Shown here: one piece after another, positions 1 to 64,000 of the stretch | Layout of the letters: each line of letters opens with the position of its first letter | Position numbering within the stretch: the first letter of the stretch is position 1 | Assembly: GCA_019638485.1 (NCBI GenBank) | Contig: JAHBTP010000005.1 | Location: 23,093-87,092 of the forward strand | DNA from: Ferruginibacter sp. | GTDB lineage: Bacteria; Bacteroidota; Bacteroidia; Chitinophagales; Chitinophagaceae | Reading direction: 5' to 3' | DNA length: 64,000 bases | Notes under the pieces: model-generated | Databases searched by the model: none | What the model was told of the DNA's origin: nothing | The model's input: the letters and a program-made list of their open reading frames with translations, nothing else | Position numbers and translations under genes: made by a program

Positions 1-830
1 AACCCTTTTCCTGTTTTCCTACCCAAATCTCCATTTTTTACTTTTTCAATCTGTAGCATATTAGGTTTAAATCGTACAGTTTCATTAAATGCATGATACA
101 AAGATTCAGTAACTGCAAGATTTATATCCATCCCAATCATATCCATTAATTTAAATGGCCCCATTTTAAATCCGGTTGCTTCAAGAATCTCATCAATCAC
201 TTTTATATCAGCCGCACCTTTTTCTGCTGCCTTTAAAGATTCGAGATAGAAATGCCGCGCCACCCGATTAACAATAAAGCCGGGGGAATCACTGCATATT
301 ACCGGAGTTTTTTGCTGAAGTTTGGCAAAAGAAGCGAGTGTTTGAATCGTGTTGTCATCTGTGTCATTTCCTCTTATAATTTCTACCAGCTTCATTATAT
401 GTGCGGGGTTGAAATAATGCATACCTGCAATACGATTAGGAAAAGGAATATTTTTTTGAATAGCTGAAATAGAAAGCGAAGAGGTGTTGGAAGCTAAAAT
501 AGTTGTTGGTGAATTTATTTCAGCTAATTGTAAAAAGACTTCATGCTTCACTTCCAATTTTTCTACAATAGCTTCAATGATTACATCTGCTATGCAATCA
601 CTCATTGCATTAGTGAAGGTGATGCGATTAATTACATCATCTGCAATTTCCCGGCTAATCTTTTCTTTTTCTACCAGCTTATTTACATTATGTAAAATTG
701 TCTTTGATGCTTTTAGCAAAACCGCATCATTTACATCAAACATCACCACATTGCATCCTGATTGAGCCACTGAGAGGGCAATTCCGCTACCCATAGTTCC
801 AGCACCAACAATTGCTACCTTATTTATCAT
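1..830 (-). CDS. 3-hydroxyacyl-CoA / 3-hydroxybutyryl-CoA dehydrogenase (C-terminus runs off the window start)
   Basis: Absent from the ORF track because it has no in-window stop. My reverse-complement translation from the ATG at 830-828 gives MINKVAIVGAGTMGSGIALSVAQSG (Rossmann GxGxxG), then ASNTSSLSIS, MHYFNPAHIMKLVEIIRG and SPGFIVNRV. These are the hallmark blocks of the Hbd/FadB-type family. Confidence 0.85.
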   Translation of the reverse strand, partial: MINKVAIVGAGTMGSGIALSVAQSGCNVVMFDVNDAVLLKASKTILHNVNKLVEKEKISREIADDVINRITFTNAMSDCIADVIIEAIVEKLEVKHEVFLQLAEINSPTTILASNTSSLSISAIQKNIPFPNRIAGMHYFNPAHIMKLVEIIRGNDTDDNTIQTLASFAKLQQKTPVICSDSPGFIVNRVARHFYLESLKAAEKGAADIKVIDEILEATGFKMGPFKLMDMIGMDINLAVTESLYHAFNETVRFKPNMLQIEKVKNGDLGRKTGKG

Positions 831-854
831 AATAAAATATTAGAGAAAGGGAAA

Positions 855-1886
855 TTAAAGTGCTGATTTAAATTGTTGTAAAAAGCGAATATCATTTTCA
901 CTAAACAAACGCAAATCCTTCACTCCATACTTAAGCATAGTAATTCGTTCTACACCCAATCCAAATGCGAATCCGGAATATTTTTCAGCATCAATATTAC
1001 AATTAGCCAGCACGTTGGGATGTACCATACCACAACCAAGAATTTCCACCCATCCTGTTTTTTTGCATACATTACATCCCTTTCCTTTACAAATCAAGCA
1101 ACTGATGTCCATTTCGGCACTTGGTTCAGTAAACGGAAAATAAGAAGGTCGGAATCGAACCTTCACATCATCACCAAACATTTCTTTCACAAAAAAATAA
1201 AGTGTTTGTTTTAAATCAGCAAACGAAACTTTCTCATCAATATACAGTCCTTCCACTTGATTAAAGAAACAATGTGCTCGCGCGCTGATGGTTTCATTTC
1301 TATACACTCGTCCCGGACAAACAATACGTAGTGGTAAAATCCCTTTTTCCATTTCGCGAATTTGTACACTACTGGTATGAGTTCTTAAAAGCCAATCGGG
1401 ATTTTTATTTATATAAAACGTATCCTGCATATCACGTGCAGGATGGTCATCGGGAAGATTAAGTGCAGTAAAGTTATGCCAGTCATCTTCAATTTCAGGA
1501 CCTTCTGCAACTGCAAAACCTAGGCGACCAAAGATTTCGAGGATATCATCCTGAACCAACCCAATAGGATGCCGACCACCTTTTGGTAAAATATAACCCG
1601 GCAAAGTGGTATCTAATCCTTTTTGCTGATTATTATTATCTGTGTCAAAAGTGGTTTTTAGATTCTCAAAAAACGTTTCAACAAAAACTTTAAACTCATT
1701 CAGCAATTGGCCGGCTTCTCTTTTTTTATCTGCATCAACCGTTTTCATTAATGCCATCGATGACTTTACCAGGCCCTTTGTTCCCAGGTATTTAATTCTA
1801 AAAGCTTCCAATGTAATCTTATCAGTTACTTTTTCGGCAGCTATTTCTGATTTATATTGATTTAGTTCTTTTATCAACTGGTCCAT
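855..1886 (-). CDS. pheS: phenylalanine--tRNA ligase alpha subunit
   Basis: Class II aaRS motifs are present (HPARDMQDTFY, FRPSYFPFTEPSAEMD, GFAFGLGVERI). The ATG at 1886 (MDQLIKEL) is preferred over the upstream TTG at 1913. Confidence 0.95.
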   Translation of the reverse strand: MDQLIKELNQYKSEIAAEKVTDKITLEAFRIKYLGTKGLVKSSMALMKTVDADKKREAGQLLNEFKVFVETFFENLKTTFDTDNNNQQKGLDTTLPGYILPKGGRHPIGLVQDDILEIFGRLGFAVAEGPEIEDDWHNFTALNLPDDHPARDMQDTFYINKNPDWLLRTHTSSVQIREMEKGILPLRIVCPGRVYRNETISARAHCFFNQVEGLYIDEKVSFADLKQTLYFFVKEMFGDDVKVRFRPSYFPFTEPSAEMDISCLICKGKGCNVCKKTGWVEILGCGMVHPNVLANCNIDAEKYSGFAFGLGVERITMLKYGVKDLRLFSENDIRFLQQFKSAL

Positions 1887-1980
1887 TAAGCAAAGATAAT
1901 CAAGCGCACACAATCATTAACAGAATGGAATTAACTTCTATTGCACTTATCTCGTATCTTTAAATTCAAAATACAGCACT

Positions 1981-2748
1981 ATGGCACTTTTTAAGTCAAG
2001 CAATCCGGTAATAAGTGAGAAAAGGCTACGCAGTACCATTATTCCTCAGGAGGTTTCAACAGCAGGAGGGATGACAATCAGGGGAACGATTAACAAATTT
2101 GGGTTTATGCTTTTTATGCTGTTGACGGCTTCTGTTTATGCCTGGAGGGTTCAGGCTTTGGGAGGTAATGCTGTTCCATTAATTTGGGGCGGGATGATTG
2201 GTGGTTTTATAGTTGCGCTCATCATAATATTTAAAACGCACTGGGCTCCTTATTTAGCTCCGTTATATGCCATGTTAGAAGGATTATTTATTGGGGCTAT
2301 TTCCGCATTTTTTAATGGTGCATTTGCAGAAACAGCACCCAACATAGTTTTTAATGCTGTAGGACTCACCCTTGGGGTTTGTGTATCCATGTTTTTTTTA
2401 TATCGCTTTAGAATAATAAAGGTTACGAAAATGTTTCGTTCTATTATTATATCTGCCACTGCAGGTATTGCCATATTTTATTTAATAGTAATGGTGATGC
2501 GTGCTTTTGGTTTTCAGGGAATGGCCTTTTTACACGAAGGCACAACACTTGGTATTGGTTTTTCTCTTTTTGTGGTTGGTATTGCCTCGTTAAATCTGCT
2601 TTTGGATTTTGATATGATAGAAAACGGAGTGAAGATGGGCGCACCCAAATATATGGAATGGTTTTGTGCATTCGGGTTGATGGTAACTATTGTTTGGCTT
2701 TATTTAGAAATTCTTCGTTTGCTATCAAAATTAAGCAGCAGAAATTAA
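1981..2748 (+). CDS. Bax inhibitor-1/YccA family membrane protein
   Basis: 255 aa with about 7 hydrophobic helices after a short soluble N-terminus. The layout and C-terminal region are typical of the BI-1/YccA family. Confidence 0.75.
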   Translation: MALFKSSNPVISEKRLRSTIIPQEVSTAGGMTIRGTINKFGFMLFMLLTASVYAWRVQALGGNAVPLIWGGMIGGFIVALIIIFKTHWAPYLAPLYAMLEGLFIGAISAFFNGAFAETAPNIVFNAVGLTLGVCVSMFFLYRFRIIKVTKMFRSIIISATAGIAIFYLIVMVMRAFGFQGMAFLHEGTTLGIGFSLFVVGIASLNLLLDFDMIENGVKMGAPKYMEWFCAFGLMVTIVWLYLEILRLLSKLSSRN

Positions 2749-2821
2749 CTAAGTAAAAAGGGATTCCTTGAGCGACAAACAATTTCTGTATTGTGCTATT
2801 GAATACAACAAAAAATAAAAA

Positions 2822-2850
2822 AGAGCCTCGCATAGGAGCGAGACTCTTTA
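2822..2850. terminator. bidirectional hairpin between convergent genes
   Basis: AGAGCCTCGC-atagga-GCGAGACTCT forms a stem of 9 of 10 bp. It is A-rich upstream and T-rich downstream, and lies between the stops at 2748 (+) and 2870 (-). Confidence 0.5.
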
Positions 2851-2869
2851 TATATAGGAGGTAAGCAAG

Positions 2870-3658
2870 CTATTCTCTTCCATCAAGGAGGTTACCTAAA
2901 CCACCAAGAATACTTCCTTCTTCTTTTCTTTTTACTGTACCATATTGTAAAATACGCCCAGCCAGCCTGCTGATAGGTAAGGACTGAATCCACACCTTAC
3001 CGGGGCCTTGTAACCGGGCAAAAAACAGGCCTTCGCCACCAAACATCCAGTTTTTAATTCCGCTTACAAATTCAATATCAAAATTAACTTCAGCAGTATA
3101 AGCCACCAGGCATCCTGTATCTATTTTCAATACCTCGCCAGGCAGTAATTCCTTTTCCATTATATAGCCTCCTGCATGAACAAAACACATACCATCTCCT
3201 TCAAGTTTTTGCATAATAAACCCTTCGCCACCAAACAGGCCGGTGCCCAGGCGACGTTGAAATTCAATACCCACACTTACTCCTTTAGCCGCTACAAGAA
3301 ACGCATCCTTTTGAGCAATAATTTTTCCGTTATGTAATGACAAATCAATAGGCACAATTTTTCCGGAATACGGAGCTGCAAAACTTACCGTAAGTTTTTT
3401 ATCAGAAACATTTGTAAAAGCAGTCATAAACAAACTCTCACCAGTTAATACCCGCTTACCTGCACTCATCAATTTTCCTAATAAACCTGAAGGTTGTTTA
3501 CTACCATCACCAAAAATAGTTTCCATAGTGATACCATGATCCATCATTAAAAAGCTACCGCTTTCTGCAACTGCTGTTTCATTGGGATCTAATTCAATTT
3601 GTACAAACTGCATCTCTTCTCCATGCAATTTGTAATCTATTTCATGATTTTGTTTCAT
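2870..3658 (-). CDS. AIM24/TIGR00266 (DUF124) family protein
   Basis: 262 aa. The N-terminus (YKLHGEEMQFVQIELDPNETAVAESGSFLMMD) and repeated GGEGF/GGEGLF motifs are characteristic of this family. Confidence 0.75.
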   Translation of the reverse strand: MKQNHEIDYKLHGEEMQFVQIELDPNETAVAESGSFLMMDHGITMETIFGDGSKQPSGLLGKLMSAGKRVLTGESLFMTAFTNVSDKKLTVSFAAPYSGKIVPIDLSLHNGKIIAQKDAFLVAAKGVSVGIEFQRRLGTGLFGGEGFIMQKLEGDGMCFVHAGGYIMEKELLPGEVLKIDTGCLVAYTAEVNFDIEFVSGIKNWMFGGEGLFFARLQGPGKVWIQSLPISRLAGRILQYGTVKRKEEGSILGGLGNLLDGRE

Positions 3659-3679
3659 ACAGATAATTATCGTCTAACA

Positions 3680-6600
3680 TTATTTATAATGAGGGTTGTC
3701 TCTCATTAATCCATTCCAAACTTTTTTCCTTTGCAACTTTTTAACGAGATACATAATACCAACAAAAATGAAGAAAACGGGGCCGAGGAAGCCTAAAATA
3801 GCTACATATCGGGTGCCATAAAATTTTTCCATCGGTCTTCTCAGTCGCTCAGCAATGAGATACATACTTGGCACCATCATCAGGGTGAGGAAGAAGGCAA
3901 AAATTAACCCATAAATAATAGTCCAACTAAGTGGCCCCCAAAACACCACACTATCACCACCAAAGAAAATATGTGGATTAAGTTTTGTAAACAGTGATTG
4001 GAAATCTATATTGAATCCCACAGCCAGGGGAAGCAGTCCCAACATAGTTGCAATAGCGGTAAGCATAACAGGAATAATTCTGATTTTTCCTGCCTGGATA
4101 GCCGCCTCACGTGTTCGTAGTCCTCTGGCTCTTAATTCATCGGTAAATTCAATAAGTAAAATTCCATTTTTAATTACAATCCCTGCCAGCCCTATAATCC
4201 CTACAAGGAGCATGATTGATGCAATTGTTTTTCCGGTTATAGCATATCCTAACAATACACCAATGATAGAAAAGAAGATTTCTGTAAGTACAATAAAAGG
4301 TTTACTCATAGAATTAAACTGAAGCACTAAGATTAGGAAGATGAGCCCCATAGCAGTAAGAAAAGCGCCCATCAGAAATGAATTTGTTTCTGCTTCCTGT
4401 TCTCCTTGTCCTGTTTGTTTAATGGTAACACCTGTTGGCAAGCGTGTTTTTGCTTTAAAGGCAGCAATCTTATCTCCTAATTCACGATTCACTCTATTAG
4501 TCATAGAAGCATCTAATACATTTGATTGTAATTGAATCATCCGCTTCACATTTTTTCGAGCAATAGCGCCTGATGCAGTAGTATAGTCAATAGAAGCAAT
4601 AGCACTAACCGGCACAGATTTCACCCGCATAGTTGTCATATCCATAAAGGTGATACGCATATTCATTAGGTCGTCAATATTGCTTCTATTATTTTCATTA
4701 TATCGTAATTGGATTTTATATTCATCCTCTCCTATTTTCAACTTACTTACTTCTTTTCCAAACAATGCGGTACGCAATTCCATACCTACTTGTCCGGTAG
4801 AAAGTCCTTCCATCATTGCTCTTTCTCTATCCACCTTAATGGTTATCTCCGGGCTGTTTAAATCTACATCCATAAGCAGATTTTCAACGCCATACACTTC
4901 ATTGGTATCTAAATAATTTGAAAGGCTGCGGGCAACCATAGCAATATCATCAAACTCATCACCACTAATTTCAATATTAACAGGCGGGTCTGTAGGTGGG
5001 CCGCTTTCTTCCTGATCTACTTCTATGCTTGCGCCCGGGATACCTCCCATTACAGCACGGATAGAGTCAATATAAGGGCCTGTTTCTTTTCCTTTTCGTT
5101 TTTCATATTCAACAAATGAAATTTGAATACGGCCAAGATTTGAGCGAACACTTCTATTATTATCACGCGGTTTGGTAGCACTGTTTGCTACATTGGTAAT
5201 CATACTTTCCACAATGGCATCCTTATTTCCAGGCAATTCATTTTTTAGCACTCCGGATACCCGTGTTTCAAGAACATGCATTACACTATCAGTAGCTTTA
5301 ACATCGGTACCTACGGGCATTTTTAAATACACATAAATAATATTAGGGTCTCCCTTAGGAAAAAATGTGGTTTTGTTTCCGCGTAAAAATAAGAGTCCGG
5401 CTGCTATGGGGAATAATAAAAACAACGATACCAATGCCCATACCGGTCTTTTCCCTTTCAATATCCATCGAAGAAGTTGTTCATATTTATTCATTAGGGA
5501 TGGTAATACCCTATCTTGAAAATAGTGAATAATCAGGCGGAATACGTAGCGGTTTAATACAGCCAGGATAACCATAAACAACAGGAAGTTTCCTAATCCC
5601 GGCCAGCCGATGATATTAAAAACCACACCAAGAAAAATGGCCAACCAGAACCACCACTTTCTAAAAAGCATTTTTTTGGGCTCTTCAAACTCTTTCCCTT
5701 CCGGATGCATAAAGCTTACCGCAAAAACCGGATTAAAAATGAATGCTACCACCAATGATGCGGCCAGTGTGAGAATAAGCATTACAGGTAGGTATATCAT
5801 AAACTTACCAATAATACCTTTCCAAAACAGCAATGGGAAAAACGGTGCAAGCGTAGTAGCAGTACCCGCTAACACAGGGATAAAGACTTCTCCTGCTGCA
5901 GCCTTAGCGCTTTTTAAAATGGGAACACGTCCGTTATTAAAAATACGGTGTGTATTTTCAATAACCACGATGGCATCATCAACAATAATACCCAACCCAA
6001 ATAAAAGGGCAAACAGCACAATAAAATTAAGGGTGATATCTGCGCCAATAACCATTTCTCCCAATGGCAGAAACAAAAACGCTACAAAGATGGATAATGG
6101 CACACTCAATGCAACAAAAAATGCATTGGTTACGCCCATAAAAAACATGAGTACAATAAGCACCAGTATAAATCCAATAATGATGGTATTTACTAATTCA
6201 TGAAAGGAGCTGGCAGTAGCACGGCTTTGATCTCCTGTAATAACCACTTTAAGATTAGAGGGTAAATCATCTGCTTGCTGCATATCCTTAACGATATCTT
6301 TAATTTTCTCGGCTGTACTAATCAGATTTTCTCCAGCGCGCTTAACAATGTTTAGGGTGATTACATTTTTTCCATCAAGGCGAGCAAAACTTTCTCTTTC
6401 CTTTATGGTATCTAAAATTTGTGCAACATCACGCAGATAAACGGTAGCTCCTTGTGAACTGCTTTTCACTACAATATTTTGCAGGTCGCTTGCACTTGAA
6501 AACTGTCCTTTAACTTTTACGGTTCGTTTCATTTGCCCTACATCCACTGATCCTCCTGTGATATCATGATTTTCTCTGCTAATGGCATTTTCAATATCAG

Positions 6601-7243
6601 TAAAACTAATTCGGGCAGCTTGTATTTTATAAGGATCTACATTAACTTGAATTTCTCTTTCAGGAGCACCAACAATTTCAGCACGAGTTATTTCACTAAG
6701 TTCTTCAAATCTATCCTGCATTTTTTCGGCATACTCTTTTAGTTTAACTCCATCATAATCTCCGCTCACATTTACAAACATGATTGGCATTTCACTAAAA
6801 GCAAACTCCTGCACATCCGGTTGGCTAGTTAGGTCATTAGGAAGATCAGACTGAGCCTTATCTATTGCATCTTTTACTTTTACTTTTGCCAAATCTGTTT
6901 TTACATCTGTATCAAATTCCACAATAATCAAACTAAAATCTGCCTGCGATGTGCTGGTAATCTTCTTCACTTTTGCTCCACTGATACCCTTCAATTGTTT
7001 TTCAATAGGGCGGGTTACCAGGTTTTCAATATCTTTTGGAGAATTTCCTGCATATACCGTAGTAACACTTACGGTGGGTACAACAATATCAGGAAACTGT
7101 TCTTTGGGCAGGTTATTAAACTTAAAAAATCCGTATGCTGAAATAAGGATAGCAATAATATAAATTGCGGTTCGATTATCAACCGACCAACTTGTTGGTT
7201 TAAACTCCTTTACTCTATCAGTTATACCTTTAAAGAAATCCAT
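3680..7243 (-). CDS. efflux RND transporter permease subunit (AcrB/CzcA superfamily), unusually long
   Basis: 1187 aa with typical RND blocks (FPDIVVPTVSVTTVYAGNSP, GLGIIVDDAIVVIEN, SMSKPFIVL). It is the last gene of the TetR-TolC-MFP-RND operon. Confidence 0.95.
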   Translation of the reverse strand: MDFFKGITDRVKEFKPTSWSVDNRTAIYIIAILISAYGFFKFNNLPKEQFPDIVVPTVSVTTVYAGNSPKDIENLVTRPIEKQLKGISGAKVKKITSTSQADFSLIIVEFDTDVKTDLAKVKVKDAIDKAQSDLPNDLTSQPDVQEFAFSEMPIMFVNVSGDYDGVKLKEYAEKMQDRFEELSEITRAEIVGAPEREIQVNVDPYKIQAARISFTDIENAISRENHDITGGSVDVGQMKRTVKVKGQFSSASDLQNIVVKSSSQGATVYLRDVAQILDTIKERESFARLDGKNVITLNIVKRAGENLISTAEKIKDIVKDMQQADDLPSNLKVVITGDQSRATASSFHELVNTIIIGFILVLIVLMFFMGVTNAFFVALSVPLSIFVAFLFLPLGEMVIGADITLNFIVLFALLFGLGIIVDDAIVVIENTHRIFNNGRVPILKSAKAAAGEVFIPVLAGTATTLAPFFPLLFWKGIIGKFMIYLPVMLILTLAASLVVAFIFNPVFAVSFMHPEGKEFEEPKKMLFRKWWFWLAIFLGVVFNIIGWPGLGNFLLFMVILAVLNRYVFRLIIHYFQDRVLPSLMNKYEQLLRWILKGKRPVWALVSLFLLFPIAAGLLFLRGNKTTFFPKGDPNIIYVYLKMPVGTDVKATDSVMHVLETRVSGVLKNELPGNKDAIVESMITNVANSATKPRDNNRSVRSNLGRIQISFVEYEKRKGKETGPYIDSIRAVMGGIPGASIEVDQEESGPPTDPPVNIEISGDEFDDIAMVARSLSNYLDTNEVYGVENLLMDVDLNSPEITIKVDRERAMMEGLSTGQVGMELRTALFGKEVSKLKIGEDEYKIQLRYNENNRSNIDDLMNMRITFMDMTTMRVKSVPVSAIASIDYTTASGAIARKNVKRMIQLQSNVLDASMTNRVNRELGDKIAAFKAKTRLPTGVTIKQTGQGEQEAETNSFLMGAFLTAMGLIFLILVLQFNSMSKPFIVLTEIFFSIIGVLLGYAITGKTIASIMLLVGIIGLAGIVIKNGILLIEFTDELRARGLRTREAAIQAGKIRIIPVMLTAIATMLGLLPLAVGFNIDFQSLFTKLNPHIFFGGDSVVFWGPLSWTIIYGLIFAFFLTLMMVPSMYLIAERLRRPMEKFYGTRYVAILGFLGPVFFIFVGIMYLVKKLQRKKVWNGLMRDNPHYK

Positions 7244-7374
7244 AAAATATTATTTTGGCTTTACAACAGCTATCTCTTACTTCATGTAGGAATGCATTCA
7301 TTAATCACTTAATCGTTAAAATTTCATTCCTGTTAAAAAAGAGATTAGTTTATGCCTTATCGTTAGTTTTAAAA

Positions 7375-8577
7375 TTAATCTGCGATTGCCTGTCCCTCAT
7401 ATATATCCTGATAGCCTTCTGAAACGACCTGTTCACCTCCCTTTAGCCCGGTTTTAATTTCTATCAGGTTTCCATAAGCCATTCCAATAGTTACCATAAC
7501 CTTTTGAGCCTCTTTGTTCCCGTTCTTTCCATTACGCGCAATAAAGACATATTTACCCGTTTCATCACTTTGTACTGCATTAACCGGTACCAGTACAGCA
7601 TTTTCAGATGAATAGTTCATCACTTTCATTACAGCGGTTTGATTAGGTTTTAACATGGGGTCAAACGGAACATGGGCTTCTGCTATAAAGCCGCGCAATG
7701 TGGGGTCTATAGATTGGCCAACAAGAGACAATGCAGCGCTTACCTCTTTATTTAAATCAGGAAAAAATATTAGTACAGGTGTTCCCTTTTTTAATTGACT
7801 AATATAATTTTCAGGAATATTAGAAACTACTTTCAGACTGGTATTATTTACAATTTTTATTTGTGGGCCTTGAGCTGTCATACCTGTAAAAAGTTCTCCA
7901 ACTCTAATACTCACTACATCAGCCACTCCATTTACATCACTATATACATTAGTGGTATTTGCTTGTTCAACAGCTACCTTTACTTGTTCGTTAGCTGCTT
8001 TGAGTTGGTCTTCCAATGCCTCTACATTTGTTCTGGCCTGAATGAGTTGTACTTCGGTACCAATACCTTGTTTCCACAAATTATTTTGTCGCTCGTAAAT
8101 ATTTCTTGCAAAATTGAGTTGTGTTTTTATTCCATTTAATTGTTGACGAGCTGCAGTTACTTGTTGTTGAATAATAGCATCATCAAGTTTTAGCAACAGT
8201 TGTCCTTTTTTAACATACTGTCCTTCACGAATAAAAATTGACTTCACTTGTCCACCAGCCCCACGCGGTGAGATATAGGAAATATTATCTGCATCTACCT
8301 TTCCCTGCAAGTCAACATAATGTTTAAAATTTTGTACCGTAGCTGTGGTAAAGGCAACCAATTTAATTTTTGTTGAACTGGTAGCCGAGGTATCCAGAAT
8401 GGCCAGTTCATCTTCCAGCTTTTTAATTTTATCGGCTGTTTTATCTTGTAAGTTTCGCAGTTGTTGTAGTTCAGTTTTTAGATTAGTTAGTTTATCTGTT
8501 TTTGTGCCACCACAAGCCAACAAAAAAAGTGAGCTAACAGCTAAGGGTATGCGATAATTAATTCTCATAAAATGCAA
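7375..8577 (-). CDS. efflux RND transporter periplasmic adaptor (MFP) lipoprotein
   Basis: Has a lipobox (LLACGG), a coiled-coil hairpin and barrel-sandwich motifs. It lies between the TolC and RND genes. Confidence 0.9.
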   Translation of the reverse strand: MHFMRINYRIPLAVSSLFLLACGGTKTDKLTNLKTELQQLRNLQDKTADKIKKLEDELAILDTSATSSTKIKLVAFTTATVQNFKHYVDLQGKVDADNISYISPRGAGGQVKSIFIREGQYVKKGQLLLKLDDAIIQQQVTAARQQLNGIKTQLNFARNIYERQNNLWKQGIGTEVQLIQARTNVEALEDQLKAANEQVKVAVEQANTTNVYSDVNGVADVVSIRVGELFTGMTAQGPQIKIVNNTSLKVVSNIPENYISQLKKGTPVLIFFPDLNKEVSAALSLVGQSIDPTLRGFIAEAHVPFDPMLKPNQTAVMKVMNYSSENAVLVPVNAVQSDETGKYVFIARNGKNGNKEAQKVMVTIGMAYGNLIEIKTGLKGGEQVVSEGYQDIYEGQAIAD

Positions 8578-8587
8578 TAATTAAAGA

Positions 8588-10000
8588 TTATAATTTTCCT
8601 GCGGCTTTTAAATAATTTACTTTAGCAATAATGGCATCATAGAGTGCGCTATAGTAATTATTTTGAGCCATTTTTAATTCCGTTTGTGCGGTATAAATTT
8701 CCTGGTTGCTACCCAATCCTTGTTGATATTTCAACACTGTAGTATTGTACACTTGTTCAGCCAGGTCCATATTTTTTCGTTGATTGTCTATTGTTTGAAC
8801 AGCAGAACGGATATTCAAGATAGCCTGCTTCACATCGTTATCAATAGAAGCTTCCATTTGCTGTAAGTTATTTTGTTGCTTTTGCCATTCATACTTTGCT
8901 TCAGCCACCTGTGCGCTTCTGGCAAAACCCCTAAATAGTGGGAAGGTTAGTTTTAAACCTACCAGATTGGTAGTAAACCAGGTTCCTCCATCAAAAAAGT
9001 CAAACTGGTTGCGCTGTGCATTTTTACTATAACTGCCAAATAGGGCAAGGGTGGGCAACCCGCTCAATTGATAGCGTTTTATATTATATTTATTAAGTCT
9101 TAATGCTTCTTTAAGCAATTGATAATCCTTTCGATCCTGATATTGATAAGCAGTATCCAGCAAGCCTTCTTTAACAGAATCTTCTGTAACTACATCAGTA
9201 AGAACAAGGGAATCTTTTTGTGGAAAATTCATCAGGAATTTCAATCCTGCCATACCGGCATTTAATCCATTTTGAACTTTTATCTTTTCTGTGATAAGAT
9301 TATTCAGTTGAACGCTTACCTTATCTACATCCAATTTTTCTGCAAATCCATTTTCATAAATTTTTCGGGTATCATTCAATAATTTTTCAAACCGTAAGAT
9401 ATTAGCATCAATGGAAGACATTTGTTGATTTCCCACTACTAATTGATAATAGATTTTTTCTACATTGGCTTTTATTTCTACCTGGGTAACCTCTGCTTTC
9501 TTACCTGCAAAGCGCATAGCTGTGTTGCGTGCTTGCAATCCTACAAAAACCTGCCCGTCAAAAAGTAATTGGGTTAAATCTATACCCCCACTCGCCTGCC
9601 AGTTAGAACCAAACTGAAAGGGCAATGAACCGAAGCCGCCCTCAGGAAAAGTAATGGTATTGCCATTTCCATCTTTAACCCCCTGATCAATGAGAACCTG
9701 ATAAGTAAAAGGAGAAATAAAATCAGGAATCACTTGTGTAGGCACATCAAAATAGCGTGATACAGACACATTACTGCTAATATTCGGTAAGGCTGCAGAG
9801 GTAACGCCTCTATTTACTTCCTTTTGAATCTTGATATCAAGGAGTGCATTCTTAACAGTTGCTGAATTTTTTAAAGCATAATCAACAGCCTGTTCCACTG
9901 AAAAATGTTGTACTGATGGCGTTTGAGCCAAAGTACTCATCATCGGGAAATTTGCAAAGAGGAAAAGGGTGCAAATAAAGAATTTTATATTGTATGTCAT
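8588..10000 (-). CDS. TolC family outer membrane efflux protein
   Basis: 470 aa with a signal peptide and the two-repeat TolC architecture. Its start abuts the TetR stop (10000/10001). Confidence 0.9.
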   Translation of the reverse strand: MTYNIKFFICTLFLFANFPMMSTLAQTPSVQHFSVEQAVDYALKNSATVKNALLDIKIQKEVNRGVTSAALPNISSNVSVSRYFDVPTQVIPDFISPFTYQVLIDQGVKDGNGNTITFPEGGFGSLPFQFGSNWQASGGIDLTQLLFDGQVFVGLQARNTAMRFAGKKAEVTQVEIKANVEKIYYQLVVGNQQMSSIDANILRFEKLLNDTRKIYENGFAEKLDVDKVSVQLNNLITEKIKVQNGLNAGMAGLKFLMNFPQKDSLVLTDVVTEDSVKEGLLDTAYQYQDRKDYQLLKEALRLNKYNIKRYQLSGLPTLALFGSYSKNAQRNQFDFFDGGTWFTTNLVGLKLTFPLFRGFARSAQVAEAKYEWQKQQNNLQQMEASIDNDVKQAILNIRSAVQTIDNQRKNMDLAEQVYNTTVLKYQQGLGSNQEIYTAQTELKMAQNNYYSALYDAIIAKVNYLKAAGKL

Positions 10001-10642
10001 CTATTTTTTTTGCTTTTGATCTTCTAATTGTTGTTGATATTTTTGAATAAGCTTATATCCCTTGGGAGTAACAAGTCCATACATAAAATGATAGTGTAAT
10101 TCATCGAATACAAATTCCATAGACAATTTTAATTGTTGAGAAACTTCGCGGTTAAATAAAAAATTTACTGCCTCGGTTCTAAATCGCGCAATAAGCTCCA
10201 CATGAAAATCCGTGCGGTACAATCCTTCTTCAATTCCTCTAAGCACATTTGATTTTACAATATCAAAGAGAAATTCATCTTTAAATTTTCTAAATTTCTC
10301 AAAACTTTTCGGGTGGTATTTTTGCAAATCATATAGCAAGCCGGGGTTCATTGTCTGCATTATTCCCCGATTCATATCCATAGAAAGAAAAATTTCATGG
10401 ATAGCATCTTTTGATTGAATCCTTTCCAACCTGCACATTTCACAATTATGATCTAACATCACTGTTACAATAGCGTCAACCAAATCATTTTTATCTTTGA
10501 AATACTGGTAAATTGTTTTTTTACTCATGCCCAAATGTGTGGCTAGGTCAGCCATACTCATGCTGCGAATACCATAACGCAATACCAAATCGCGTCCTTC
10601 TCTAATTATTCGGTCCCGTTGGGAGAGTTCATTTTCTGTCAT
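10001..10642 (-). CDS. TetR/AcrR family transcriptional regulator
   Basis: Has the N-terminal HTH (GIRSMSMADLATHLGMSKKTIYQYFKDKNDLV). It is the first gene of the efflux operon. Confidence 0.9.
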   Translation of the reverse strand: MTENELSQRDRIIREGRDLVLRYGIRSMSMADLATHLGMSKKTIYQYFKDKNDLVDAIVTVMLDHNCEMCRLERIQSKDAIHEIFLSMDMNRGIMQTMNPGLLYDLQKYHPKSFEKFRKFKDEFLFDIVKSNVLRGIEEGLYRTDFHVELIARFRTEAVNFLFNREVSQQLKLSMEFVFDELHYHFMYGLVTPKGYKLIQKYQQQLEDQKQKK

Positions 10643-10658
10643 GGGAGCGCAAAACTAT

Positions 10659-10686
10659 GGAAACTATTTATGTAAATAAAGTTTCC
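10659..10686. promoter_or_regulatory. candidate TetR operator palindrome
   Basis: GGAAACT-N14-AGTTTCC is a perfect 7-bp inverted repeat with partial inner symmetry. It starts 17 nt upstream of the TetR start codon. Confidence 0.35.
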
Positions 10687-10785
10687 TGCTTGTTAATTTT
10701 TTCACAACGTCGCTTTCGTTTATCCACCCAAATTGTAACCTAAGGTAGCAACCCACAATCCGGCTTGGAGACGTAACTTTATGTT

Positions 10786-11412
10786 ATGAAAATAAAAAAT
10801 GCATTCAGAAGACTTTTTCAATATTTTTTACAAGGCGTATTGGTATTGGCTCCTGTAGCCATTACTATTTATACCATTTATTGGATAATTACCACCATAG
10901 ATAGTTGGATTCCTTTGTTTAGTTATAGAGATGCCGAGGGGAGAATACAAGTTCAAAATTATGGCGTTGGGTTCATTATTATAATTGCTACCATTATTGT
11001 TATTGGCTATTTCAGTTCGTTTTTTATAACCGGCCGGATTATTAGTTTTTTAGATAAAATTCTTCAGAAGGCGCCCGGTATTAAGCATATTTATTCTACT
11101 ACACGTGATTTTTTTGAAGCATTTGCGGGTGACAAAAAGAAATTCACTCAAAACGTTTTGGCCAATGTAGATGATACTGATGTGTGGCGCTTAGGATTTA
11201 TCACCAATGAAAACATGGAAGAATTTGGTTTAAAAGATTATTTGGCGGTGTATATACCTATGGCATACTCGGTTGCCGGCAACGTGTATGTTGTACCCAA
11301 GCACAGAGTTAAGCCTATTACCCAGGTAAGCAGTGCACAAACCATGAAGTTTGCCGTAAGTGGAGGTGTAACCGATCTTCCTGAAGAACCTGTTCCAAAA
11401 GAGAACACTTAA
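10786..11412 (+). CDS. DUF502 family membrane protein
   Basis: Two N-terminal TM helices followed by PGIKHIYSTTRDF and WRLGFITNE. This matches the conserved DUF502 pattern. Confidence 0.75.
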   Translation: MKIKNAFRRLFQYFLQGVLVLAPVAITIYTIYWIITTIDSWIPLFSYRDAEGRIQVQNYGVGFIIIIATIIVIGYFSSFFITGRIISFLDKILQKAPGIKHIYSTTRDFFEAFAGDKKKFTQNVLANVDDTDVWRLGFITNENMEEFGLKDYLAVYIPMAYSVAGNVYVVPKHRVKPITQVSSAQTMKFAVSGGVTDLPEEPVPKENT

Positions 11413-11422
11413 AAAAAATCTC

Positions 11423-12388
11423 ATGCTCCGATTTATCTGTACCCTTCTATTTATATTCATAACCTTCCAAACACAGGGCTGGGGATTTTATGGTCATCAA
11501 AAGATAAATGAACATGCCGTTTATTTATTACCTCCTCAAATGATGGTATTTTTTAAGCCACACATTAGATACCTTTCTGTTCATGCGCCTGATGCTGACA
11601 AACGTAGATATATCATTGCTGATGAAGGACCACGCCATTACATTGATTTAGATTTGTTTGGTAACTATCCTTATGCTCATTTGCCGAGGCGATGGGAGGA
11701 CGCAGTTGCTCAGTTTTCTGAAGACACACTATTATCCCGTGGCATTGTACCCTGGCACGTTATGCGCACCTATAAACTTTTAATAAATGCTTTTGAAGAA
11801 AAGAATGCAACTAAAATTTTAAAATTAGCTGCTGATCTGGGTCATTACATTAGCGATGCGCATGTGCCGTTACACACATCGCACAACCATAATGGCCAAT
11901 TCACTAACCAACACGGAATACATGGCTTTTGGGAAAGCAGGGTTCCGGAGCTATTAGCAGAAGGTGAATTCGATTTCTTTATTGGAAAAGCGGAATACTT
12001 AAAATATCCTGAAGACTATATCTGGAACAGAATACTTGAAAGTAATCTTGCCTGTGACAGTGTATTACTTTTTGAAAAGAACCTTTCAGAACAAATGCGA
12101 AAAGATACAAAATACGCCTTTGAAGAGAGGAATGGAAAAGTTATACGGCAATACTCTGCTGTATTTACACGTAATTATCATGAGCAATTAAACAAAATGG
12201 TTGAGCGAAGAATGAGGATGGCCATTTTTTCAACAGCCTCCTTTTGGTTTACTGCGTGGGTGAATGCCGGCCAACCTGATTTATCTATACTGATTAAAGA
12301 CGGAATAGAAACTAATCATGAGGAATTAGAAAAGATAAATAACGCCTGGCAGTCTGGCAAAGCCATGCTCGGCCGACAAGAAGACTAA
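11423..12388 (+). CDS. zinc-dependent phospholipase C / S1-P1 nuclease superfamily protein
   Basis: A signal peptide is followed by a mature W-G-x-x-G-H N-terminus. Histidine clusters (HYISDAHVPLHTSHNHNG) look like Zn ligands. Confidence 0.65.
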   Translation: MLRFICTLLFIFITFQTQGWGFYGHQKINEHAVYLLPPQMMVFFKPHIRYLSVHAPDADKRRYIIADEGPRHYIDLDLFGNYPYAHLPRRWEDAVAQFSEDTLLSRGIVPWHVMRTYKLLINAFEEKNATKILKLAADLGHYISDAHVPLHTSHNHNGQFTNQHGIHGFWESRVPELLAEGEFDFFIGKAEYLKYPEDYIWNRILESNLACDSVLLFEKNLSEQMRKDTKYAFEERNGKVIRQYSAVFTRNYHEQLNKMVERRMRMAIFSTASFWFTAWVNAGQPDLSILIKDGIETNHEELEKINNAWQSGKAMLGRQED

Positions 12389-12428
12389 TGAAAATAATCT
12401 AATTAGATTATAATTACTTTTGCTCACC

Positions 12429-13526
12429 ATGAGCCATTCAAATTTATCTTCTAAACATATACACAACTTCAATTCCGGCCCGGGTATTTTACCCAAAGAG
12501 GTTGTTGAACAGGCTGCAGTATCATTAGTTAACCATCAAAACAGTGGATTGTCTATTGCAGAAATTGGGCATCGTACATCTTTATTTACTGATGTAATGG
12601 AAGAGGCCAGACAATTAGTACGTGAGCTAATGCAATTAGACGATGAGCATGAGGTATTGTTTTTACATGGTGGAGCAAGTACTCAATTTATGCAAGTACC
12701 TATGAACTTGTTAGATGAAAAGGGCTGTGCTGCTTATGCTGATACCGGAGTATGGAGTACAAAGGCGATAAAAGAAGCTAATTTATTTGGAAAAACGGAA
12801 GTAGTGTGCTCTTCACGAGATAAAAACTATCATTATATACCCAAGGATTTTGCTGTGCCTAATGAGGCCCAATACTTTCACATTACCACCAACAATACCA
12901 TTTATGGAACTCAATGGAAAAGAATACCTGAGGTAAGCATTCCACTGGTTGCCGATATGAGTAGTGATATTCTTAGTCGTCAATTAGACTTTAATCGTTT
13001 TGCATTAATCTATGCCGGTGCGCAAAAGAATTTAGGTGCGGCAGGATGTACCATTGTAGTGGTAAATAAAAATATTTTAGGCAAAACGCGGCGATCTATT
13101 CCCACCATGTTTGATTACCGTCTTCATATTAAGGAGAAAAGTATTCTTAACACACCACCTGTTATGGCTATATATATTTCTATGCTAACACTAAGGTGGT
13201 TAAAATCACAGGGGGGGGCGGCTGCATTACAACCCATTAATGAGCGCAAGTCGTTAAAGTTATATACTGAATTAGAACAAAATGGTTTGTTTTATCCGTT
13301 GGTTAATAATGCCGAAGATCGCAGTATTACCAATGTCTGTTTTGCTATTAAAGAGAAGGCTCTTGAACCTGTTTTTTCTTCATTTTGCAAAGAAAACGGA
13401 ATATATGGTATCAATGGGCATCGGCTTGCCGGAGGTTTTAGAGCATCATTATATAATGCGCTTCCGGAAAGCAGTGTGGATTATTTAATTGAGGTCTTGC
13501 ATGAATTTATGCGTATTCACGGTTAG
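12429..13526 (+). CDS. serC: 3-phosphoserine/phosphohydroxythreonine aminotransferase
   Basis: NFNSGPGILP, GGASTQF and YAGAQKNLG (PLP lysine) are SerC motifs. The ATG at 12429 is preferred over the TTG at 12420. Confidence 0.9.
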   Translation: MSHSNLSSKHIHNFNSGPGILPKEVVEQAAVSLVNHQNSGLSIAEIGHRTSLFTDVMEEARQLVRELMQLDDEHEVLFLHGGASTQFMQVPMNLLDEKGCAAYADTGVWSTKAIKEANLFGKTEVVCSSRDKNYHYIPKDFAVPNEAQYFHITTNNTIYGTQWKRIPEVSIPLVADMSSDILSRQLDFNRFALIYAGAQKNLGAAGCTIVVVNKNILGKTRRSIPTMFDYRLHIKEKSILNTPPVMAIYISMLTLRWLKSQGGAAALQPINERKSLKLYTELEQNGLFYPLVNNAEDRSITNVCFAIKEKALEPVFSSFCKENGIYGINGHRLAGGFRASLYNALPESSVDYLIEVLHEFMRIHG

Positions 13527-13575
13527 CCCGAGGGATTGTTGCTTATATTTGCAAGCCTAACCGAAACTTTTATAA

Positions 13576-14805
13576 ATGGTTACAATAGCACCCTTCAAGG
13601 CTTTAAGGCCTGAGCCACAACTGGCAAAATCTATAGCTTCCCGCCCGTATGATGTATTAAACAGTAAAGAAGCTAAAGTTGAAGCCCGAGGAAATCCATA
13701 TTCATTTTTGCATATAACCAAAAGTGAAATTGACTTACCTAATGGAGTTGATATCCACTCTCAGGAAGTTTATGATAAGGCAAAAGAAAATTTACAAGCC
13801 TTCATGAGTCGAAAATTCCTATTTCAAGAAAGTAAACCCTGTTATTATTTGTACCGGATTATCATGGAGGGTAGGGCACAAACCGGTTTAGTATGTGTAA
13901 GCTCGGTTAAAGATTACGAGAATGGTTTAATTAAAAAGCATGAGTTCACCCGTCCTGAAAAAGAGAAGGATCGTATTGATCACATGGGTACAATAATGGC
14001 ACAAACCGGAAATGTTTTTCTCACCTATCGCAATGTGAAAGAATTGGATGACGTAATATCCAAATGGACAACAGAAAAGAATCCACAATATGATTTTATT
14101 GCAGATGATGGTATTCAGCATAGTGTATGGATAGTTAATGATGATGTTATCATTAATCAGATTTCACATTTATTTTCTACCAAGGTTCCGGCTACCTATA
14201 TAGCAGATGGTCATCATAGGGCAGCCTCTGCATCTAAAGTGAAAGCATCTTTGGGCAATAATGCGCCGGAGGGGGCAGGTTATTTTTTAACCACCCTGTT
14301 TCCTGATAACCAGTTAGCCATAATGGATTACAATCGTGTTGTTACTGATCTTTGCGGATTACAGGAAGATGAGTTTTTGTCTCGTGTGTCAGAAAAATTT
14401 GATATTGAGAAATCGCCTACACCGGTGAAACCTTCATCGTTACATTCTTTTGGTTTGTACTTAAACAAACAATGGTATTCACTAAAAAGTAAGCCGGGCA
14501 CATGGTCAGCAGACCCCATAGGTGTTTTGGATACTACCATAGCGCAGGAGAATATTTTTGATCCTATTTTACATATTAAAGATCAGCGTACAGACAAGCG
14601 TATTGATTTTGTAGGCGGCATAAGGGGTTTGGCAGAATTGGAAAAGCGAGTTGATAGTGGAGAGATGGCGGTAGCCGTTAGTTTTTATCCGGTAAGTATG
14701 GATCAATTGTTAACCATTGCAGACAGCGGCAATGTAATGCCACCCAAAAGCACTTGGTTTGAACCCAAACTACGAGATGGATTACTTACTCATCTAATAG
14801 AATAA
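13576..14805 (+). CDS. DUF1015 domain-containing protein
   Basis: 409 aa. It starts FKALRP and contains YIADGHHR, both typical of DUF1015. It lies directly downstream of serC. Confidence 0.8.
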   Translation: MVTIAPFKALRPEPQLAKSIASRPYDVLNSKEAKVEARGNPYSFLHITKSEIDLPNGVDIHSQEVYDKAKENLQAFMSRKFLFQESKPCYYLYRIIMEGRAQTGLVCVSSVKDYENGLIKKHEFTRPEKEKDRIDHMGTIMAQTGNVFLTYRNVKELDDVISKWTTEKNPQYDFIADDGIQHSVWIVNDDVIINQISHLFSTKVPATYIADGHHRAASASKVKASLGNNAPEGAGYFLTTLFPDNQLAIMDYNRVVTDLCGLQEDEFLSRVSEKFDIEKSPTPVKPSSLHSFGLYLNKQWYSLKSKPGTWSADPIGVLDTTIAQENIFDPILHIKDQRTDKRIDFVGGIRGLAELEKRVDSGEMAVAVSFYPVSMDQLLTIADSGNVMPPKSTWFEPKLRDGLLTHLIE

Positions 14806-14833
14806 CATTTTTGCATTAAAGAATATTTTCTCT

Positions 14834-15838
14834 ATGAGGTTTATATTTTCCTTTATCTTTTTGCTTTGGGGATTTATCAATACGGTTTGCGGGCAAGATG
14901 TAAAGGAATTACAAGAAACTGCACGGGCGTTTATGCGTCAGGGTGATTTTTCAAATGCCATTATTGTTTTAAACAGAGCTTATGGATTAAACCCCAATAA
15001 TACCTTAATTGCACAGGATTTGGCTTTAGCATATTATTATCAGCATGATTTGGACAGGGCGGAGAAGCTGATGAAACCTTTGGTTGATAAAGGAGATACA
15101 GGCGACCAAGGGTACCAGATTTTAGCAAATATTTTATTATCGCGTAACAATCAAAAAGAGGCTGAAAAAATATATAAAAAGGGATTAAAAAAATATCCCC
15201 AAAGTGGTCCTCTATATAATGATTATGGAGAGTTATTGTGGCAACGACAAGACTATTCGGCAATTAGTATGTGGGAGAAGGGAATTTTAGAAGATCCAAA
15301 CTTTGCCCCCAATTATTATAATGCATCTAAGTATTATTATTTTTCTACCAATAAAGTGTGGGGACTATTATATGGTGAAATATTTCTTAATATAGACCCG
15401 CAAAGCAAAAATGCTCCGGAAGTAAAAGAACTCATTTTAAACGGATATAAGAAACTATTTACAGAAACTGACTTAGATAAGGTTTCTACCAACAATAAAT
15501 TTGAAAAGGCATTTCTAGCTACTATGGCAAAGCAATCGAGCCCGGTTTCTTTAGGCATCTCTCCCGATGTGCTAACCATGGTTCGCACCCGATTTTTATT
15601 AGATTGGGAGAATGATGATAATAAATTAAAAACATTCCCATTTCATCTTTTTGAAGTACAAAAGCAATTTTTAAAAGAAGGGTTATTCGAAGCCTATAAC
15701 CAGTGGTTGTTTGGCTCAACGTACAACCTGGCCGGTTTTCAAACATGGGTGGAATTACACAAAGACGAATATGATACTTTTTTAAAAAAAATGCGTACCG
15801 GCGTTTTTAAAATGCCTGTTGGCCAATATTATAAATAA
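14834..15838 (+). CDS. tetratricopeptide (TPR) repeat protein, secreted
   Basis: A signal peptide is followed by TPR-like A/Y/L periodicity (FSNAIIVLNRAYGLNPNN...). Confidence 0.65.
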   Translation: MRFIFSFIFLLWGFINTVCGQDVKELQETARAFMRQGDFSNAIIVLNRAYGLNPNNTLIAQDLALAYYYQHDLDRAEKLMKPLVDKGDTGDQGYQILANILLSRNNQKEAEKIYKKGLKKYPQSGPLYNDYGELLWQRQDYSAISMWEKGILEDPNFAPNYYNASKYYYFSTNKVWGLLYGEIFLNIDPQSKNAPEVKELILNGYKKLFTETDLDKVSTNNKFEKAFLATMAKQSSPVSLGISPDVLTMVRTRFLLDWENDDNKLKTFPFHLFEVQKQFLKEGLFEAYNQWLFGSTYNLAGFQTWVELHKDEYDTFLKKMRTGVFKMPVGQYYK

Positions 15839-15908
15839 ATTCATTTTACTCATCTCTTTTTATTCCTCTTACTATTTTCCTTAACTTAGTACACAACGAC
15901 ATACTAAT

Positions 15909-17687
15909 ATGGAAGAGGTATCCCGGTTATTTGACTTTTTTTTATACCAACAAAGTCATTTCCCTAAAAATGATATGTTAGCAGCCAAGGAAGATGGCAA
16001 ATGGAAAACATACAGCACTCAAGAAGTTAATCAAATTGTACACAACCTTGCGTCAGGGCTGCTTCAGCTTGGCCTCTCAGGGAAAGATCTTTCTGTAGAA
16101 GAACAGGATAAGGTGGCTATTATATCGCGTAACCGGCCAGAATGGATTTTTTTAGATTTAGCCTGTCAGTTAATTGGTGTAGTGCTTGTTCCGGTTTATC
16201 CCACCTCTAACCCACATGAGCTAACATTTATCTATAATGAAGCCTCTGTAAAATATATTTTTTGTAGCGGACAGGAGCTCCTTGACAAAACTCTTGCACT
16301 GCAACATGATGTTCCTTCATTAAAAGAAGTTTTTTGTTTTGATAAACTACCGGGTGTTCGTCATTGGACAGAGATATTAAATAACACGCACATTGACGAA
16401 GTTGACGTCCTTAAAAAAACGATACAATCCTCAACCTGTGTTACTATTATTTACACTTCAGGCACAACAGGTGTTCCAAAGGGTGTAATGTTAAGCCATC
16501 ATAATGTTGTATCAAATGTACTCAACAGCATATCTAGTTTTCCTTTTGAAAGGGACACTCAATCCAGGGCTTTAAGTTTCTTACCACTCAATCATATTTT
16601 TGAACGGATGATTACCTATTTGTACATGGTTAGTGGAATTTCTATTTATTATGCGGAAAGTATTGAGGCAATTGGTGATAACATTAAAGAAATAAAGCCT
16701 GCTGTTTTTTGCACGGTTCCCCGTTTATTAGAAAAGGTGTATGAGAAGATTATGGCCAAGGGTGAAGAATTATCCGGGTTAAAAAAGAAATTATTTTTTT
16801 GGGCGGTTAATCTAGGTATTGAATATGACAATCGGAAATCAAAGGGTATTCTTTATGATTTACAATTATCTATTGCCAACAAATTAATATTCAGTAAATG
16901 GCGAGAGGGTTTGGGTAATCAAATAAAATATATAGTAACGGGTAGTGCTGCCTGCCAGGTGAGGTTGCTTCGTTTATTTAATGCTGCACGTATTCCGGTA
17001 TATGAAGGATACGGCCCAACCGAAAACAGTCCGGTAATTAGTGTTAACCGAAGAGAGAAAGGAGGAGCAAAATATGGGACTGTTGGCCCTGTTATAAACG
17101 GCCAAGAGGTGAAGTTGTTGCCAGATGGGGAGATATGCGTAAAAGGACCAAGTGTAATGATGGGATATTACAAACGTGCCGATCTTACTGCTGAAGTGGT
17201 TAAGGATGGTTGGTTACATACTGGGGATATTGGTGTGTTTGAAGAAAATAAATTTTTGCGTATTACAGATAGGAAAAAGGAGCTTTTTAAAACAAGTGGA
17301 GGAAAATATGTAGCGCCGCAACCTATTGAAAACAAAATGAAGGAGTCACATTTTATAGAGCAAATGATGGTGGTAGGTGAAGGACATAAATTTGTTGGTG
17401 CACTAATTGTTCCCGCATTCACTGCTCTTCAAAACTGGATGAGCAAAAAAGGGATTGCATTTACTACTCATGAGGAGGCAATAAGAAACCCACAGGTTTT
17501 GCTTATGTTTAAATCAGAGATTGAGCATTTCAATGAATTGTTTAATCATGTTGAACAAATAAAAAGATTTGAATTGCTTCCCGAAGAATGGACTGTTGAC
17601 ACCGGTGAGCTTACTCCAACACTTAAACTGAAACGCAAAGTAATTAAGGAGAAATATAAAGAGGCAATTGATCGGATTTACAGTTAG
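15909..17687 (+). CDS. long-chain fatty acid--CoA ligase (AMP-dependent synthetase)
   Basis: Has the AMP-binding motif IIYTSGTTGVPKGVMLSH, plus YGPTE, TGDIG and the C-terminal PTLKLKRK. Confidence 0.9.
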   Translation: MEEVSRLFDFFLYQQSHFPKNDMLAAKEDGKWKTYSTQEVNQIVHNLASGLLQLGLSGKDLSVEEQDKVAIISRNRPEWIFLDLACQLIGVVLVPVYPTSNPHELTFIYNEASVKYIFCSGQELLDKTLALQHDVPSLKEVFCFDKLPGVRHWTEILNNTHIDEVDVLKKTIQSSTCVTIIYTSGTTGVPKGVMLSHHNVVSNVLNSISSFPFERDTQSRALSFLPLNHIFERMITYLYMVSGISIYYAESIEAIGDNIKEIKPAVFCTVPRLLEKVYEKIMAKGEELSGLKKKLFFWAVNLGIEYDNRKSKGILYDLQLSIANKLIFSKWREGLGNQIKYIVTGSAACQVRLLRLFNAARIPVYEGYGPTENSPVISVNRREKGGAKYGTVGPVINGQEVKLLPDGEICVKGPSVMMGYYKRADLTAEVVKDGWLHTGDIGVFEENKFLRITDRKKELFKTSGGKYVAPQPIENKMKESHFIEQMMVVGEGHKFVGALIVPAFTALQNWMSKKGIAFTTHEEAIRNPQVLLMFKSEIEHFNELFNHVEQIKRFELLPEEWTVDTGELTPTLKLKRKVIKEKYKEAIDRIYS

Positions 17688-18054
17688 TGGATAGCCGTTC
17701 AATCAGCTCAGGTAAAATATCTAAATCTCTTGATTTATCAAGGAATCCCACGCATCCTAATTGATTGCACAGTTTGCGATAGCGAATCTCATCCTGATTA
17801 GTAATCATTACACATTGAATGAGTGGATGTTCTCTTGAGATAAACTTCAATAAATCAATACCATTCTTGCCGGGCAAATTAATATCGAGTAACGCAATAT
17901 GTATAGTATGGCTATTTAATACCTTTTGTGCTTCTAAAAAATTCTCAGCTAAGAAAACGTATTCAACACAATCAATTTCCATTAATTGTTTTTGCAACCG
18001 TTTTGAGATAAGCAGCGAATCATCTACGAGCAATATATTTAATCGGTTATTCAT
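17644..18054 (-). CDS. single-domain response regulator (CheY-like receiver)
   Basis: ILLVDDS, LLDINLPGKNG and a conserved K region. There is no output domain. The 3' end overlaps the acyl-CoA ligase gene by 44 nt. Confidence 0.8.
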   Translation of the reverse strand: MNNRLNILLVDDSLLISKRLQKQLMEIDCVEYVFLAENFLEAQKVLNSHTIHIALLDINLPGKNGIDLLKFISREHPLIQCVMITNQDEIRYRKLCNQLGCVGFLDKSRDLDILPELIERLSTNCKSDQLPLYISP

Positions 18055-18149
18055 AAATATTAATCAAAAATAGCGTTTATGAATTACCGTTATGTAGAGA
18101 AAAAGATTAATTAGGAGCTTTATACTTCTACAAGTAGATAGAATAATTA

Positions 18150-18779
18150 CTACATTAAATTATGTTCTATTGAATATAAAGTAAGGTCTGCATTACTTTT
18201 CAGATTCATTTTAGACATAATTCTAGATCGATACGTACTTACTGTGGTAACACTTAGAAACATTGACTCAGCGATTTCAGAAACTGTTTTTCCCTTTGCC
18301 AGCATTTTTAGCACGCTAAATTCTCTGTCTGACAAAAGTTCATGTGGAGCTTTATTATTGCCTTGGTCAAATACTTCTGCCAGCTTTTCGGCAACAGCAG
18401 GAGTAATATATTTTTTACCCAGCATTACTCGTTGTACGGCATTAACAAGTTCTTCGGGAGCGAGATCCTTACTTAGATAGCCAGCGGCTCCTGATTTAAG
18501 TACCCTAATTGCATATTGTTCTTCCGGATGAATACTAAGAATAAGCACAGGTAATTTGGGTTGAATTTGTTTAATTTGTTGCAGCGCTTCCAGTCCGCTT
18601 CTTCCGGGCATAGATAAATCACTAATTACCACATCCCAATCTGCAGCAATCACTTTTTTTATCATATCCTCAGCATCTGCAACTTCTTCAATGACTGCGG
18701 AGGGAAACCCCTCAAGCAAAATCTGTCTGAGTCCTTTTCGAACAACAGAATGATCATCTGCTATTAAAATTCTTTGCAT
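18150..18779 (-). CDS. LuxR/NarL-family response regulator
   Basis: A receiver domain (ILIADDH, VISDLSMPGRSG) plus a C-terminal LuxR HTH (LSDREFSVLKMLAKGKTVSEIAESMFLSVTTVSTYRSRI). The ATG at 18779 lies 4 nt after the kinase stop. Confidence 0.9.
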   Translation of the reverse strand: MQRILIADDHSVVRKGLRQILLEGFPSAVIEEVADAEDMIKKVIAADWDVVISDLSMPGRSGLEALQQIKQIQPKLPVLILSIHPEEQYAIRVLKSGAAGYLSKDLAPEELVNAVQRVMLGKKYITPAVAEKLAEVFDQGNNKAPHELLSDREFSVLKMLAKGKTVSEIAESMFLSVTTVSTYRSRIMSKMNLKSNADLTLYSIEHNLM

Positions 18780-18783
18780 ATAC

Positions 18784-21700
18784 CTAATCCTTATTTTTAA
18801 TTGGGACCACAATTTTTACCGTAGTTCCTTTTCCCGGTTTACTACCTATTTCAAAGGTTCCATCCATCATTATTGTACGCTCCTTCATACCTACAAGTCC
18901 TAGGGTATTTTTTCCATTAATATCTTCCGCATTATAGCCTACCCCATTATCTATAATTTGTAAAATTAATGAACCTTCATTAATACTCAGGGCGGCACCT
19001 ACTTTGGATGCTTTTGAGTGTCGCATGACATTGGTGAGGCTTTCCTGATATATCCTGAACATACTTGTAGCCATTATATCTGGAATTTCAATATTGTTGA
19101 TACTAGAATTAAAGTGCGTTTCTATTCCAGAGCGTTTTTGAAAATCTTCGCTTTGCCATTCCATAGCAGCAACTAATCCAAGGTCATCTAATATACTGGG
19201 GCGGAGTTGTGTTGCCAGGCGTCGAACAGTTTTTACTGTATCATCTACCAGTTCAATGGTTTCATTTATTTTTTCCTTTAATACTATTTCTTGTTCAGGT
19301 ATTTTTTTTCCAATCCATGAAATATCCATTTTAAGTCCGGTAAGTTGTTGTCCTAGTTCATCATGAATTTCTCTTGCCATGTGCGTACGCTCAGACTCAC
19401 GAACTGTTTGTAGGTGCGTTGCCAATTGCCGGAGCTGTTCGTGTGAACTTTTTAATTCTTCTTCTGCACGAAGTTTTTCAGTCATATCATTTGCCAATTC
19501 CAGCTTTGCTTGTTGTCCCTGATAAATAATATCGTGTGCCAAAACATTTACCTTAACATATTCTCCATTCTTCTTTTTATGGTCACGGATACCGCTATTA
19601 TTAATACCATCAAAATGCATAGGTTCAAAATCTGGCGGAAATTCTTGCCATGGTCGAATATCTCGAATATTCATGTGTTCAAACTCTTTTCGGGAATAGC
19701 CATAAAAATCAATCGCGGCATCATTAACTGCAAGGAAATTTTTATCCGGTAAGGAAAGCATCCACATAGGCATTGGGTTTTGTTCAAACAGCAAGCGATA
19801 CTTGTATTCTGAAACCCTTATAGCTTCCTCTGCTTTTTTTCTTCCGGATATATCTCTAATTATTGCCTGAAATCTTCCACCGGACATGTGCTTACCACTA
19901 CTTTCCACATAAACAAAATGTCCATCCTTATGTTTCATGAGTGTTTCAATAATAGGGATACCTGTTTTCAGTTCTTCTTCATCTAACTTAAGAGGTGTTT
20001 GATCTTCTCTAAAAAGAATATCAGAAAATTTCAACTGAAGTAATTCATTTGTGGAATAGCCTGTCATCATTGATGCGCTGGTATTTACCATTATAAATCG
20101 GCCTTTATGATCACTAATAAAGATTCCGTCAGAAGCCTGTTCTATCAGTAAGCGGAATTTTTCTTCACTTTCTTGGAGTTGTTTTTGCGCTCTTATTTTT
20201 TCTGATAAATCAACACCTAATTCCATTAAGCAAATTTCTCCCTCATAATGGATAAGCATACCGGATAAATAAAAATCTAATTGTTCATTATTTTTTGTTT
20301 GTAATCGGGCTTCCTTAGTAAACTCCCCCAAGGCAAATGCTTGTTGTATAGTAGAGACCATGCTATCTCTGTCTTCTTCCGGTTGAAAGAAAACAGGATT
20401 CATGCCACTCACTTCATTATGAGAATAGCCGGTAATTAATTCTAAGTTTTTATTCCAGCGTAAAATTTTTCCTGCACGATTAAAGATGAAGAATACTCCG
20501 GGCAGGCTATTGATTACAGAATCTGATAATGTTTTTTCCATCAATACCCTATTTTCAGCTAATCGTTGTTCAGTTACGTCCTGCATTGCACCCAGCATCC
20601 GGTGAGGTTCACCCAATTCATTGTAAATAATATAGGCTCTGTCAATAAAGGTGCGGTACTCGTTGTTAGTTGTTTTAAACTTAAATTCTTCATTAATAAA
20701 AACCTCCTTATTTCTCAACGCTTCTTCCTGATTATGTTGCACTCTTTCCACATCTTCATGATGGAGGCGCTGTCTAAAATCATCAAACTTCAATGATTGG
20801 TTATCAGGAAAACCAAACAATTGATAAAAAGCATCATTCCCTTGAATACGGTCTAATTTAATATCCCAATCCCAGATAGCATCTTTAGTAGCCTTACTTA
20901 CTAGTTCAAACCGCTCATTCAATGTTTTAAGTTCAAACTCTGAGGCTTCCAACATCCTCAGGTATTTATTTCTTTCTGTTACATCAATAAGGGTTCCAAT
21001 CACGGCACCATCTCCTTTATACATTAAAAAAGTACCATACACTTCTACATTTAATATTTTTCCTGATTTGTGAAGCGCATCAAACATATAATGCATTGAC
21101 TTTTTAATACCATACATCCTAACCCTAATATTAAAGTCAACTTTTTCTCTATCATATTCACAAACAAAATCCAATACTGTCTTTTGGTTTTGGACTTCAT
21201 CAACTTCATATCCAAAAATTTCTGCAAGACGTGGATTAACGTATGTGAATTTCCCTTCCTGAATAATATATACGCCCACCATAGACTCCTCAACCAAGCT
21301 TCTAAAGCGGGACTCGGTTTCCTGTAAGGCTAATTCAGCTTTGCGTCTTTCAGTAATATCATGAACCAGAGCCATAATGCCCATGGTTCCGGTTTGGTTT
21401 TTAATTATGGAGAAATACCATTCACAATAAATTATCCTATCATCCTTAGTAATATTTCTTATATCAAGTGCTTCATTTTTTCCCTCTTTAAATAAATGTT
21501 CAACCACTTCAGTAATTATAGCCAAATCGGAAGAATAAATCATATCATAAATGGAGAATCCTGCATTGTGTACTTCGTTCTCATTCCATCCAAAAATTTC
21601 AACGGCTTTCTTTGACCATTGAACTACATTTAAATTGCGATCGAACTCCAAAACAGCCATTGGGGTATTACTAATATGTGAGTTCAGTTTATCATGTGCT

Positions 21701-23112
21701 TCTTGTAGTCGTATTTCTGAGAGTTTTTCTTCGGTAATATCATGGTAATAAACCGAAACACCATCAGGGGAAGGATAAATCAGATCTTCAAACCATTGTC
21801 CTGTTTCAGGGAAAATTAATTCTCTGCGTAAAGGTTTCATGGTTTTCGAAGCCTCCATTAATGCTGTATAAAACTCACCTCCTACTTGTTTTGGATGTAA
21901 TTCCCAAATATTAAATCCTATAAGTTCTTCGATTGACCTACCATGCATTTCTGCAGCCTTGGGGTTAACATATATATAATTCCAGTCCTTATCTAAAGCA
22001 ATAAATGCATCAGTAATTCTTTCAAAAACAGCATTTAATTCAGTGGCTTTTCGTTGCACCTCTACTTCCAGATTATCGGTCAATTGTTGTAGTTTTCTTT
22101 GGGCCTCTTTCTTTTCTGTTAAGTCAGTAAAAACGCCAACCACAGAAATATTCTCACCCTTATCGTTTTTTACCGCAGAGATAGATGAGAGGATATGCAA
22201 CTTCCGTCCATCTCTGGCAGTATGCACCACTTCACCTTTCCAAAAGCCGTTTTCGGCAAAATGGGTGCGTGCCTGATTCAAATCAATATCTTCATATTCA
22301 ACACGCAAAAGTTCATCCATATTTTTTCCAATTACTTCTTCTTCCTTCCAGCCGTATAGTTGCTGGGCATACTTATTCCAATTAGTAATACTATGGTCAA
22401 GATTAGTTGTAATAATTGGGTCAATAACACTAGCTATCAGGGTTCCGTTATATTTAAGAACCGCTTCATTTTGCCGCCGCCTTTTTAACTCTTTGGATAA
22501 TGCCCGATAATTAAAAAATAACACCAAATAAAAAATACCACCTGAAATAATAAACTCCCATGCAATTTTCTTCACATTAGCCTCTCGCTTAGCTGTTGAG
22601 GCAGAAATCTCACTTCTTAATTGGCTTTCCATTGTATTAATCCTCACCCTGATTCTGTTCATCATTATTTCTCCACTTGCCTTATTTAATAATGCTCTTG
22701 CTGAATCAAACCCGAAGCGTGTACGTGTGTCCACCAACATTCTCGAGTCCATCACCTTTTGTCTAATGAGGTCAAGTAAAATTTCCTTATTCTGTTCTGT
22801 AGTGCTATCCTGTGTTTTATCAGGAAAGATTAAATCAATATTCTGTACAATTGAATCAAGTCCTCTATTATAAGTAAACAAGTATGTTTCATCACCCGTA
22901 ATAACATATCCACGTTGTCCTGTTTCAACGGCCTGCACATCGGTAAGAATACCTTCTAAACGATACAATTTTACTAAGGCTATGTTTACTAATTTAATAT
23001 CTCGTTCTGCCCGGTTTATATGGCTTACAGTAATAAACAAAAGGAATCCAATACATAGCATAACGGCTATATAAGTTAATTGCATTCTCCATTTGTCATT
23101 TCTAATTGGCAT
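18784..23112 (-). CDS. CHASE3 / multi-PAS sensor histidine kinase (HisKA_3 + HATPase_c)
   Basis: 1442 aa. It has an N-terminal TM, a CHASE3 motif (VETGQRGYVITGDETYL) and a second TM. I count about eight PAS modules by eye, then an H-box (REIHDELGQQLTGLK) and an ATPase domain (DNGVGY, GLVGMKER). Confidence 0.9.
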   Translation of the reverse strand: MPIRNDKWRMQLTYIAVMLCIGFLLFITVSHINRAERDIKLVNIALVKLYRLEGILTDVQAVETGQRGYVITGDETYLFTYNRGLDSIVQNIDLIFPDKTQDSTTEQNKEILLDLIRQKVMDSRMLVDTRTRFGFDSARALLNKASGEIMMNRIRVRINTMESQLRSEISASTAKREANVKKIAWEFIISGGIFYLVLFFNYRALSKELKRRRQNEAVLKYNGTLIASVIDPIITTNLDHSITNWNKYAQQLYGWKEEEVIGKNMDELLRVEYEDIDLNQARTHFAENGFWKGEVVHTARDGRKLHILSSISAVKNDKGENISVVGVFTDLTEKKEAQRKLQQLTDNLEVEVQRKATELNAVFERITDAFIALDKDWNYIYVNPKAAEMHGRSIEELIGFNIWELHPKQVGGEFYTALMEASKTMKPLRRELIFPETGQWFEDLIYPSPDGVSVYYHDITEEKLSEIRLQEAHDKLNSHISNTPMAVLEFDRNLNVVQWSKKAVEIFGWNENEVHNAGFSIYDMIYSSDLAIITEVVEHLFKEGKNEALDIRNITKDDRIIYCEWYFSIIKNQTGTMGIMALVHDITERRKAELALQETESRFRSLVEESMVGVYIIQEGKFTYVNPRLAEIFGYEVDEVQNQKTVLDFVCEYDREKVDFNIRVRMYGIKKSMHYMFDALHKSGKILNVEVYGTFLMYKGDGAVIGTLIDVTERNKYLRMLEASEFELKTLNERFELVSKATKDAIWDWDIKLDRIQGNDAFYQLFGFPDNQSLKFDDFRQRLHHEDVERVQHNQEEALRNKEVFINEEFKFKTTNNEYRTFIDRAYIIYNELGEPHRMLGAMQDVTEQRLAENRVLMEKTLSDSVINSLPGVFFIFNRAGKILRWNKNLELITGYSHNEVSGMNPVFFQPEEDRDSMVSTIQQAFALGEFTKEARLQTKNNEQLDFYLSGMLIHYEGEICLMELGVDLSEKIRAQKQLQESEEKFRLLIEQASDGIFISDHKGRFIMVNTSASMMTGYSTNELLQLKFSDILFREDQTPLKLDEEELKTGIPIIETLMKHKDGHFVYVESSGKHMSGGRFQAIIRDISGRKKAEEAIRVSEYKYRLLFEQNPMPMWMLSLPDKNFLAVNDAAIDFYGYSRKEFEHMNIRDIRPWQEFPPDFEPMHFDGINNSGIRDHKKKNGEYVKVNVLAHDIIYQGQQAKLELANDMTEKLRAEEELKSSHEQLRQLATHLQTVRESERTHMAREIHDELGQQLTGLKMDISWIGKKIPEQEIVLKEKINETIELVDDTVKTVRRLATQLRPSILDDLGLVAAMEWQSEDFQKRSGIETHFNSSINNIEIPDIMATSMFRIYQESLTNVMRHSKASKVGAALSINEGSLILQIIDNGVGYNAEDINGKNTLGLVGMKERTIMMDGTFEIGSKPGKGTTVKIVVPIKNKD

Positions 23113-23148
23113 ATTGAGCCTAAGTTAATTTAAAACATTAATATCGTT

Positions 23149-25689
23149 CTATTCATTCAGTAAAAAGGTAACCACCAGCCTGGTTCCCTTTCCGATTACT
23201 GATTGGATTTGTACAGTACCTCCTTGTAGTTCTGCTCTTGAGCGAATATTCCGCAATCCCACACCACTCGAGCTTTCGTTCGTATTAAATCCAATTCCAT
23301 CATCTTCCACCAAAAGAGTTAGTTTGCTATCTTTACCAATAAGCTCCACAAAAATATTTTTAGCCATAGCATGTTTAAACACATTATTCATTTGTTCCTG
23401 AATAATTCTGAATATGGTTAATTTCAATTTTTCCGAAAGTTTATTTTCGTTCATTTCCCAATTGGTTCGAATACTATAAAGGTTTAGTTTTTTGAATGAA
23501 TCAAATAAATCGTCTAATGAAGCTACTAGTCCCTTTTCACCCACCGAAGGAGGTAAAAGTGATTTACTAATATTTCTCACTTCATTTACCGCAGAATAAA
23601 GTAAATCCTTTGCACTCTCCAATAAAGGAATACTTTTTTCTTGATTAGCCAGTGCATATTCAATATATAATCTTATTGTGGCTAAAATCTGATTAATATT
23701 ATCATGTAATTCCAGTCCAATATGCAATCGTTCCTGTTCTTGTGCGGTAATTGCAGCATTGGTTACTTCCTGTTGCTTTAAAACACGTTCCTGTTCTAAC
23801 CTTTTTTCCAGTTCAACCTGTTCTGAAATATTTTTTATAATAGCCATGCTCACTTTCCTTTCATAATAGTCAATAGGATGGAAGGCTACTTCCATGTACA
23901 TAATATTTCCATCCTTATCTACATGTCGAGTTTGATAGGTAGTGTAAGACAATGCGTTGTTTTGGCTGTTTTTGGCAATAGTTACGAGACTTTTTTGGGA
24001 TTCGGGATGAACCAGATCTTTAAAACTCATTTTTGCCAGTGTATCCACATCGTAGCCATACTGGATTACGGTAGCCATGTTTACTTCAAGCACTTTAAAA
24101 GTGGCGGGATCCCAAATAATTATCGCCAATGGATTATTATAAAAAAGATCACGGTATTTTTTTTCAGATTGTTTCAGCAACTCTTCTGCATTCTTTTCAT
24201 CGGTGATATCTCTAAAATTTATCAAGATACCTTTTACTGATTTTTCTTGTGTTAAATTGTACATGGTAGAATCGAGCCAAATATATTCTCCATTCTTCCT
24301 TTTAATTTGATAGGCGATTTGAACTTTTTCAAAAGGTGTAGAAACTACCTTTGCAAATGCTTCAACTACCTGATCTTTAAAATTAGGGTGAAGGTTAGTT
24401 ACTGAAGCTCCATTATTAAGCTCCTCCAAGGAAAAGCCTAAAATATTTTGACCAGAATATAATTCCATAATCATCTTTTCCGGACTAACCACAGTAATAC
24501 CATCCCTTATGTTTTCTACTAATGCCCTGAATCTTTTTTCATTTGAACGCAACTTCTCTTCTGCATCTTTGCGCAAAGTAATATCTGCCATTACCATAAA
24601 ATAACCAATATGATTGGCCCTGTTATCATATTGCGCCTGAAAGCTCGCTTCCACCCAATAATACTTTCCCTCGTTAAATTTACTCTCTACCTCAACGGAA
24701 AAGGGTTGTTTAGAATTCAATTTTCTCCTTAGCTCTTGTGCTCCAATTTCATCTTCTGCATATAATATTTGTTCAATGGTAAGATGGTACAAATCTTCTT
24801 TGGAATATCCTGTTTTTATTTTAAACGCATTATTTGCCCATTGTATAAACCCTTCGGGATTTATCATTACAACACTATTAACCACTTCTCTAGCTATGGC
24901 AGCCAACCGATCCCGCTCTTGTTCAATAGTTTTTATGTCATCTATATTTCTGGTAACTCCAACTAATTTAACCGCACTCTTTTCATCATTTCTGATAATT
25001 GAGCCTTTTTCCATTACATAGATAAATCCGGTTGCTGAGCGCATACGATATTCTACAAAAAAACTATCCGCTTTGGTGTCGGTTAACACATCGTGATAAT
25101 ATTTTCGCATAAAATCTCTATCATCAGGATGAACAAAACTGACCCAGGCTTCAAAGTTTAATGCCTTGTTTTCATTATTAAATCCAAAAACTTTTTTCCA
25201 GCTTTCCGGAGAATACTGAATGATATCCGTTTTCAAATCCCAATCCCATATAATATCATAACTCACCTGCCCAATAAGAAACTGCTGTTGTTTAAGAATA
25301 TCCCTTTGAACAAATGAAGCATACTTATTAAAAGCGCGAGCAATAGATAGCTTTATTCGTTGTGGGTTTAATTCATTTTCAAAAAGCACATCTACATCTT
25401 CATTAAAAACAATAGAAGATAATTCTACCTCTTTCTTAGTTACAAATACAATAGGAAAATTTGAAATAAGCATATTAAAAGAATCGGGAATGCTTTTTTT
25501 ATTTCTGGTATCTACCAGAATAATGCAATTATCCTTTAAGAATTCATTATTCAATAGCTCATCAAGACTATAAACTAACTGAAATGAAAAGTTGCAGCTT
25601 TCCAGCAGGTTAGGCAAATCTTTCACATCCTTAGATGGCAATACACAGAGCACCCTTTTAGTTAGAATAGATTTATGGTTTTTTTTCAT
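23149..25689 (-). CDS. cytoplasmic multi-PAS sensor histidine kinase (HisKA_3 + HATPase_c) with degenerate N-terminal receiver-like region
   Basis: 846 aa with no TM segment. About four PAS modules, an H-box (GLELHDNINQILA) and an ATPase domain (DDGIGF, GVGLRNIRSRAE). Confidence 0.9.
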   Translation of the reverse strand: MKKNHKSILTKRVLCVLPSKDVKDLPNLLESCNFSFQLVYSLDELLNNEFLKDNCIILVDTRNKKSIPDSFNMLISNFPIVFVTKKEVELSSIVFNEDVDVLFENELNPQRIKLSIARAFNKYASFVQRDILKQQQFLIGQVSYDIIWDWDLKTDIIQYSPESWKKVFGFNNENKALNFEAWVSFVHPDDRDFMRKYYHDVLTDTKADSFFVEYRMRSATGFIYVMEKGSIIRNDEKSAVKLVGVTRNIDDIKTIEQERDRLAAIAREVVNSVVMINPEGFIQWANNAFKIKTGYSKEDLYHLTIEQILYAEDEIGAQELRRKLNSKQPFSVEVESKFNEGKYYWVEASFQAQYDNRANHIGYFMVMADITLRKDAEEKLRSNEKRFRALVENIRDGITVVSPEKMIMELYSGQNILGFSLEELNNGASVTNLHPNFKDQVVEAFAKVVSTPFEKVQIAYQIKRKNGEYIWLDSTMYNLTQEKSVKGILINFRDITDEKNAEELLKQSEKKYRDLFYNNPLAIIIWDPATFKVLEVNMATVIQYGYDVDTLAKMSFKDLVHPESQKSLVTIAKNSQNNALSYTTYQTRHVDKDGNIMYMEVAFHPIDYYERKVSMAIIKNISEQVELEKRLEQERVLKQQEVTNAAITAQEQERLHIGLELHDNINQILATIRLYIEYALANQEKSIPLLESAKDLLYSAVNEVRNISKSLLPPSVGEKGLVASLDDLFDSFKKLNLYSIRTNWEMNENKLSEKLKLTIFRIIQEQMNNVFKHAMAKNIFVELIGKDSKLTLLVEDDGIGFNTNESSSGVGLRNIRSRAELQGGTVQIQSVIGKGTRLVVTFLLNE

Positions 25690-25851
25690 AATGTGATAAA
25701 TTCTATTTAATTTTAGTGCCCTAATAATTGGGTTCTTTAATAAACAAAGTTAAAAAACCCTTAACTGGTATTTACTCTTTGAAAACTAATAATAGTTTTG
25801 CAGTCTGAAAATACTGCTAACCAATCTTTTCGTTATATATTTATTGCTATT

Positions 25852-26484
25852 TTGAAAAAATTTTTAATAATAGATGATCACATGGTTGTGAGGTCAGGAA
25901 TAAAGGCCTTACTATCTGATTTATATAAGCCATCAACAATTGATGAGGCCCATGATGGCGAAAGTGCCTTAAAAAAGATAGAAACTGAAGAGTACGACCT
26001 TGTTTTATTAGATATTCAAATGCCAAATACCGATACTCTTGCCTTAATGCAAATGATCTCTTCAACTCATCAGGGAATAAAAGTGTTGATCTTTTCAATG
26101 AGTCCGGAAAACATATATGCCCAGCGTTACTTAAAAGCCGGAGCAATGGGTTATTTAAACAAAGACTCTTCTTTGGATGAACTCATAAGAGCAATAGACC
26201 TTGTTCTAAAAGGGAAAAAATATATTTCAGAAACACTACTTGAAATCCTTGCCAGTTCTGCCGGGCAAGAGAAGAATGAGAATCCATTTAATAAACTTTC
26301 GCCACGTGAATTTGAAATTACAAACCTATTATTGTCAGGTAAAACAATAAGTCAGATAAGCAATTCTCTTCACTTGGGAGTTTCTACTGTGGGGACACAT
26401 AAATCGCGAATTTTTGAAAAATTACGTGTTACTAACTTATTGGAATTAAAAGACCTTGCGGATAGTTATCAGTTGGGTGGTTAG
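25852..26484 (+). CDS. LuxR/NarL-family response regulator
   Basis: A receiver domain (FLIIDDH, LLDIQMPNTD) plus a LuxR HTH (LSPREFEITNLLLSGKTISQISNSLHLGVSTVGTHKSRI). The ORF is open from 25798; I prefer the TTG at 25852 (MKKFLIIDDH), but the start is uncertain. Confidence 0.85.
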   Translation: MKKFLIIDDHMVVRSGIKALLSDLYKPSTIDEAHDGESALKKIETEEYDLVLLDIQMPNTDTLALMQMISSTHQGIKVLIFSMSPENIYAQRYLKAGAMGYLNKDSSLDELIRAIDLVLKGKKYISETLLEILASSAGQEKNENPFNKLSPREFEITNLLLSGKTISQISNSLHLGVSTVGTHKSRIFEKLRVTNLLELKDLADSYQLGG

Positions 26485-26531
26485 TTTTCAATGCTTCCCA
26501 TTTTCTTCCATAAGAATTAACTTGTCGGCTA

Positions 26532-26539
26532 TACCTTTG
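26532..26539 (+). promoter_or_regulatory. Bacteroidota-type -7 promoter box (TAnnTTTG)
   Basis: TACCTTTG sits 6 nt upstream of the marC-like ATG. I saw no convincing -33 TTTG. Confidence 0.3.
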
Positions 26540-26544
26540 CTACA

Positions 26545-27135
26545 ATGAATTTATATGTTTTTTCCATAAAAGAAATGATTACGGTAACCTTTACCCTTAT
26601 GGCAGTTATAGACATGTTGGGAAATGCACCGGTTCTTATTTCTTTAAAAGCGAAGATGGGTGGGCAGATTCGTTCTCTGCAAGCCACCATTGCATCAGGA
26701 ATTTTAATGTTACTTTTTTTATTTGTAGGTAAGGATTTTCTAAACCTAATGGGATTGGATGTAAAGTCGTTTGCAGTAGCAGGAAGTATTGTTATTTTTA
26801 TTATTGGTCTTGAAATGGTGTTAGGGTTAGAGCTTTTCAAAACAGATCACAATCCGCGTAGTGGGAGCGTGGTTCCTATTGCCTTTCCTTTAATTGCAGG
26901 TTCAGGCACGCTAACCACTATTATTTCGCTAAAGGCAAATTTTCATACCATAAATATTTTCATTGGTATTCTCATAAACTGTATTATTATATTTATTGTA
27001 TTACATTCTCTTAAATGGATAGAAAAAGTATTGGGTCCGAGTGGAATTATAGTGGTAAGAAAGTTTTTTGGTGTTATTTTGCTGGCTATTGCCGTAAAAA
27101 TCTTTGGAACTAACATTCAAGGATTTGGGAAATAG
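26545..27135 (+). CDS. MarC family (UPF0056) membrane protein
   Basis: 196 aa with six hydrophobic helices. The N-terminal motif (DMLGNAPV) is typical of the MarC family. Confidence 0.85.
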   Translation: MNLYVFSIKEMITVTFTLMAVIDMLGNAPVLISLKAKMGGQIRSLQATIASGILMLLFLFVGKDFLNLMGLDVKSFAVAGSIVIFIIGLEMVLGLELFKTDHNPRSGSVVPIAFPLIAGSGTLTTIISLKANFHTINIFIGILINCIIIFIVLHSLKWIEKVLGPSGIIVVRKFFGVILLAIAVKIFGTNIQGFGK

Positions 27136-27148
27136 GATAAACAACAGC

Positions 27149-27220
27149 GGCCTCGTAGTACAATGGATAGTATAAGAGTTTCCGAAGCTCCAGATCCAGG
27201 TTCGATTCCTGGCGAGGCCA
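27149..27220 (+). tRNA. tRNA-Arg (anticodon CCG)
   Basis: Folded by hand. The acceptor stem GGCCTCG/CGAGGCC has 7 bp and the D stem is GTAC/GTAT. The anticodon loop is TT-CCG-AA, the variable loop is 4 nt, and the T arm is CCAGG-TTCGATT-CCTGG. The discriminator is A and CCA is not encoded. Confidence 0.9.
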
Positions 27221-27605
27221 CTTTACTCCTTCGTATTTTTTTTACTTATAACATTTTATTATAAATATTTAATTATGAAGGCACCCTCATAAGATTTTGA
27301 TTGAAGCTCATTTGGCGCTTAGTTTGATTCCGAATTATCAAAGTTGACGATTTCAATTTCAACACCCATTTGAGCCAATTGATTACGAGAATATATTCAT
27401 TCGAAAAAAATCACAAAACTCCTTAGGCCAGAATATAGCCCTTTTCTTTCCCATTACTAAATACTAATTTCCATCCAATAATACATTTGGGTATTCTTCT
27501 CTAATAATATTTCCATCTATATACTCCGTATTTCTTAAGAATAAAAAAACGAGCCTCCGGCATATAAATATCGAAATAGTTGAGTCTGTTCTTTGTAAAA
27601 CCTGA

Positions 27606-28130
27606 TTAACCGTAATAGTTAGAGTTTCTAATCTTCAAAGTATATATTCCAGTTTTCCCTTCCAAAAATGTTTGAATATTAAGCTGGCTATTTGCAATAT
27701 CGGCTCTAGTTAATTTGTGCGTAGGTTCTCCATATTTAATATACATATACTTATTAAAATCATCGGCCCGAACAATATATCGTTTATTATCTCCTCCTAG
27801 CCAAGTGCCGGAAAAAGAAGAAATAGGTTAGCCACCATAGTTTAAAGCTATGGATTCCCTTAAAGCACAAGCGTTAGAATATCCCGGTTACAAAGCTAAG
27901 TGCCGAGTGTTTAATTCATGGCCAACCATTGCATACACTTCGGTTGGGCTAAGTGAACGATAATTTCCAAAAGACCCTCATTGCGGTCATGCTGCCAATA
28001 CACTAGCAATGGTAGGTAGTGGTTCAGTTAAAATCATTGTAGATGGATCAGTCCAATCAATAATTTCTGCATCTTCATCATTCCCTTCAATTACAGCAAA
28101 AAAGTAGGATTTATATGTCTCTAATAGCAT
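27606..28130 (-). pseudogene. decayed gene of unknown family (single frame, four internal stops)
   Basis: One continuous 175-codon frame (MLLETYKSYFFAVIEGNDEDAEIIDWTDPSTM...GTWLGGDNKRYIVRADDFNKYMYIKYGEPTHKL...) with protein-like composition. It is interrupted by TGA at 27987-27989, TGA at 27978-27980, TAA at 27888-27890 and TAA at 27828-27830. Confidence 0.5.
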
Positions 28131-28145
28131 TGAGTTATTTAATAG

Positions 28146-28717
28146 AAAGCTCAGCGAGTTCCCGCCCTAAAGCAAAATTCGGAATTATGTAAACAGGGAA
28201 CAATACCTCATCACGGTACTTTGTAGGTACTACTCCAAACAGATGGGGAGCTGGCGCTCCCGCCCTAAAGCAAAATTCGGAATTATGTAAACATGGAACA
28301 ATACCTCATCACGGTACTTTGTAGGTACTACTCCAAACAGATGGGGAGCTGGCGCTCCCGCCCTAAAGCAAAATTCGGATTTATGCAAACAGGGAACAAT
28401 ACCTCATCACGGTACTTTGTAGGTACTACTCCAAACAGATGGGGAGCTGGCGCTCCCGCCCTAAAGCAAAATTCGGATTTATGTAAACAGGAAACAATAC
28501 CTCGGCTTGGTACTTTATGGGGGGTATTTCAAAAAGGGGGAAACTGCGTTTCCCACCCCGGTTCAAAGTTCGAATTTTTAAGAACACAAAACAATACCTC
28601 ACTATGGTACTTTGTGGAGTAAATAACCCTTTCGGGCGGGGGCTACGCCCCCACCCCAATTCAAAGTTCGGATTATTTCAAACACGAAACAATACCCAAA
28701 ATTCGGGATTTATGGAG
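28146..28717. repeat. tandem array of six ~98-bp units, each with a GC hairpin plus conserved core
   Basis: Hairpins start at 28148, 28246, 28344, 28442, 28538 and 28638, a period of 96-100 nt. Units 1-3 are nearly identical. Units 4-5 are diverged but keep the core (AAAGTTCGRATT...AAACA.GAAACAATACC..GGTACTTTRT) and a hairpin with a different sequence. Confidence 0.85.
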
Positions 28718-29336
28718 CATAACTATTACGGATACACGAATTTATTTTTTATAGGGTAGAAGAAAATCTTTAATATCCTTCATCTGAATATTTGGAATGT
28801 ACACTTCAAAATGCCCTTATTGTTTTGTCAGGATAATATTTGTCGGTATATTGAATTCTGGTTCATCACAGTGTCTTGTCCTAAAAAAAGTTGACACATT
28901 TTTGTTGTTAATCTTGACACGAATTTACTTTTTTATTTTAATCCTAAATACACTTTACATTTTTTATTTTGGCATTACCGATGAAAGCGGATGCAGCCTC
29001 TGCAGTGGGCAATCTGCAAGGAATTAAATTGGTGTCTGACGAAGTAATTCGTTTATGAAGGCCGTTAGTAATATCCGTTTCCTTCATTGGATTACTTTGG
29101 AAGCCTTTAATACCTAAACAATACCTAACCTACTCCCATTTGCCCCTCTCTTTCCTTTGGTTTTTAATAGTTCTTCCACAAGCATTTTGGTGTGGCTTCA
29201 CCATTGAGGAAACCTATTCAGCATTTGGCGCAAACCGTTTAATAATAAATCCGGGACCAAGTACATTAATGGCATGTGCTAATATGAAAATTGAAACCCT
29301 TTTTTAAAACCCTTAAAAACAACAGACAGCGTTGAA

Positions 29337-29511
29337 AGTATTGGCGCAGTATGGATATTCAAGGCTCATCTGCTGGTACTTCCGTCGAATGCTGAACTAA
29401 TGTACAAGTTTATTTCAAAGGCTGAACAATGAACATTCAGCCCGAAGCCGAGGATGAATAATGAAACTGCTGCTAACGATGGCCTCCTTCAGCCCATATT
29501 GCGCCAATACT
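29337..29511. repeat. palindromic MITE/REP-like element
   Basis: The 18-bp terminal inverted repeat is AGTATTGGCGCAGTATGG (29337-29354) and CCATATTGCGCCAATACT (29494-29511), matching at 17 of 18 positions. It encloses 139 bp of non-coding sequence containing an internal GCTGAA...TTCAGC hairpin. Confidence 0.5.
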
Positions 29512-29582
29512 ATTGTTGGCGGTTCGTGCTTCTGAATTGCCCAAAGAATTATCCGATAATAGGGGGGTATATTAATAAAGAA

Positions 29583-30458
29583 TTAATAAAGAATTACTAA
29601 ACCTCCACAAAAATTTGGAGGGAAACTCGAATTTTCATTTCCAATCCAATTATAATTTTTTCTATCAAAAATTCGGTAAAATGTTTGACTATTTACTTTG
29701 GGAGGATGTGTTTCGTTGTCATAAAATAATCGAATAGGACTATTATAATGATTATTTGACGTTTGTATTTCAGGAGTCTCTTTGCTGATATTTTCATAAA
29801 AGCATTCTACTCCTAAGAATAGAATTTCTTCTGAGGTTATAATATTTTGTTCAGAAATGTCAACAAAGAAACTGGCATTTAAAAAATATTCTTTTTTTAA
29901 GATTATTGGTTTCTCAAGTAGTTCGTCAGATGGCATTCCTTTATCATCAGCTTTATAAATATGAAGCTTACAAATAAGGTTAGGAATTCGTTTGTTTAAT
30001 TTAACAGGAAGAAATACTTTTTCGATTTTATAGGTTTTCTTAATTTGTGTAAGATCAATTTTTATGGCATACTCCATTGACGTAGTAAATACGAGTGTGT
30101 TATGAGTAGAATATTTAAATGTACCGACATTTTGTCTCTCTCTCATTTTTGTGACAACTACTTCTGGGAGCATATTGATTTTCCTTTCAAGAAAAATAGT
30201 ATCTGAATTATGTATAACTACATTTCTTTTACTATACCCCGAATATTCAACCAATAAAGTGTCGAGTTCATTTATTTTAAGATTTACTACACCATAACGA
30301 TTGGAGTGAAATCCTTTATTGCTATTAACTACTTTAATTGTTGCATAAGGCAAAGGAGTTTTGTCCTCTGAGTCCGCTATAAGGATACTTTTATTTTGTG
30401 AAAATGAAATGAGCGTTTGCAAAAGCAAAAATAAGATTAACGGTATTCTTAAATTCAT
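29583..30458 (-). CDS. secreted hypothetical protein with N-terminal carboxypeptidase-regulatory-like (CarbopepD_reg) domain
   Basis: A signal peptide is followed by ILIADSEDKTPLPYATIKVVNSNKGFHSNRYGVVNL, which is typical of that beta-sandwich domain. The remaining ~190 aa are unassigned. The gene is very AT-rich. Confidence 0.55.
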   Translation of the reverse strand: MNLRIPLILFLLLQTLISFSQNKSILIADSEDKTPLPYATIKVVNSNKGFHSNRYGVVNLKINELDTLLVEYSGYSKRNVVIHNSDTIFLERKINMLPEVVVTKMRERQNVGTFKYSTHNTLVFTTSMEYAIKIDLTQIKKTYKIEKVFLPVKLNKRIPNLICKLHIYKADDKGMPSDELLEKPIILKKEYFLNASFFVDISEQNIITSEEILFLGVECFYENISKETPEIQTSNNHYNSPIRLFYDNETHPPKVNSQTFYRIFDRKNYNWIGNENSSFPPNFCGGLVILY

Positions 30459-30521
30459 TTAAGAAGTTTTAAAAGAAAAGGTGCTTACATACAAAGATAA
30501 ACACCTTTTCAAGTAGAAAGA

Positions 30522-31313
30522 TTATTGTTTGGTATAACCACAGCTATGTCTTATCCAAAAAGTATGGCGACAGCAATACTCCCAAGGTGCGGCAATATCA
30601 TATTCACCAGTATAAGCATTGAAAAGATATTTAACCCCCGAACTACACCTTTTTCCAAATCCCCAAGCTGGATGTTCAGGCATATTACCATATGGAGGTT
30701 CAGAATCAATTTCATCATAACTAAAAGGTGTTTCTCGTATAAAACTAAATAAGTCAAAATTATCATCCTCTGGTCGAACTGTCGCAATTCTATTCATAGC
30801 TTCCCGATTAAATTCGCCAATCTTTATTCTTTCGTAATTTTCATTATTCAAGTATTCTGGAAGAATTGTGAGTATGTACCTGAATTCTTCAAGAGTTCTG
30901 AAAATTACACCATCGATTTGAACGATTTGGTCATTGTTTAAAATGTAATCCATATTTTGCTCCTTATCTAATCTTGAGCTTGCATATTCTTCGCCATATT
31001 TTTCCATTCCATCACATGTGAAATCAATTGAATGGAGATATTCTTGGACTTCCGCATGAGTACTGTTATCCAAGAAATCAAGAAAATCCTCAAAAACTTC
31101 ATAATTAGCAAATACTAAGAAGCCATAATTACTTAATGTTAATTGCTCTGGAGCAGGACGACCATACGTAGAAGATTTTGACTTTTCTAGGTGCGCATTT
31201 TCTGTAGCCAAAATCGGAGTTTTCAGAACATCCTTCTTGCTACAACTTAACGCAAGTGTAGTGCATAAAATTAGAGTTATAAGCGAGTTGTTTAATGCAA
31301 TTTTAGTTGTCAT
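30522..31313 (-). CDS. hypothetical lipoprotein
   Basis: Has a lipobox (LALSC) and an acidic central region. The Cys/aromatic-rich tail is CSSGVKYLFNAYTGEYDIAAPWEYCCRHTFWIRHSCGY. I recognised no family. Confidence 0.55.
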   Translation of the reverse strand: MTTKIALNNSLITLILCTTLALSCSKKDVLKTPILATENAHLEKSKSSTYGRPAPEQLTLSNYGFLVFANYEVFEDFLDFLDNSTHAEVQEYLHSIDFTCDGMEKYGEEYASSRLDKEQNMDYILNNDQIVQIDGVIFRTLEEFRYILTILPEYLNNENYERIKIGEFNREAMNRIATVRPEDDNFDLFSFIRETPFSYDEIDSEPPYGNMPEHPAWGFGKRCSSGVKYLFNAYTGEYDIAAPWEYCCRHTFWIRHSCGYTKQ

Positions 31314-31676
31314 TATTTTTGATTTTTAATTTTTTGTATTTAAAGTTCCTCTACAAGTTCCTCAAATGCGATGGTGGTGATCTTTTGTTTTCTTTCATAA
31401 TAGTTATTTTTGAGAACTGCGGTAGCATGACCGCCAACTATATAATTGTTGATGACACCCTCATCTTACACAGGGCCAGGATGGCCACTTTAGCAAAGTT
31501 TGAATGGGTATTGATGAATTAAAAAAATAGGTTTAAAATCTCTTTCAACAGATATTCATCCTTTTAATGAGTAATCTTATTTCATAAATTGAGATTATTT
31601 AAACAATTGATGGCTTTTTTATAACTTTATTCAAATACAGCAGTTTTTGTTTAAAACCGTTACCTTATTTAAGGCT

Positions 31677-34600
31677 ATGAGTAAATTTTATATCATCTTC
31701 CTTGCATTTTTATTTTCCATAAAAATAGCTTTCGGTCAGGTGGTTGTTACAAACCCGGGTAACACCACTCCTAATTTAGCCGCAACTTATACTACGTTGG
31801 CTAATGCAATTTCCGCTTTAAATGGAGTTACAGCAATTACTGGGCCCGTGGTAATTACCTTAAACCCCGGGAATCCGCAAACAACACCAATTGGAGGATA
31901 TTCAATCAATTATTCTGCAACAGCAACCGTTGTAAATAATATACGGATTGATGGGGGCGGAAATACTATCACTGCCTACTCACCGCAAGCCTCCGGAAGT
32001 TATACCGATGCAATTTTTAAAATTATTGGTTCTGACTATTTAACGTTAGAGAATTTTGTATTACAAGAAAATCCACTAAATAATAAAATATCCAATTCCA
32101 CAAATAATATGACTGAGTGGGGTGTTGCCTTACTTGTAAACAATCAGATAAATGGGGCACAACACAACACAATCCGAAATAATACAATTTCATTAGATAA
32201 GACTTATCAAAATACTTTTGGAGTTTATAGCAACACTTCTCATGCCCCCAATAACATTTCGGTTGATAAGCAAGTTTTAAATGGCACAGCAGCTCCCAAC
32301 CACTATAATAAAATATATAGTAATTACATTTCTAATGTAAACATGGGTATAACTATTATCGGAAGTAGTAACCCACAATACATGGATGATGGAAACGACA
32401 TAGGTGGAAGTAGCTCTTCTACGGGAAATACAATTACGAATTTTGGCGGAAAATATGCTACGGCCTCATTCTTCTATAATTCCGGAGTAGTATATGGCAT
32501 CTTTTCAAACCATCAGATAAATGAAAACATCGCCTATAATACCCTCGAGAGTTCTACCCTAACAGGAAGTGGCACAGTACGGGGTATTGTAAAAACATAC
32601 AGCAAATTCAATCCCGATGTTAATGCAACAATTACTTCAACCATTGCACACAACATCATTACTTACGATAATCAATTTACAACCGGAACATTTGAACTAA
32701 TTAGAAGTGAGGCGCAAAATAGTGACCTGCCTAATTTCACGATTAACATTAACAATAACGAGCTTATTAATAACATTGCTCTTAATGTAGTAATAACAGG
32801 TATAATAAATACAGCACGGTATGGAACTTTAAACATTAACTACAACACATTTAAGAATAATATTCTTTCAGCATCATCAGGTACTTTCAGCGGTATTTCC
32901 AATACTGCTTTAATACCCGGCTTAATTAATATTAATAACAATATGTTTGGGGACTTTACAAGTTCTGCATTTAAATTTACAGCAGCTACACCCAGTGGAA
33001 CCATAAATGGAATTACTTGTACAACAACAAACAGTAATTTCTCCATAAGCAATAATAAATTTCGTGGTTTTGTATTTGATAATCCAGGTACAACAGTTAC
33101 AAATTATATTACTTATTTAAATGCTCCCACCACACCTACCAATGGTTTATTAAGCGCTAACACTTTTAAAAGGATTAATATTGAATCTTCAGGGCAAACC
33201 ACATTTATAAACAGGACCGGAGTAATGGGTGCAGGTGCAAATGCCACAGAGACGATTGATAAAAATATTGTTGATACGGTTATAAAAAATAATTCCGCAG
33301 GTAATCTTTATGGATTTTATGGTACCGGTAACTCCACTCCGGGTAATTCTTTTATTATTACCGGAAATAAGTTTCAAAACTGGTCAGGCCAAGCAGTAAA
33401 TGTTTCAGCAATAAATTCTAACGATGGTAGCAATTCCCTCCAGCTTATAAAAGTTGTAAATAACAATACAATCAATAATTGGAATTTTACCGGAACATCT
33501 ATTGTTAGCCCTATAATTATTAAAAATGCCTCTAACACTTCAAAAGCTTCCGGCAATACACTTATAAAGATTATAACAAGTACAAATTTAATAGGTATTA
33601 ACATTAATTCTACCGATGCAACCGGTGAAATAGAATTACTTAATAATATTATTGATACTATAAATTCGGAAGAAGGGTTTACCGGCATCAATGCTACAAC
33701 CACATCAGGTAGTGCTTTTGGATTTACTGTAAAATCAAACAAACTAACTAATATAAATTGCTTGAACCCCACATCCGGTAGTCAAATATCAGGTATATAT
33801 ATCAGTGGGGCAATGGGTGGAATTGTTGAAAAAAACATTTTAGGCAATATCACCGTTTCAGGATCTTCCTTTATTCTTAGCGGGATTCGATTAGCAGCAG
33901 TTTCAGGAGATAGTTATACGGTTCAAAATAATTTGATTGGAAAACTTAATGTAGTTGGCGGAGATGACCCCCGCACCATTCGTGCTATTTATTTAATGGA
34001 TGGCGGAGGTGCTAACAGTACTTATTATCTATATCATAACACGGTGTACCTAGATGCTTCAAATGGAGGGATTAACTTTGGCTCATGTGCCCTTTACTCT
34101 CAGGGTATAAACAATGCCACTTCAAACAAGGTAATTTTACAAAACAATATTTTAATAAATATTTCTGTTGCTAATGGAACAGGAGTAACGGCATCGTATA
34201 TACGAAATGGTGCTTCATTTACCAATTATGATAATGCATCCAATAATAATATATTTTATGCGGGAATACCATCCCCCAGCAATCTAATTTTTTCTAATAC
34301 AACTAATAACGATCAATTATTATCAGCCTTCCAAACTCGCATAGCGCCTGCAGAGTCTGCTTCACAAACTGAATTATCTCCATTCCTTTCTTTAAACCCC
34401 AACGACCCTACCTATCTCCACATAAATCCATTGGTAGTTACCCGTTCTGAAAGTGGAGGAATGGTAATATCTGCAGGAGTAGATACAGATATAGATAATG
34501 ATATTCGACATGGATATCCCGGTTATTCAGGTGCTGGCACAGCTCCAGATATTGGAGCTGATGAATTCAACGGTATAATAACTGAATTTGACGCTCCTGA

Positions 34601-37600
34601 CATTTCTTATACCGTTATCACTACGCCTAATTGTGTTTCGGTAGGAATGACACTAAGTAATGTAACGATTACTGATGCTAGTGGCATTCCTTTATCGGGT
34701 TTAGATGTTCCAAGAATTTATTATCATAAAAATTCAGACCCCTGGTATTCAACAGCAGGAAGTTTTAACTCCGGAACCGCATCTAATAGTGTATGGGCAT
34801 TTTCTATCGTAGAAGCCGATATGGGTGGAGTATCCGGAGGTGATGTAGTGGAATATTTTGTTGTTGCACAAGATATCAGTCCGGCAAAAAATGTTGGATC
34901 TTCACCTGCCGTCGGGCTTATTGCCACTAATGTACATACCATTGTTACACCACCAACGCCAAGCAATTTTTATACTGTTAATTATTCACTAAGCGGAACT
35001 TATACTGTAGGATCCGGTGGAAATTTCTCAACACTTACAGAAGCAATTAATGCCTATAACAATGCCTGTGCATTACTTGCTCCGGTTATTTTTTCTCTTT
35101 TAGATAATGACTATACTACTCCTACAGAAACATTTCCGATTGTTATAAACCAGCATCCAGATGCGAGCGCAACTAAAACACTTACCATTCGCCCTGCGAC
35201 ATCAGCTACTTCAACAATTAAAGGAAATAATAACTCTCAAATTATTTTATACGACGGCGCTGATTATGTCTTTTTTGACGGAAGACAAAACGGTATTGGT
35301 ACTTCACGAAACCTAACTATAAGTAATGAAGGTGTTGGAGTTACTATTCAATTTATTAATGATGCAACAAATAATATTGTACGCTATTCAAATGTTCAGG
35401 GAAGGAGAGCCAGTTCATTTTCAGGAGTGATATTTTTTGGTACTACTTCTATTCCTTCAGGCACAGGAAATAGTAATAATTTAATTGAGTATAATGCCAT
35501 TTCGCCCTCCAATGACTTTCCTACAAATGGTATTTACTCAGGAGGCACAGCCGGTAGCGGAAACGACAATATTGAAATTTCACACAATCTGATTTATGAC
35601 AACTTTAATCCGGCTTCAGATAACCATGGAATTTATGTTAGTGGATTAGGCACTGCAACTAATTGGAATATTCATAACAACAAGCTCTTTCAAACCGCTT
35701 TACGATTATTTGATGGAAGTAATAATCGTTTAGTTTATGGAATAAGAATTACATCAGGCAGCGGACATACAATTAAGGACAACAGTATAGGTTTTGCCAA
35801 TGAAAGTGGAACGGGGTCCACCATGCTGGTTGGCAACAACACCTTAATGCCGGGATTTCCAACAAGCTATACCCTTGCCGGCAGTTCAACCAACTTGCGT
35901 TACATTGGTATTGCAGGAGATTTTGAAAGTGGCCCTAAATCGAACATTGATGGAAATATCATAGGTGGAATAGCTATCTTCTCGGGAGCACCAACTTCCA
36001 TCCCCGGACATTTTACCGGTATTTATATTGAAGGAGGTCCTGTGGATATAGGAAAGATATCCGGAAATACTATTGGTTCTACTACTGACCAATCATCTAT
36101 CTATGTTGCATCTGCATCCTCCTCATATAATGAAGTGATAGGAATCCGCATGGTGCCCGCCCAGAATAGTGAAGTGGCCAACAATATCTTTGGCGGCATT
36201 TTAGTATCCGGAACAACTAATACAACAACGGGAAATTTCACCGGTATAAGTGCAGGTGGATCTGCTCAATATAATATTCATGACAACACTTTTGGCAATA
36301 ATACACCAAACAATATCAGGTTAGGATTTTCTACTTCAGGAGGAAATCTCTCTTCCACAGGAACACTTCAACCAACAGCAGAAACAGTTCCGGGTACTTT
36401 TACAGGAATATTCTGTAACCTCTCGCAAGCAACTCCTGCAGTTCCTTTAACTATAACGGGAAATACTTTTCAAGGATGGGAGGTGTCGCAAAAACTTACA
36501 GAAGTAAAAGCTATTCTTACCCAAAATGTAACGGTGTTTTTTATTACTGCAAATAATACAATAGTAACTGCAAGTAATAATAATGCAGGCTCTTATACCT
36601 CTCCATTTTTAAGATTTACTGAGCCTTCAACCAAGGAGTTGAAGGTTTTTGATATTGCTTCAAACTGCAAAAGTGCTGTAGTGGATAATAACTTTTTTGG
36701 CGAAATTCATTATGCTAAACCTACCATTCAGCCAGGCGCGAAAATGATTGTGGTGAATACCCAAGGAACAAGTGGAAATTTGTGTAGCATTTCAGGCAAT
36801 ACCTTTTATAAACTCAGCCTGCAGGAAGCAGAAGTTAGTTATATAGAACCGGCCTTTAACATGAGCAGCGGATTTACTTTAAATATTTTAAATAATAAAA
36901 CAGAAGACAGTACACAATTAAGTGGAAGGTTTTATGGAGTAAAGATGAATACCAATGCAGTTGCAGGAACGAATGTTCATTTAACCGGAAATAATTTTTC
37001 GAGGATTAAAACAGCAGGCAATACCTTCCTCATCTTCGATCAATTAAAAAGCGGTTTAAATAACTCCCCTAATAGAAGAGTTTTGAATAATAACTTTTCA
37101 AGAATCAATGCAAGTAATGGAATGCTTTCAGGAATATGGGCAGAATATACCGGTAGCACCAGCGCCTCAAATATTGACTCATTTGTAAACAACACCATTA
37201 AAGAACTTACTACTACCAATGGAGATATAAGCGGAATAACTATTAATAAAAATACCAATTCATCATCGGGAGTTGTTATTACACAAAATGAAGTAAGCTA
37301 TCTGAGCAGCTCCGGCCTAAATAGTAATGCAATAGGAATTTCTGCTAATCTACCTTCCACTAATTCTACTTCATTTATTTCTAACAACACTATTTACTCT
37401 ATTCTTACCGGATCCTCTGGCCGCTATAGCACCGGCTTACAAATTGGAAATAGTTCAACAAAGGTTGTTTCTAATGCCAATAAAATATATCAGATAAGTC
37501 ATACAGGAAATCCCGGCTATGTGAGTGGAATTCGTGTAGGCGATACCGGTATTGCATCACTGAATGAAATAAAATTGTATAATAATTTAATTGGAATATT

Positions 37601-40259
37601 ATCTGCCACAAACGCGGGAGACGCTACATTGCCGGTTGTAGTTGGTCTGAATATTTTCAATAATAACGCTGCAGGACAAATAGATGTTGTAAACAACACC
37701 CTATCTTTAAATACCACAGGCACTATTCCAAATTTTTCAACTGCAGGAATTTTTACCACTTCTAATGGGAATATAACTATTGAAAATAACATCGTGGCAA
37801 ATACAAGTGTACCGGGCAGCTCGGGAAAAACAGTTGTCCATTGGCGTAATGGACCCTTTTCAGCAGGTATAACCGGCTTTGCCAACGATTACTATTTAGG
37901 CTCTACTGCTCCTAACATAATGATTGGCTACGATGCAACGAATTCATATATCACATTAGCTGATTATAAAACAAACTTTGGAACCGATGAGCAAAACTCC
38001 GTTTCAGTTGCACCGGTATTTTTAAGTATTATTGGCGCCAACCCTTCATTCTTGCACCTTTCTCCGGTTAGCAATTGTAATCTATTAGGAATTGCAACGA
38101 ATGACCATCATTTATTACCTGCAGACTTTGATGGTGACTTACGCGAAATACCTCCTCCTGCAGGAAGTGTTACCAGCATTGGAGCAGATGAATCATTTAA
38201 AGGAAATGTTTGGACGGGTGCAAGTAATACACAATGGAATAATGCAGCTAATTGGAGTATGGGAACGGTTCCAAACAGCAATACCGAAAACGTGTTTATC
38301 ACCTTACTTCCTCCAGCTAATCAACCTACCATAGCCAGTAATGAAATATTTCAGGTTCAAAGGTTATTTATTTCATCCGGTGCTATACTCAATAATTACG
38401 GCACTCTAAAAATAGCCGGAGGTATTAAAGGGAATTCCGGAAGCATAAATAATATTAACGGCGGGAATGTGGAAGGTTCAATTGAATACAATACATTCTG
38501 TAATGTGCAACAACAAATTGAAGGAAGTATATTTTATGATAACAAAATTAATAACCTAATTATTAGCGGAAACACAGAACTATCTTCAGGCGTGGGTGAA
38601 GAGCTATATATCCATGGTGCATTATCCTTTGGAGCAGTAAGTTCAAAGAATTTTAAAACAAATGATAATATAATTCTAGTATCTAAAGAGAATCAAACGG
38701 CATGGGTAGGGAAAATAACCAATAGTAATAAAATTATCGGAAAAGCAACTATTGAGCGCTATATCAATACCGGGTTAATTGCTGATGGAAGACATATAAA
38801 GTCTTGGCAGTTTTTAGCCACACCAATTACTTCTGGCTCCTCACCTTCAATTTATTCATCATGGCAAGAAAATGGTACCGCGCCAACCGGCTACGGAACT
38901 ATTATAACGGGAACGGGTAGTGGCTTTGATATAACAACAAACGAGCCATCGATGAAGTGGTATGATGGAACACTTGGTGTAAACGGAGAATGGGTGGGCA
39001 TTACAAATACAGCAAGTGCAATTAGCCAACCAAAAGGATATATGGTTTTTGTAAGGGGAGACCGGTCGGTTACTACATACAATGCAGATGCCACGCCAAC
39101 CAATATGCGTATAAAGGGCGAATTATTTCAACCCGGTACACCGCCTCCTACTGTCTCTGTTCCTGCGGCAAAATGGGCATCCGTTGGGAATCCTTATGCC
39201 GCGGCTATTGATGTTGAATACATGAAAGATAATAGCCTGTTTACCAACTTAACTAACGATGTAGTAGTATGGGACCCTTTGCTTGCAGGTTCGTATAATT
39301 TAGGTGGATATCAAACCCTGGCTGCTGCAAATAACTATGAACCTACTGCAGGCGGAACAGCATATTACCCAGCAGCTACTGCATGTAAAGAAATTCAAAG
39401 TGGCCAGGCATTCTTTGTTAAGTCTTCAGGATCTGCAGGACAGGTATCCTTCACCGAAGATTGCAAATTAGATGGAAGCCGGTTAGTTAATCGAGATATT
39501 TTAAATGATGACCGTTGGTTTTTACGCGCCAAGCTATACACCAATGAGCAAATTATATGCGATGGTAATGCTGCGGTGTTTTCAACATCCTATCATAAAG
39601 GGATAGACGAGAATGATGCATCAAAGATGTTTAATAGCGGTGAAAATTTTTCTATTGTAATAGACAATGAGCTGTTTTCCGTAGAAGCACGTTCAACACC
39701 GGTTACGGGAGATACTGTTTATTACAGCTTGAAAAATCTAAAACAACAAGTATATAAAATAGTTTTTTCGCCTCATGGGAGACCATCAAGAAGACTTACA
39801 CCCTTTTTAATTGACCGTTATTTAGGTACATCAACAGCACTGTCATTAGTAGGCAGTACGGAAATACAGTTTAGGATTTCTGCTGACCAAAACTCTAAAC
39901 GCACTGACCGCTTTTATATTGTTTTTAAAGATAGAAACCGACATTCCTCAACTATCCCTATTGGAGAATACACCATTAGTAAAAAACCAATCGAATACCC
40001 AATTAAAATTTCTTTAAAGAACAACCCGATAAGCAATTTTATGCTAAACCTGCGATATGAAGGATTAGCAGGCGGGAATTATCCTTTGGTCATTCTGGAT
40101 ATACAAGGAAGAGAAATATTAAGCACCAAAATATTCAGTACAGGTAAATCTGCACAATGGTGCACCGTTTCTCTTCCTACCTTTTTACCACGAGGCCAAT
40201 ATATCATTCATATACCTACCGATAGAAATAATATAAACTTAAAATTTGTAGTTTGGTAA
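31677..40259 (+). CDS. giant (2860 aa) right-handed beta-helix repeat surface protein with T9SS C-terminal sorting domain
   Basis: The ATG at 31677 gives a signal peptide (MSKFYIIFLAFLFSIKIAFGQ). Hundreds of N/T/G/I-rich ~22-aa beta-helix-like turns follow. Two modules end in GADE (PDIGADEF, SIGADESF). The last ~80 aa (NPISNFMLNL...LDIQGREI...) look like a type A Por/T9SS CTD. Confidence 0.9.
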   Translation: MSKFYIIFLAFLFSIKIAFGQVVVTNPGNTTPNLAATYTTLANAISALNGVTAITGPVVITLNPGNPQTTPIGGYSINYSATATVVNNIRIDGGGNTITAYSPQASGSYTDAIFKIIGSDYLTLENFVLQENPLNNKISNSTNNMTEWGVALLVNNQINGAQHNTIRNNTISLDKTYQNTFGVYSNTSHAPNNISVDKQVLNGTAAPNHYNKIYSNYISNVNMGITIIGSSNPQYMDDGNDIGGSSSSTGNTITNFGGKYATASFFYNSGVVYGIFSNHQINENIAYNTLESSTLTGSGTVRGIVKTYSKFNPDVNATITSTIAHNIITYDNQFTTGTFELIRSEAQNSDLPNFTININNNELINNIALNVVITGIINTARYGTLNINYNTFKNNILSASSGTFSGISNTALIPGLININNNMFGDFTSSAFKFTAATPSGTINGITCTTTNSNFSISNNKFRGFVFDNPGTTVTNYITYLNAPTTPTNGLLSANTFKRINIESSGQTTFINRTGVMGAGANATETIDKNIVDTVIKNNSAGNLYGFYGTGNSTPGNSFIITGNKFQNWSGQAVNVSAINSNDGSNSLQLIKVVNNNTINNWNFTGTSIVSPIIIKNASNTSKASGNTLIKIITSTNLIGININSTDATGEIELLNNIIDTINSEEGFTGINATTTSGSAFGFTVKSNKLTNINCLNPTSGSQISGIYISGAMGGIVEKNILGNITVSGSSFILSGIRLAAVSGDSYTVQNNLIGKLNVVGGDDPRTIRAIYLMDGGGANSTYYLYHNTVYLDASNGGINFGSCALYSQGINNATSNKVILQNNILINISVANGTGVTASYIRNGASFTNYDNASNNNIFYAGIPSPSNLIFSNTTNNDQLLSAFQTRIAPAESASQTELSPFLSLNPNDPTYLHINPLVVTRSESGGMVISAGVDTDIDNDIRHGYPGYSGAGTAPDIGADEFNGIITEFDAPDISYTVITTPNCVSVGMTLSNVTITDASGIPLSGLDVPRIYYHKNSDPWYSTAGSFNSGTASNSVWAFSIVEADMGGVSGGDVVEYFVVAQDISPAKNVGSSPAVGLIATNVHTIVTPPTPSNFYTVNYSLSGTYTVGSGGNFSTLTEAINAYNNACALLAPVIFSLLDNDYTTPTETFPIVINQHPDASATKTLTIRPATSATSTIKGNNNSQIILYDGADYVFFDGRQNGIGTSRNLTISNEGVGVTIQFINDATNNIVRYSNVQGRRASSFSGVIFFGTTSIPSGTGNSNNLIEYNAISPSNDFPTNGIYSGGTAGSGNDNIEISHNLIYDNFNPASDNHGIYVSGLGTATNWNIHNNKLFQTALRLFDGSNNRLVYGIRITSGSGHTIKDNSIGFANESGTGSTMLVGNNTLMPGFPTSYTLAGSSTNLRYIGIAGDFESGPKSNIDGNIIGGIAIFSGAPTSIPGHFTGIYIEGGPVDIGKISGNTIGSTTDQSSIYVASASSSYNEVIGIRMVPAQNSEVANNIFGGILVSGTTNTTTGNFTGISAGGSAQYNIHDNTFGNNTPNNIRLGFSTSGGNLSSTGTLQPTAETVPGTFTGIFCNLSQATPAVPLTITGNTFQGWEVSQKLTEVKAILTQNVTVFFITANNTIVTASNNNAGSYTSPFLRFTEPSTKELKVFDIASNCKSAVVDNNFFGEIHYAKPTIQPGAKMIVVNTQGTSGNLCSISGNTFYKLSLQEAEVSYIEPAFNMSSGFTLNILNNKTEDSTQLSGRFYGVKMNTNAVAGTNVHLTGNNFSRIKTAGNTFLIFDQLKSGLNNSPNRRVLNNNFSRINASNGMLSGIWAEYTGSTSASNIDSFVNNTIKELTTTNGDISGITINKNTNSSSGVVITQNEVSYLSSSGLNSNAIGISANLPSTNSTSFISNNTIYSILTGSSGRYSTGLQIGNSSTKVVSNANKIYQISHTGNPGYVSGIRVGDTGIASLNEIKLYNNLIGILSATNAGDATLPVVVGLNIFNNNAAGQIDVVNNTLSLNTTGTIPNFSTAGIFTTSNGNITIENNIVANTSVPGSSGKTVVHWRNGPFSAGITGFANDYYLGSTAPNIMIGYDATNSYITLADYKTNFGTDEQNSVSVAPVFLSIIGANPSFLHLSPVSNCNLLGIATNDHHLLPADFDGDLREIPPPAGSVTSIGADESFKGNVWTGASNTQWNNAANWSMGTVPNSNTENVFITLLPPANQPTIASNEIFQVQRLFISSGAILNNYGTLKIAGGIKGNSGSINNINGGNVEGSIEYNTFCNVQQQIEGSIFYDNKINNLIISGNTELSSGVGEELYIHGALSFGAVSSKNFKTNDNIILVSKENQTAWVGKITNSNKIIGKATIERYINTGLIADGRHIKSWQFLATPITSGSSPSIYSSWQENGTAPTGYGTIITGTGSGFDITTNEPSMKWYDGTLGVNGEWVGITNTASAISQPKGYMVFVRGDRSVTTYNADATPTNMRIKGELFQPGTPPPTVSVPAAKWASVGNPYAAAIDVEYMKDNSLFTNLTNDVVVWDPLLAGSYNLGGYQTLAAANNYEPTAGGTAYYPAATACKEIQSGQAFFVKSSGSAGQVSFTEDCKLDGSRLVNRDILNDDRWFLRAKLYTNEQIICDGNAAVFSTSYHKGIDENDASKMFNSGENFSIVIDNELFSVEARSTPVTGDTVYYSLKNLKQQVYKIVFSPHGRPSRRLTPFLIDRYLGTSTALSLVGSTEIQFRISADQNSKRTDRFYIVFKDRNRHSSTIPIGEYTISKKPIEYPIKISLKNNPISNFMLNLRYEGLAGGNYPLVILDIQGREILSTKIFSTGKSAQWCTVSLPTFLPRGQYIIHIPTDRNNINLKFVVW

Positions 40260-40271
40260 TTATTATAAGTA

Positions 40272-42308
40272 TTACCAAACTCCATATAAATTCACCCCCG
40301 TCATAAAACGTTGAGGTGGTGAGGGATTAAAAAATCTGTTTCCTACGGCATTCAAATCAGGGCCAAGGCTATATGGAGAGGTAAATGTCTTTTCATAAGC
40401 AAAGAAAATGGAAACAGCTTTACGCTCGGGGCTGCCTAATTTATATTCTGCCTTAACGAAGGACTGACTATAGGCTTCTGAGAATACGGTATTTGCATCA
40501 TTCAACGGAATTGCACCTGTATAAGAAAAGGAAGTTTGAAAATAAAAATGATTTAAAATTTTAAAATCAGCGCCAAAGGTAAACATCCTGGATGGTGTGC
40601 CGGTTAATTTATTATCATTAAATATATTTTGTCCTTGTTGATAATCCTTAAATCGTGCATGAAGCAAGGTTAGCGAACTACGCAAGTTTACCTCTCTCCA
40701 CACGCCACTTTGTTTTGAAATGAGCTTATATTGAATGGCTGCTTCCAATCCAAGTTGGTCTGTACGACCTGCATTAATAAAATAATCTCCTCCTGAACTA
40801 TCACGCCTGCTCACTATAGTTTCATTCAAACGAAAATAATATCCTGAAATTGTTCCCCACCAACGATTGCTTAACGAAAATCCTTTTAACCCTATTTCAA
40901 AGCTTCTACCCTCGTCTGCTCGTAGCGCCGAATTAAAAACACCATCGGTAGCATGTACTTCATCAATAGATGGTGGTGAAAAACCATCAGCTACTGAAGC
41001 GAATAAATTAAATTGTTTATTGAGCCTATATAATAATGCAAAACGAGGAATAACACGAGGTTTAAAATTACTGCTTTCGTTTGGAGTACCGGGTGTGCTA
41101 ACGCGCGTTAAGCCATAATGATAATTATTCAAACTTAATCCTCCGATAAGCTTAAATCTCTTTATATCGGCTGTTGTTTGAACAAATACATTCCACACCC
41201 GGCTTCCTATCTCATCCTGATATTGCAATGAATCTCTTTTTCCATTACGATTGCCATAAATACCGGTATTATTAAAAGTATATTGATATTCTCCACCCCC
41301 CACCAGTTGCCAGATACCATGGTGATACTGAAGTACGCTTCGTCCTCCTCCACCCAGTTCTGTCTTTAATTCATAGTTACGGGTAGTAGGGTTTTTGAAA
41401 TCAGTGTGTGAAATGTAAATTCCGGTAATATGAGAAAACGAATGGTTTAATTTTATTTCTGTGCTTATTGCGGAGTAAAGTGTTTTTAAATAAAGAGCAG
41501 CCTTATTGTTTTCAGCACCCGGTCTTGCTTGACGTGGATTAGCTAAAACTTCTGAAGCTGTTAACCCACCGGGAGTTTGATAATATAAATTACTATAGAA
41601 AATATTTGCCGAAATTGATTGATTTTTATTCACATCAAAAGCACCTCTATAATTCACAACATCACGATTCAATTCGCTTTGCTTACGATACCCGTTTGAT
41701 TGTTGATGCGAATAGGATACACTGTTATTAGCATTTGCGTGACTAAAAGTAGCTCTCCCTGCAGCATAGAAGAGACCATCACTTCCGACACTACTATGCA
41801 GTTGGAAGGTTCGTTTCCCTTCAGGAATCTCACGGCTTGAAATTAGCAGCACACCACCTGTTCCAGCACCATACATACTCCCACCCGGCCCTTTCAATAC
41901 CTCCATCTTCCCTACCAAATCAAACCCAATCTGATTTAGATATGTATTTCCATTGGCATCTGTAAATGGAACGCCATCCCAATACACTTTAACATTCCTA
42001 ACGCCAAAGGGTGACCGAAGAATATTCCCTCTAATACTCAAACGTACACTCCCCGGGCTACGCTCATCCATTTTTACACCCGCTATACTATTCATCGCAG
42101 CCAAAAAGGAAGCATCAGTTGTACGGTTAATTGAAGCGCGTGACAATATGGCTATTGACGCAGGAACTTCCCTTTCTTTTATCATTAACTCATAAGAGCG
42201 CACCATAAGTTCCGGTAAGGCAGCGGTATCGCTTAGTTGTTCACCTTGAGCCTGTGCCTTAGTGATAGAGAGAAAAAAGAAGAACATTATAAATAGGCTG
42301 TTATTCAT
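40272..42308 (-). CDS. TonB-dependent receptor
   Basis: Has a plug domain (VKVYWDGVPFTDANGN, EVLKGPGGSMYGAGTGGV), a beta-barrel and a C-terminal aromatic residue. The ATG at 42308 gives a good signal peptide; the ORF is open to 42383. Confidence 0.85.
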   Translation of the reverse strand: MNNSLFIMFFFFLSITKAQAQGEQLSDTAALPELMVRSYELMIKEREVPASIAILSRASINRTTDASFLAAMNSIAGVKMDERSPGSVRLSIRGNILRSPFGVRNVKVYWDGVPFTDANGNTYLNQIGFDLVGKMEVLKGPGGSMYGAGTGGVLLISSREIPEGKRTFQLHSSVGSDGLFYAAGRATFSHANANNSVSYSHQQSNGYRKQSELNRDVVNYRGAFDVNKNQSISANIFYSNLYYQTPGGLTASEVLANPRQARPGAENNKAALYLKTLYSAISTEIKLNHSFSHITGIYISHTDFKNPTTRNYELKTELGGGGRSVLQYHHGIWQLVGGGEYQYTFNNTGIYGNRNGKRDSLQYQDEIGSRVWNVFVQTTADIKRFKLIGGLSLNNYHYGLTRVSTPGTPNESSNFKPRVIPRFALLYRLNKQFNLFASVADGFSPPSIDEVHATDGVFNSALRADEGRSFEIGLKGFSLSNRWWGTISGYYFRLNETIVSRRDSSGGDYFINAGRTDQLGLEAAIQYKLISKQSGVWREVNLRSSLTLLHARFKDYQQGQNIFNDNKLTGTPSRMFTFGADFKILNHFYFQTSFSYTGAIPLNDANTVFSEAYSQSFVKAEYKLGSPERKAVSIFFAYEKTFTSPYSLGPDLNAVGNRFFNPSPPQRFMTGVNLYGVW

Positions 42309-42418
42309 AAGATAAGGTTTGATGTATTGGATTAAAACCATTAAAAAATACTTCAAAAAAGTGACAAATCCAATATTCATCAAACCTTATTAGATATCTT
42401 TTTGCAGCATTAGGCCAT

Positions 42419-43507
42419 TTATCTTTTAAACACAACGCGCTTGGGGTTAACACCGGAGCCTATAGAAATAACATACTGCTTCACACCTGCCGGATTAAAA
42501 CAAAATACTTCGCCGGGAGACACAAAGTCCTTTGAGTCACAAATGAACACATTACCATTCTCTTCATCAATATCTACAGAATAAACATTTGTTATAACCG
42601 TACCATCCGTAATAAAATTATCCCGAATAACACTATGATTCAACATATCATAAACTTTAATAGGACTGTTACCAAAATTATTAAAGAAAAAAGCGGTATT
42701 TCCAAAGCCCCTAATCTGACTATATTCAAAGCCTGCACCTAATTGAGCGACAACTTGATTTGTATTTGCATCAATAACTGCAGTGAATGCCGGAATCGGA
42801 GTTGTACCATAAATATCACCATAGCCTGTTACTAAAATTTCATGTTGATTACTAATTGCTAAACACTGAGGATTCAATCCAACTGTTACTCTTCGCAATT
42901 CAGAAAGATCACTCAGTTTGATTATAGACACTGTGCTGTCCACATTTGGATAGTTTAGTCCTCCACTATTCGCAACATACAAATAATCATCTGTTGCTAA
43001 AATTTGTTCCGGATTTGAACCCACAGTTATGCTTTGAGTGATGGTTAATGTAGTCGTATCAATAACAGAGACTGTGTTATCATAAGCTGTAACAAAAATC
43101 TTCCCATTTGCTTTAGCTGCGTAACGAGGATTTCGATTAGTAGTGCCATTCATAAATGAAATTCGGCTAATAAAAGAACCATTCATGGCGTTTAGTACAG
43201 TTACATTTCCCGAATTGTTCATTACAATATATAATTTGGAGCCATAAATCAGCATATCATTACCCACATCACCCAAGCCAGCCGTCATGGTTGGGTTTTG
43301 CTGTACAAAAAAATCAGGAAATACAGTACCGGATTCATTATCCCTATAGGCCAATTTTGCATTGTTGCCTCCGAATGCGCCTTCACTCAAAATATAAAGA
43401 CCTTTGGCAGGTTGGATGGGAGAAGGAATTTGAACGTCATTATTCTTGCTACAAGAAACTAATAATACTGTTACAGGCACTAACCAATTCAAGATTTTTC
43501 TTTTCAT
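42419..43507 (-). CDS. YncE/YVTN-type beta-propeller surface lipoprotein
   Basis: Has a lipobox (LLVSC) and repeated propeller blades (LYIVMNNSGNVTVL, IFVTAYDNTVSVID, LYVANSGG). Its ATG overlaps the upstream receptor stop (ATGA at 43504-43507). Confidence 0.75.
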   Translation of the reverse strand: MKRKILNWLVPVTVLLVSCSKNNDVQIPSPIQPAKGLYILSEGAFGGNNAKLAYRDNESGTVFPDFFVQQNPTMTAGLGDVGNDMLIYGSKLYIVMNNSGNVTVLNAMNGSFISRISFMNGTTNRNPRYAAKANGKIFVTAYDNTVSVIDTTTLTITQSITVGSNPEQILATDDYLYVANSGGLNYPNVDSTVSIIKLSDLSELRRVTVGLNPQCLAISNQHEILVTGYGDIYGTTPIPAFTAVIDANTNQVVAQLGAGFEYSQIRGFGNTAFFFNNFGNSPIKVYDMLNHSVIRDNFITDGTVITNVYSVDIDEENGNVFICDSKDFVSPGEVFCFNPAGVKQYVISIGSGVNPKRVVFKR

Positions 43508-45573
43508 TTTTTTGCTTTTTTATTTTCAAGAATTAATCCTATACGCCAATTCGATCCGGGCATAGGGAAGAATTTTACTACTTCGTATGATTTATTAAAA
43601 ATATTATTCCATTCAAATTGTGATTTCACTTTCCATCTTCCTTTACTGCTCCAGGAATAACTGGTATGAATATCACTAAGCACATATCCGGCAATATAAT
43701 TATCTGTGTTTTGAGCACCTTGTCTATAGCGATATCCGGAAAGCAGCATATTATATGCACAGGAAAAGTTTTTTATAACTGCTGCAATTCGTCCGCTTCC
43801 ATTATGCTCGGGGATAAAAGGAATCTGCTTATTGTATGCATAACTCATTCTGTCTGTTTTATCTTTTGCATCCTGAAAGCCATAATTAATAGAAAGGTTT
43901 AATTGTACTTTTTTATTCAATCGCAAATCGGCAAATAGGGCTGCATCAACACCGAGTGTTTGAACCTTTCCAATATTTGCCATTGACCATTGAAATAAAT
44001 TATTACGAGGGAGTGCCACAATTTTATCTTTCACATGCATCAAATAACCATCCACAGTAATCGAAAGCATAGAAACAGCAGGCCCTACATTATTACGTTC
44101 ATAGGTTAACCCAATATCGAATTGATTTGCTAGTTCCGGCTTAAGATTAGCATTACCTACATAAGTATAAAACTGATCATCTAATGATGGCGCGCGAAAT
44201 ATCTCTTTGTAAAATGCACGTACCCTTAGCGGCAAATAACTTAGTGGTTGAAATGAAAAAGATAATGCAGGAGATGGTCTGCTAATATCTCTACCCGCAT
44301 TACCAAAGGCTACGGTTTGAGAGATGTGGGTATATAAAAGATTTCCCAGAAATTCAATACGATGTTTTTTCCAATTAATAAAAGCATTTGACATTATTGT
44401 ATTACGGCGTGGAGATACAAAACCTGTAATAAATGTATCCTTTCGTGAAAGGATATTAAAGAACAAATCGGTGGCAATGCCAGAAGAAAGAGTTTCATTT
44501 ATCTTCCATCCACCGGCAAATGAAAAATAATGCTCTTGTTGAACGAAATCATTTTTAAGATATCCTGCACTATTCGAAAAATCATTATCAATATATACCT
44601 GCCTGTCTATTGAAGACTTCGCAGCTAATTGCAGTTGGATATTTGACAACAAGTTCTTTCTCCATATTAACTGAGCAAAACCGTGTCGGTTATTTAATCT
44701 TTGTGACGACTTAGGGTTATAAAAGATAACTGAGCCCGGTAAGCCACGATTTGATTGGTAATAAAAGGTTTTTATCAATAGTGTGCTGCTATCCCTTAAC
44801 ATTACCGGTAAATCAGATTCAATTTTCCATTGTTTAATATCAGCATTAGAGCGATACTGCAGGGTATCATTATGTTCATAGCCCTTAAAGGAATAATTAC
44901 CATCTGCCTGTTGGTAAAATCCATTAAGCAACCAACTCACCCGATTATTTAATTTTGAACGCATAAACAGCGTGGGACTAATTGAGCCAAATGATGCTCC
45001 TGATAACTTAATTAATACCTCATCAGGTTCATCCTTCTTTGTTGCATAAGAATTAATGGCTAATACAGCAACTTGTGAAAAGGCTCGTGCGGGTTGAAGC
45101 CAGGGCGATGGTGCCGATTGATATAGGCTGATATCCTTAACATTGTCCATTGAAATTCTTCCCAAATCAATTTGACCCGCTCGTGCATCCGCCATTATAA
45201 TTCCATCATACAAAACTCCGGTATGTTGTGCTCCCAAGCTGCGAACAGAAATTGTTTTAAGCCCTCCAATGCCACCATAGTCTTTCACCATTACACCTGA
45301 GAAAAACTTTACGGCATCAGCAACTGATACACTATTTAAGGTTTGTAATTCTTTTTCACTCAGCCTTTGAACAGCCACAGGTGAGGCACTTTCTGAAGAT
45401 GTGTTATGAACAACTACCGGCTTTAACGTGTCTATATTTTGAGCAATAACAAATTTGTCTTGACAAAGTGCAAGAATAAGCAACCACAGATATCGTAAAA
45501 AATATTTCAAACCAAATGGTTTAAAAGCCCACGAGGGAAAAGAAGGGTTGATAAATGCCAAAATCAATGACAC
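43504..45573 (-). CDS. TonB-dependent receptor, BtuB-like by context
   Basis: Has a plug domain (ISVRSLGAQHTGVLYDGI) and barrel motifs. It is the first gene after a cobalamin riboswitch. The start is uncertain: GTG at 45573, or TTG at 45510 giving MKYFLRYLWLLILALC. Confidence 0.85.
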   Translation of the reverse strand: MSLILAFINPSFPSWAFKPFGLKYFLRYLWLLILALCQDKFVIAQNIDTLKPVVVHNTSSESASPVAVQRLSEKELQTLNSVSVADAVKFFSGVMVKDYGGIGGLKTISVRSLGAQHTGVLYDGIIMADARAGQIDLGRISMDNVKDISLYQSAPSPWLQPARAFSQVAVLAINSYATKKDEPDEVLIKLSGASFGSISPTLFMRSKLNNRVSWLLNGFYQQADGNYSFKGYEHNDTLQYRSNADIKQWKIESDLPVMLRDSSTLLIKTFYYQSNRGLPGSVIFYNPKSSQRLNNRHGFAQLIWRKNLLSNIQLQLAAKSSIDRQVYIDNDFSNSAGYLKNDFVQQEHYFSFAGGWKINETLSSGIATDLFFNILSRKDTFITGFVSPRRNTIMSNAFINWKKHRIEFLGNLLYTHISQTVAFGNAGRDISRPSPALSFSFQPLSYLPLRVRAFYKEIFRAPSLDDQFYTYVGNANLKPELANQFDIGLTYERNNVGPAVSMLSITVDGYLMHVKDKIVALPRNNLFQWSMANIGKVQTLGVDAALFADLRLNKKVQLNLSINYGFQDAKDKTDRMSYAYNKQIPFIPEHNGSGRIAAVIKNFSCAYNMLLSGYRYRQGAQNTDNYIAGYVLSDIHTSYSWSSKGRWKVKSQFEWNNIFNKSYEVVKFFPMPGSNWRIGLILENKKAKK

Positions 45574-45611
45574 AATCCTTCGCTTTTCACCCGAAAGCTT
45601 TGATTAATGTA

Positions 45612-45795
45612 GAAACGGTACTGGCAGGTCTTCTGGCTAATTTTCGAAAGTGGACCTTCCCGCAATAGTGCAGTGGTGAAGCATTACTTTCGAGCCAACC
45701 GGAAAAATTCGGTTGACAACATTTTACAGCTACGGGGATAGCGCCGGAATTAAACCGGACTTCCCTATTAAGCCCATAGTGGGCACCAATCCAAT
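45612..45795 (-). promoter_or_regulatory. cobalamin (B12) riboswitch
   Basis: The minus strand reads GGTGCCCACTATGGGCTTAATAGGGAAGTCCGGTTTAATTCCGGCGCTATCCCCGTAGCTGTAAA...CACCACTGCACTATTGCGGGAAGGT...AGCCAGAAGACCTGCCAG. This matches the conserved AdoCbl riboswitch core and B12-box region. A GCTTTC...GAAAAGC hairpin follows, before the receptor start. Confidence 0.85.
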
Positions 45796-45796
45796 G

Positions 45797-45804
45797 CAAA
45801 TGTA
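45797..45804 (-). promoter_or_regulatory. Bacteroidota-type -7 promoter box for the riboswitch transcript
   Basis: TACATTTG (TAnnTTTG) on the minus strand, immediately upstream of the riboswitch 5' end. Confidence 0.35.
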
Positions 45805-45879
45805 TTCATAATATTTTTATTCCGTCAAAAGTTTCAGGAACAACCACAGATATTTGCGATATTGTAAAGTAGGTAGTAT

Positions 45880-45887
45880 TATTTTTG
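45880..45887 (+). promoter_or_regulatory. Bacteroidota-type -7 promoter box
   Basis: TATTTTTG sits 4 nt before the TolC ATG. A TTTG at 45853-45856 lies 23 nt upstream and could be a -33 element. Confidence 0.3.
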
Positions 45888-45891
45888 CTTT

Positions 45892-47325
45892 ATGAAGAAA
45901 ACAATTACTCTTCTTTTTCTTTGTTTGTTACTATTTTTCAATAGCGGGCAGTGCCAGGAAACGTGGAATTTACGTACCGTGGTTGACTATGCCATGAAAA
46001 ATAATTTGGGTGTCAAACAAAGCGATATTCAAGCTCGAATAGCTGCGATTACTTTAAAACAGTCACGTGCAGATATCTTTCCTTCCACACAATTGGGAGG
46101 TGGATTTAGCCTTAATTCGGGAAGCAATCAAGACCCCACTTCTTTTGGTAGAATTACAGAAACCTATAAAGGTGCAAGTATTCAATTTCAAACTAGTGCA
46201 GATATTTTTAATTTTTTCAGAAAACGTAATACCATATTAGCTAATGAATGGGATGTTCGGGCTTCAAAAGCTATGGTAGATAAGCAGCGATACGACATTG
46301 CTTTAGCCGCAGCAAATGCTTATTTGCAAATCTTATTATCGCTAGAGCAGGAAAAGATTACGCTTTTACAAATCAGTCAAACAACTGTTCAATTAAATAA
46401 TACACAAAAAATGGTTGAGGCGGGGTCGCTTCCCGAATTAAATGCCGTTCAATTAGAAGCTCAATTAGCCTCAGACAGTGTTAACTATATCACCACTAAA
46501 GGAAATACTTCTCTTGCCATTTTACAACTCAAAGCACTAATGGATCTTGATGCCGCTTTACCTTTTGAAATTGAAACGCCTGATGTAGAGAGAATACCTA
46601 TTGAGCCTATTGCTGAGTTGCAACCTGAGGATGTATATGCACTTGCACTAATCAATCAACCACAACAGCGTGTAAATGATTATAGATTAAAAATGTGGAA
46701 GTATAATCTTAAATCAGCAAAAGCCAGTATGCTTCCTACCTTTTCGGGATACGGTTCATTAGGTAGTGCATATAACAATCAGGCATTACACATTACCGGA
46801 GTTACTCCTGTAAATGCGCCGATAGGCAACGTGGATATAGGAGGCACATCGTATCAGGTTTTTCCAATAACCCCTTTCAACTCTTATAGTTATGCTAAAA
46901 CGAAATTTGGCCAACAGTTATCAGATAATTTTCGTCAAAGCATAGGCTTGTCAATAAACATTCCACTGTTTAATGGGCTTTCAATGCGGAGTAATTATTG
47001 GCGAAGCAAACTCAACTATGAAAGTACTGAATTACAAAAGAAACAAGATGATCAAAAGCTCAAGCAAGATATTTATCAAGCTTATACCGCAGCTATTACT
47101 GCAATGGAAAAATATAATGCCTCTAAAAAGAACTTGAGTACAAATGAAGTAGCATACAGTTTTGCCTCCAAGCGGTACGAGGTAGGTATGCTCAATGCAT
47201 TTGACTTATTAACCGCCCAGAATAATCTTTTCCGGGCAAGGTTAGAAAATACGATAAGCCGGTTTGATTATGTTTTTAAAATGAAGGTGCTGGAATTTTA
47301 CCGTGGACAAGGACTTAAGTTATAA
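45892..47325 (+). CDS. TolC family outer membrane protein
   Basis: 477 aa with a signal peptide and the two-repeat TolC architecture. Confidence 0.9.
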   Translation: MKKTITLLFLCLLLFFNSGQCQETWNLRTVVDYAMKNNLGVKQSDIQARIAAITLKQSRADIFPSTQLGGGFSLNSGSNQDPTSFGRITETYKGASIQFQTSADIFNFFRKRNTILANEWDVRASKAMVDKQRYDIALAAANAYLQILLSLEQEKITLLQISQTTVQLNNTQKMVEAGSLPELNAVQLEAQLASDSVNYITTKGNTSLAILQLKALMDLDAALPFEIETPDVERIPIEPIAELQPEDVYALALINQPQQRVNDYRLKMWKYNLKSAKASMLPTFSGYGSLGSAYNNQALHITGVTPVNAPIGNVDIGGTSYQVFPITPFNSYSYAKTKFGQQLSDNFRQSIGLSINIPLFNGLSMRSNYWRSKLNYESTELQKKQDDQKLKQDIYQAYTAAITAMEKYNASKKNLSTNEVAYSFASKRYEVGMLNAFDLLTAQNNLFRARLENTISRFDYVFKMKVLEFYRGQGLKL

Positions 47326-47347
47326 TTAAAAAATACAAAATCTATTC

Positions 47348-48727
47348 ATGAATAAAAAAACTAAATGGCTTCTAATCTCAATAGCTGCTTTGGTTGTAGT
47401 ACTTTTCGTTTTATCTAAATTGGGCGTTTTTGGAAAAGCAGAAGGCATTAATGTAACTACTGAAAAAGTTCAAAAGCGCAATATCATTCAAACCGTTACA
47501 GCAAGTGGAAAAGTATATCCCGAAATTGAGGTTAAAATTAGTCCTGACGTTAGCGGAGAGATAACTGAATTACTCGTTTCAGAAGGTGATACGGTTAAAA
47601 AGGGACAATTACTAGGCCGTATATACGCAGATATATACAGCACACAACGAGATCAGGCATCAAGCGGGGTATCCATAAGTGAGGCACAAGTGGCATCTGC
47701 ACAAGCACAGGCAGCTAATGCCAAAGCGAATGTTGCTGCTATGCGTGCAAATCTTGATCAGGCGCAGAAGACATTTGATATGCAAAAGCAACTTTATGAT
47801 GAAAAGGTAATAAGCAAAAACGAATTCAATATTGCTGATAATGCACTTAAAACTGCAAATGCAAATTATCAAGCTGCTTTAGAGGGATTAAGAGGAAATG
47901 AAGCAAGTATAAAAAGTGCACAAGCGAATGTACAAAGTTCACGAGCTGCTTTATCACGTGCGGACAAAGACCTTGACCGCACAGCAATTATTGCCCCGAT
48001 GGATGGTGTGGTTAGTCTTCTTAGTGTTAAAAGAGGTGAGCGTGTTGTTGGAAGTAATATGATGGCAGGAACAGAAATTTTGCGCATTGCAGATATGTCA
48101 AAAATTGAAGTTAGGGTTGATGTAGGAGAAAATGATATTCCTAAAGTGAAATTAGGCGATAAGGCAATTATAACCATTGATGCTTATAATGATAAAAAAT
48201 TTACTGGTGTAGTAACTCAAATTGCAGGTAGCAGTACGGGCGCTGCTCAACAAAGTAGTTTATCTTCTACTAATACTGACGTTACTCAGTATAAGGTTTC
48301 TATTCGTTTGGATTATGACAGCTACAAGGACCTTATCGGAAAAGGAGGTGTTTTCCCTTTCCGTCCCGGAATGAACACAAGTGCGGATATCCAAACCGAA
48401 AACCACCAAGATGTTTTGGGTGTTCCAATAAATGCAGTTTCCATTAGGGATAAAGAACAATCAGACAGCAGCCCAAATAAAATAGCTAAAACAGAATCTA
48501 ATGACGGTACAGATATTGTGGTTTTTCTATTAGGCAAAGATGGTAAAGCAATTCGCAAAAAAGTGGAATCGGGAATTCAGGATATAAATTACATTGAAAT
48601 ACTCAATGGGTTAAAGGAAGGCGATGAAGTAATTACCGGGCCATACGACGTAGTGAGCAAGACACTGCAAAATGGGACACAGGTAAAGAAGGTAGAAAAA
48701 GGGGATCTATATAAAATGAAAAAATAA
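47348..48727 (+). CDS. HlyD/MacA-type periplasmic adaptor (MFP) subunit
   Basis: N-terminal TM anchor, a long Ala/Gln coiled-coil hairpin and a barrel-sandwich domain (IIAPMDGVVS). Confidence 0.9.
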   Translation: MNKKTKWLLISIAALVVVLFVLSKLGVFGKAEGINVTTEKVQKRNIIQTVTASGKVYPEIEVKISPDVSGEITELLVSEGDTVKKGQLLGRIYADIYSTQRDQASSGVSISEAQVASAQAQAANAKANVAAMRANLDQAQKTFDMQKQLYDEKVISKNEFNIADNALKTANANYQAALEGLRGNEASIKSAQANVQSSRAALSRADKDLDRTAIIAPMDGVVSLLSVKRGERVVGSNMMAGTEILRIADMSKIEVRVDVGENDIPKVKLGDKAIITIDAYNDKKFTGVVTQIAGSSTGAAQQSSLSSTNTDVTQYKVSIRLDYDSYKDLIGKGGVFPFRPGMNTSADIQTENHQDVLGVPINAVSIRDKEQSDSSPNKIAKTESNDGTDIVVFLLGKDGKAIRKKVESGIQDINYIEILNGLKEGDEVITGPYDVVSKTLQNGTQVKKVEKGDLYKMKK

Positions 48728-48734
48728 TCACTTT

Positions 48735-49457
48735 TTAAAATAACTTCTCTGCATCAAGTACACTATTCGGTTTCCCCACATCAATAAAAGGCTCTCCCGA
48801 ATGATCAAATCCGTTTATCAAATGATTTGGAGCTAGTGTAAGGAAGGTTTCTGTAATTGAAAACTTTCCTTTTTGATTTATTAGGGAAAGAAAATCTTTT
48901 CTATAAACAGTAACACAAGTAAATGCCTTTTCTGTTAAAGTCTCTTCAGGAATAACTATTCGCTCATCCTTTGTTTTAACATTTCGCCATCCGCAAAGAC
49001 GGTTTTGATTATTCCATAAAAAATATCGATAAGTAATCCGTTGTTGAATACTTAACGTAGCCAATGCTTCGGATTGAAAGTGGAAATCAATCAGCTTGTT
49101 TAAGTTAAGACTGGTAAGTACATCTACATTTATGGTAACAAAGGGCTCATGTTGTAATAGTTTACTCGCATGCAGTAATCCACCTCCGGTTTCAAGGAGT
49201 TCCGCTTTTTCATCACTAATAACTATTTTACTACCCCAGCCATTATTCCTTGTTATCGCCTCTTCAATCTGGTCTGCAAAGTGATGAACATTAACTACCA
49301 CTTCGTATATGCCATATCGTTGCAGATATTCAATATTATGTTGAAGCAGAGGTTTTCCATTAACAAGTGCGAGCGCCTTAGGGTGGCTATCTGTCCAAGG
49401 TTTAAATCGTGTTCCTAACCCTGCAGAAAAGATCATTGCTTTTTTTATTATTCCCAT
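48735..49457 (-). CDS. sugar-1-phosphate nucleotidyltransferase, MurU-like
   Basis: N-terminal AMIFSAGLGTRFKP (G-x-G-T-R motif). It lies 8 nt downstream of the AmgK-like kinase gene. Confidence 0.8.
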   Translation of the reverse strand: MGIIKKAMIFSAGLGTRFKPWTDSHPKALALVNGKPLLQHNIEYLQRYGIYEVVVNVHHFADQIEEAITRNNGWGSKIVISDEKAELLETGGGLLHASKLLQHEPFVTINVDVLTSLNLNKLIDFHFQSEALATLSIQQRITYRYFLWNNQNRLCGWRNVKTKDERIVIPEETLTEKAFTCVTVYRKDFLSLINQKGKFSITETFLTLAPNHLINGFDHSGEPFIDVGKPNSVLDAEKLF

Positions 49458-49465
49458 TTTAAATG

Positions 49466-50911
49466 CTAAAAATGCTGTTCAAGATGCTGCACTATCACAT
49501 TAACATTATACTTATCCTTTAGATGTTTAGCCATCATATCAGCGGCATAGACACTTCTATGCTGTCCACCTGTACACCCAAAGTTGACAACTAAACTATC
49601 AAAATTCCTTTCTATATAATTTTCAATAGTGATATCAACAGTAGCAAATACCCGGCGCAAAAATTCCGGCATCTTGGTTTGAGTTTCCAGAAACTCTTTT
49701 ACGGCAATATCTCTGCCCGTTTTTGATTTAAATTCATCTAATCGCCCCGGATTTAAAATTCCTCTACAATCAAAAACAAAACCACCACCGTTATCTGAGG
49801 TATCTTTTGGATATCCTCTTTTAATAAAAGAAAAACTGTTTATCTGTACAATCAGTGGATTTTCTTTAGATGCCTTCTTTAGCTCATACCGTAAAATACC
49901 CTCATCACCGGTAATTTCTAATAGAACTCTTTTTAGTTCAGGATATGCATTATCTAAAGGATAGTGCTTTAATACCCATGCCAAACTTTTTAACGCAAAC
50001 GGTATGCTAATAAGAAAATGTTGCTTTTGTTGAAATAAACCCCGATAACCATAAGCTCCCAGCACTTGAAGTAACCGAAGTAAGGAGAGCTCCTTAAATT
50101 CATTTATTAACTCGGCACGTTTAACAGGAGTACCCAATTCATTTTCAATGCAATTCAAATAATACGCAAATAAATCATCTCTACATTGAGCAGACAAATC
50201 AGCTTTTGCCTGCCATAGCAAGGAAACAGCATCGTACACAATTGGTCCCTTCATCCCACCCTGATAGTCGATAAAAAAGACATCGTTATTTTTAATCAAA
50301 ATATTTCTTCCTTGAAAATCACGAAACATAAAATAGCTGTAACGGCTTTGGGTAAAGGTTTTAGCCAACTCCTCTAATTCCTTCATGAGTTTATCCCTGT
50401 GATAACCAACCCCGGTGGTATCTAGGAAGTAGAATTTAAAATAGAGTAAGTCATGTAATACTCCTACCTTATTAAATTCGGGAGATACCAGGGCAATTGA
50501 ATAATCCAATCCTTTATCTCCTAAAATTTGAATCTTAGCAAGTTGTTGCAAACTCTTACGGTACATTTCCAATACATCATCAATATTGCTCTGCTTTTCT
50601 TTATAATCCAGTAATGAAATATTTCCCAAATCTTCTTGTAAATACAAATCCCTATTTTTATTTACTGCATAAACTTCAGGCACTTGCAATTGAAGCTGTT
50701 TAAAATGAGTTGACCAATTAATAAAGGTTTCATTCTCTGGAATATTTGTATTAAAGGTTGCAATTAATGAAGGTTCTTTCGGTGATTTAAAGAGCACTCG
50801 GAAATACTTGCGGCTACTTCCACTCATTGGCAATTTATCAATGGTTGCCACTTCTTCCTTAGTAAAGGATGCGGTAAGCGATAGAATTTCAGCAATTACA
50901 CTATTATGCAT
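49466..50911 (-). CDS. fusion protein: AmgK-like anomeric sugar kinase (APH fold) + RapZ C-terminal domain
   Basis: Residues ~1-340 carry the APH/AmgK catalytic region (FRDFQGRNILIKNNDVFFIDYQGGMKGPIVYDAVSLL). The last ~130 aa match the RapZ C-domain blocks (FVFDCRGILNPGR, GCTGGQHRSV). Confidence 0.75.
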   Translation of the reverse strand: MHNSVIAEILSLTASFTKEEVATIDKLPMSGSSRKYFRVLFKSPKEPSLIATFNTNIPENETFINWSTHFKQLQLQVPEVYAVNKNRDLYLQEDLGNISLLDYKEKQSNIDDVLEMYRKSLQQLAKIQILGDKGLDYSIALVSPEFNKVGVLHDLLYFKFYFLDTTGVGYHRDKLMKELEELAKTFTQSRYSYFMFRDFQGRNILIKNNDVFFIDYQGGMKGPIVYDAVSLLWQAKADLSAQCRDDLFAYYLNCIENELGTPVKRAELINEFKELSLLRLLQVLGAYGYRGLFQQKQHFLISIPFALKSLAWVLKHYPLDNAYPELKRVLLEITGDEGILRYELKKASKENPLIVQINSFSFIKRGYPKDTSDNGGGFVFDCRGILNPGRLDEFKSKTGRDIAVKEFLETQTKMPEFLRRVFATVDITIENYIERNFDSLVVNFGCTGGQHRSVYAADMMAKHLKDKYNVNVIVQHLEQHF

Positions 50912-50970
50912 AAGGCAGATATAAAAATAAGCAATTAGACAATAGTATATGGCTTAAATCTTACCTGAAG

Positions 50971-51642
50971 TTAAACAACATCAAAACTATTCCTTGCCGG
51001 CAAATCTTTAAACATCACTTCAATTTTATGTTGCGACTCAGGAAAGATAATAGCCCATGCCGTCATACCAATTATAATCACATCGGTACTAAATGACATA
51101 TTGCATATATACCAATTTTCGAGAGAAGCCTTATAAGGATAGATAGCTTGGTACATCGCCTTAGGGTCTTGTGCTGCTGACAACATTTTTTCCTCATCTC
51201 TAAATACTAAAGAACCAATACCTGTTATACCCGGCCTTACACTATAAATATTTTTCTTCGTTTTCTCATCAAATAAATTATAGCTCACCTCCATTAATGG
51301 TCGTGGTCCAACTATACTCATATCGCCAATTAAAACATTTATTATTTGTGGGAGTTCATTAATCTTAGTTTTTCGCAACACCCTGCCAACCGGTGTAACA
51401 CGGGGGTCATTACGTAAAGTGATTTCTCCCGTTCCCATGTGTGGACTATTCTTTATCATAGTGGCAAACTTCCAAATATAAAATGGGCGGTTTCGATAGC
51501 CTACACGTTTTTGACGATAAAGTATTTCGTGCTCTCCTGTGAACAGAAGAATGATGCTCACTAAAAAGAATACCGGTAATAATATTACTAAGGCTACCAG
51601 AGCAATTAAAATATCAAGAAATCGTTTAATTGGCTTATACAT
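50971..51642 (-). CDS. small monotopic phosphoglycosyl transferase (PglC/WbaP C-domain type sugar transferase)
   Basis: [10 protein letters not shown] followed by a TM segment, WKFATM, and [10 protein letters not shown]. These match the bacterial sugar transferase family. Confidence 0.9.
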
Positions 51643-51649
51643 CTAAGCG

Positions 51650-52780
51650 TTAAAATACGGATTTTATAACATCTACCACTTTTTGCATTTCACTATCAGA
51701 AATATACGTTGAACACGGGATGCTCAAACAATTACGATAAATGAAATCGGAACAGTCATTTTGATGATAATATAAATCTTCAATAAACATAGGAAGTTGA
51801 TTCATCGGTATCCAAAATGGACGGCTTTGTAATTTTTCTTCGTTCAGCTTTTTCAGTATTTCTGCTTGTTTATTTGTTTTAATAGTAGGCATCCACCAAT
51901 TTGGATTTACATCCGCATCTACTTCCTGAAAAGAGATATCACCAATACCTTGAAGCGCTTGCTTATAAAAAGCGATAATTTCTTTTTTTCGTAAAAGGAA
52001 ATTCGGTAGTTGTTCCATCTGTGCAACACCCATAGCTGCCGCCATATTAACCAGCCTATAATTATATCCTATTTCATCATGAAAATATTCAAAAGGATCA
52101 CTCTTTGCCTGTGTGGAAAGGTGTTTTGCTCTCTTTGCAACTTTCTCATCGGAGGTAACAATCATTCCTCCGCCACCTGTGGTGATAATTTTATTGCCAT
52201 TATAGCTAAACGTACCCATCTTACCAAAGCTTCCGGCATGCTTCCCTTTGTAACAACTTCCTAATGCCTCTGTAGAATCTTCAATGATAGTAAGGTGATG
52301 GGTGGTGGCCAGGTTTACCAATCTATCCATATCACACATATTACCCAATACATGTACAGGCATAATAACCGGAATCCGTTTTCCGGAAGCCTTGTGAAAA
52401 CATTTGTCACCTCGTTGCTCTGTTTCTTCATCAAGGAATTTTTCAAGCAAGTCCAAATTCATCTGCCAGGAATCCGGATCCACATCTATTAAAACGGCTC
52501 TGGCTCCTGTGTAACAAATAGAATTAAGTGTAGCTACAAAGGTTATATTTTGTGTGATAACTAAATCTCCGGATTGAACCCCTTCAATAATAAGACAGGT
52601 ATGCAACGCGGTAGTACCGCTGCTTGTTGCCACAGCATAAGGGGTTCCGGCATAAGCTGCTGTCATTTTCTCAAACTGGTCAACATAAGCACCAACACTG
52701 CTCACCCAGCCGGTATCAAGACACTCCTTTACATATTTCCATTCATTGCCGCAAATATTAGGGCCACTTAGCAAAACCAT
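51650..52780 (-). CDS. DegT/DnrJ/EryC1/StrS family sugar aminotransferase
   Basis: Fold-type I sugar aminotransferase with PLP-lysine context FSYNGNKIITTGGGGMI. Confidence 0.9.
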   Translation of the reverse strand: MVLLSGPNICGNEWKYVKECLDTGWVSSVGAYVDQFEKMTAAYAGTPYAVATSSGTTALHTCLIIEGVQSGDLVITQNITFVATLNSICYTGARAVLIDVDPDSWQMNLDLLEKFLDEETEQRGDKCFHKASGKRIPVIMPVHVLGNMCDMDRLVNLATTHHLTIIEDSTEALGSCYKGKHAGSFGKMGTFSYNGNKIITTGGGGMIVTSDEKVAKRAKHLSTQAKSDPFEYFHDEIGYNYRLVNMAAAMGVAQMEQLPNFLLRKKEIIAFYKQALQGIGDISFQEVDADVNPNWWMPTIKTNKQAEILKKLNEEKLQSRPFWIPMNQLPMFIEDLYYHQNDCSDFIYRNCLSIPCSTYISDSEMQKVVDVIKSVF

Positions 52781-52836
52781 ACTTAAAAGTTTTGCGCAAA
52801 TTACAACAAAGGAGTTGCGAATAGCAATAATAAAAG

Positions 52837-53808
52837 TTAGATATTTCTAAACTTCTGAGTATAGGGGTCTGTTACAATCCCTGATTTTATTAGGCGATAA
52901 ATTTCACGAATCCCGTCGGGAACGGTTTTGGTAATAGTATAACCCAGTTCATTTTTAATTTTATCAAAATTAACCCTGTAGTCTCTAGGGTCTTCAGTGC
53001 TTTCAACAAATTTCACTTTTACATTAGGAACCACCTTACACACCTCTTCAATAATCATTCCTTTACTATAATTTTCTTGGGTGCTTCCCACGTTAAAAAC
53101 GTTTGCTCGTACCTTTTCTTCAGGGCTTTCCAAAACCAAGCTAACTGAACGAGCCAGGTCTTCGACATGACAATACGGTCTCCAGAACTGTGCTCCCCAA
53201 ATTTCTTGTTCGCCATTAAAAGCAGCGTTTCTGGTAAACTCATTTACTGTTAAATCAAAGCGAATACGTGGAGAGAAACCATAAACTGTGCTAAAGCGTA
53301 ATGAAGTACAGCACATAGGAGAATTCTTGTTCTCTTCCAGTAAAAATTGTTCGTACTTCACCTTTAGTTCTGCATAAAGGGAAATAGGGTTTAGCGGAGA
53401 AGTTTCAAATACGAAGGAATTAGGATCAGGCATTTTACCATAATTACTGCATGTACTGGCAAATACAAATTTTCTAACTCCACTTTTTTCTGCCTCTGTA
53501 AAAAGGTTCACACCTCCCATCCAATTCGTTTCCTGTGCTTCATCACTAAACTTTTTACAAGCAGGGTCCCCAACAATAGCTGCAAGATGAGCCACAGCAT
53601 CTATACCTTTTACTGCCTTTTTTACATCTTCAACATTTCTCAAGTCTCCTTTAAAAAATTCAAAATTAGGATTGAGCATTACATCATACAATGCATCTCC
53701 TCCAAACTTCAAACTATCAATGACACGTACATAATAACCCTTATCTAACAGCTGCCGAACTAATACGGAACCGATATATCCGGCTCCTCCGGTAACCAAA
53801 ACCTTCAT
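52837..53808 (-). CDS. NAD-dependent epimerase/dehydratase (SDR)
   Basis: VLVTGGAGYIGS and the catalytic YAELK (YxxxK). Confidence 0.9.
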   Translation of the reverse strand: MKVLVTGGAGYIGSVLVRQLLDKGYYVRVIDSLKFGGDALYDVMLNPNFEFFKGDLRNVEDVKKAVKGIDAVAHLAAIVGDPACKKFSDEAQETNWMGGVNLFTEAEKSGVRKFVFASTCSNYGKMPDPNSFVFETSPLNPISLYAELKVKYEQFLLEENKNSPMCCTSLRFSTVYGFSPRIRFDLTVNEFTRNAAFNGEQEIWGAQFWRPYCHVEDLARSVSLVLESPEEKVRANVFNVGSTQENYSKGMIIEEVCKVVPNVKVKFVESTEDPRDYRVNFDKIKNELGYTITKTVPDGIREIYRLIKSGIVTDPYTQKFRNI

Positions 53809-53812
53809 GTAT

Positions 53813-54439
53813 TTACTTTTTTTCTGTTTTTAAAATATGTGCCGGGTTTCCTACCACAACACAATTATCATCTATATTATTTAATACCACAGCGCCGGCT
53901 CCAACAGTTACATTCTTTCCAATTTCCACACCCTGTTTAATTACAGCACCTGCACCAATAAAGCTCAATTCACCCACTGTTACATTTCCACAAAGTACGG
54001 CACCCGGGCCAATATGAGCAAAATCAGCCACATTACATTCATGTTCAATAATACAACCGGTATTACAAATTGTTGCATTACCTACTCTTGCTAATGGATT
54101 AATCACAACCCCCGCAGCTATTAAAACACCACTATTAGCCACTTTGGCTGAGCTGTCAATTATTGCAGATGGATGTATTGCATTTTCTGCATAACGGCCT
54201 AAAACAGCAAAATGATTAAACACTTTTTTTCGGATATGATTATCTCCTACCCCAACAAAAAACGGTTGCTTCATAACTGCTTGAAAACCTTCACCTGTCA
54301 TTTCGCTACCTAAAAAATGCAACCCAAAAGGATTCTTAGATTTTTCATCCACATCACAATAAGCGGTTACAGGATTGCCTACAGCATGTAATACACCGCA
54401 ACAAACAAAAGCATGACCTGAATATCCAATAATAATCAT
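53813..54439 (-). CDS. PglD/NeuD-family sugar N-acetyltransferase (left-handed beta-helix)
   Basis: N-terminal IIIGYSGHA followed by hexapeptide repeats (IGPGAVLCGNVTVGELSFIGAGAVIKQGVEIGKNVTVGAGAVV). The ATG at 54439 is preferred over the TTG at 54475. Confidence 0.85.
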   Translation of the reverse strand: MIIIGYSGHAFVCCGVLHAVGNPVTAYCDVDEKSKNPFGLHFLGSEMTGEGFQAVMKQPFFVGVGDNHIRKKVFNHFAVLGRYAENAIHPSAIIDSSAKVANSGVLIAAGVVINPLARVGNATICNTGCIIEHECNVADFAHIGPGAVLCGNVTVGELSFIGAGAVIKQGVEIGKNVTVGAGAVVLNNIDDNCVVVGNPAHILKTEKK

Positions 54440-54579
54440 TTTTAACCTATTTCGTCCTAATGGAAATATCTGCAAATGTATGTAGTAAAAGCAGTTTATT
54501 TATGGATTTATTAATTGCACTTCCATAGCTTTAAATAGGTATCAATAACTATTTGTTTTTTGAACTCCTGAATAACTCT

Positions 54580-54846
54580 CTATCCTCCGGGTTTTCCCAA
54601 TTCCAACCAGGTTTGCTCATTTAGCATTAACATCTTCACCCTTTTTATTGCCCAATCATCAGTATTTCTAATCAAACAAAAATACCCGGTAATTTCAGCA
54701 TCGGCAATTTTCCGACAACCGGAGACATCGCAGGCAATTGTGCCCTTCCCATAGATGCCGCCTAAAGAAATACATTGTTCATTTCTTCCTGCAATAATAA
54801 TTATACCATTAAAACCTGTATTAGTTAAGGTAGGTGTTAATTTCTG
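54580..54846 (-). pseudogene. C-terminal remnant of a GT1/GT4-type glycosyltransferase
   Basis: An 88-codon open frame with no start codon. It reads ...GFNGIIIIAGRNEQCISLGGIYGKGTIACDVSGCRKIADAEITGYFCLIRNTDDWAIKRVKMLMLNE..., resembling the C-terminal G-x-P-V-I-A-x-D-x-G-G...G-x-L-V block of GT4 enzymes. Confidence 0.4.
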
Positions 54847-54896
54847 CTAATTTCATTGGTGATTATAATGGTATTCTCTAAAAATGACAATTCTCT

Positions 54897-56738
54897 TTAT
54901 GCAAGATAAATTCGTTTATACCATACCTCAAGGCAGAATAACATCCACAAAATTTTTGCTCTCTTTTCTGCGGGTATCCGTACCCGTTCGTCAAATAAAT
55001 TTGTAATAAATTCTTTTTGTATCAGCGCCGGACTTAATGCATTTGTAGATAACAAATAATCTCCAATAATTTCTTTCAATTGTCCGTTTACCCAATCTTT
55101 TAATGGCACTTCAAATCCCCTTTTAGGTTGATGTATAATGGATTCGGGTAAATATTTTTTAGCTATTGTACGCAATAGCACTTTAGTTGATGCTCCTTTA
55201 ATTTTATAATCATCACTTAATCCCGGAATATAATTCATTAACTCCATGGATAAGAATGGGCTTCTTCCTTCCAGAGAATTTGACATAGAAGCAATATCCA
55301 TTTTAACCAATAAATCACTAAACAAATTAGTATCAAAATCCAAGTTCATTATCTTTTTTAAACCGGAAAGGTTAGCCTGTGAAATAAAATTGAAATCCCT
55401 GCGCATACTCATCATATCTTCACCCTCTCCCAGTAAAAGATTATGCTCAAATCCTTCTAAAATATCTAATCCTGCTGAAAAGTAAACTTCTAATCCCTTT
55501 TTCCCTGACAATTCTAACAGCCGATAAATAAAATTATAGCGCGACTTTTTATCATTTGGGTAAGGCAAAAGGGAAGCAAGGGCTCTAGCTCCAAAAGTTA
55601 TTAGTGCATTCTTTTTGAAGAAATCCATTTTTGAAAAGGGCACATAACGCCGGTAACCTCCAAATAGCTCATCAGCCCCATCTCCGTTAAGAATAACTTT
55701 TACATGCTTTCGTGCCTCACGTGCCACATAGTAGGAAGGGATGGCGCTACTATCAAAATATGGCTCACCATAATTCATTATAATCTGTTCGATATCGTTA
55801 CGCAATCCATCAAATGAAATATCAATTTCAGCATGATTGGTATTGTATCGTTCGGCTACAAGCCTTGCTAAAGGGGCTTCATTATACGTTCCTTGAAAAG
55901 AAACAGTAAAAGTTTTTAATTGAGGCTTGTATGGTGCAGCTAATGCTACAACTAGCCCACTATCAATACCTCCACTCAAGAAGCTCCCTACTTCCACATC
56001 ACTTAACGTCAGTCTTCGATGAATAGAAGACTCAATTAATGTTTCTGTCTTTTCCAATGCTTCTGAAAAAGTATCATGACTTTTATTACAATATTGTTCA
56101 TGTATATTCCACCACCGGTGTTCTTCCTTCTTTAAAGTAATTGTATTAAACCTAATCCATGTTCCAGCAAGCATTTCCTGCACATGCCTGTAAGGTGTAA
56201 ACTGACGATAAAAGACACCTAACCTAAAATAATGGCTAAAAATATCTCCATTCATTTCAAGAGGCAAAAAGCTTTTTAAGCAATTCAATTCACTGGCAAA
56301 AACAAGTTGATCTCCTTTATCATAAATATATAGTGGCTTTTTTCCTGCTCGGTCTCTAGCAAGAAAAATCTCATGTTCCTTTCTATCATAAATCGCAAAG
56401 GCAAACATTCCATCAAGATGATGCAGCATATTTACTCCGAGCTTTTTGTAAAGCAACAACAGCGTTTCTGTATCCGACCTTGTTTCGCCTTCCAAATGGA
56501 ATCGTTTTCTAAGATCAAGATGATTGTAAATTTGGCCATTAAAAATAATAGAATACCTGCTGTTCAAATGCATTGGCTGCGCTCCGCCTTCAACGTCTAA
56601 AATAGATAGCCGAAGGTGGATAAGATGAACATTATCATGAATAAACTCTTGTTGTGCATCGGGCCCCCGATGCAGCAAGGCGGACTTAACCTTTTGAAAT
56701 GGCAACTGAATATTAACTGCCCCTGCAATACCACACAT
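54897..56738 (-). CDS. asparagine synthase (glutamine-hydrolysing) family amidotransferase
   Basis: N-terminal MCGIAG (Ntn Cys) and the PP-loop SGGIDS. It sits inside the polysaccharide locus. Confidence 0.9.
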   Translation of the reverse strand: MCGIAGAVNIQLPFQKVKSALLHRGPDAQQEFIHDNVHLIHLRLSILDVEGGAQPMHLNSRYSIIFNGQIYNHLDLRKRFHLEGETRSDTETLLLLYKKLGVNMLHHLDGMFAFAIYDRKEHEIFLARDRAGKKPLYIYDKGDQLVFASELNCLKSFLPLEMNGDIFSHYFRLGVFYRQFTPYRHVQEMLAGTWIRFNTITLKKEEHRWWNIHEQYCNKSHDTFSEALEKTETLIESSIHRRLTLSDVEVGSFLSGGIDSGLVVALAAPYKPQLKTFTVSFQGTYNEAPLARLVAERYNTNHAEIDISFDGLRNDIEQIIMNYGEPYFDSSAIPSYYVAREARKHVKVILNGDGADELFGGYRRYVPFSKMDFFKKNALITFGARALASLLPYPNDKKSRYNFIYRLLELSGKKGLEVYFSAGLDILEGFEHNLLLGEGEDMMSMRRDFNFISQANLSGLKKIMNLDFDTNLFSDLLVKMDIASMSNSLEGRSPFLSMELMNYIPGLSDDYKIKGASTKVLLRTIAKKYLPESIIHQPKRGFEVPLKDWVNGQLKEIIGDYLLSTNALSPALIQKEFITNLFDERVRIPAEKRAKILWMLFCLEVWYKRIYLA

Positions 56739-56842
56739 GAAGCAATAGGTTTAAACAAAAATAACAGCTAATTATTGAATACAAGAAAGGTTTTTAAGAT
56801 AAATTTGTCACAACTCAATTTTAACCGGCGCATAACTTCCCA

Positions 56843-58195
56843 ATGGACATCTTTGATTTTATTGTTTTTTTCATCTGGGTTTTTATTTTTTATATCCTAC
56901 TAGCTATCAGGCGAAAGCGTTATCAGGATCCATTTTTTCGTAAACATATCATTCGCGCATTTTGGGTAAAAGTTTTTGCGACTTTGTGCTATAGCTTTTT
57001 TGTATTATATCTTTCACCCGGTGATACTACCCTGCTTTATTTTCCGGAGGCGGCAAATATTCGGCAAATGATTTTGAAAGATCCCTCAAAGGTTTCAATT
57101 CTATTTCACGCTGCCACTGACTTTGATCAAACCCAACTTACCACAAATGCTAATTTGGGATATTTTGACACTGAAGGGAATTTTATGGTCACTCGTATCG
57201 CTGCCATTTTTTCTTTCTTCACATTTGGTAAATTTTTAGCCACTAATCTCTTTTTTTCAATGTTTGCGCTTACTGGAGCGTGGAAACTATTTCGTTTTTT
57301 TTATAATCAGTATCCTAATTTGAAAAGACAAATTGCTATTGCCACACTATATCTACCTTCCCTTGTTTTTTGGGGAGCAGGTATATTAAAAGATCCTTTA
57401 TGCACAGGCTCAATTGGATTTATGACTTATGCCATTTTCAATGCCTTTGTTTTAAAAAAGCATATAATAAAGAACATCATTACCTTCTCATTTTTTAGCT
57501 GGCTTCTCTATATTGTAAAGTCATACATTTTTGTTTCTTACCTTCCGTTCCTTATATTGTTTTTAATTTTAAGCAAGCTTGCTCTTGTAGAAAATATACT
57601 CCTAAAAGCATTTATTGTTTTATTGTTTATTACCGGAAGTGTTTTCGCATTCTTACGCTTTACTGAGTCTGAGCGGAATGTTTTTGGAAATTTTGCCACA
57701 CAAGGGATTGGCGAATCTGTGCTTCATTATCAGAGAGAATTTCAGCAAAAGGATTTTGCAGAATCAACTTTTTCTTTGGGTGTAGAGTTTGACGGATCAA
57801 TAATAAGTTTAGTAAAAATTGGTCCGGCGGCTGTTGCTGCAACACTATTTAGACCGTTTATTTGGGAATCAAGAAAAATCAGCACTTTGCTATCATCGCT
57901 TGAGGGTTTGGTTATAATGCTATTTACCGCTTATGTATTCCTGAGGGTTGGTCTTTTTAAATTTATAGGGGCAATTTTCAGGAGCCCTATTATAATGTAT
58001 TGTTTTACTTTTTCTATTTTATTTTCTCTTTTTGTAGGAGCAACTACATTAAATTTTGGATCGCTGGTAAGATATAAGATTCCCGGTATGCCGTTTTTTA
58101 TTATGTCGCTCTTTCTTATTTTAGACATTTACAAAAAGGGAAAAGAGAATAAAGAGTTGAAAAATAATGAGCGTGTGACTATTCCTGAGGTTTAG
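56843..58195 (+). CDS. polytopic membrane protein of the polysaccharide locus (possible polymerase/ligase-like)
   Basis: 450 aa with at least 10 hydrophobic helices. I recognised no family motif; the functional guess comes from context only. Confidence 0.5.
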   Translation: MDIFDFIVFFIWVFIFYILLAIRRKRYQDPFFRKHIIRAFWVKVFATLCYSFFVLYLSPGDTTLLYFPEAANIRQMILKDPSKVSILFHAATDFDQTQLTTNANLGYFDTEGNFMVTRIAAIFSFFTFGKFLATNLFFSMFALTGAWKLFRFFYNQYPNLKRQIAIATLYLPSLVFWGAGILKDPLCTGSIGFMTYAIFNAFVLKKHIIKNIITFSFFSWLLYIVKSYIFVSYLPFLILFLILSKLALVENILLKAFIVLLFITGSVFAFLRFTESERNVFGNFATQGIGESVLHYQREFQQKDFAESTFSLGVEFDGSIISLVKIGPAAVAATLFRPFIWESRKISTLLSSLEGLVIMLFTAYVFLRVGLFKFIGAIFRSPIIMYCFTFSILFSLFVGATTLNFGSLVRYKIPGMPFFIMSLFLILDIYKKGKENKELKNNERVTIPEV

Positions 58196-59193
58196 CCTTT
58201 AACGGGATCAGCATGACGAACCAAATCCGATTCCGGAAACATAGAGAGCCAAAGATCTTTCATATAAAATAATACAGACTCAGAAATAAGATTATGCTTT
58301 CTACCTAATTTCTGCACAATATCATCAGGGAAAGTGGTGAAATTATTTCTTATGGCATCCACTGCAGGCCATACCATAAAGCTAAGCTTCTTAACCCTAT
58401 CCGTACGCTGAAAAATCAAAATAGCTGCTGCAAAGGCAAACAAAAAACCAACATAATTCACAAAAGCCAATACAGTATTATTCCATTTAGATTTATGAAT
58501 AAAAAAGCGATTACGTAAATAAAAATACATCTTCCAAGTGGAACGATATTCCCAATCACTTTTATAAGAAAATGCACAAGATGGATGATAATGAAGAGCT
58601 GATGTAATTGTGTAGGTAGGAAATTTATTTGCTTTGGTGATACGAAAGAGGTATTCTGTTTCATCACCCCAAACAAACAAGGATTTTTTAGGAAGTCCCA
58701 CTCTCTCTACGATAGATCGGTGAATTAAAGTACCATTAAAAGGATGGCACACTCCTTCAATTTTTTCTTCCTTTACATCATCAATTGTTTGGTAGCCCTT
58801 GGTTTTCCAAACAAATGTCTTTTTATCTTCTTTATTTATTACTGCACAATTAAGCAATGCTCGTTCGTTCCCTTCATTCTTTAATAAATGGTGGAGCGCA
58901 TCGGGATGTGGATATCCGTCATCATCCATACACCAAATCCATGAATAGCCTTTTTGGAATGCCCATGAAATACCTGTATTAAACCCTCCTCCGGATCCAC
59001 AATTTTCTTGTGAAATAAAAAATATCCCTTCCTGTTTCTCCAACCAGATTTCAGTATCATCTGTACTGCCATTATTAATAACTAAAATAGCATCCGGTTT
59101 ATGGGACTGCGCTTTTAACGCTTCAATACATTCAGAAAGCATTTTGAGTCTATTGCACGATACAACGACTGCGATGACTTTTTCACGGGACAT
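58192..59193 (-). CDS. family 2 glycosyltransferase (candidate galactofuranosyltransferase by context)
   Basis: IAVVVSCNR, INNGSTDDT and CMDDDG (DxD) are GT2 motifs. It is adjacent to glf. Confidence 0.85.
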   Translation of the reverse strand: MSREKVIAVVVSCNRLKMLSECIEALKAQSHKPDAILVINNGSTDDTEIWLEKQEGIFFISQENCGSGGGFNTGISWAFQKGYSWIWCMDDDGYPHPDALHHLLKNEGNERALLNCAVINKEDKKTFVWKTKGYQTIDDVKEEKIEGVCHPFNGTLIHRSIVERVGLPKKSLFVWGDETEYLFRITKANKFPTYTITSALHYHPSCAFSYKSDWEYRSTWKMYFYLRNRFFIHKSKWNNTVLAFVNYVGFLFAFAAAILIFQRTDRVKKLSFMVWPAVDAIRNNFTTFPDDIVQKLGRKHNLISESVLFYMKDLWLSMFPESDLVRHADPVKG

Positions 59194-59396
59194 ACGGATT
59201 TTGTTTTATTAAAACACAGAATAATCTTATAACGCCTGTAGCCCTTTGTTATTGTGATAATAGGGTATCTATGTTAGAATTAATAAAGTGAAATAATTTC
59301 GGTATGTAACACAAGCCGGTCTGATTGCACTCATCTTTGCATATTGACACTCAACAGTTTACACAATTATAAAAAGACATGTAATTGCTTTATGTG

Positions 59397-60560
59397 TTAT
59401 ATCGAGTCTTCGATATTAGGAAAAACAGGTAGGGGTTTTCCTGTTTTAAAAGCTTGAGCAAAGGTAGTGGCAAAATGCAAGGCTTCATCTATCACATTAT
59501 GCATATCCATATAACGGTAGGTGGCTAATCGGCCAAGAAAAGAAAAACCATTCAATGTCGCAGCCTTCTTTCGATAATCGAATAATATTCTTTTATCTGC
59601 GTCTAATCGTTTGGGATAGTAAGGCTCATCACTTGGTGTTGTTTCGTGGCTATATTCTTTAAAATAAACAGTTTTATCATGTTTCTCCCATGGGGTAAAG
59701 TGCTTATGCTCTGAAATTCTTGTATATGGTACTGTCTCATCACAAAAATTCATTTGAGCGGTTCCCTGGAAATCACCATCTTGAACATTGCGCTCAAATG
59801 TTACGGTACGATATCCTAAGCGACCAAAACAAAATTGAAAAAATGTATCTAACGGTCCGGTATAAAAAATGTGATTATACTCTTCGTGCTGTTCTCCGGG
59901 AAAGAATTTTCTGTTTAGATGAAGTTTTATTGCGGGGCTATCAATCATCTTCTCCATCACAGCCGAATATCCTTCAACCGGGATACCTGTATATGGATGA
60001 GGGTGGTAGTTATCATCATAATTAAACCGAACAGGAATACGTTTTAAAATAGATGCAGGAAGTTCACGAGGTTCACACCCCCATTGCTTTTTTGTGTAAC
60101 CATAAAAGAAAGCACGATATAAATCCTTGCCTATGAAAGCCAAGGCTTGGTCCTCAAAGTTTGTAGGATGCAGAATAGAATGGTCAGCAAGTGAACTCAA
60201 AAAAATCTTGGCCTGTTTTGGATCCAGCGCTTTACCAAAATACTGATTAATAGTCATCAGATTTATAGGTAAAGGAAAGATTTTATCATCCACCCTTGCT
60301 TTTACCCTGTGGACATAAGGCCTGAATTCTACAAAAGAATTTACAAAATCCCAGATTTCTTTCTTATCTGTATTGAATATATGCGGGCCATAATGATGTA
60401 CCATTATCCCTGTTTCTTCATCACGAGATGTGTGACAATTCCCACCTATGTGGCTACGTTCATCAATTATATCAATAGTACAATCTAATTGCTTTATTAG
60501 CCTATTTGCCAATACGCACCCGGAAAACCCGGCCCCAACAATTAAAAATTTAGCAGCCAT
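59397..60560 (-). CDS. glf: UDP-galactopyranose mutase
   Basis: IVGAGFSGCVLA (FAD-binding), HIGGNCHT, HHYGPHIFNT and FLGRLATYRY are Glf signature blocks. Confidence 0.93.
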   Translation of the reverse strand: MAAKFLIVGAGFSGCVLANRLIKQLDCTIDIIDERSHIGGNCHTSRDEETGIMVHHYGPHIFNTDKKEIWDFVNSFVEFRPYVHRVKARVDDKIFPLPINLMTINQYFGKALDPKQAKIFLSSLADHSILHPTNFEDQALAFIGKDLYRAFFYGYTKKQWGCEPRELPASILKRIPVRFNYDDNYHPHPYTGIPVEGYSAVMEKMIDSPAIKLHLNRKFFPGEQHEEYNHIFYTGPLDTFFQFCFGRLGYRTVTFERNVQDGDFQGTAQMNFCDETVPYTRISEHKHFTPWEKHDKTVYFKEYSHETTPSDEPYYPKRLDADKRILFDYRKKAATLNGFSFLGRLATYRYMDMHNVIDEALHFATTFAQAFKTGKPLPVFPNIEDSI

Positions 60561-60610
60561 TTAATTCGTATTAATGTAAAAATAAAAAATCAATGCTTGA
60601 AATCGCCCGG

Positions 60611-60719
60611 GTATTGCCGAAGGCGGGGAGTTTTAGCACTACCGCTCAACTGAATTACCAGAGTTTAAATTTAGCAAATTTGTTTCATTGAAAAACTTTC
60701 GCCGCGCTTTTGGCAATAC
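60611..60719. repeat. palindromic MITE/REP-like element related to the one at 29337-29511
   Basis: The inverted repeat GTATTGCCGAAGGCGGGG (60611-60628) and CCGCGCTTTTGGCAATAC (60702-60719) matches at 15 of 18 positions. It shares the GTATTGNC...GNCAATAC termini and the trailing TAT(T)GTTG with the first element. Confidence 0.4.
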
Positions 60720-60851
60720 TATGTTGTGTGTAGCCAGATGGGTGTCGAAATTATCTAAGATAGGGTCATATGAAAAAATACCTCTTTCAAATTAATAATC
60801 TAAATCTGATTACCATAGATTTATTCCCTTTTACAATAACTTAAACTCAAA

Positions 60852-61160
60852 TTACAAGCATTTGTAAGTTCTTAAAATTTTCTTCATATACTGTATGGTA
60901 GGTTTTGCTTCAATTAGATTAAAGTAACTCCAACAAATCATATTTGCCAGTGGCTCATAGCTACCTTCTCTTGGAACTCCAATAAAATTTATAATCTTCC
61001 TTTTATAGTAAGTACGTAAACTATCTAAAGCTTGTAGAGGTAGGTTACTTATCTGTACATAATACCTGCCGGAATAGTCTCTATTTGACGGAGTGTTAAT
61101 ATTACTATCAATCATTTGGTATTGTTCCCTAATACAATAGTACAAAAGGTACCCTCTCAT
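60852..61160 (-). CDS. hypothetical protein (102 aa), last gene of unknown operon
   Basis: ORF only. It is co-directional with, and 11 nt downstream of, the preceding ORF. Tyr/Arg/Ile-rich with no TM segment. Confidence 0.5.
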   Translation of the reverse strand: MRGYLLYYCIREQYQMIDSNINTPSNRDYSGRYYVQISNLPLQALDSLRTYYKRKIINFIGVPREGSYEPLANMICWSYFNLIEAKPTIQYMKKILRTYKCL

Positions 61161-61171
61161 CCCCGTTCAAC

Positions 61172-61615
61172 TTATTTTTTTATCTTCCACCCTTCAGCTA
61201 AGGAAGGAGTATTTTCGCTAAAAAAAATAGAACTTCCATTATTACCCTTATAATATATCTCCAAATAATCTTCAGATTCATTTATAACTAAATCTCCGGT
61301 TAATTGCCTTACATGTATATTCCCTTTTTTAACAACTTTTCTTTGATTTCTATCAAATAGGTATATTGGTTTTGAATCAACCATACTTATGTATCTTAAA
61401 AAGCCGTAGTATCCTAAGTATTGCTTCTCGAGTATAATATATCTATCATTAATTTCTTGAGTTGTGCATGCACCATTAATATAGACTGTGCTATCGGAAC
61501 ATGTTGAAACTGAAATTGGGATATAAAAAATAACGTGCATTATCAAAGTAATACTAATACTAAGTATTGCAAAAGATGCTAAGCACCCAAAAACAGACTT
61601 TAATTTACTATTCAT
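61172..61615 (-). CDS. hypothetical membrane-anchored protein (147 aa)
   Basis: One N-terminal TM helix (CLASFAILSISITLIMHVIFYIPI) followed by ~110 aa. Its start overlaps the upstream stop (ATGA at 61612-61615). Confidence 0.6.
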   Translation of the reverse strand: MNSKLKSVFGCLASFAILSISITLIMHVIFYIPISVSTCSDSTVYINGACTTQEINDRYIILEKQYLGYYGFLRYISMVDSKPIYLFDRNQRKVVKKGNIHVRQLTGDLVINESEDYLEIYYKGNNGSSIFFSENTPSLAEGWKIKK

Positions 61616-62859
61616 AATGCATCAAGTGGTATAGAAAATGAAAAACTTACATTCACAATCTTTACATCTGAATAGTTGTTGTAATTCATACCAATCATAT
61701 TTCTCTTTTGAAAATCCCTATAAGTAGCATTTGTTACAGAAATCCCTTTACTAAAATCTAAACCCATATAATTGGTTTTAGGATTCCATACACCTAAGGG
61801 CTGCTCGCCAATAAAATTAAACCCATCAACAATGTATACACCTAATTGCAAAATGGATATCTCAAACTCATTTTCCAATCTTTTAATTTTACCTTTTGCA
61901 GCTATATGCATCGTGGTTGAACCAACAGCAGCAAAATATTCATTCCATTCTACATTAAAAAAATCTTCTTCTTTACTTTCGCTTCTAAAATAATACCTTT
62001 CAATTAATGGCTCAAATGTGTCTCTAAAAAGATCGAATGAAAAAGTGCCATAGTCAGTAACAGAATCAATCTCTTGGGGAATAGTAATAATAGCATCTTC
62101 ATACATTTTTCTAATTTGCTTTACTATAAACTCCTTTGATTTATCATTTTTCCATTTTGCTATAGTAAACAATCCTTCTTCAAAAATTCCATTATATACC
62201 TCTTGAGCTATTTGAAATTTTAAGGCCCAGTCCATTTTTAATAAATAAGTAATAGGTTTAACTTTTTTAGCATCGATGTTTATTTTACCTGAAAACCAAA
62301 CTAATTGACAAGAAGTTGCTAATTGCCATTTATGAAACTCCATTATTCTTGGGATCTCTTTTACGACATTAATTTTCAACATTTCTTCTGGCTTGCTTGG
62401 AAAACCTTTATGTTTTTCTTTCCCATTTTCAAAATAATGTACATTATAAAATAGCCAATCAACATTTGGGCTTTTCATATACCAGTTACTTTTTAGGCTG
62501 ATTTTCACAAAAAATGTATTGTTTGCTAAAACCTTAACAGGGAATTTGTGAAGTTCTGAGATAACGTTAAACGCAATAAAATCCCAAATGGAAATATAGA
62601 TTTCGGTATTTGCGGGAATATTTTTGGTAACACCATAAATAAAAACATCATCGCCGTAATCAACGACGTCAATTTTCTTTTTCTGAGCGTCACACCAAAA
62701 CGAATTTGTTATTTCTACAGCAATACCTTTTAAATCTAATAAGGATTTATCTAACACAGGAGGTTCCTCATCCCGTGAACTAAAGTTAAACAACACAGAA
62801 TTATCATCATAATATTCTTTGCTATCCAATACTTCTTCTCCCCAGATATTGGTATCCAT
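61612..62859 (-). CDS. hypothetical protein (415 aa), no recognised family
   Basis: A long uninterrupted ORF in a very AT-rich context, where stops are frequent. It has no signal peptide or TM segment. Confidence 0.65.
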   Translation of the reverse strand: MDTNIWGEEVLDSKEYYDDNSVLFNFSSRDEEPPVLDKSLLDLKGIAVEITNSFWCDAQKKKIDVVDYGDDVFIYGVTKNIPANTEIYISIWDFIAFNVISELHKFPVKVLANNTFFVKISLKSNWYMKSPNVDWLFYNVHYFENGKEKHKGFPSKPEEMLKINVVKEIPRIMEFHKWQLATSCQLVWFSGKINIDAKKVKPITYLLKMDWALKFQIAQEVYNGIFEEGLFTIAKWKNDKSKEFIVKQIRKMYEDAIITIPQEIDSVTDYGTFSFDLFRDTFEPLIERYYFRSESKEEDFFNVEWNEYFAAVGSTTMHIAAKGKIKRLENEFEISILQLGVYIVDGFNFIGEQPLGVWNPKTNYMGLDFSKGISVTNATYRDFQKRNMIGMNYNNYSDVKIVNVSFSFSIPLDAL

Positions 62860-62912
62860 AATTAAAATATTTAAAAGTTAAATGATTATCCTGAACTTGA
62901 AATACATAAACC

Positions 62913-64000
62913 CTAATCATGCTTACAATTACACCCGCTTTGTGGAACATCACAACATTCCGAGAATACTTTCTTATAGAGTTTAGCTCTTTCCCCAGGT
63001 TCGGATATTTGCTCTATAGTTTGGATAGCTTGCTGCAACTTTTGATTTTGAAGTTCACTATTTAATGCATCAGCTTCTTGTAATTTTTGATTATAGCAAT
63101 CCAAACTTTCTCCTTGTCCAAGTAAAGCATCTACAACTAAAGACGGAGTCCGTAATATTCTGTTTGTAACATCAAGAATAATTCCTTCTACTTTCCTTCC
63201 TTCGTATACTTGACTTAATCCCTTTTTTACTCGCACATATTCTATAATTTCTGGTTCAGGTAGCGGGTCTATACAATTATTCAGTTCTTCAGTAACTTTT
63301 TCAATTAAACCCACTGTTTTACCTTCATAATCTCGTATGCTGCAAAGTTGAGTGTAAATCATTCGTTTAGCCATTTCGACGAATTCCCGATCTCTCATAA
63401 CTTCATCTAAGAAATCATGCAGATTAGCAAGTCGAGCTGATTTTCTATTTTCTAGCCCACCATAAAAAACAAAGGAAACATCCACTAAGTGAGTTATACT
63501 CACAAACTCTTGCAAGAGTTGGCGAAAAACAAAGTTTAATACCCTGCTTTTATTAATGTTTTCCAGCTCTCTTACGATTGTCTCTTCATATTCATTTATT
63601 GAAGTGGAGGATGTTTCGGAATTTATCTCAATTTGTCTAAGTGAATCTGATTTTGCAACATGGTGGGATGTTGCGCCAGTCAACATTTTAACTTGTGTCT
63701 CAACAGCATTATTTACAGTAGTAGTTTCTGAGGATGTACCTCCTCCACCTCCACCACCGCCAATTTTGAACACACCCAGATTTAGTCCAAAGCTACCTCC
63801 GGCTTTCCAGTTTTTGGTTTTGGTATTTATTTCTTGTACGCTTTTGTTTGTAGCATGCCCAACTTCATTTTGAATGGTATTCTGCAAATCTTCAGCACTG
63901 CTCTCACTATAACTATCCAGTACATTTTGAGCCAACATTTTTGTAACCTGCTCTTGCTGATATGTACGAATCGTGATAGTGGTTCTTTCCCCGGGAAGAA
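62913..64000 (-). CDS. hypothetical protein, N-terminus beyond window (at least 361 aa in-window)
   Basis: The frame stays open upstream of the first in-window ATG (63938) to the window edge (LPGERTTITIRTYQQEQVTK-MLAQ...). It has an S/T/N-rich segment, a Gly8 run, a helical C-terminal half and a Cys-rich tail (CCDVPQSGCNCKHD). Confidence 0.65.
   Translation of the reverse strand, partial: LPGERTTITIRTYQQEQVTKMLAQNVLDSYSESSAEDLQNTIQNEVGHATNKSVQEINTKTKNWKAGGSFGLNLGVFKIGGGGGGGGTSSETTTVNNAVETQVKMLTGATSHHVAKSDSLRQIEINSETSSTSINEYEETIVRELENINKSRVLNFVFRQLLQEFVSITHLVDVSFVFYGGLENRKSARLANLHDFLDEVMRDREFVEMAKRMIYTQLCSIRDYEGKTVGLIEKVTEELNNCIDPLPEPEIIEYVRVKKGLSQVYEGRKVEGIILDVTNRILRTPSLVVDALLGQGESLDCYNQKLQEADALNSELQNQKLQQAIQTIEQISEPGERAKLYKKVFSECCDVPQSGCNCKHD

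Follow-up and report, generated by a model that had tools for sequence, protein, structure and literature searches.

Proteobacteria and Firmicutes have provided well-studied examples of mosaic intergenic repeats, among them the REP/BIME, BOX and Correia elements; to our knowledge, such repeats have hardly been described in Bacteroidota, and we know of none for the Chitinophagaceae, a family that is abundant in activated sludge. The REP/BIME sequences of Enterobacteria and Pseudomonas have RAYT transposases as partners, and the REPs within BIMEs and REPINs alternate in orientation. A rather different kind of repetition is seen in NsiR1 of Nostoc, which is a tandem array of small-RNA genes. The BOX element of Streptococcus pneumoniae is composed as boxA-(boxB)n-boxC (Croucher et al. 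2011; PMC3049150), and Correia elements are single units delimited by 26-bp inverted repeats and associated with a TA duplication (PMC3049150). Within the Bacteroidota, rAID-1 is defined by an XerD-like recombinase at its 5' end, by immunity genes in co-directional arrangement and by repeats that separate the ORFs (bioRxiv 10.1101/471110), and a MITE of Porphyromonas gingivalis has terminal inverted repeats and an internal 23-bp minisatellite (PMC4596501).

The array considered here lies in a 64,000-nucleotide stretch of DNA from Ferruginibacter sp. (GCA_019638485.1, JAHBTP010000005.1:23093-87092), the whole of which is referred to below as the window. We consider it probable, if by no means assured, that the array is one locus of a lineage-specific, dispersed, non-coding modular DNA repeat family that behaves as selfish or neutral DNA, and whose palindromes are kept as hairpins. 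It comprises six head-to-tail units of 97-98 bp each, spanning 28146-28732, with a GC-rich palindrome at the identical position in each. Six tandem units of ~98 bp had been proposed in the initial annotation, and three approaches agree with this: Tandem Repeats Finder reports a period of 98 with 3.5 copies and 97% matches at 28160-28503; a repeat search of the window returns six copies at spacings of 98, 98, 98, 97 and 98; and an alignment of the six units has a mean column identity of 81%, its 38 invariant columns being concentrated in ..CAAA.TTCG.A.T..T...AACA...AACAATACC...

All of the modules are read on the plus strand. The left edge of the array is formed by u0 (28146..28243), which is of the internal type and has lost the left arm of its hairpin (AGCTC-agc-GAGTT); the start module that is known from a sister genome is absent here. 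Modules u1-u3 (28244-28341, 28342-28439 and 28440-28536) are internal and share the palindrome GGGAGC-tggc-GCTCCC; they are 97-100% identical to one another over their full length and are, therefore, the products of a recent tandem duplication. The window thus displays the tandem duplication of internal modules directly. Module u4 (28537..28634) is also internal, with the palindrome GGGAAAC-tgc-GTTTCCC, and its minus-strand stem is followed by CCTTTTTGAA. The terminal module, u5 (28635..28740), has the palindrome GGGGGC-tac-GCCCCC and a variant core, AACAATACCC-aaaattc-GGGATTTATGG, and it carries the end motif of the family, TATGGAGCATAACTATTACGGATACACGAA. Beyond it lies a tail of subfamily b (28741..28867, plus strand), which recurs after the terminal module at L008, L009 and L019, although an alternative origin, as the edge of a duplicated block of neighbouring genes, is possible. 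The array can, therefore, be written as a truncated GGGAGC module, three GGGAGC modules, one GGGAAAC module, one terminal GGGGGC module and tail b, which agrees with the fixed module order of the family, minus a start module.

Five of the palindromes are perfect and have no strand: 28246-28261, 28344-28359 and 28442-28457 (GGGAGC), 28538-28554 (GGGAAAC) and 28638-28652 (GGGGGC). The hairpin starts that had been given for these are correct, as is that of the degenerate hairpin at 28148 in u0, and a C-run does indeed follow every stem. It had also been remarked that a period of 98 is indivisible by three; this holds; the modules abut, and the ORFs that cross them are spurious only. Two further candidate explanations were discarded. 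A CRISPR array was ruled out, as whole units repeat (u1-u3 being near-identical full-length) without unique spacers, and a small peptide encoded by each unit was rejected because the 15-codon ORF of u1-u3 has no ATG in u4.

The array sits in an islet (27222-31640) between tRNA-Arg(CCG) (27149-27221, plus strand) and the gene for a 2870-aa protein, and the description of this region as a tRNA-adjacent islet between decayed genes is accurate, as there are decayed genes on both sides. To the left is a decayed gene for a Tae4-like amidase effector (27606..28130, minus strand) with four in-frame stops and a truncated C-terminus, whose ATG lies 16 nt beyond module u0; a word search found no homologues of the read-through pseudogene. 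To the right, two genes occupy 29583-31313 on the minus strand. The cargo beside the array differs between genomes: the Tae4-like effector is accompanied by a 65-aa lipoprotein in the window and in a near-identical contig (L075), and a toxin-like C-terminal ORF is accompanied by DUF6705 at L008, L009 and L074.

Further copies, for which the initial annotation had advised a search, exist both in a sister genome and in the population of the window organism. An exact-pattern scan with the invariant core, covering one genome per species for 185,579 species, matched 19 stretches, of which 18 belong to one uncultured Ferruginibacter MAG (CAZBBO01) and one is a chance match elsewhere. Many of the 18 sit at contig ends, and many contain two or three matches ~100 bp apart. 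Together, they hold at least 88 modules (88 by cmsearch with a covariance model, and about 94 by nhmmer with a profile of the window units), in arrays of 1-11 modules; within each locus, all modules lie on one strand. MAG and window are 99-100% identical in MarC, 99% in the response regulator, 92% in the histidine kinase and 93% in the 2870-aa protein, and one of the MAG loci, L008, is the syntenic locus of the window: it presents the histidine kinase, response regulator, MarC and tRNA-Arg genes, and then the array. The window organism is itself found in metagenomes of wastewater and activated sludge. Depth in four of these DNA data sets is 282-4253 over the terminal module and 11-104 over the flanks, and from this ratio of ~20-40 we infer that each genome of the window's own population contains ~20-40 terminal modules.

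Searches of other collections did not extend the family. Plasmid and phage collections contain no match to the modules. Among viral contigs, a first pattern gave a single match and a second pattern 39, all of the latter being conserved phage sequence that is unrelated to the module according to nhmmer. In JGI metagenome contigs, a 20-base degenerate core gave four single matches and zero family members; three of the four (L021-L023) represent one promoter-like site in an unrelated Bacteroidota genome of 52% GC. The arrays that were located are intergenic, with five convergent, three tandem and two divergent sites, and most lie between housekeeping genes (e.g. fmt, ligA, selD and tyrS). A tRNA gene lies within 1.2 kb of three arrays besides that of the window. 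No gene recurs within ~4 kb of the 19 arrays, except for a paralogous DUF6705/toxin-like block (L008, L009 and L019).

Each module of ~98 bp combines a conserved core of ~60 bp with one short Watson-Crick GC palindrome that is drawn from a small interchangeable set. When modules are compared by anchoring on AACAATACC, the consensus of the core reads ..TTCAAAGTTCGGATT..AAACA..AACAATACC-N7-GGTACTTTRTGG, and the differences between modules fall mainly in the 16-25 nt preceding it, a stretch that is nearly always a perfect GC palindrome. The perfect palindromes are 16-23 nt in length and represent at least six stem types. Start modules carry CGGGGACGC-taccc-GCGTCCCCG, GGGGTCAGCG-tcc-CGCTGACCCC or the half-decayed CCCGGGCCGGTATCCCGCTGACCC; internal modules carry either GGGAAC-tggc-GTTCCC, for which the window has the version GGGAGC/GCTCCC through a one-pair compensatory swap, or GGGAAAC-tgc-GTTTCCC; and terminal modules carry GGGGGC-tac/tgc-GCCCCC.

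These types follow one another in a fixed order. A complete element passes from a start module (9-10-bp stem), through 0 to n internal modules (GGGAAC/GGGAGC, then GGGAAAC), to a terminal GGGGGC module and a tail; the succession of a start stem (H1, H2 or H3), the GGGAAC type, the GGGAAAC type and the terminal GGGGGC with TATGGAGCATAAC is recurrent in the 19 loci. The terminal module is further distinguished by a variant core and by the end motif TATGGAGCATAAC-nnTTAnGGATACACGAA (TATGGAGCATAAC..ACACGAA), and the tails that come after it fall into three subfamilies. Long arrays (e.g. L006, L012, L016 and L019) are several elements in series. The orientation is head-to-tail in 93 of 93 modules, and no locus contains an inverted module.

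Both the number of modules and the presence of the element vary between genomes. L008 has four modules (start, GGGAAC, GGGAAAC and terminal) as opposed to the six of the syntenic window array, and a single GGGAAC/GTTCCC module versus the 3.5 near-identical internal GGGAGC modules of the window. L075 likewise has four modules versus six, a difference that short-read collapse would also produce. The element is absent at two syntenic sites in relatives that are 7-13% diverged. In a sister species (MarC 87% identical), the order is MarC, tRNA-Arg, just 240 bp and then the large protein gene, with no module, which identifies 27222-31640 of the window as an islet specific to its lineage. The second site is the fmt locus, where the MAG (L015) carries a 1,031-bp insertion with two modules and a tail of subfamily c; the repeated element makes up only some half of this insertion. 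A comparison contig that is 92-93% identical (L073) has a 35-bp spacer and no module. In this one filled/empty pair, an imperfect direct repeat of 10-12 bp lies on either side of the insertion, and it is the sole repeat resembling a target-site duplication that was seen.

The best-supported reading of these data is that the array belongs to a new mosaic intergenic repeat family, which is BOX/BIME-like in its behaviour and yet a member of neither family, because it shares with them neither sequence relation, inverted orientation, terminal inverted repeats nor a known partner enzyme. With BOX it has in common a composite intergenic organization, with distinct 5' and 3' end modules and strain-variable tandem internal modules; BOX, too, is dispersed in ~100 copies, its elements can be clustered or adjacent, and stem-loops are predicted if they are transcribed. 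It differs from BOX in lacking any sequence relation, in occurring in another phylum, and in that the Ferruginibacter modules are all paralogues of one 98-bp unit, which differ mainly in the palindrome and include several ordered internal types. Moreover, in contrast to BOX, three canonical elements have no terminal inverted repeats in common, whether between start and terminal modules or between start module and tail.

A REP/BIME-like element was the closest of the three hypotheses originally offered, in that the family is dispersed over many intergenic sites in multiple copies. The resemblance extends to short GC-rich extragenic palindromes with compensatory stem changes, a high copy number, mosaic clusters with conserved linkers, a location mostly between convergent or co-directional genes, and proposed roles as terminators or stabilizers of mRNA. 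The comparison fails on orientation, the modules being head-to-tail throughout and never inverted, and on the roles of the parts, as it is the 60-bp linker that is conserved in Ferruginibacter and the palindrome that varies. Nor was any RAYT gene seen in the locus flanks or among 20 window ORFs of 255-481 aa searched against Pfam, the usual size of a RAYT being <255 aa. The Correia/NEMIS sequences of Neisseria are likewise small dispersed intergenic repeats with potential promoter- and terminator-like signals that affect neighbours, but they do not form tandem arrays in which paralogous modules follow an order. The P. gingivalis MITE provides a likeness within the Bacteroidota, as a non-coding dispersed element with a variable tandem-repeat region, but it has terminal inverted repeats and is without ordered hairpin modules.

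The proposal that the hairpins covary in sequence is borne out by a covariance-model alignment of 93 modules, subject to the reservations that structure guided the alignment and that the modules share ancestry: the stem covariation score is 0.431 versus 0.192 in shuffles, and 0 of 500 shuffles scored as high. In the same modules, 83% of stem cells pair (65% in shuffles), and 106 cells are changed on both sides (41 +/- 5 in shuffles); in slid controls, in which the partner was shifted by 1-3 columns, the covariation score is 0.03-0.19. The exceptions to pairing comprise 18 G.U-type versus 25 A.C-type cells and show no strand bias; the fold z-scores of the two strands of the array, relative to shuffles, are equal (-3.8 and -3.7); and one GGGAAAC stem in L019 has a flipped loop, gca instead of tgc, which is what a palindrome of DNA would lead one to expect. 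Taken together, these observations give no pointer to an RNA of one particular strand, and the symmetry of the stems fits equally well with a palindrome that acts at the level of DNA. Hence, the earlier argument from compensatory stems to selection on structure is a reasonable one, but it is no proof of RNA. Some modules have decayed palindromes, so that the hairpin is not always maintained. A search of Rfam 15, at the gathering threshold and at E up to 10, returned only noise and no family.

The core behaves differently from the stem. A second candidate helix within it, ACAATACC-N7-GGTACTTT, has 0 both-side changes in 534 cells and pairs as in shuffles; it is conserved as sequence, in the form of an imperfect inverted repeat of 8 + 7 + 8 nt. 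Indeed, conservation is higher in the core, notably in GGTATTGTT of the minus strand, than in the stems, which suggests a sequence-specific function (protein binding or a promoter) that the mosaic-repeat model leaves unexplained.

With respect to transcription, four RNA or possible-RNA runs yield contigs that are sparse and unstranded, and that cover the array no differently from its neighbours. In two metatranscriptomes from a study in which the genome occurs, just a tRNA contig from another organism was found over the 20 kb examined. The arrays of the MAG are present in no RNA run. On balance, the evidence speaks neither for nor against the tandem family of small structured RNAs that had been one of the original hypotheses.

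It had been stated that no U-tract follows the stems on either strand, and this is wrong for the minus strand, where the stems of units 1-4 have T-rich tails (CATCTGTTTG and CCTTTTTGAA). A terminator scan of the minus strand calls the stems of these four units terminator-like, with eight such sites in the region versus 1.9 expected, although the tails of the GGGAGC stems (CATCTGTTTG) are weak. Across the family, T-rich minus-strand tails accompany 19 of 19 GGGAAAC stems and 13 of 15 GGGAAC/GGGAGC stems; start and terminal stems lack such tails, and the plus strand has none at all. Intrinsic termination on the minus strand is the most concrete of the activities predicted for the hairpin.

On the same strand, each core contains a relaxed sigma-A-like consensus match, TTG-N20-GAAyTTTG (28203-28173, 28301-28271, 28399-28369, 28497-28467, 28594-28564 and 28692-28662), one per module, which ends ~10 nt before the palindrome. 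The sigma-A pattern of Bacteroidota consists of TTG and TAnnTTTG at -12 to -5 (PMC9723704), of which this is a one-mismatch version, and we treat a putative minus-strand promoter in each core as a lead and not as a finding. Taken further, it would make each module a minus-strand transcription unit or a mobile promoter, with its start at the G-run of the palindrome, giving either ~100-nt tandem small RNAs that end at the next T-tailed stem or read-out into a flanking gene, here that of the Tae4-like protein; we regard this as rather unlikely. All six modules match the relaxed pattern, and on the minus strand only, but the pattern occurs ~28 times by itself in 128 kb (~4% chance per unit) and, since all copies descend from one sequence, the matches amount to a single ancestral motif and not to six independent ones. 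The strict pattern does mark plausible promoters in the window, for instance just upstream of a cobalamin riboswitch and of the 2870-aa gene, and the -7 box of the modules is positioned as in PMC9723704, although its first base is G and not T. Similarly, TTG and A..TTT are among the most conserved columns of the core, but conservation reaches well past the two boxes. At the unrelated Bacteroidota locus (L021-L023), the matching strand has a core-like sequence that precedes an ATG by 30 nt, and u0, the sole module with a destroyed stem, adjoins the start codon of the Tae4-like gene, in L075 as well as in the window. Against this reading, a terminator-like stem would follow the promoter within ~10 nt, so that RNAs of ~30 nt would be predicted; the flanking genes show no orientation bias (~5 away from the array versus 7 toward it), and the stems no strand asymmetry. 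NsiR1 also consists of head-to-tail repeats of ~100 bp, each of which has its promoter-like box and its terminator-like stem on the same strand; in Ferruginibacter, however, the stem comes at once after the promoter-like box, and the repeats are dispersed at 20-40 sites and not confined to one locus.

The conserved inverted repeat of the core bears on a further alternative, as AAAGTACC-N7-GGTATTGT is laid out like the core site of a tyrosine recombinase, with two arms of 8-9 bp and a spacer of 7-8 bp, and its conservation as sequence without covariation is what would be expected of a protein-binding site; the spacer, however, varies between adjacent modules. The arrays would then be stacks of recombination sites that exchange toxin/immunity cassettes at a tRNA-adjacent islet, much as in an integron or rAID. 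We hold this to be decidedly improbable. The change of cargo beside the array from genome to genome and the lack of the islet in the sister species speak for it. With integron attC arrays and rAID-1 of Bacteroidales, the family has in common repeated non-coding sequences in a low-GC accessory islet and, at the window locus, adjacent effector/immunity remnants and a tRNA gene. It is weakened because cassettes and recombinases are absent and many arrays lie between housekeeping genes. The initial annotation had suggested looking for a linked recombinase, and the cassette-array hypothesis finds no support: neither recombinase nor transposase is found among the 20 scanned window ORFs, whose range of 255-481 aa is the usual one for recombinases, and there is no recombinase beside any of the 19 loci; no ORFs intervene between the modules; and most arrays are without toxin/immunity genes. 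The defining features of rAID-1 are all absent, and the stems are short perfect palindromes, unlike the imperfect, bulged hairpins of the attC type. That the tandem copies or hairpins are an artefact of assembly or a product of chance is scarcely credible. Short-read assemblies do break or collapse here, as the four modules of L075 in place of six and the many MAG contigs that end within arrays illustrate, but independent DNA runs from several studies contain the flanks and the module variants, another genome has ~88 homologous modules, and the repeat and covariation statistics are far from chance; the uncertainty is limited to the exact copy number of u1-u3.

If the array does belong to a mosaic repeat family as we propose, its elements would land in intergenic spacers as selfish or neutral DNA, by a mode of spread that we infer, and arrays would expand and contract through slippage or unequal recombination among their modules. 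The need for a hairpin would account for the retention of the palindromes, which may serve as the recognition structure for a putative mobilizing enzyme, as an intrinsic terminator or RNA-stabilizing stem on the minus strand, or as both. Here, transcripts of the two genes at 29583-31313 on the minus strand would be halted by the array and would not continue antisense through tRNA-Arg. It is improbable, in our view, that the modules go beyond this and serve the host as cassettes that propagate themselves and carry a promoter and terminator or a recombinase site, either as stacks of unidirectional insulators that also donate an outward promoter or as landing pads beside tRNA genes for the exchange of strain-variable effector/immunity genes. 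Were this so, it would constitute a repeat-based wiring or shuffling of accessory genes in Chitinophagaceae that is without described counterpart.

The family is new and has an unusually orderly module structure, although in kind it is an ordinary selfish or structural intergenic repeat. Its structure is clear, comprising one paralogous 98-bp module with a fixed order of palindrome types and a strict polarity, and it turns over between genomes that are <10% diverged. It also serves as a caution that compensatory stems alone do not prove a structured RNA, and it offers a tractable case for the swapping of palindromes around a constant linker. In practical terms, the family accounts for break points of short-read MAG contigs in this lineage and is useful as a strain-typing marker. 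Moreover, should the promoter and terminator signals of the minus strand prove genuine, the modules would provide portable regulatory parts for use in Bacteroidota.

The array borders the remains of a Tae4-like amidase effector gene (PF14113, E 2e-14), which lies on the minus strand of the window at 27606-28130 and is interrupted by four in-frame stops. A 387-bp deletion at window position 27615 has removed both the C-terminus of the effector and the downstream gene for a 65-residue lipoprotein, which is likely to be its immunity gene; in L075, a contig 99% identical to the window, both are retained (3256-4080), and the entire pair is absent from the sister MAG. On the other side of the array, a 120-bp remnant of an NlpE/META-domain lipoprotein gene (window 29211-29330) is 93% identical to a gene that is complete in the MAG (L011, 678-1472), where it sits between the array and the gene for the large protein. 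In the window, the next gene after the islet encodes a repeat-rich protein of 2870 residues (31647-40259), and at L016, a further MAG locus, an array directly follows a paralogue of the C-terminus of this protein (39% identity; 3-1556).

In the MAG, an ORF for a C-terminal portion of ~250 residues, open at the edge of the locus and convergent with the array tail, is followed by small lipoprotein/DUF6705 genes (L008, 1-2211; L009, 1-1678; L074, 5496-7537). The ORF copies share 40% identity with one another, and the block, which resembles a polymorphic toxin and immunity cassette, has been duplicated at no fewer than three array-adjacent sites.

At array locus L012 (1720-2100), ~6 tandem units of ~61 bp, TAACGGTTATGCATAAACAAATGCAATT..TTTATTCCTTTCAACT, resemble the end motif of the family itself (TAAC..TTATGCATAAACGAA) in repeated form, suggesting that the right end of the element too amplifies in tandem. 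Just downstream of the array tail in the window lies an AT-rich 31-bp tandem repeat (28896-28970; 2.5 copies, 76% matches), and ACACGAATTTAyTTTTTT occurs for a second time at 28917-28933. One GGGAAAC palindrome at L019 (module at ~3714-3811) has the loop gca in place of tgc; such loop inversion with an unchanged stem is the mark that flipping or re-templating leaves on a DNA palindrome.

An unrelated Bacteroidota genome of 52% GC (L021, 1040-1130; also L022 and L023) contains one sequence that resembles the core, CAAAGTTCGG..AACAATACCCAATTCAGGTGATTTTGAGCA, but lacks the palindrome. Its location is that of a promoter: it is divergent from recJ and precedes by ~30 nt the ATG of a gene for a small protein. 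The C-terminus of this protein resembles a type IX secretion sorting domain. In the window, a strict TTG-N21-TAnnTTTG promoter match (45828-45797) precedes a minus-strand cobalamin riboswitch (45606-45805; Rfam RF00174, 87 bits), itself upstream of a 689-residue ORF (43504-45573) and a DUF5074 gene.

Four tRNA genes have an array within ~1.2 kb: tRNA-Phe at L004 (6795-6868), tRNA-Pro at L014 (846-920), and tRNA-Arg at L008 (3584-3656) and in the window (27149-27221). By a rough estimate, this exceeds the expectation for random intergenic positions, and perhaps reflects the accumulation of accessory sequence in tRNA-adjacent DNA.

Follow-up and report, generated by a model that had tools for sequence, protein, structure and literature searches.

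A mobile integron-type cassette with a predicted polymorphic-toxin module in a polysaccharide locus of Ferruginibacter sp.

The window analysed here, a 64,000-nt stretch of a Ferruginibacter sp. contig, ends in a block of four genes, A to D, in the middle of a polysaccharide locus. How did such a block come to lie there, and what do its proteins do? An earlier reading, made from the letters of the DNA only, had suspected horizontal acquisition and had proposed either an effector-immunity or an abortive-infection-type defence function. We have found that the block is a mobile integron-type gene cassette. It probably carries a polymorphic-toxin module, with A as the constant protein, B as an effector, C as its immunity protein and D as a remnant, and with A likely acting in delivery or membrane insertion.

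The four-gene block as an integron cassette

The ORF calls agree with the four co-directional minus-strand ORFs described earlier, and also with their spacings (53 nt, a 4-nt ATGA overlap and 11 nt). As A and B have many homologues (counts below) and the genes A–D have been assembled independently in identical order in more than 10 samples, these ORFs should be real genes rather than chance ones. To follow the block past the window edge we used the locus L001, which is identical to the window across the 1,001-nt stretch compared. There, the whole of ORF A (604 aa) can be read; it opens the block, and beyond it comes a divergent methyltransferase gene; that is, the operon does not continue upstream as had been supposed. 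The features are the following.

60598..60729, minus strand: attC site of the cassette; R'' core ACACAAC, then imperfect L''/L' arms, with the R' core replaced by host G|ATTTCA
60603..60604, minus strand: 3' cassette/host junction, ...CAATACCCGGGCG|ATTTCAAGC; the G|AT site entered is not an attC, and the glf start codon follows 43 nt downstream
60604 to ~64828 (L001:8032-12256), minus strand: integron-type gene cassette of 4,225 bp, reaching 828 bp past the window edge (in-window part 60604..64000)
60852-61160, minus strand: ORF D, 102 aa
61172-61615, minus strand: ORF C, 147 aa
61612-62859, minus strand: ORF B, 415 aa
62913..64000 in the window, minus strand: ORF A, C-terminal 361 of 604 codons, with the start codon beyond the window at ~64727

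The 4.2-kb cassette is 99.7–100 % identical in L001–L006, L011, L007, L008 and L101, and its flanks are unrelated. It lies in the polysaccharide locus in L001–L006, and in at least four different attC arrays of other assemblies, behind four different upstream cassettes, in L011, L007, L008 and L101; the array of L011 has at least five co-oriented attC sites. Modules with an A gene lie between two attC sites in L011, L016, L040 and L058. An imperfect palindrome at 60611-60719, previously taken as the end of the polysaccharide locus, is indeed present, but it is the block's own 3' attC, and the polysaccharide genes resume past the block. The window attC scores 116.8 bits (E 1e-27) in a covariance model made from six such sites. 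The RNAalifold consensus of the six aligned sites contains 23 pairs, 15 of them with compensatory changes, and the single-strand DNA fold of the window attC has a z of -3.5. In the same alignment the AAC and GTT of the core sites are invariant, and RRRY is loosely kept (GTTGTGT, GTTATGC, GTTAGGC).

The ends of the cassette also match each other. The 5' end, GTTGTGTGTAACCAG, can pair with the cassette's own R'' region (reverse complement, GTTGTGTGTAGCCAG). This own-end complementarity amounts to 14/15 positions in the four-gene cassette, 16/17 in the next L011 cassette and 9/9 in the second window cassette. It is seen in three cassettes (the one before attC_b in L011, the four-gene block and the one after the block), and likewise in the upstream cassette of L101; the match is poor in the cassette ending at attC_c. 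The five nucleotides preceding the crossover G in the L011 copy are unlike those of the other cassette copies.

Overall, the block behaves as integron cassettes and CALINs do: its 3' attC has AAC...GTT cores in an imperfect palindrome whose structure, rather than its sequence, is conserved; its 5' end is complementary to its own R''; and the identical cassette occurs at several positions in co-oriented arrays and elsewhere. Horizontal acquisition is thus strongly supported, and its mechanism, an attC-bounded cassette found in several arrays, is one that the sequence-only reading had not seen. There are also differences. Typical integron cassettes hold one ORF in 0.5–1 kb, whereas this one has four genes in ~4.2 kb. 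Its R' core is GTTGTGT rather than GTTRRRY, and the predicted stem has two 1x1 internal mismatches and an asymmetric R-L box spacer (3 vs 6 nt), with no clear bulged or extrahelical bases. Moreover, a tblastn search with an approximate IntI1 query has found no integron integrase in the window or in any fetched locus, the contigs being short, so that the presence of the enzyme is an assumption. Both integrons and CALINs have been described in Bacteroidota (PMC8618304). The cassette would have left an array and entered its present site, probably through an integron integrase whose gene lies elsewhere.

In the window, the cassette sits between the methyltransferase gene and glf, having entered their divergent promoter region at a G|AT sequence that is not an attC (an "attG-like" site). 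Where the cassette lies in an array, the next cassette begins directly after the junction G, with TTGTGTG (L007); here the sequence upstream of glf comes after this G instead. The 5' junction in L001 reads ...TTTTTAATG|TTGTGTGTAACC, and the covariance model finds no attC on the upstream side of the window cassette. A single copy that lies at a G|NT site and is not part of an array resembles off-target attG-type insertion, which is known (PMC12901181, citing Loot et al. 2024). A search for the empty site of this insertion has returned none. As a side observation, the insertion parts glf and the downstream glycosyltransferase genes from the upstream region where a promoter is expected, and it is stably retained in many samples.

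The base composition is not uniform: GC is 0.371 for A, 0.306 for B, 0.288 for C and 0.320 for D, compared with 0.363 for the window (sd 0.021 in 1-kb windows). The low GC pointed out before is real for B–D, which lie ~5–7 points below the window, but the figures given then (23–27 % vs 38–45 %) were overstated, and A is at backbone level.

Constant gene A and the variable genes behind it

The A family comprises at least 617 homologous proteins from five phyla. In GTDB species genomes it occupies 182 loci, in Bacteroidota, Acidobacteriota, Alpha- and Gammaproteobacteria and Actinomycetota, and the family is also found in a giant virus. We have clustered the neighbouring genes of 80 A loci, and the gene directly after A is hypervariable. 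In 12 loci it belongs to cluster c0, in which the member scanned has a Tae4 domain; a protein annotated by NCBI as "polymorphic toxin type 44" is encoded after a distant homologue of A on a plasmid of Sinorhizobium. Judged from these gene neighbourhoods, an architecture of A plus a variable toxin is present across phyla, and the expectation that the large protein of the block would be the effector is not borne out: A is the constant part, and the variable gene after it encodes the predicted toxin.

These variable genes share a short N-terminal leader. The motif N[PIT][WY] occurs within the first 45 residues in 26 of 55 genes directly after A, compared with 14 of 651 other ORFs (p = 2.5e-22), and most of the 14 are further effectors in the same arrays. 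The leader is of the types F-x-N-P-W or N-I-W-G and spans ~15–25 residues. A leader shared by the genes after A suggests a functional link and not mere co-location. A hydrophobic N-terminus is absent from all 37 effectors that have the leader; of the products of the 30 genes following them, 19 have one by a strict threshold, with further cases by eye.

For B itself, the earlier statement that none of the four proteins could be given a family does not hold, since B matches Pfam DUF6402 (PF19940) with 71.9 bits (cut-off 26.4), E 6e-20, over model positions 3-272 of 278. This profile match places B in DUF6402, and its homologues amount to 1,124 cluster representatives. A has no relative in Pfam, NCBIfam or PDB. 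The parts of B are as follows.

N-terminus of ORF B, minus strand: leader, MDTNIWGEEVLDSK...
62401-62715, minus strand: Ig-like beta-sandwich, residues ~49-153 (AF2/Foldseek)
61642-62364, minus strand: DUF6402 domain, residues 166-406 (Pfam)

The AF2 model of B has a pLDDT of 90. Its Foldseek matches extend over about one third of the model (98–149 aligned columns, TMq ~0.2). As Ig-type folds prevail among them, they can be attributed to the beta-sandwich; the top one is 9jg8_C, a chain of a Bacteroides T6SS cargo complex (E 9e-5). The DUF6402 domain of B has no PDB match, and no catalytic motif was recognised in it. Elsewhere, DUF6402 is fused to DUF4280 (PAAR-like), eCIS_core, PPC and M23 (+ Ig) domains, and DUF6402 genes also come after VgrG or, in an eCIS locus, after the tape-measure gene of a contractile injection system. 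As it stands behind such varied delivery domains, VgrG and eCIS genes, DUF6402 should be a polymorphic toxin domain.

The start codon of C overlaps the stop codon of B (ATGA). In C we have found one N-terminal hydrophobic stretch (a 15-mer from residue 15, mean KD 2.35) followed by a domain of ~110 aa, which agrees with the single membrane segment proposed before. Homologues of C directly follow the two closest B homologues, in L098 (B 47 %, C 32 % identical), again with an overlapping start, and in L100 (B 55 %, C 40 %). C therefore co-varies with B in three lineages; the linkage of the two genes is clear from these comparisons, and C is likely the cognate immunity protein of B. We infer that B would be toxic in the envelope and that C would neutralise it.

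D is 57 % identical to the c1 protein of L012 (127 aa), aligning from c1 residue 30 on, and the signal peptide of c1, MGNQLKIAAIVFLSSFILFAQKK, is missing from D. In L012 and L013, which are Myroides modules, c1 directly follows a Tae4-like gene. By this alignment D is a truncated gene that has lost its 5' end relative to the Myroides signal-peptide protein, i.e., an orphan remnant and not the small soluble partner it was thought to be. Of the proposed effector-immunity layout, B and C are thus retained, by the DUF6402 polymorphic toxin domain and the covariation of C with B, and D is removed.

The A protein of the window is 67 % identical to the Myroides A, but the leader type of B matches modules whose A is only 34–36 % identical. 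Together with the GC of A compared with that of B and C and with the truncation of D, this points to a swap: the B-C pair may have displaced an earlier Tae4-type effector, and D would be the decapitated leftover of that effector's immunity gene. As the leader type of B does not track the phylogeny of A, a specific fit between A and the leader is weakened by the same observation.

These modules share many properties with polymorphic toxin systems (Zhang, Aravind et al. 2012), including T6SS Tae4/Tai4 and VgrG- or PAAR-linked effectors: variable C-terminal toxin domains behind a constant N-terminal region, an immunity gene immediately 3', in many cases encoding a signal peptide, alternative effector-immunity pairs set out in arrays, immunity genes that are orphaned or truncated, and the toxin domains Tae4, DUF6402 and Ntox44. 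Unlike in those systems, the constant partner is a separate upstream protein of ~600 aa and not VgrG, PAAR, Hcp, Rhs, CdiA or LXG, and the constant part of the effector is only the short leader.

Protein A and the weighing of alternative readings

Searches with A against Pfam, NCBIfam, PHROGs, PADLOC and PDB sequences have given no match, the best PADLOC hit being a chance-level one to PtuB (E 0.029, 12 bits). The S/T-rich tract and the Cys-rich tail noted earlier are confirmed, and so is the Gly8 run, though its coordinates were one base off (63738-63761, not 63737-63760). The run lies in a conserved segment:

63690..63803, minus strand: residues 309-346 of A, a beta-amphipathic GxxxGxxxG stretch, a Gly-rich turn (Gly8) and an S/T-rich return arm

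The family consensus here is AGGSxGxNLGxxxIGGGGGGG, and at beta periodicity the hydrophobic moment reaches its maximum, near 2.0, in residues 312-316, between S/T-rich flanks. From this pattern, the segment is a candidate membrane-inserting hairpin. The AF2 model of A (pLDDT 70, pTM 0.60) has very long predicted strands, and its Foldseek PDB list consists mainly of beta-pore-forming toxins, with Cry35Ab1, Tpp80Aa1, Cry78Aa, monalysin and aerolysin at the top (E 0.03–1.2); none of these is significant (best E 0.03, probability <=0.16, very low TM). Profile searches with 60 family members and against PDB sequences have found no profile linking A to any pore-forming family, and one family member matches Binary_toxB_2 at E 0.075. 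An export signal is absent from both A and B.

In the reading we prefer, A would be the constant component of the module and B an exchangeable effector, consisting of the short leader, the Ig-like domain and the DUF6402 toxin domain and having no signal peptide, while C would be a membrane-anchored immunity protein that guards the envelope of the producer. A would bind the shared leader and assist the passage of the effector through a membrane, and would most likely do so as a protein that inserts a beta-hairpin in the manner of pore-forming toxins; this delivery role of A is suggested more weakly than the toxicity of B and its neutralisation by C. Binary (AB-type) toxins, e.g., anthrax PA with LF/EF, and aerolysin/Tpp-type toxins offer a functional analogy only, in that a conserved candidate-hairpin protein stands beside enzymes sharing an N-terminal docking region; they have no significant sequence or fold match to A, A has no signal peptide, and the targets here are apparently bacteria.

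The toxin domains found after A are classic cargo of contractile systems (Tae4, and DUF6402 with VgrG, PAAR-like DUF4280, eCIS_core and an eCIS locus), and A could instead serve as adaptor, chaperone or co-effector, placing effectors that have the leader on a T6SS(iii) spike or in an eCIS encoded elsewhere in the genome, without itself crossing or opening membranes. Effectors lacking a signal peptide and immunity proteins located in the envelope would fit this as they do for T6SS periplasmic effectors, the Ig-like domain of B is weakly similar to the Bacteroides VgrG cargo complex chain, and the T6SS of Bacteroidota as a rule have dedicated adaptors (PMC13402684). However, only c2 recurs as a gene cluster within ±6 kb of A in the 80 clustered loci, from which the absence of Hcp, VgrG, PAAR, sheath and baseplate genes is inferred, and neither the cassette nor the called genes of L001 within ±10 kb include VgrG, Hcp, PAAR or adaptor genes. 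In addition, the module moves as a self-contained cassette, A is much bigger (~600 aa) than known adaptors, and its family extends to Actinomycetota and a giant virus, both without T6SS. We consider this reading rather unlikely. It is more improbable still that A is a secreted pore-forming bacteriocin like the Bacteroides MACPF proteins (BSAP) with the toxin-immunity pairs as independent passengers, although the amphipathic Gly-rich hairpin, the long strands and the non-significant Foldseek list would suit it, and P0023, a homologue 48 % identical to A, is named "MACPF domain-containing protein" by UniRef. A and the BSAP toxins are both candidate membrane-active proteins of Bacteroidota in polysaccharide loci, and BSAP genes reportedly lie in LPS-glycan or OMP loci. 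But Pfam gives no MACPF (PF01823) match at E <= 1 for A or any of the 60 family members, PDB sequences give no match either, neither an immunity nor a receptor-variant gene is conserved beside A in the 80 loci, and the genes after A, which are separate effector-immunity genes, have a leader in common. As the same cassette occurs in arrays elsewhere, the position in a polysaccharide locus is peculiar to this insertion and not conserved.

Integron cassettes are also known as reservoirs of defence systems (bioRxiv 10.1101/2024.07.02.601686), and a large unknown protein followed by small ones is a layout compatible with A sensing infection and B killing the host cell. This abortive-infection idea, raised earlier, is not supported and appears highly improbable: PADLOC gives nothing for B, C and D and only the chance-level hit for A, the partner genes encode interbacterial toxins, of the peptidoglycan-amidase type and others, and behind each comes a gene for a signal-peptide protein or a lipoprotein, as in envelope-targeted toxin/immunity pairs, alternative effectors are arrayed with identical leaders, and DUF6402 is tied to VgrG, PAAR and eCIS.

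Significance

If the module is read as proposed, the A family would be a marker of polymorphic toxin loci comparable to VgrG, PAAR, Rhs and LXG, and recognising it would allow the mining of many new effectors and immunity proteins downstream. It also raises the possibility of a new delivery route. Tentatively, and with less confidence than for the module itself, the A family may represent an unrecognised, self-contained interbacterial toxin-delivery system, in which the ~600-aa protein, similar to pore-forming toxins, would bind the short F-x-N-P-W / N-I-W-G leader and bring exchangeable, envelope-targeting effectors into competitors; such a system would work without T6SS, T7SS, CDI or Rhs and be small enough to spread as one cassette. 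DUF6402 is given a predicted role as an antibacterial toxin domain of T6SS, eCIS and A-type modules. For environmental Bacteroidota, our observations indicate that integrons move complete multi-gene modules of ~4 kb, predicted to serve antagonism, and not just single genes, and that such cassettes can insert off-target within surface-polysaccharide operons.

Gene content and surroundings of the block

The ORF listing and translation bear out four co-directional minus-strand ORFs at the right edge of the window, together with the spacings described by the sequence-only reading, i.e., a 53-nt gap, an ATGA overlap, and an 11-nt gap.

60852-61160, minus strand: ORF D, 102 aa
61172-61615, minus strand: ORF C, 147 aa
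61612-62859, minus strand: ORF B, 415 aa
62913 to the window edge, open, minus strand: in-window part of ORF A, 361 codons

The Gly8 run of A lies at 63738-63761. The whole block had been described as AT-rich. When the GC of each ORF (A 0.371, B 0.306, C 0.288, D 0.320) is compared with that of the window (0.363; standard deviation of 1-kb windows 0.021), B to D prove AT-rich, though far less so than the earlier hand counts, while A does not. There are no Rfam families within the block, and a sigma-70 promoter scan of it stays below shuffle expectation, the sigma-70 model being inapplicable to Bacteroidota.

An exact-protein look-up with B returned 20 contigs. The 47.8-kb contig L001 is identical to the window across the 1,001-nt stretch compared and extends it. 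There, A is complete at 604 aa and is the first gene of the block, with a divergent methyltransferase gene upstream, so that the operon does not continue further upstream as had been supposed. Beyond the methyltransferase lie genes for glycosyltransferases, asparagine synthase, formyltransferase, and a nucleotidyl-transferase. Since polysaccharide-type genes are thus present on the far side of A too, the block sits mid-locus, not at the end of the polysaccharide locus, where it had been placed. We rejected the idea that it belongs to the polysaccharide pathway, as it is mobile and its functions are unrelated.

An integron-type cassette and its insertion site

The segment L001:8031-12251/12256 recurs at 99.7-100% identity between unrelated flanks in four other sequences (BLAST against L001), i.e., L007, L008, L011 (an uncultured Ferruginibacter MAG), and L101 (an activated-sludge assembly). 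It starts at G|TTGTGTGTAACCAG and ends in a 132-nt imperfect palindrome (window 60598-60729), the same one that was noticed before. A terminator or locus boundary was considered for this palindrome and rejected; it is the attC, or integron recombination site, at the cassette end. L011 carries at least five such elements at a spacing of 1.6-4.2 kb, all in one orientation, with common AAC...GTT cores and with 19-nt arms that differ in sequence while their complementarity is kept. Of the 23 pairs in the consensus fold, 15 carry compensatory changes (RNAalifold), and none of 200 shuffles folds as well as the single strand. With a covariance model built from six sites, the window site scores 116.8 bits, and attC sites are detected on both sides of A-containing modules in three further loci (L016, L040, and L058).

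The feature that we regard as decisive for cassette identity, as read from the sequences, is the complementarity between the 5' end of a cassette and the R'' core of its own attC. Three L011 cassettes show it, as does the one upstream in L101; the L011 cassette ending at the site attC_c matches poorly. For the four-gene cassette, the 5' end is GTTGTGTGTAACCAG and the reverse complement of R'' is GTTGTGTGTAGCCAG; for the next L011 cassette, they are GTTAGCGGCCACCCATT and GTTAGCGGCCGCCCATT. Because a G|TT crossover by an integron integrase yields such a pattern, the match is a signature of circular permutation. By these structural definitions, the four-gene block is to be classed as an integron gene cassette. 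It differs from other integron cassettes in being unusually large and multi-gene, and tblastn found no IntI near any attC or in any fetched sequence. Since neither an integrase nor an empty site was found, we infer both the enzyme and the pre-insertion state.

The junctions of the window copy are ...TTTTTAATG|TTGTGTGTAACC and ...CCCGGGCG|ATTTCAAGC; its upstream side has no attC, and its R' core is replaced by host sequence. This copy is inserted at a G|AT that is not an attC, and the start codon of glf, a gene of the polysaccharide locus, follows 43 nt downstream. The empty site, i.e., an uninterrupted methyltransferase-glf spacer, has 0 matches in JGI metagenomes, and an exact-protein look-up of glf gave only contexts already holding the cassette. 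PMC12901181 (citing Loot et al. 2024) and PMC8618304 describe cassette insertion into genomes by integron integrases at non-classical attG sites, and the latter reports integrons and CALINs in Bacteroidota.

A second, solo integron-type cassette lies in the window, and several other features were recorded there:

27149-27220, plus strand: tRNA gene
29330-31437, minus strand: second cassette, 2,108 bp, starting G|TTGGCGGT at 31438/31437
29583-30458: ORF of the second cassette, 291 aa, CarbopepD_reg_2
30522-31313: ORF of the second cassette, 263 aa, lipoprotein-like, no Pfam match
45606-45805, minus strand: cobalamin riboswitch, 87 bits, just upstream of ORF 43504-45573

The attC of the second cassette (29324-29521) scores 39 bits (E about 1e-7), and its R'' core ACCGCCAAC and the cassette 5' end are exactly complementary. 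The right junction reads ...TTTCAACG|CTGTCT; here too the site is a G|NT and not an attC. At 28293-28759 (plus strand), two overlapping ORF translations share a repeated peptide (..FGFMQTGNNTS.., ..FEFLRTQNNTS.., ..FGLFQTRNNTQ..), suggestive of tandemly repeated intergenic DNA.

Several details of the cassette copies were observed in addition. The 5 nt before the crossover G of the cassette attC vary, with CCCAAACC|GTT in L011 (10937-11069) versus CCCGGGC|G in L001, L007, and L008, while the remainder of the cassette is 99.8% identical among them. Simple G|TT crossover does not account for such a difference. L008 (JGI 3300009868) has the attC of another cassette at 1-51, left of the four-gene cassette, and at 4266-4280 its 15 nt on the right equal the polysaccharide-locus junction. 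Such flanks stem from a mixed population or else from a join made in assembly. The other cassettes of the L011 array (L011:1-12753) mostly encode secreted or lipoprotein-like proteins with no assigned function, including a 142-aa protein built of YYGN(T/F)V..DQYGN repeats (5027-5455), and the last cassette carries three genes in reverse orientation. At the window site, the cassette cuts off glf, together with the glycosyltransferase genes that follow it, from the divergent intergenic region formerly common with the methyltransferase (window 60560-60604; L001:7960-8031), and these genes may now rely on transcription reading through 4.2 kb and the attC. Even so, at least six samples retain this arrangement in the polysaccharide locus, with 99.0-99.8% identity.

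Variable toxins encoded after A, and the B-C pair

A has at least 617 homologues, and among GTDB species representatives the family occupies 182 loci in Bacteroidota, Acidobacteriota, Alpha- and Gammaproteobacteria, and Actinomycetota. It has no match in curated libraries; scans of A, C, and D with Pfam, NCBIfam, PHROGs, and PADLOC gave nothing significant, nor did the profiles of A and B match any PDB sequence. We found no description of the family in the literature on integron-borne interbacterial toxins. Informative domain fusions of A are absent, and the long variants of 1,029 and 1,246 aa were dismissed as overlapping spurious ORFs in high-GC genomes. The sole BFVD Foldseek match of A is an uncharacterised 642-aa protein of the giant virus Yasminevirus sp. 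GU-2018 (A0A5K0U6Q4; E 8e-11, 18% identity over 433 columns), which is thereby a structural homologue of the family.

When genes were clustered around A at 80 loci, the only conserved neighbour was a 367-aa family, found at about ten mainly proteobacterial loci and upstream in most, while the gene directly 3' of A was hypervariable. At 12 loci this gene belongs to a cluster, c0, whose scanned member has a Tae4 amidase domain; others resemble, by motif, lysozyme/SLT, YkuD, GxSxG lipase, and HExxH proteins, all below Pfam significance. Many of these genes share a leader, a short N-terminal N-P/I-W segment such as the leader peptide MDTNIWGEEVLDSK: N[PIT][WY] occurs within the first 45 residues in 26 of 55 genes directly after A versus 14 of 651 other ORFs (Fisher p = 2.5e-22), and most of these 14 stand second or third among the effectors of the same arrays, their leaders being nearly identical. 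A hydrophobic N-terminus is absent from all 37 leader-bearing effectors, and most genes following them encode a signal peptide, lipobox, or membrane anchor. With variable leader-bearing toxins after it and envelope-type genes next, A therefore fills the genomic role of VgrG, PAAR, Rhs, or LXG genes, which hold this position in known polymorphic toxin systems. On the Sinorhizobium meliloti conjugative plasmid pAK76 (NZ_CP066360.1; L105), the stretch 6188-10060, between traA and VirB/T4SS genes, includes a distant homologue of A (658 aa). This homologue keeps the FPGE..T and ENIN..NFFFRQL motifs, and is followed after 34 nt by a protein annotated by NCBI as having a polymorphic toxin type 44 domain, and then by a 276-aa hypothetical protein.

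None of the four proteins had been given a family, yet B matches Pfam DUF6402 well above threshold. A word-indexed search with the B profile retrieved only 7 proteins, and an exhaustive HMMER search was required, which yielded 1,124 cluster representatives. In this set the domain (~240 aa) either stands alone or forms the C-terminal part of a larger protein. A Pfam scan of ten such larger proteins revealed fusions to DUF4280 (a PAAR-like spike tip), the eCIS core domain, PPC, and M23/Ig domains. One DUF6402 gene, in a Crocinitomix MAG, directly follows a contractile-injection-system tape-measure gene, and another lies just 3' of a VgrG gene. The AF2 model of B (pLDDT 90) consists of an unstructured leader, an Ig-like sandwich, and the DUF6402 domain. 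Its Foldseek matches extend over only about one third of the model; most have an Ig-type fold, and the list is led by chain 9jg8_C of a Bacteroides VgrG cargo complex (E 9e-5); we attribute them to the predicted N-terminal beta-sandwich. The same search gave no solved relative of the DUF6402 domain, and our literature search found no paper on it.

C has one N-terminal membrane segment. Directly after each of the two closest B homologues comes a homologue of C whose start is coupled, and the divergence of C tracks that of B (47% identity for B with 32% for C; 55% with 40%). Such linkage is what effector-immunity pairs usually show at sequence level, and B and C fit the definition of a polymorphic pair. 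It is likely that B is a polymorphic toxin effector, with C as its predicted immunity protein. The effector-immunity interpretation proposed earlier thus holds for B and C, given the DUF6402 contexts and the order of the homologues, while the alternative of abortive infection or defence is not supported, none of the four proteins having a PADLOC match above chance level.

Outside the cassette, D has homologues only in two Myroides genomes, as 127-aa proteins with a signal peptide, encoded directly after a Tae4-like gene that is itself 3' of an A homologue. D lacks the signal peptide and aligns from residue 30 of these homologues onward (57% identity), and is, judging from this alignment, a remnant of a Myroides-type signal-peptide protein. 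In addition, the window A is 67% identical to the Myroides A, the B leader NIWG..LDSK is common to effectors in three loci (L053, L056, and L098) where A is only 34-36% identical, and B and C have lower GC than A. These observations fit one history, which in its simplest form would have a B-C pair take the place of an earlier Tae4-type effector and of the 5' part of the immunity gene belonging to it.

The possible role of A and the meaning of the module

The AF2 model of A (pLDDT 70, pTM 0.60) shows very long beta-strands broken by helical and S/T-rich inserts. Its conserved segment AGGSxGxNLGxxxIGGGGGGG has strong beta-amphipathic periodicity, GxxxGxxxG, and S/T-rich flanks, an arrangement that beta-pore-forming toxins typically show in their insertion hairpins. 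In a Foldseek search of the PDB no match reached significance, and the top of the list consists almost entirely of such toxins (Cry35/Tpp, Cry78, monalysin, aerolysin, and cholesterol-dependent cytolysins); A has no match to MACPF or PADLOC models. In our preferred reading, which taken alone is less likely than not, A would be a membrane-inserting delivery component recognising the leader; this is the weakest step of our analysis. The main rival is that A works as adaptor or co-effector with a T6SS or eCIS whose genes lie at another place. DUF6402 does occur beside such machinery in other genomes, and the cassette and the 10 kb on either side of it (L001) contain no VgrG, Hcp, or PAAR genes. 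We found no explanation for the exit of A and B from the producer cell. We see a considerable chance, though one below even odds, that A marks a genuinely new route of delivery.

The novelty lies in the A family, an unannotated family that accompanies polymorphic toxins as their constant partner, in its leader motif, and in the packaging of whole toxin modules as integron cassettes able to land off-target in a surface-polysaccharide operon. For DUF6402, the analysis points to a role as a toxin domain beside VgrG, PAAR-like, eCIS, and A-type contexts.
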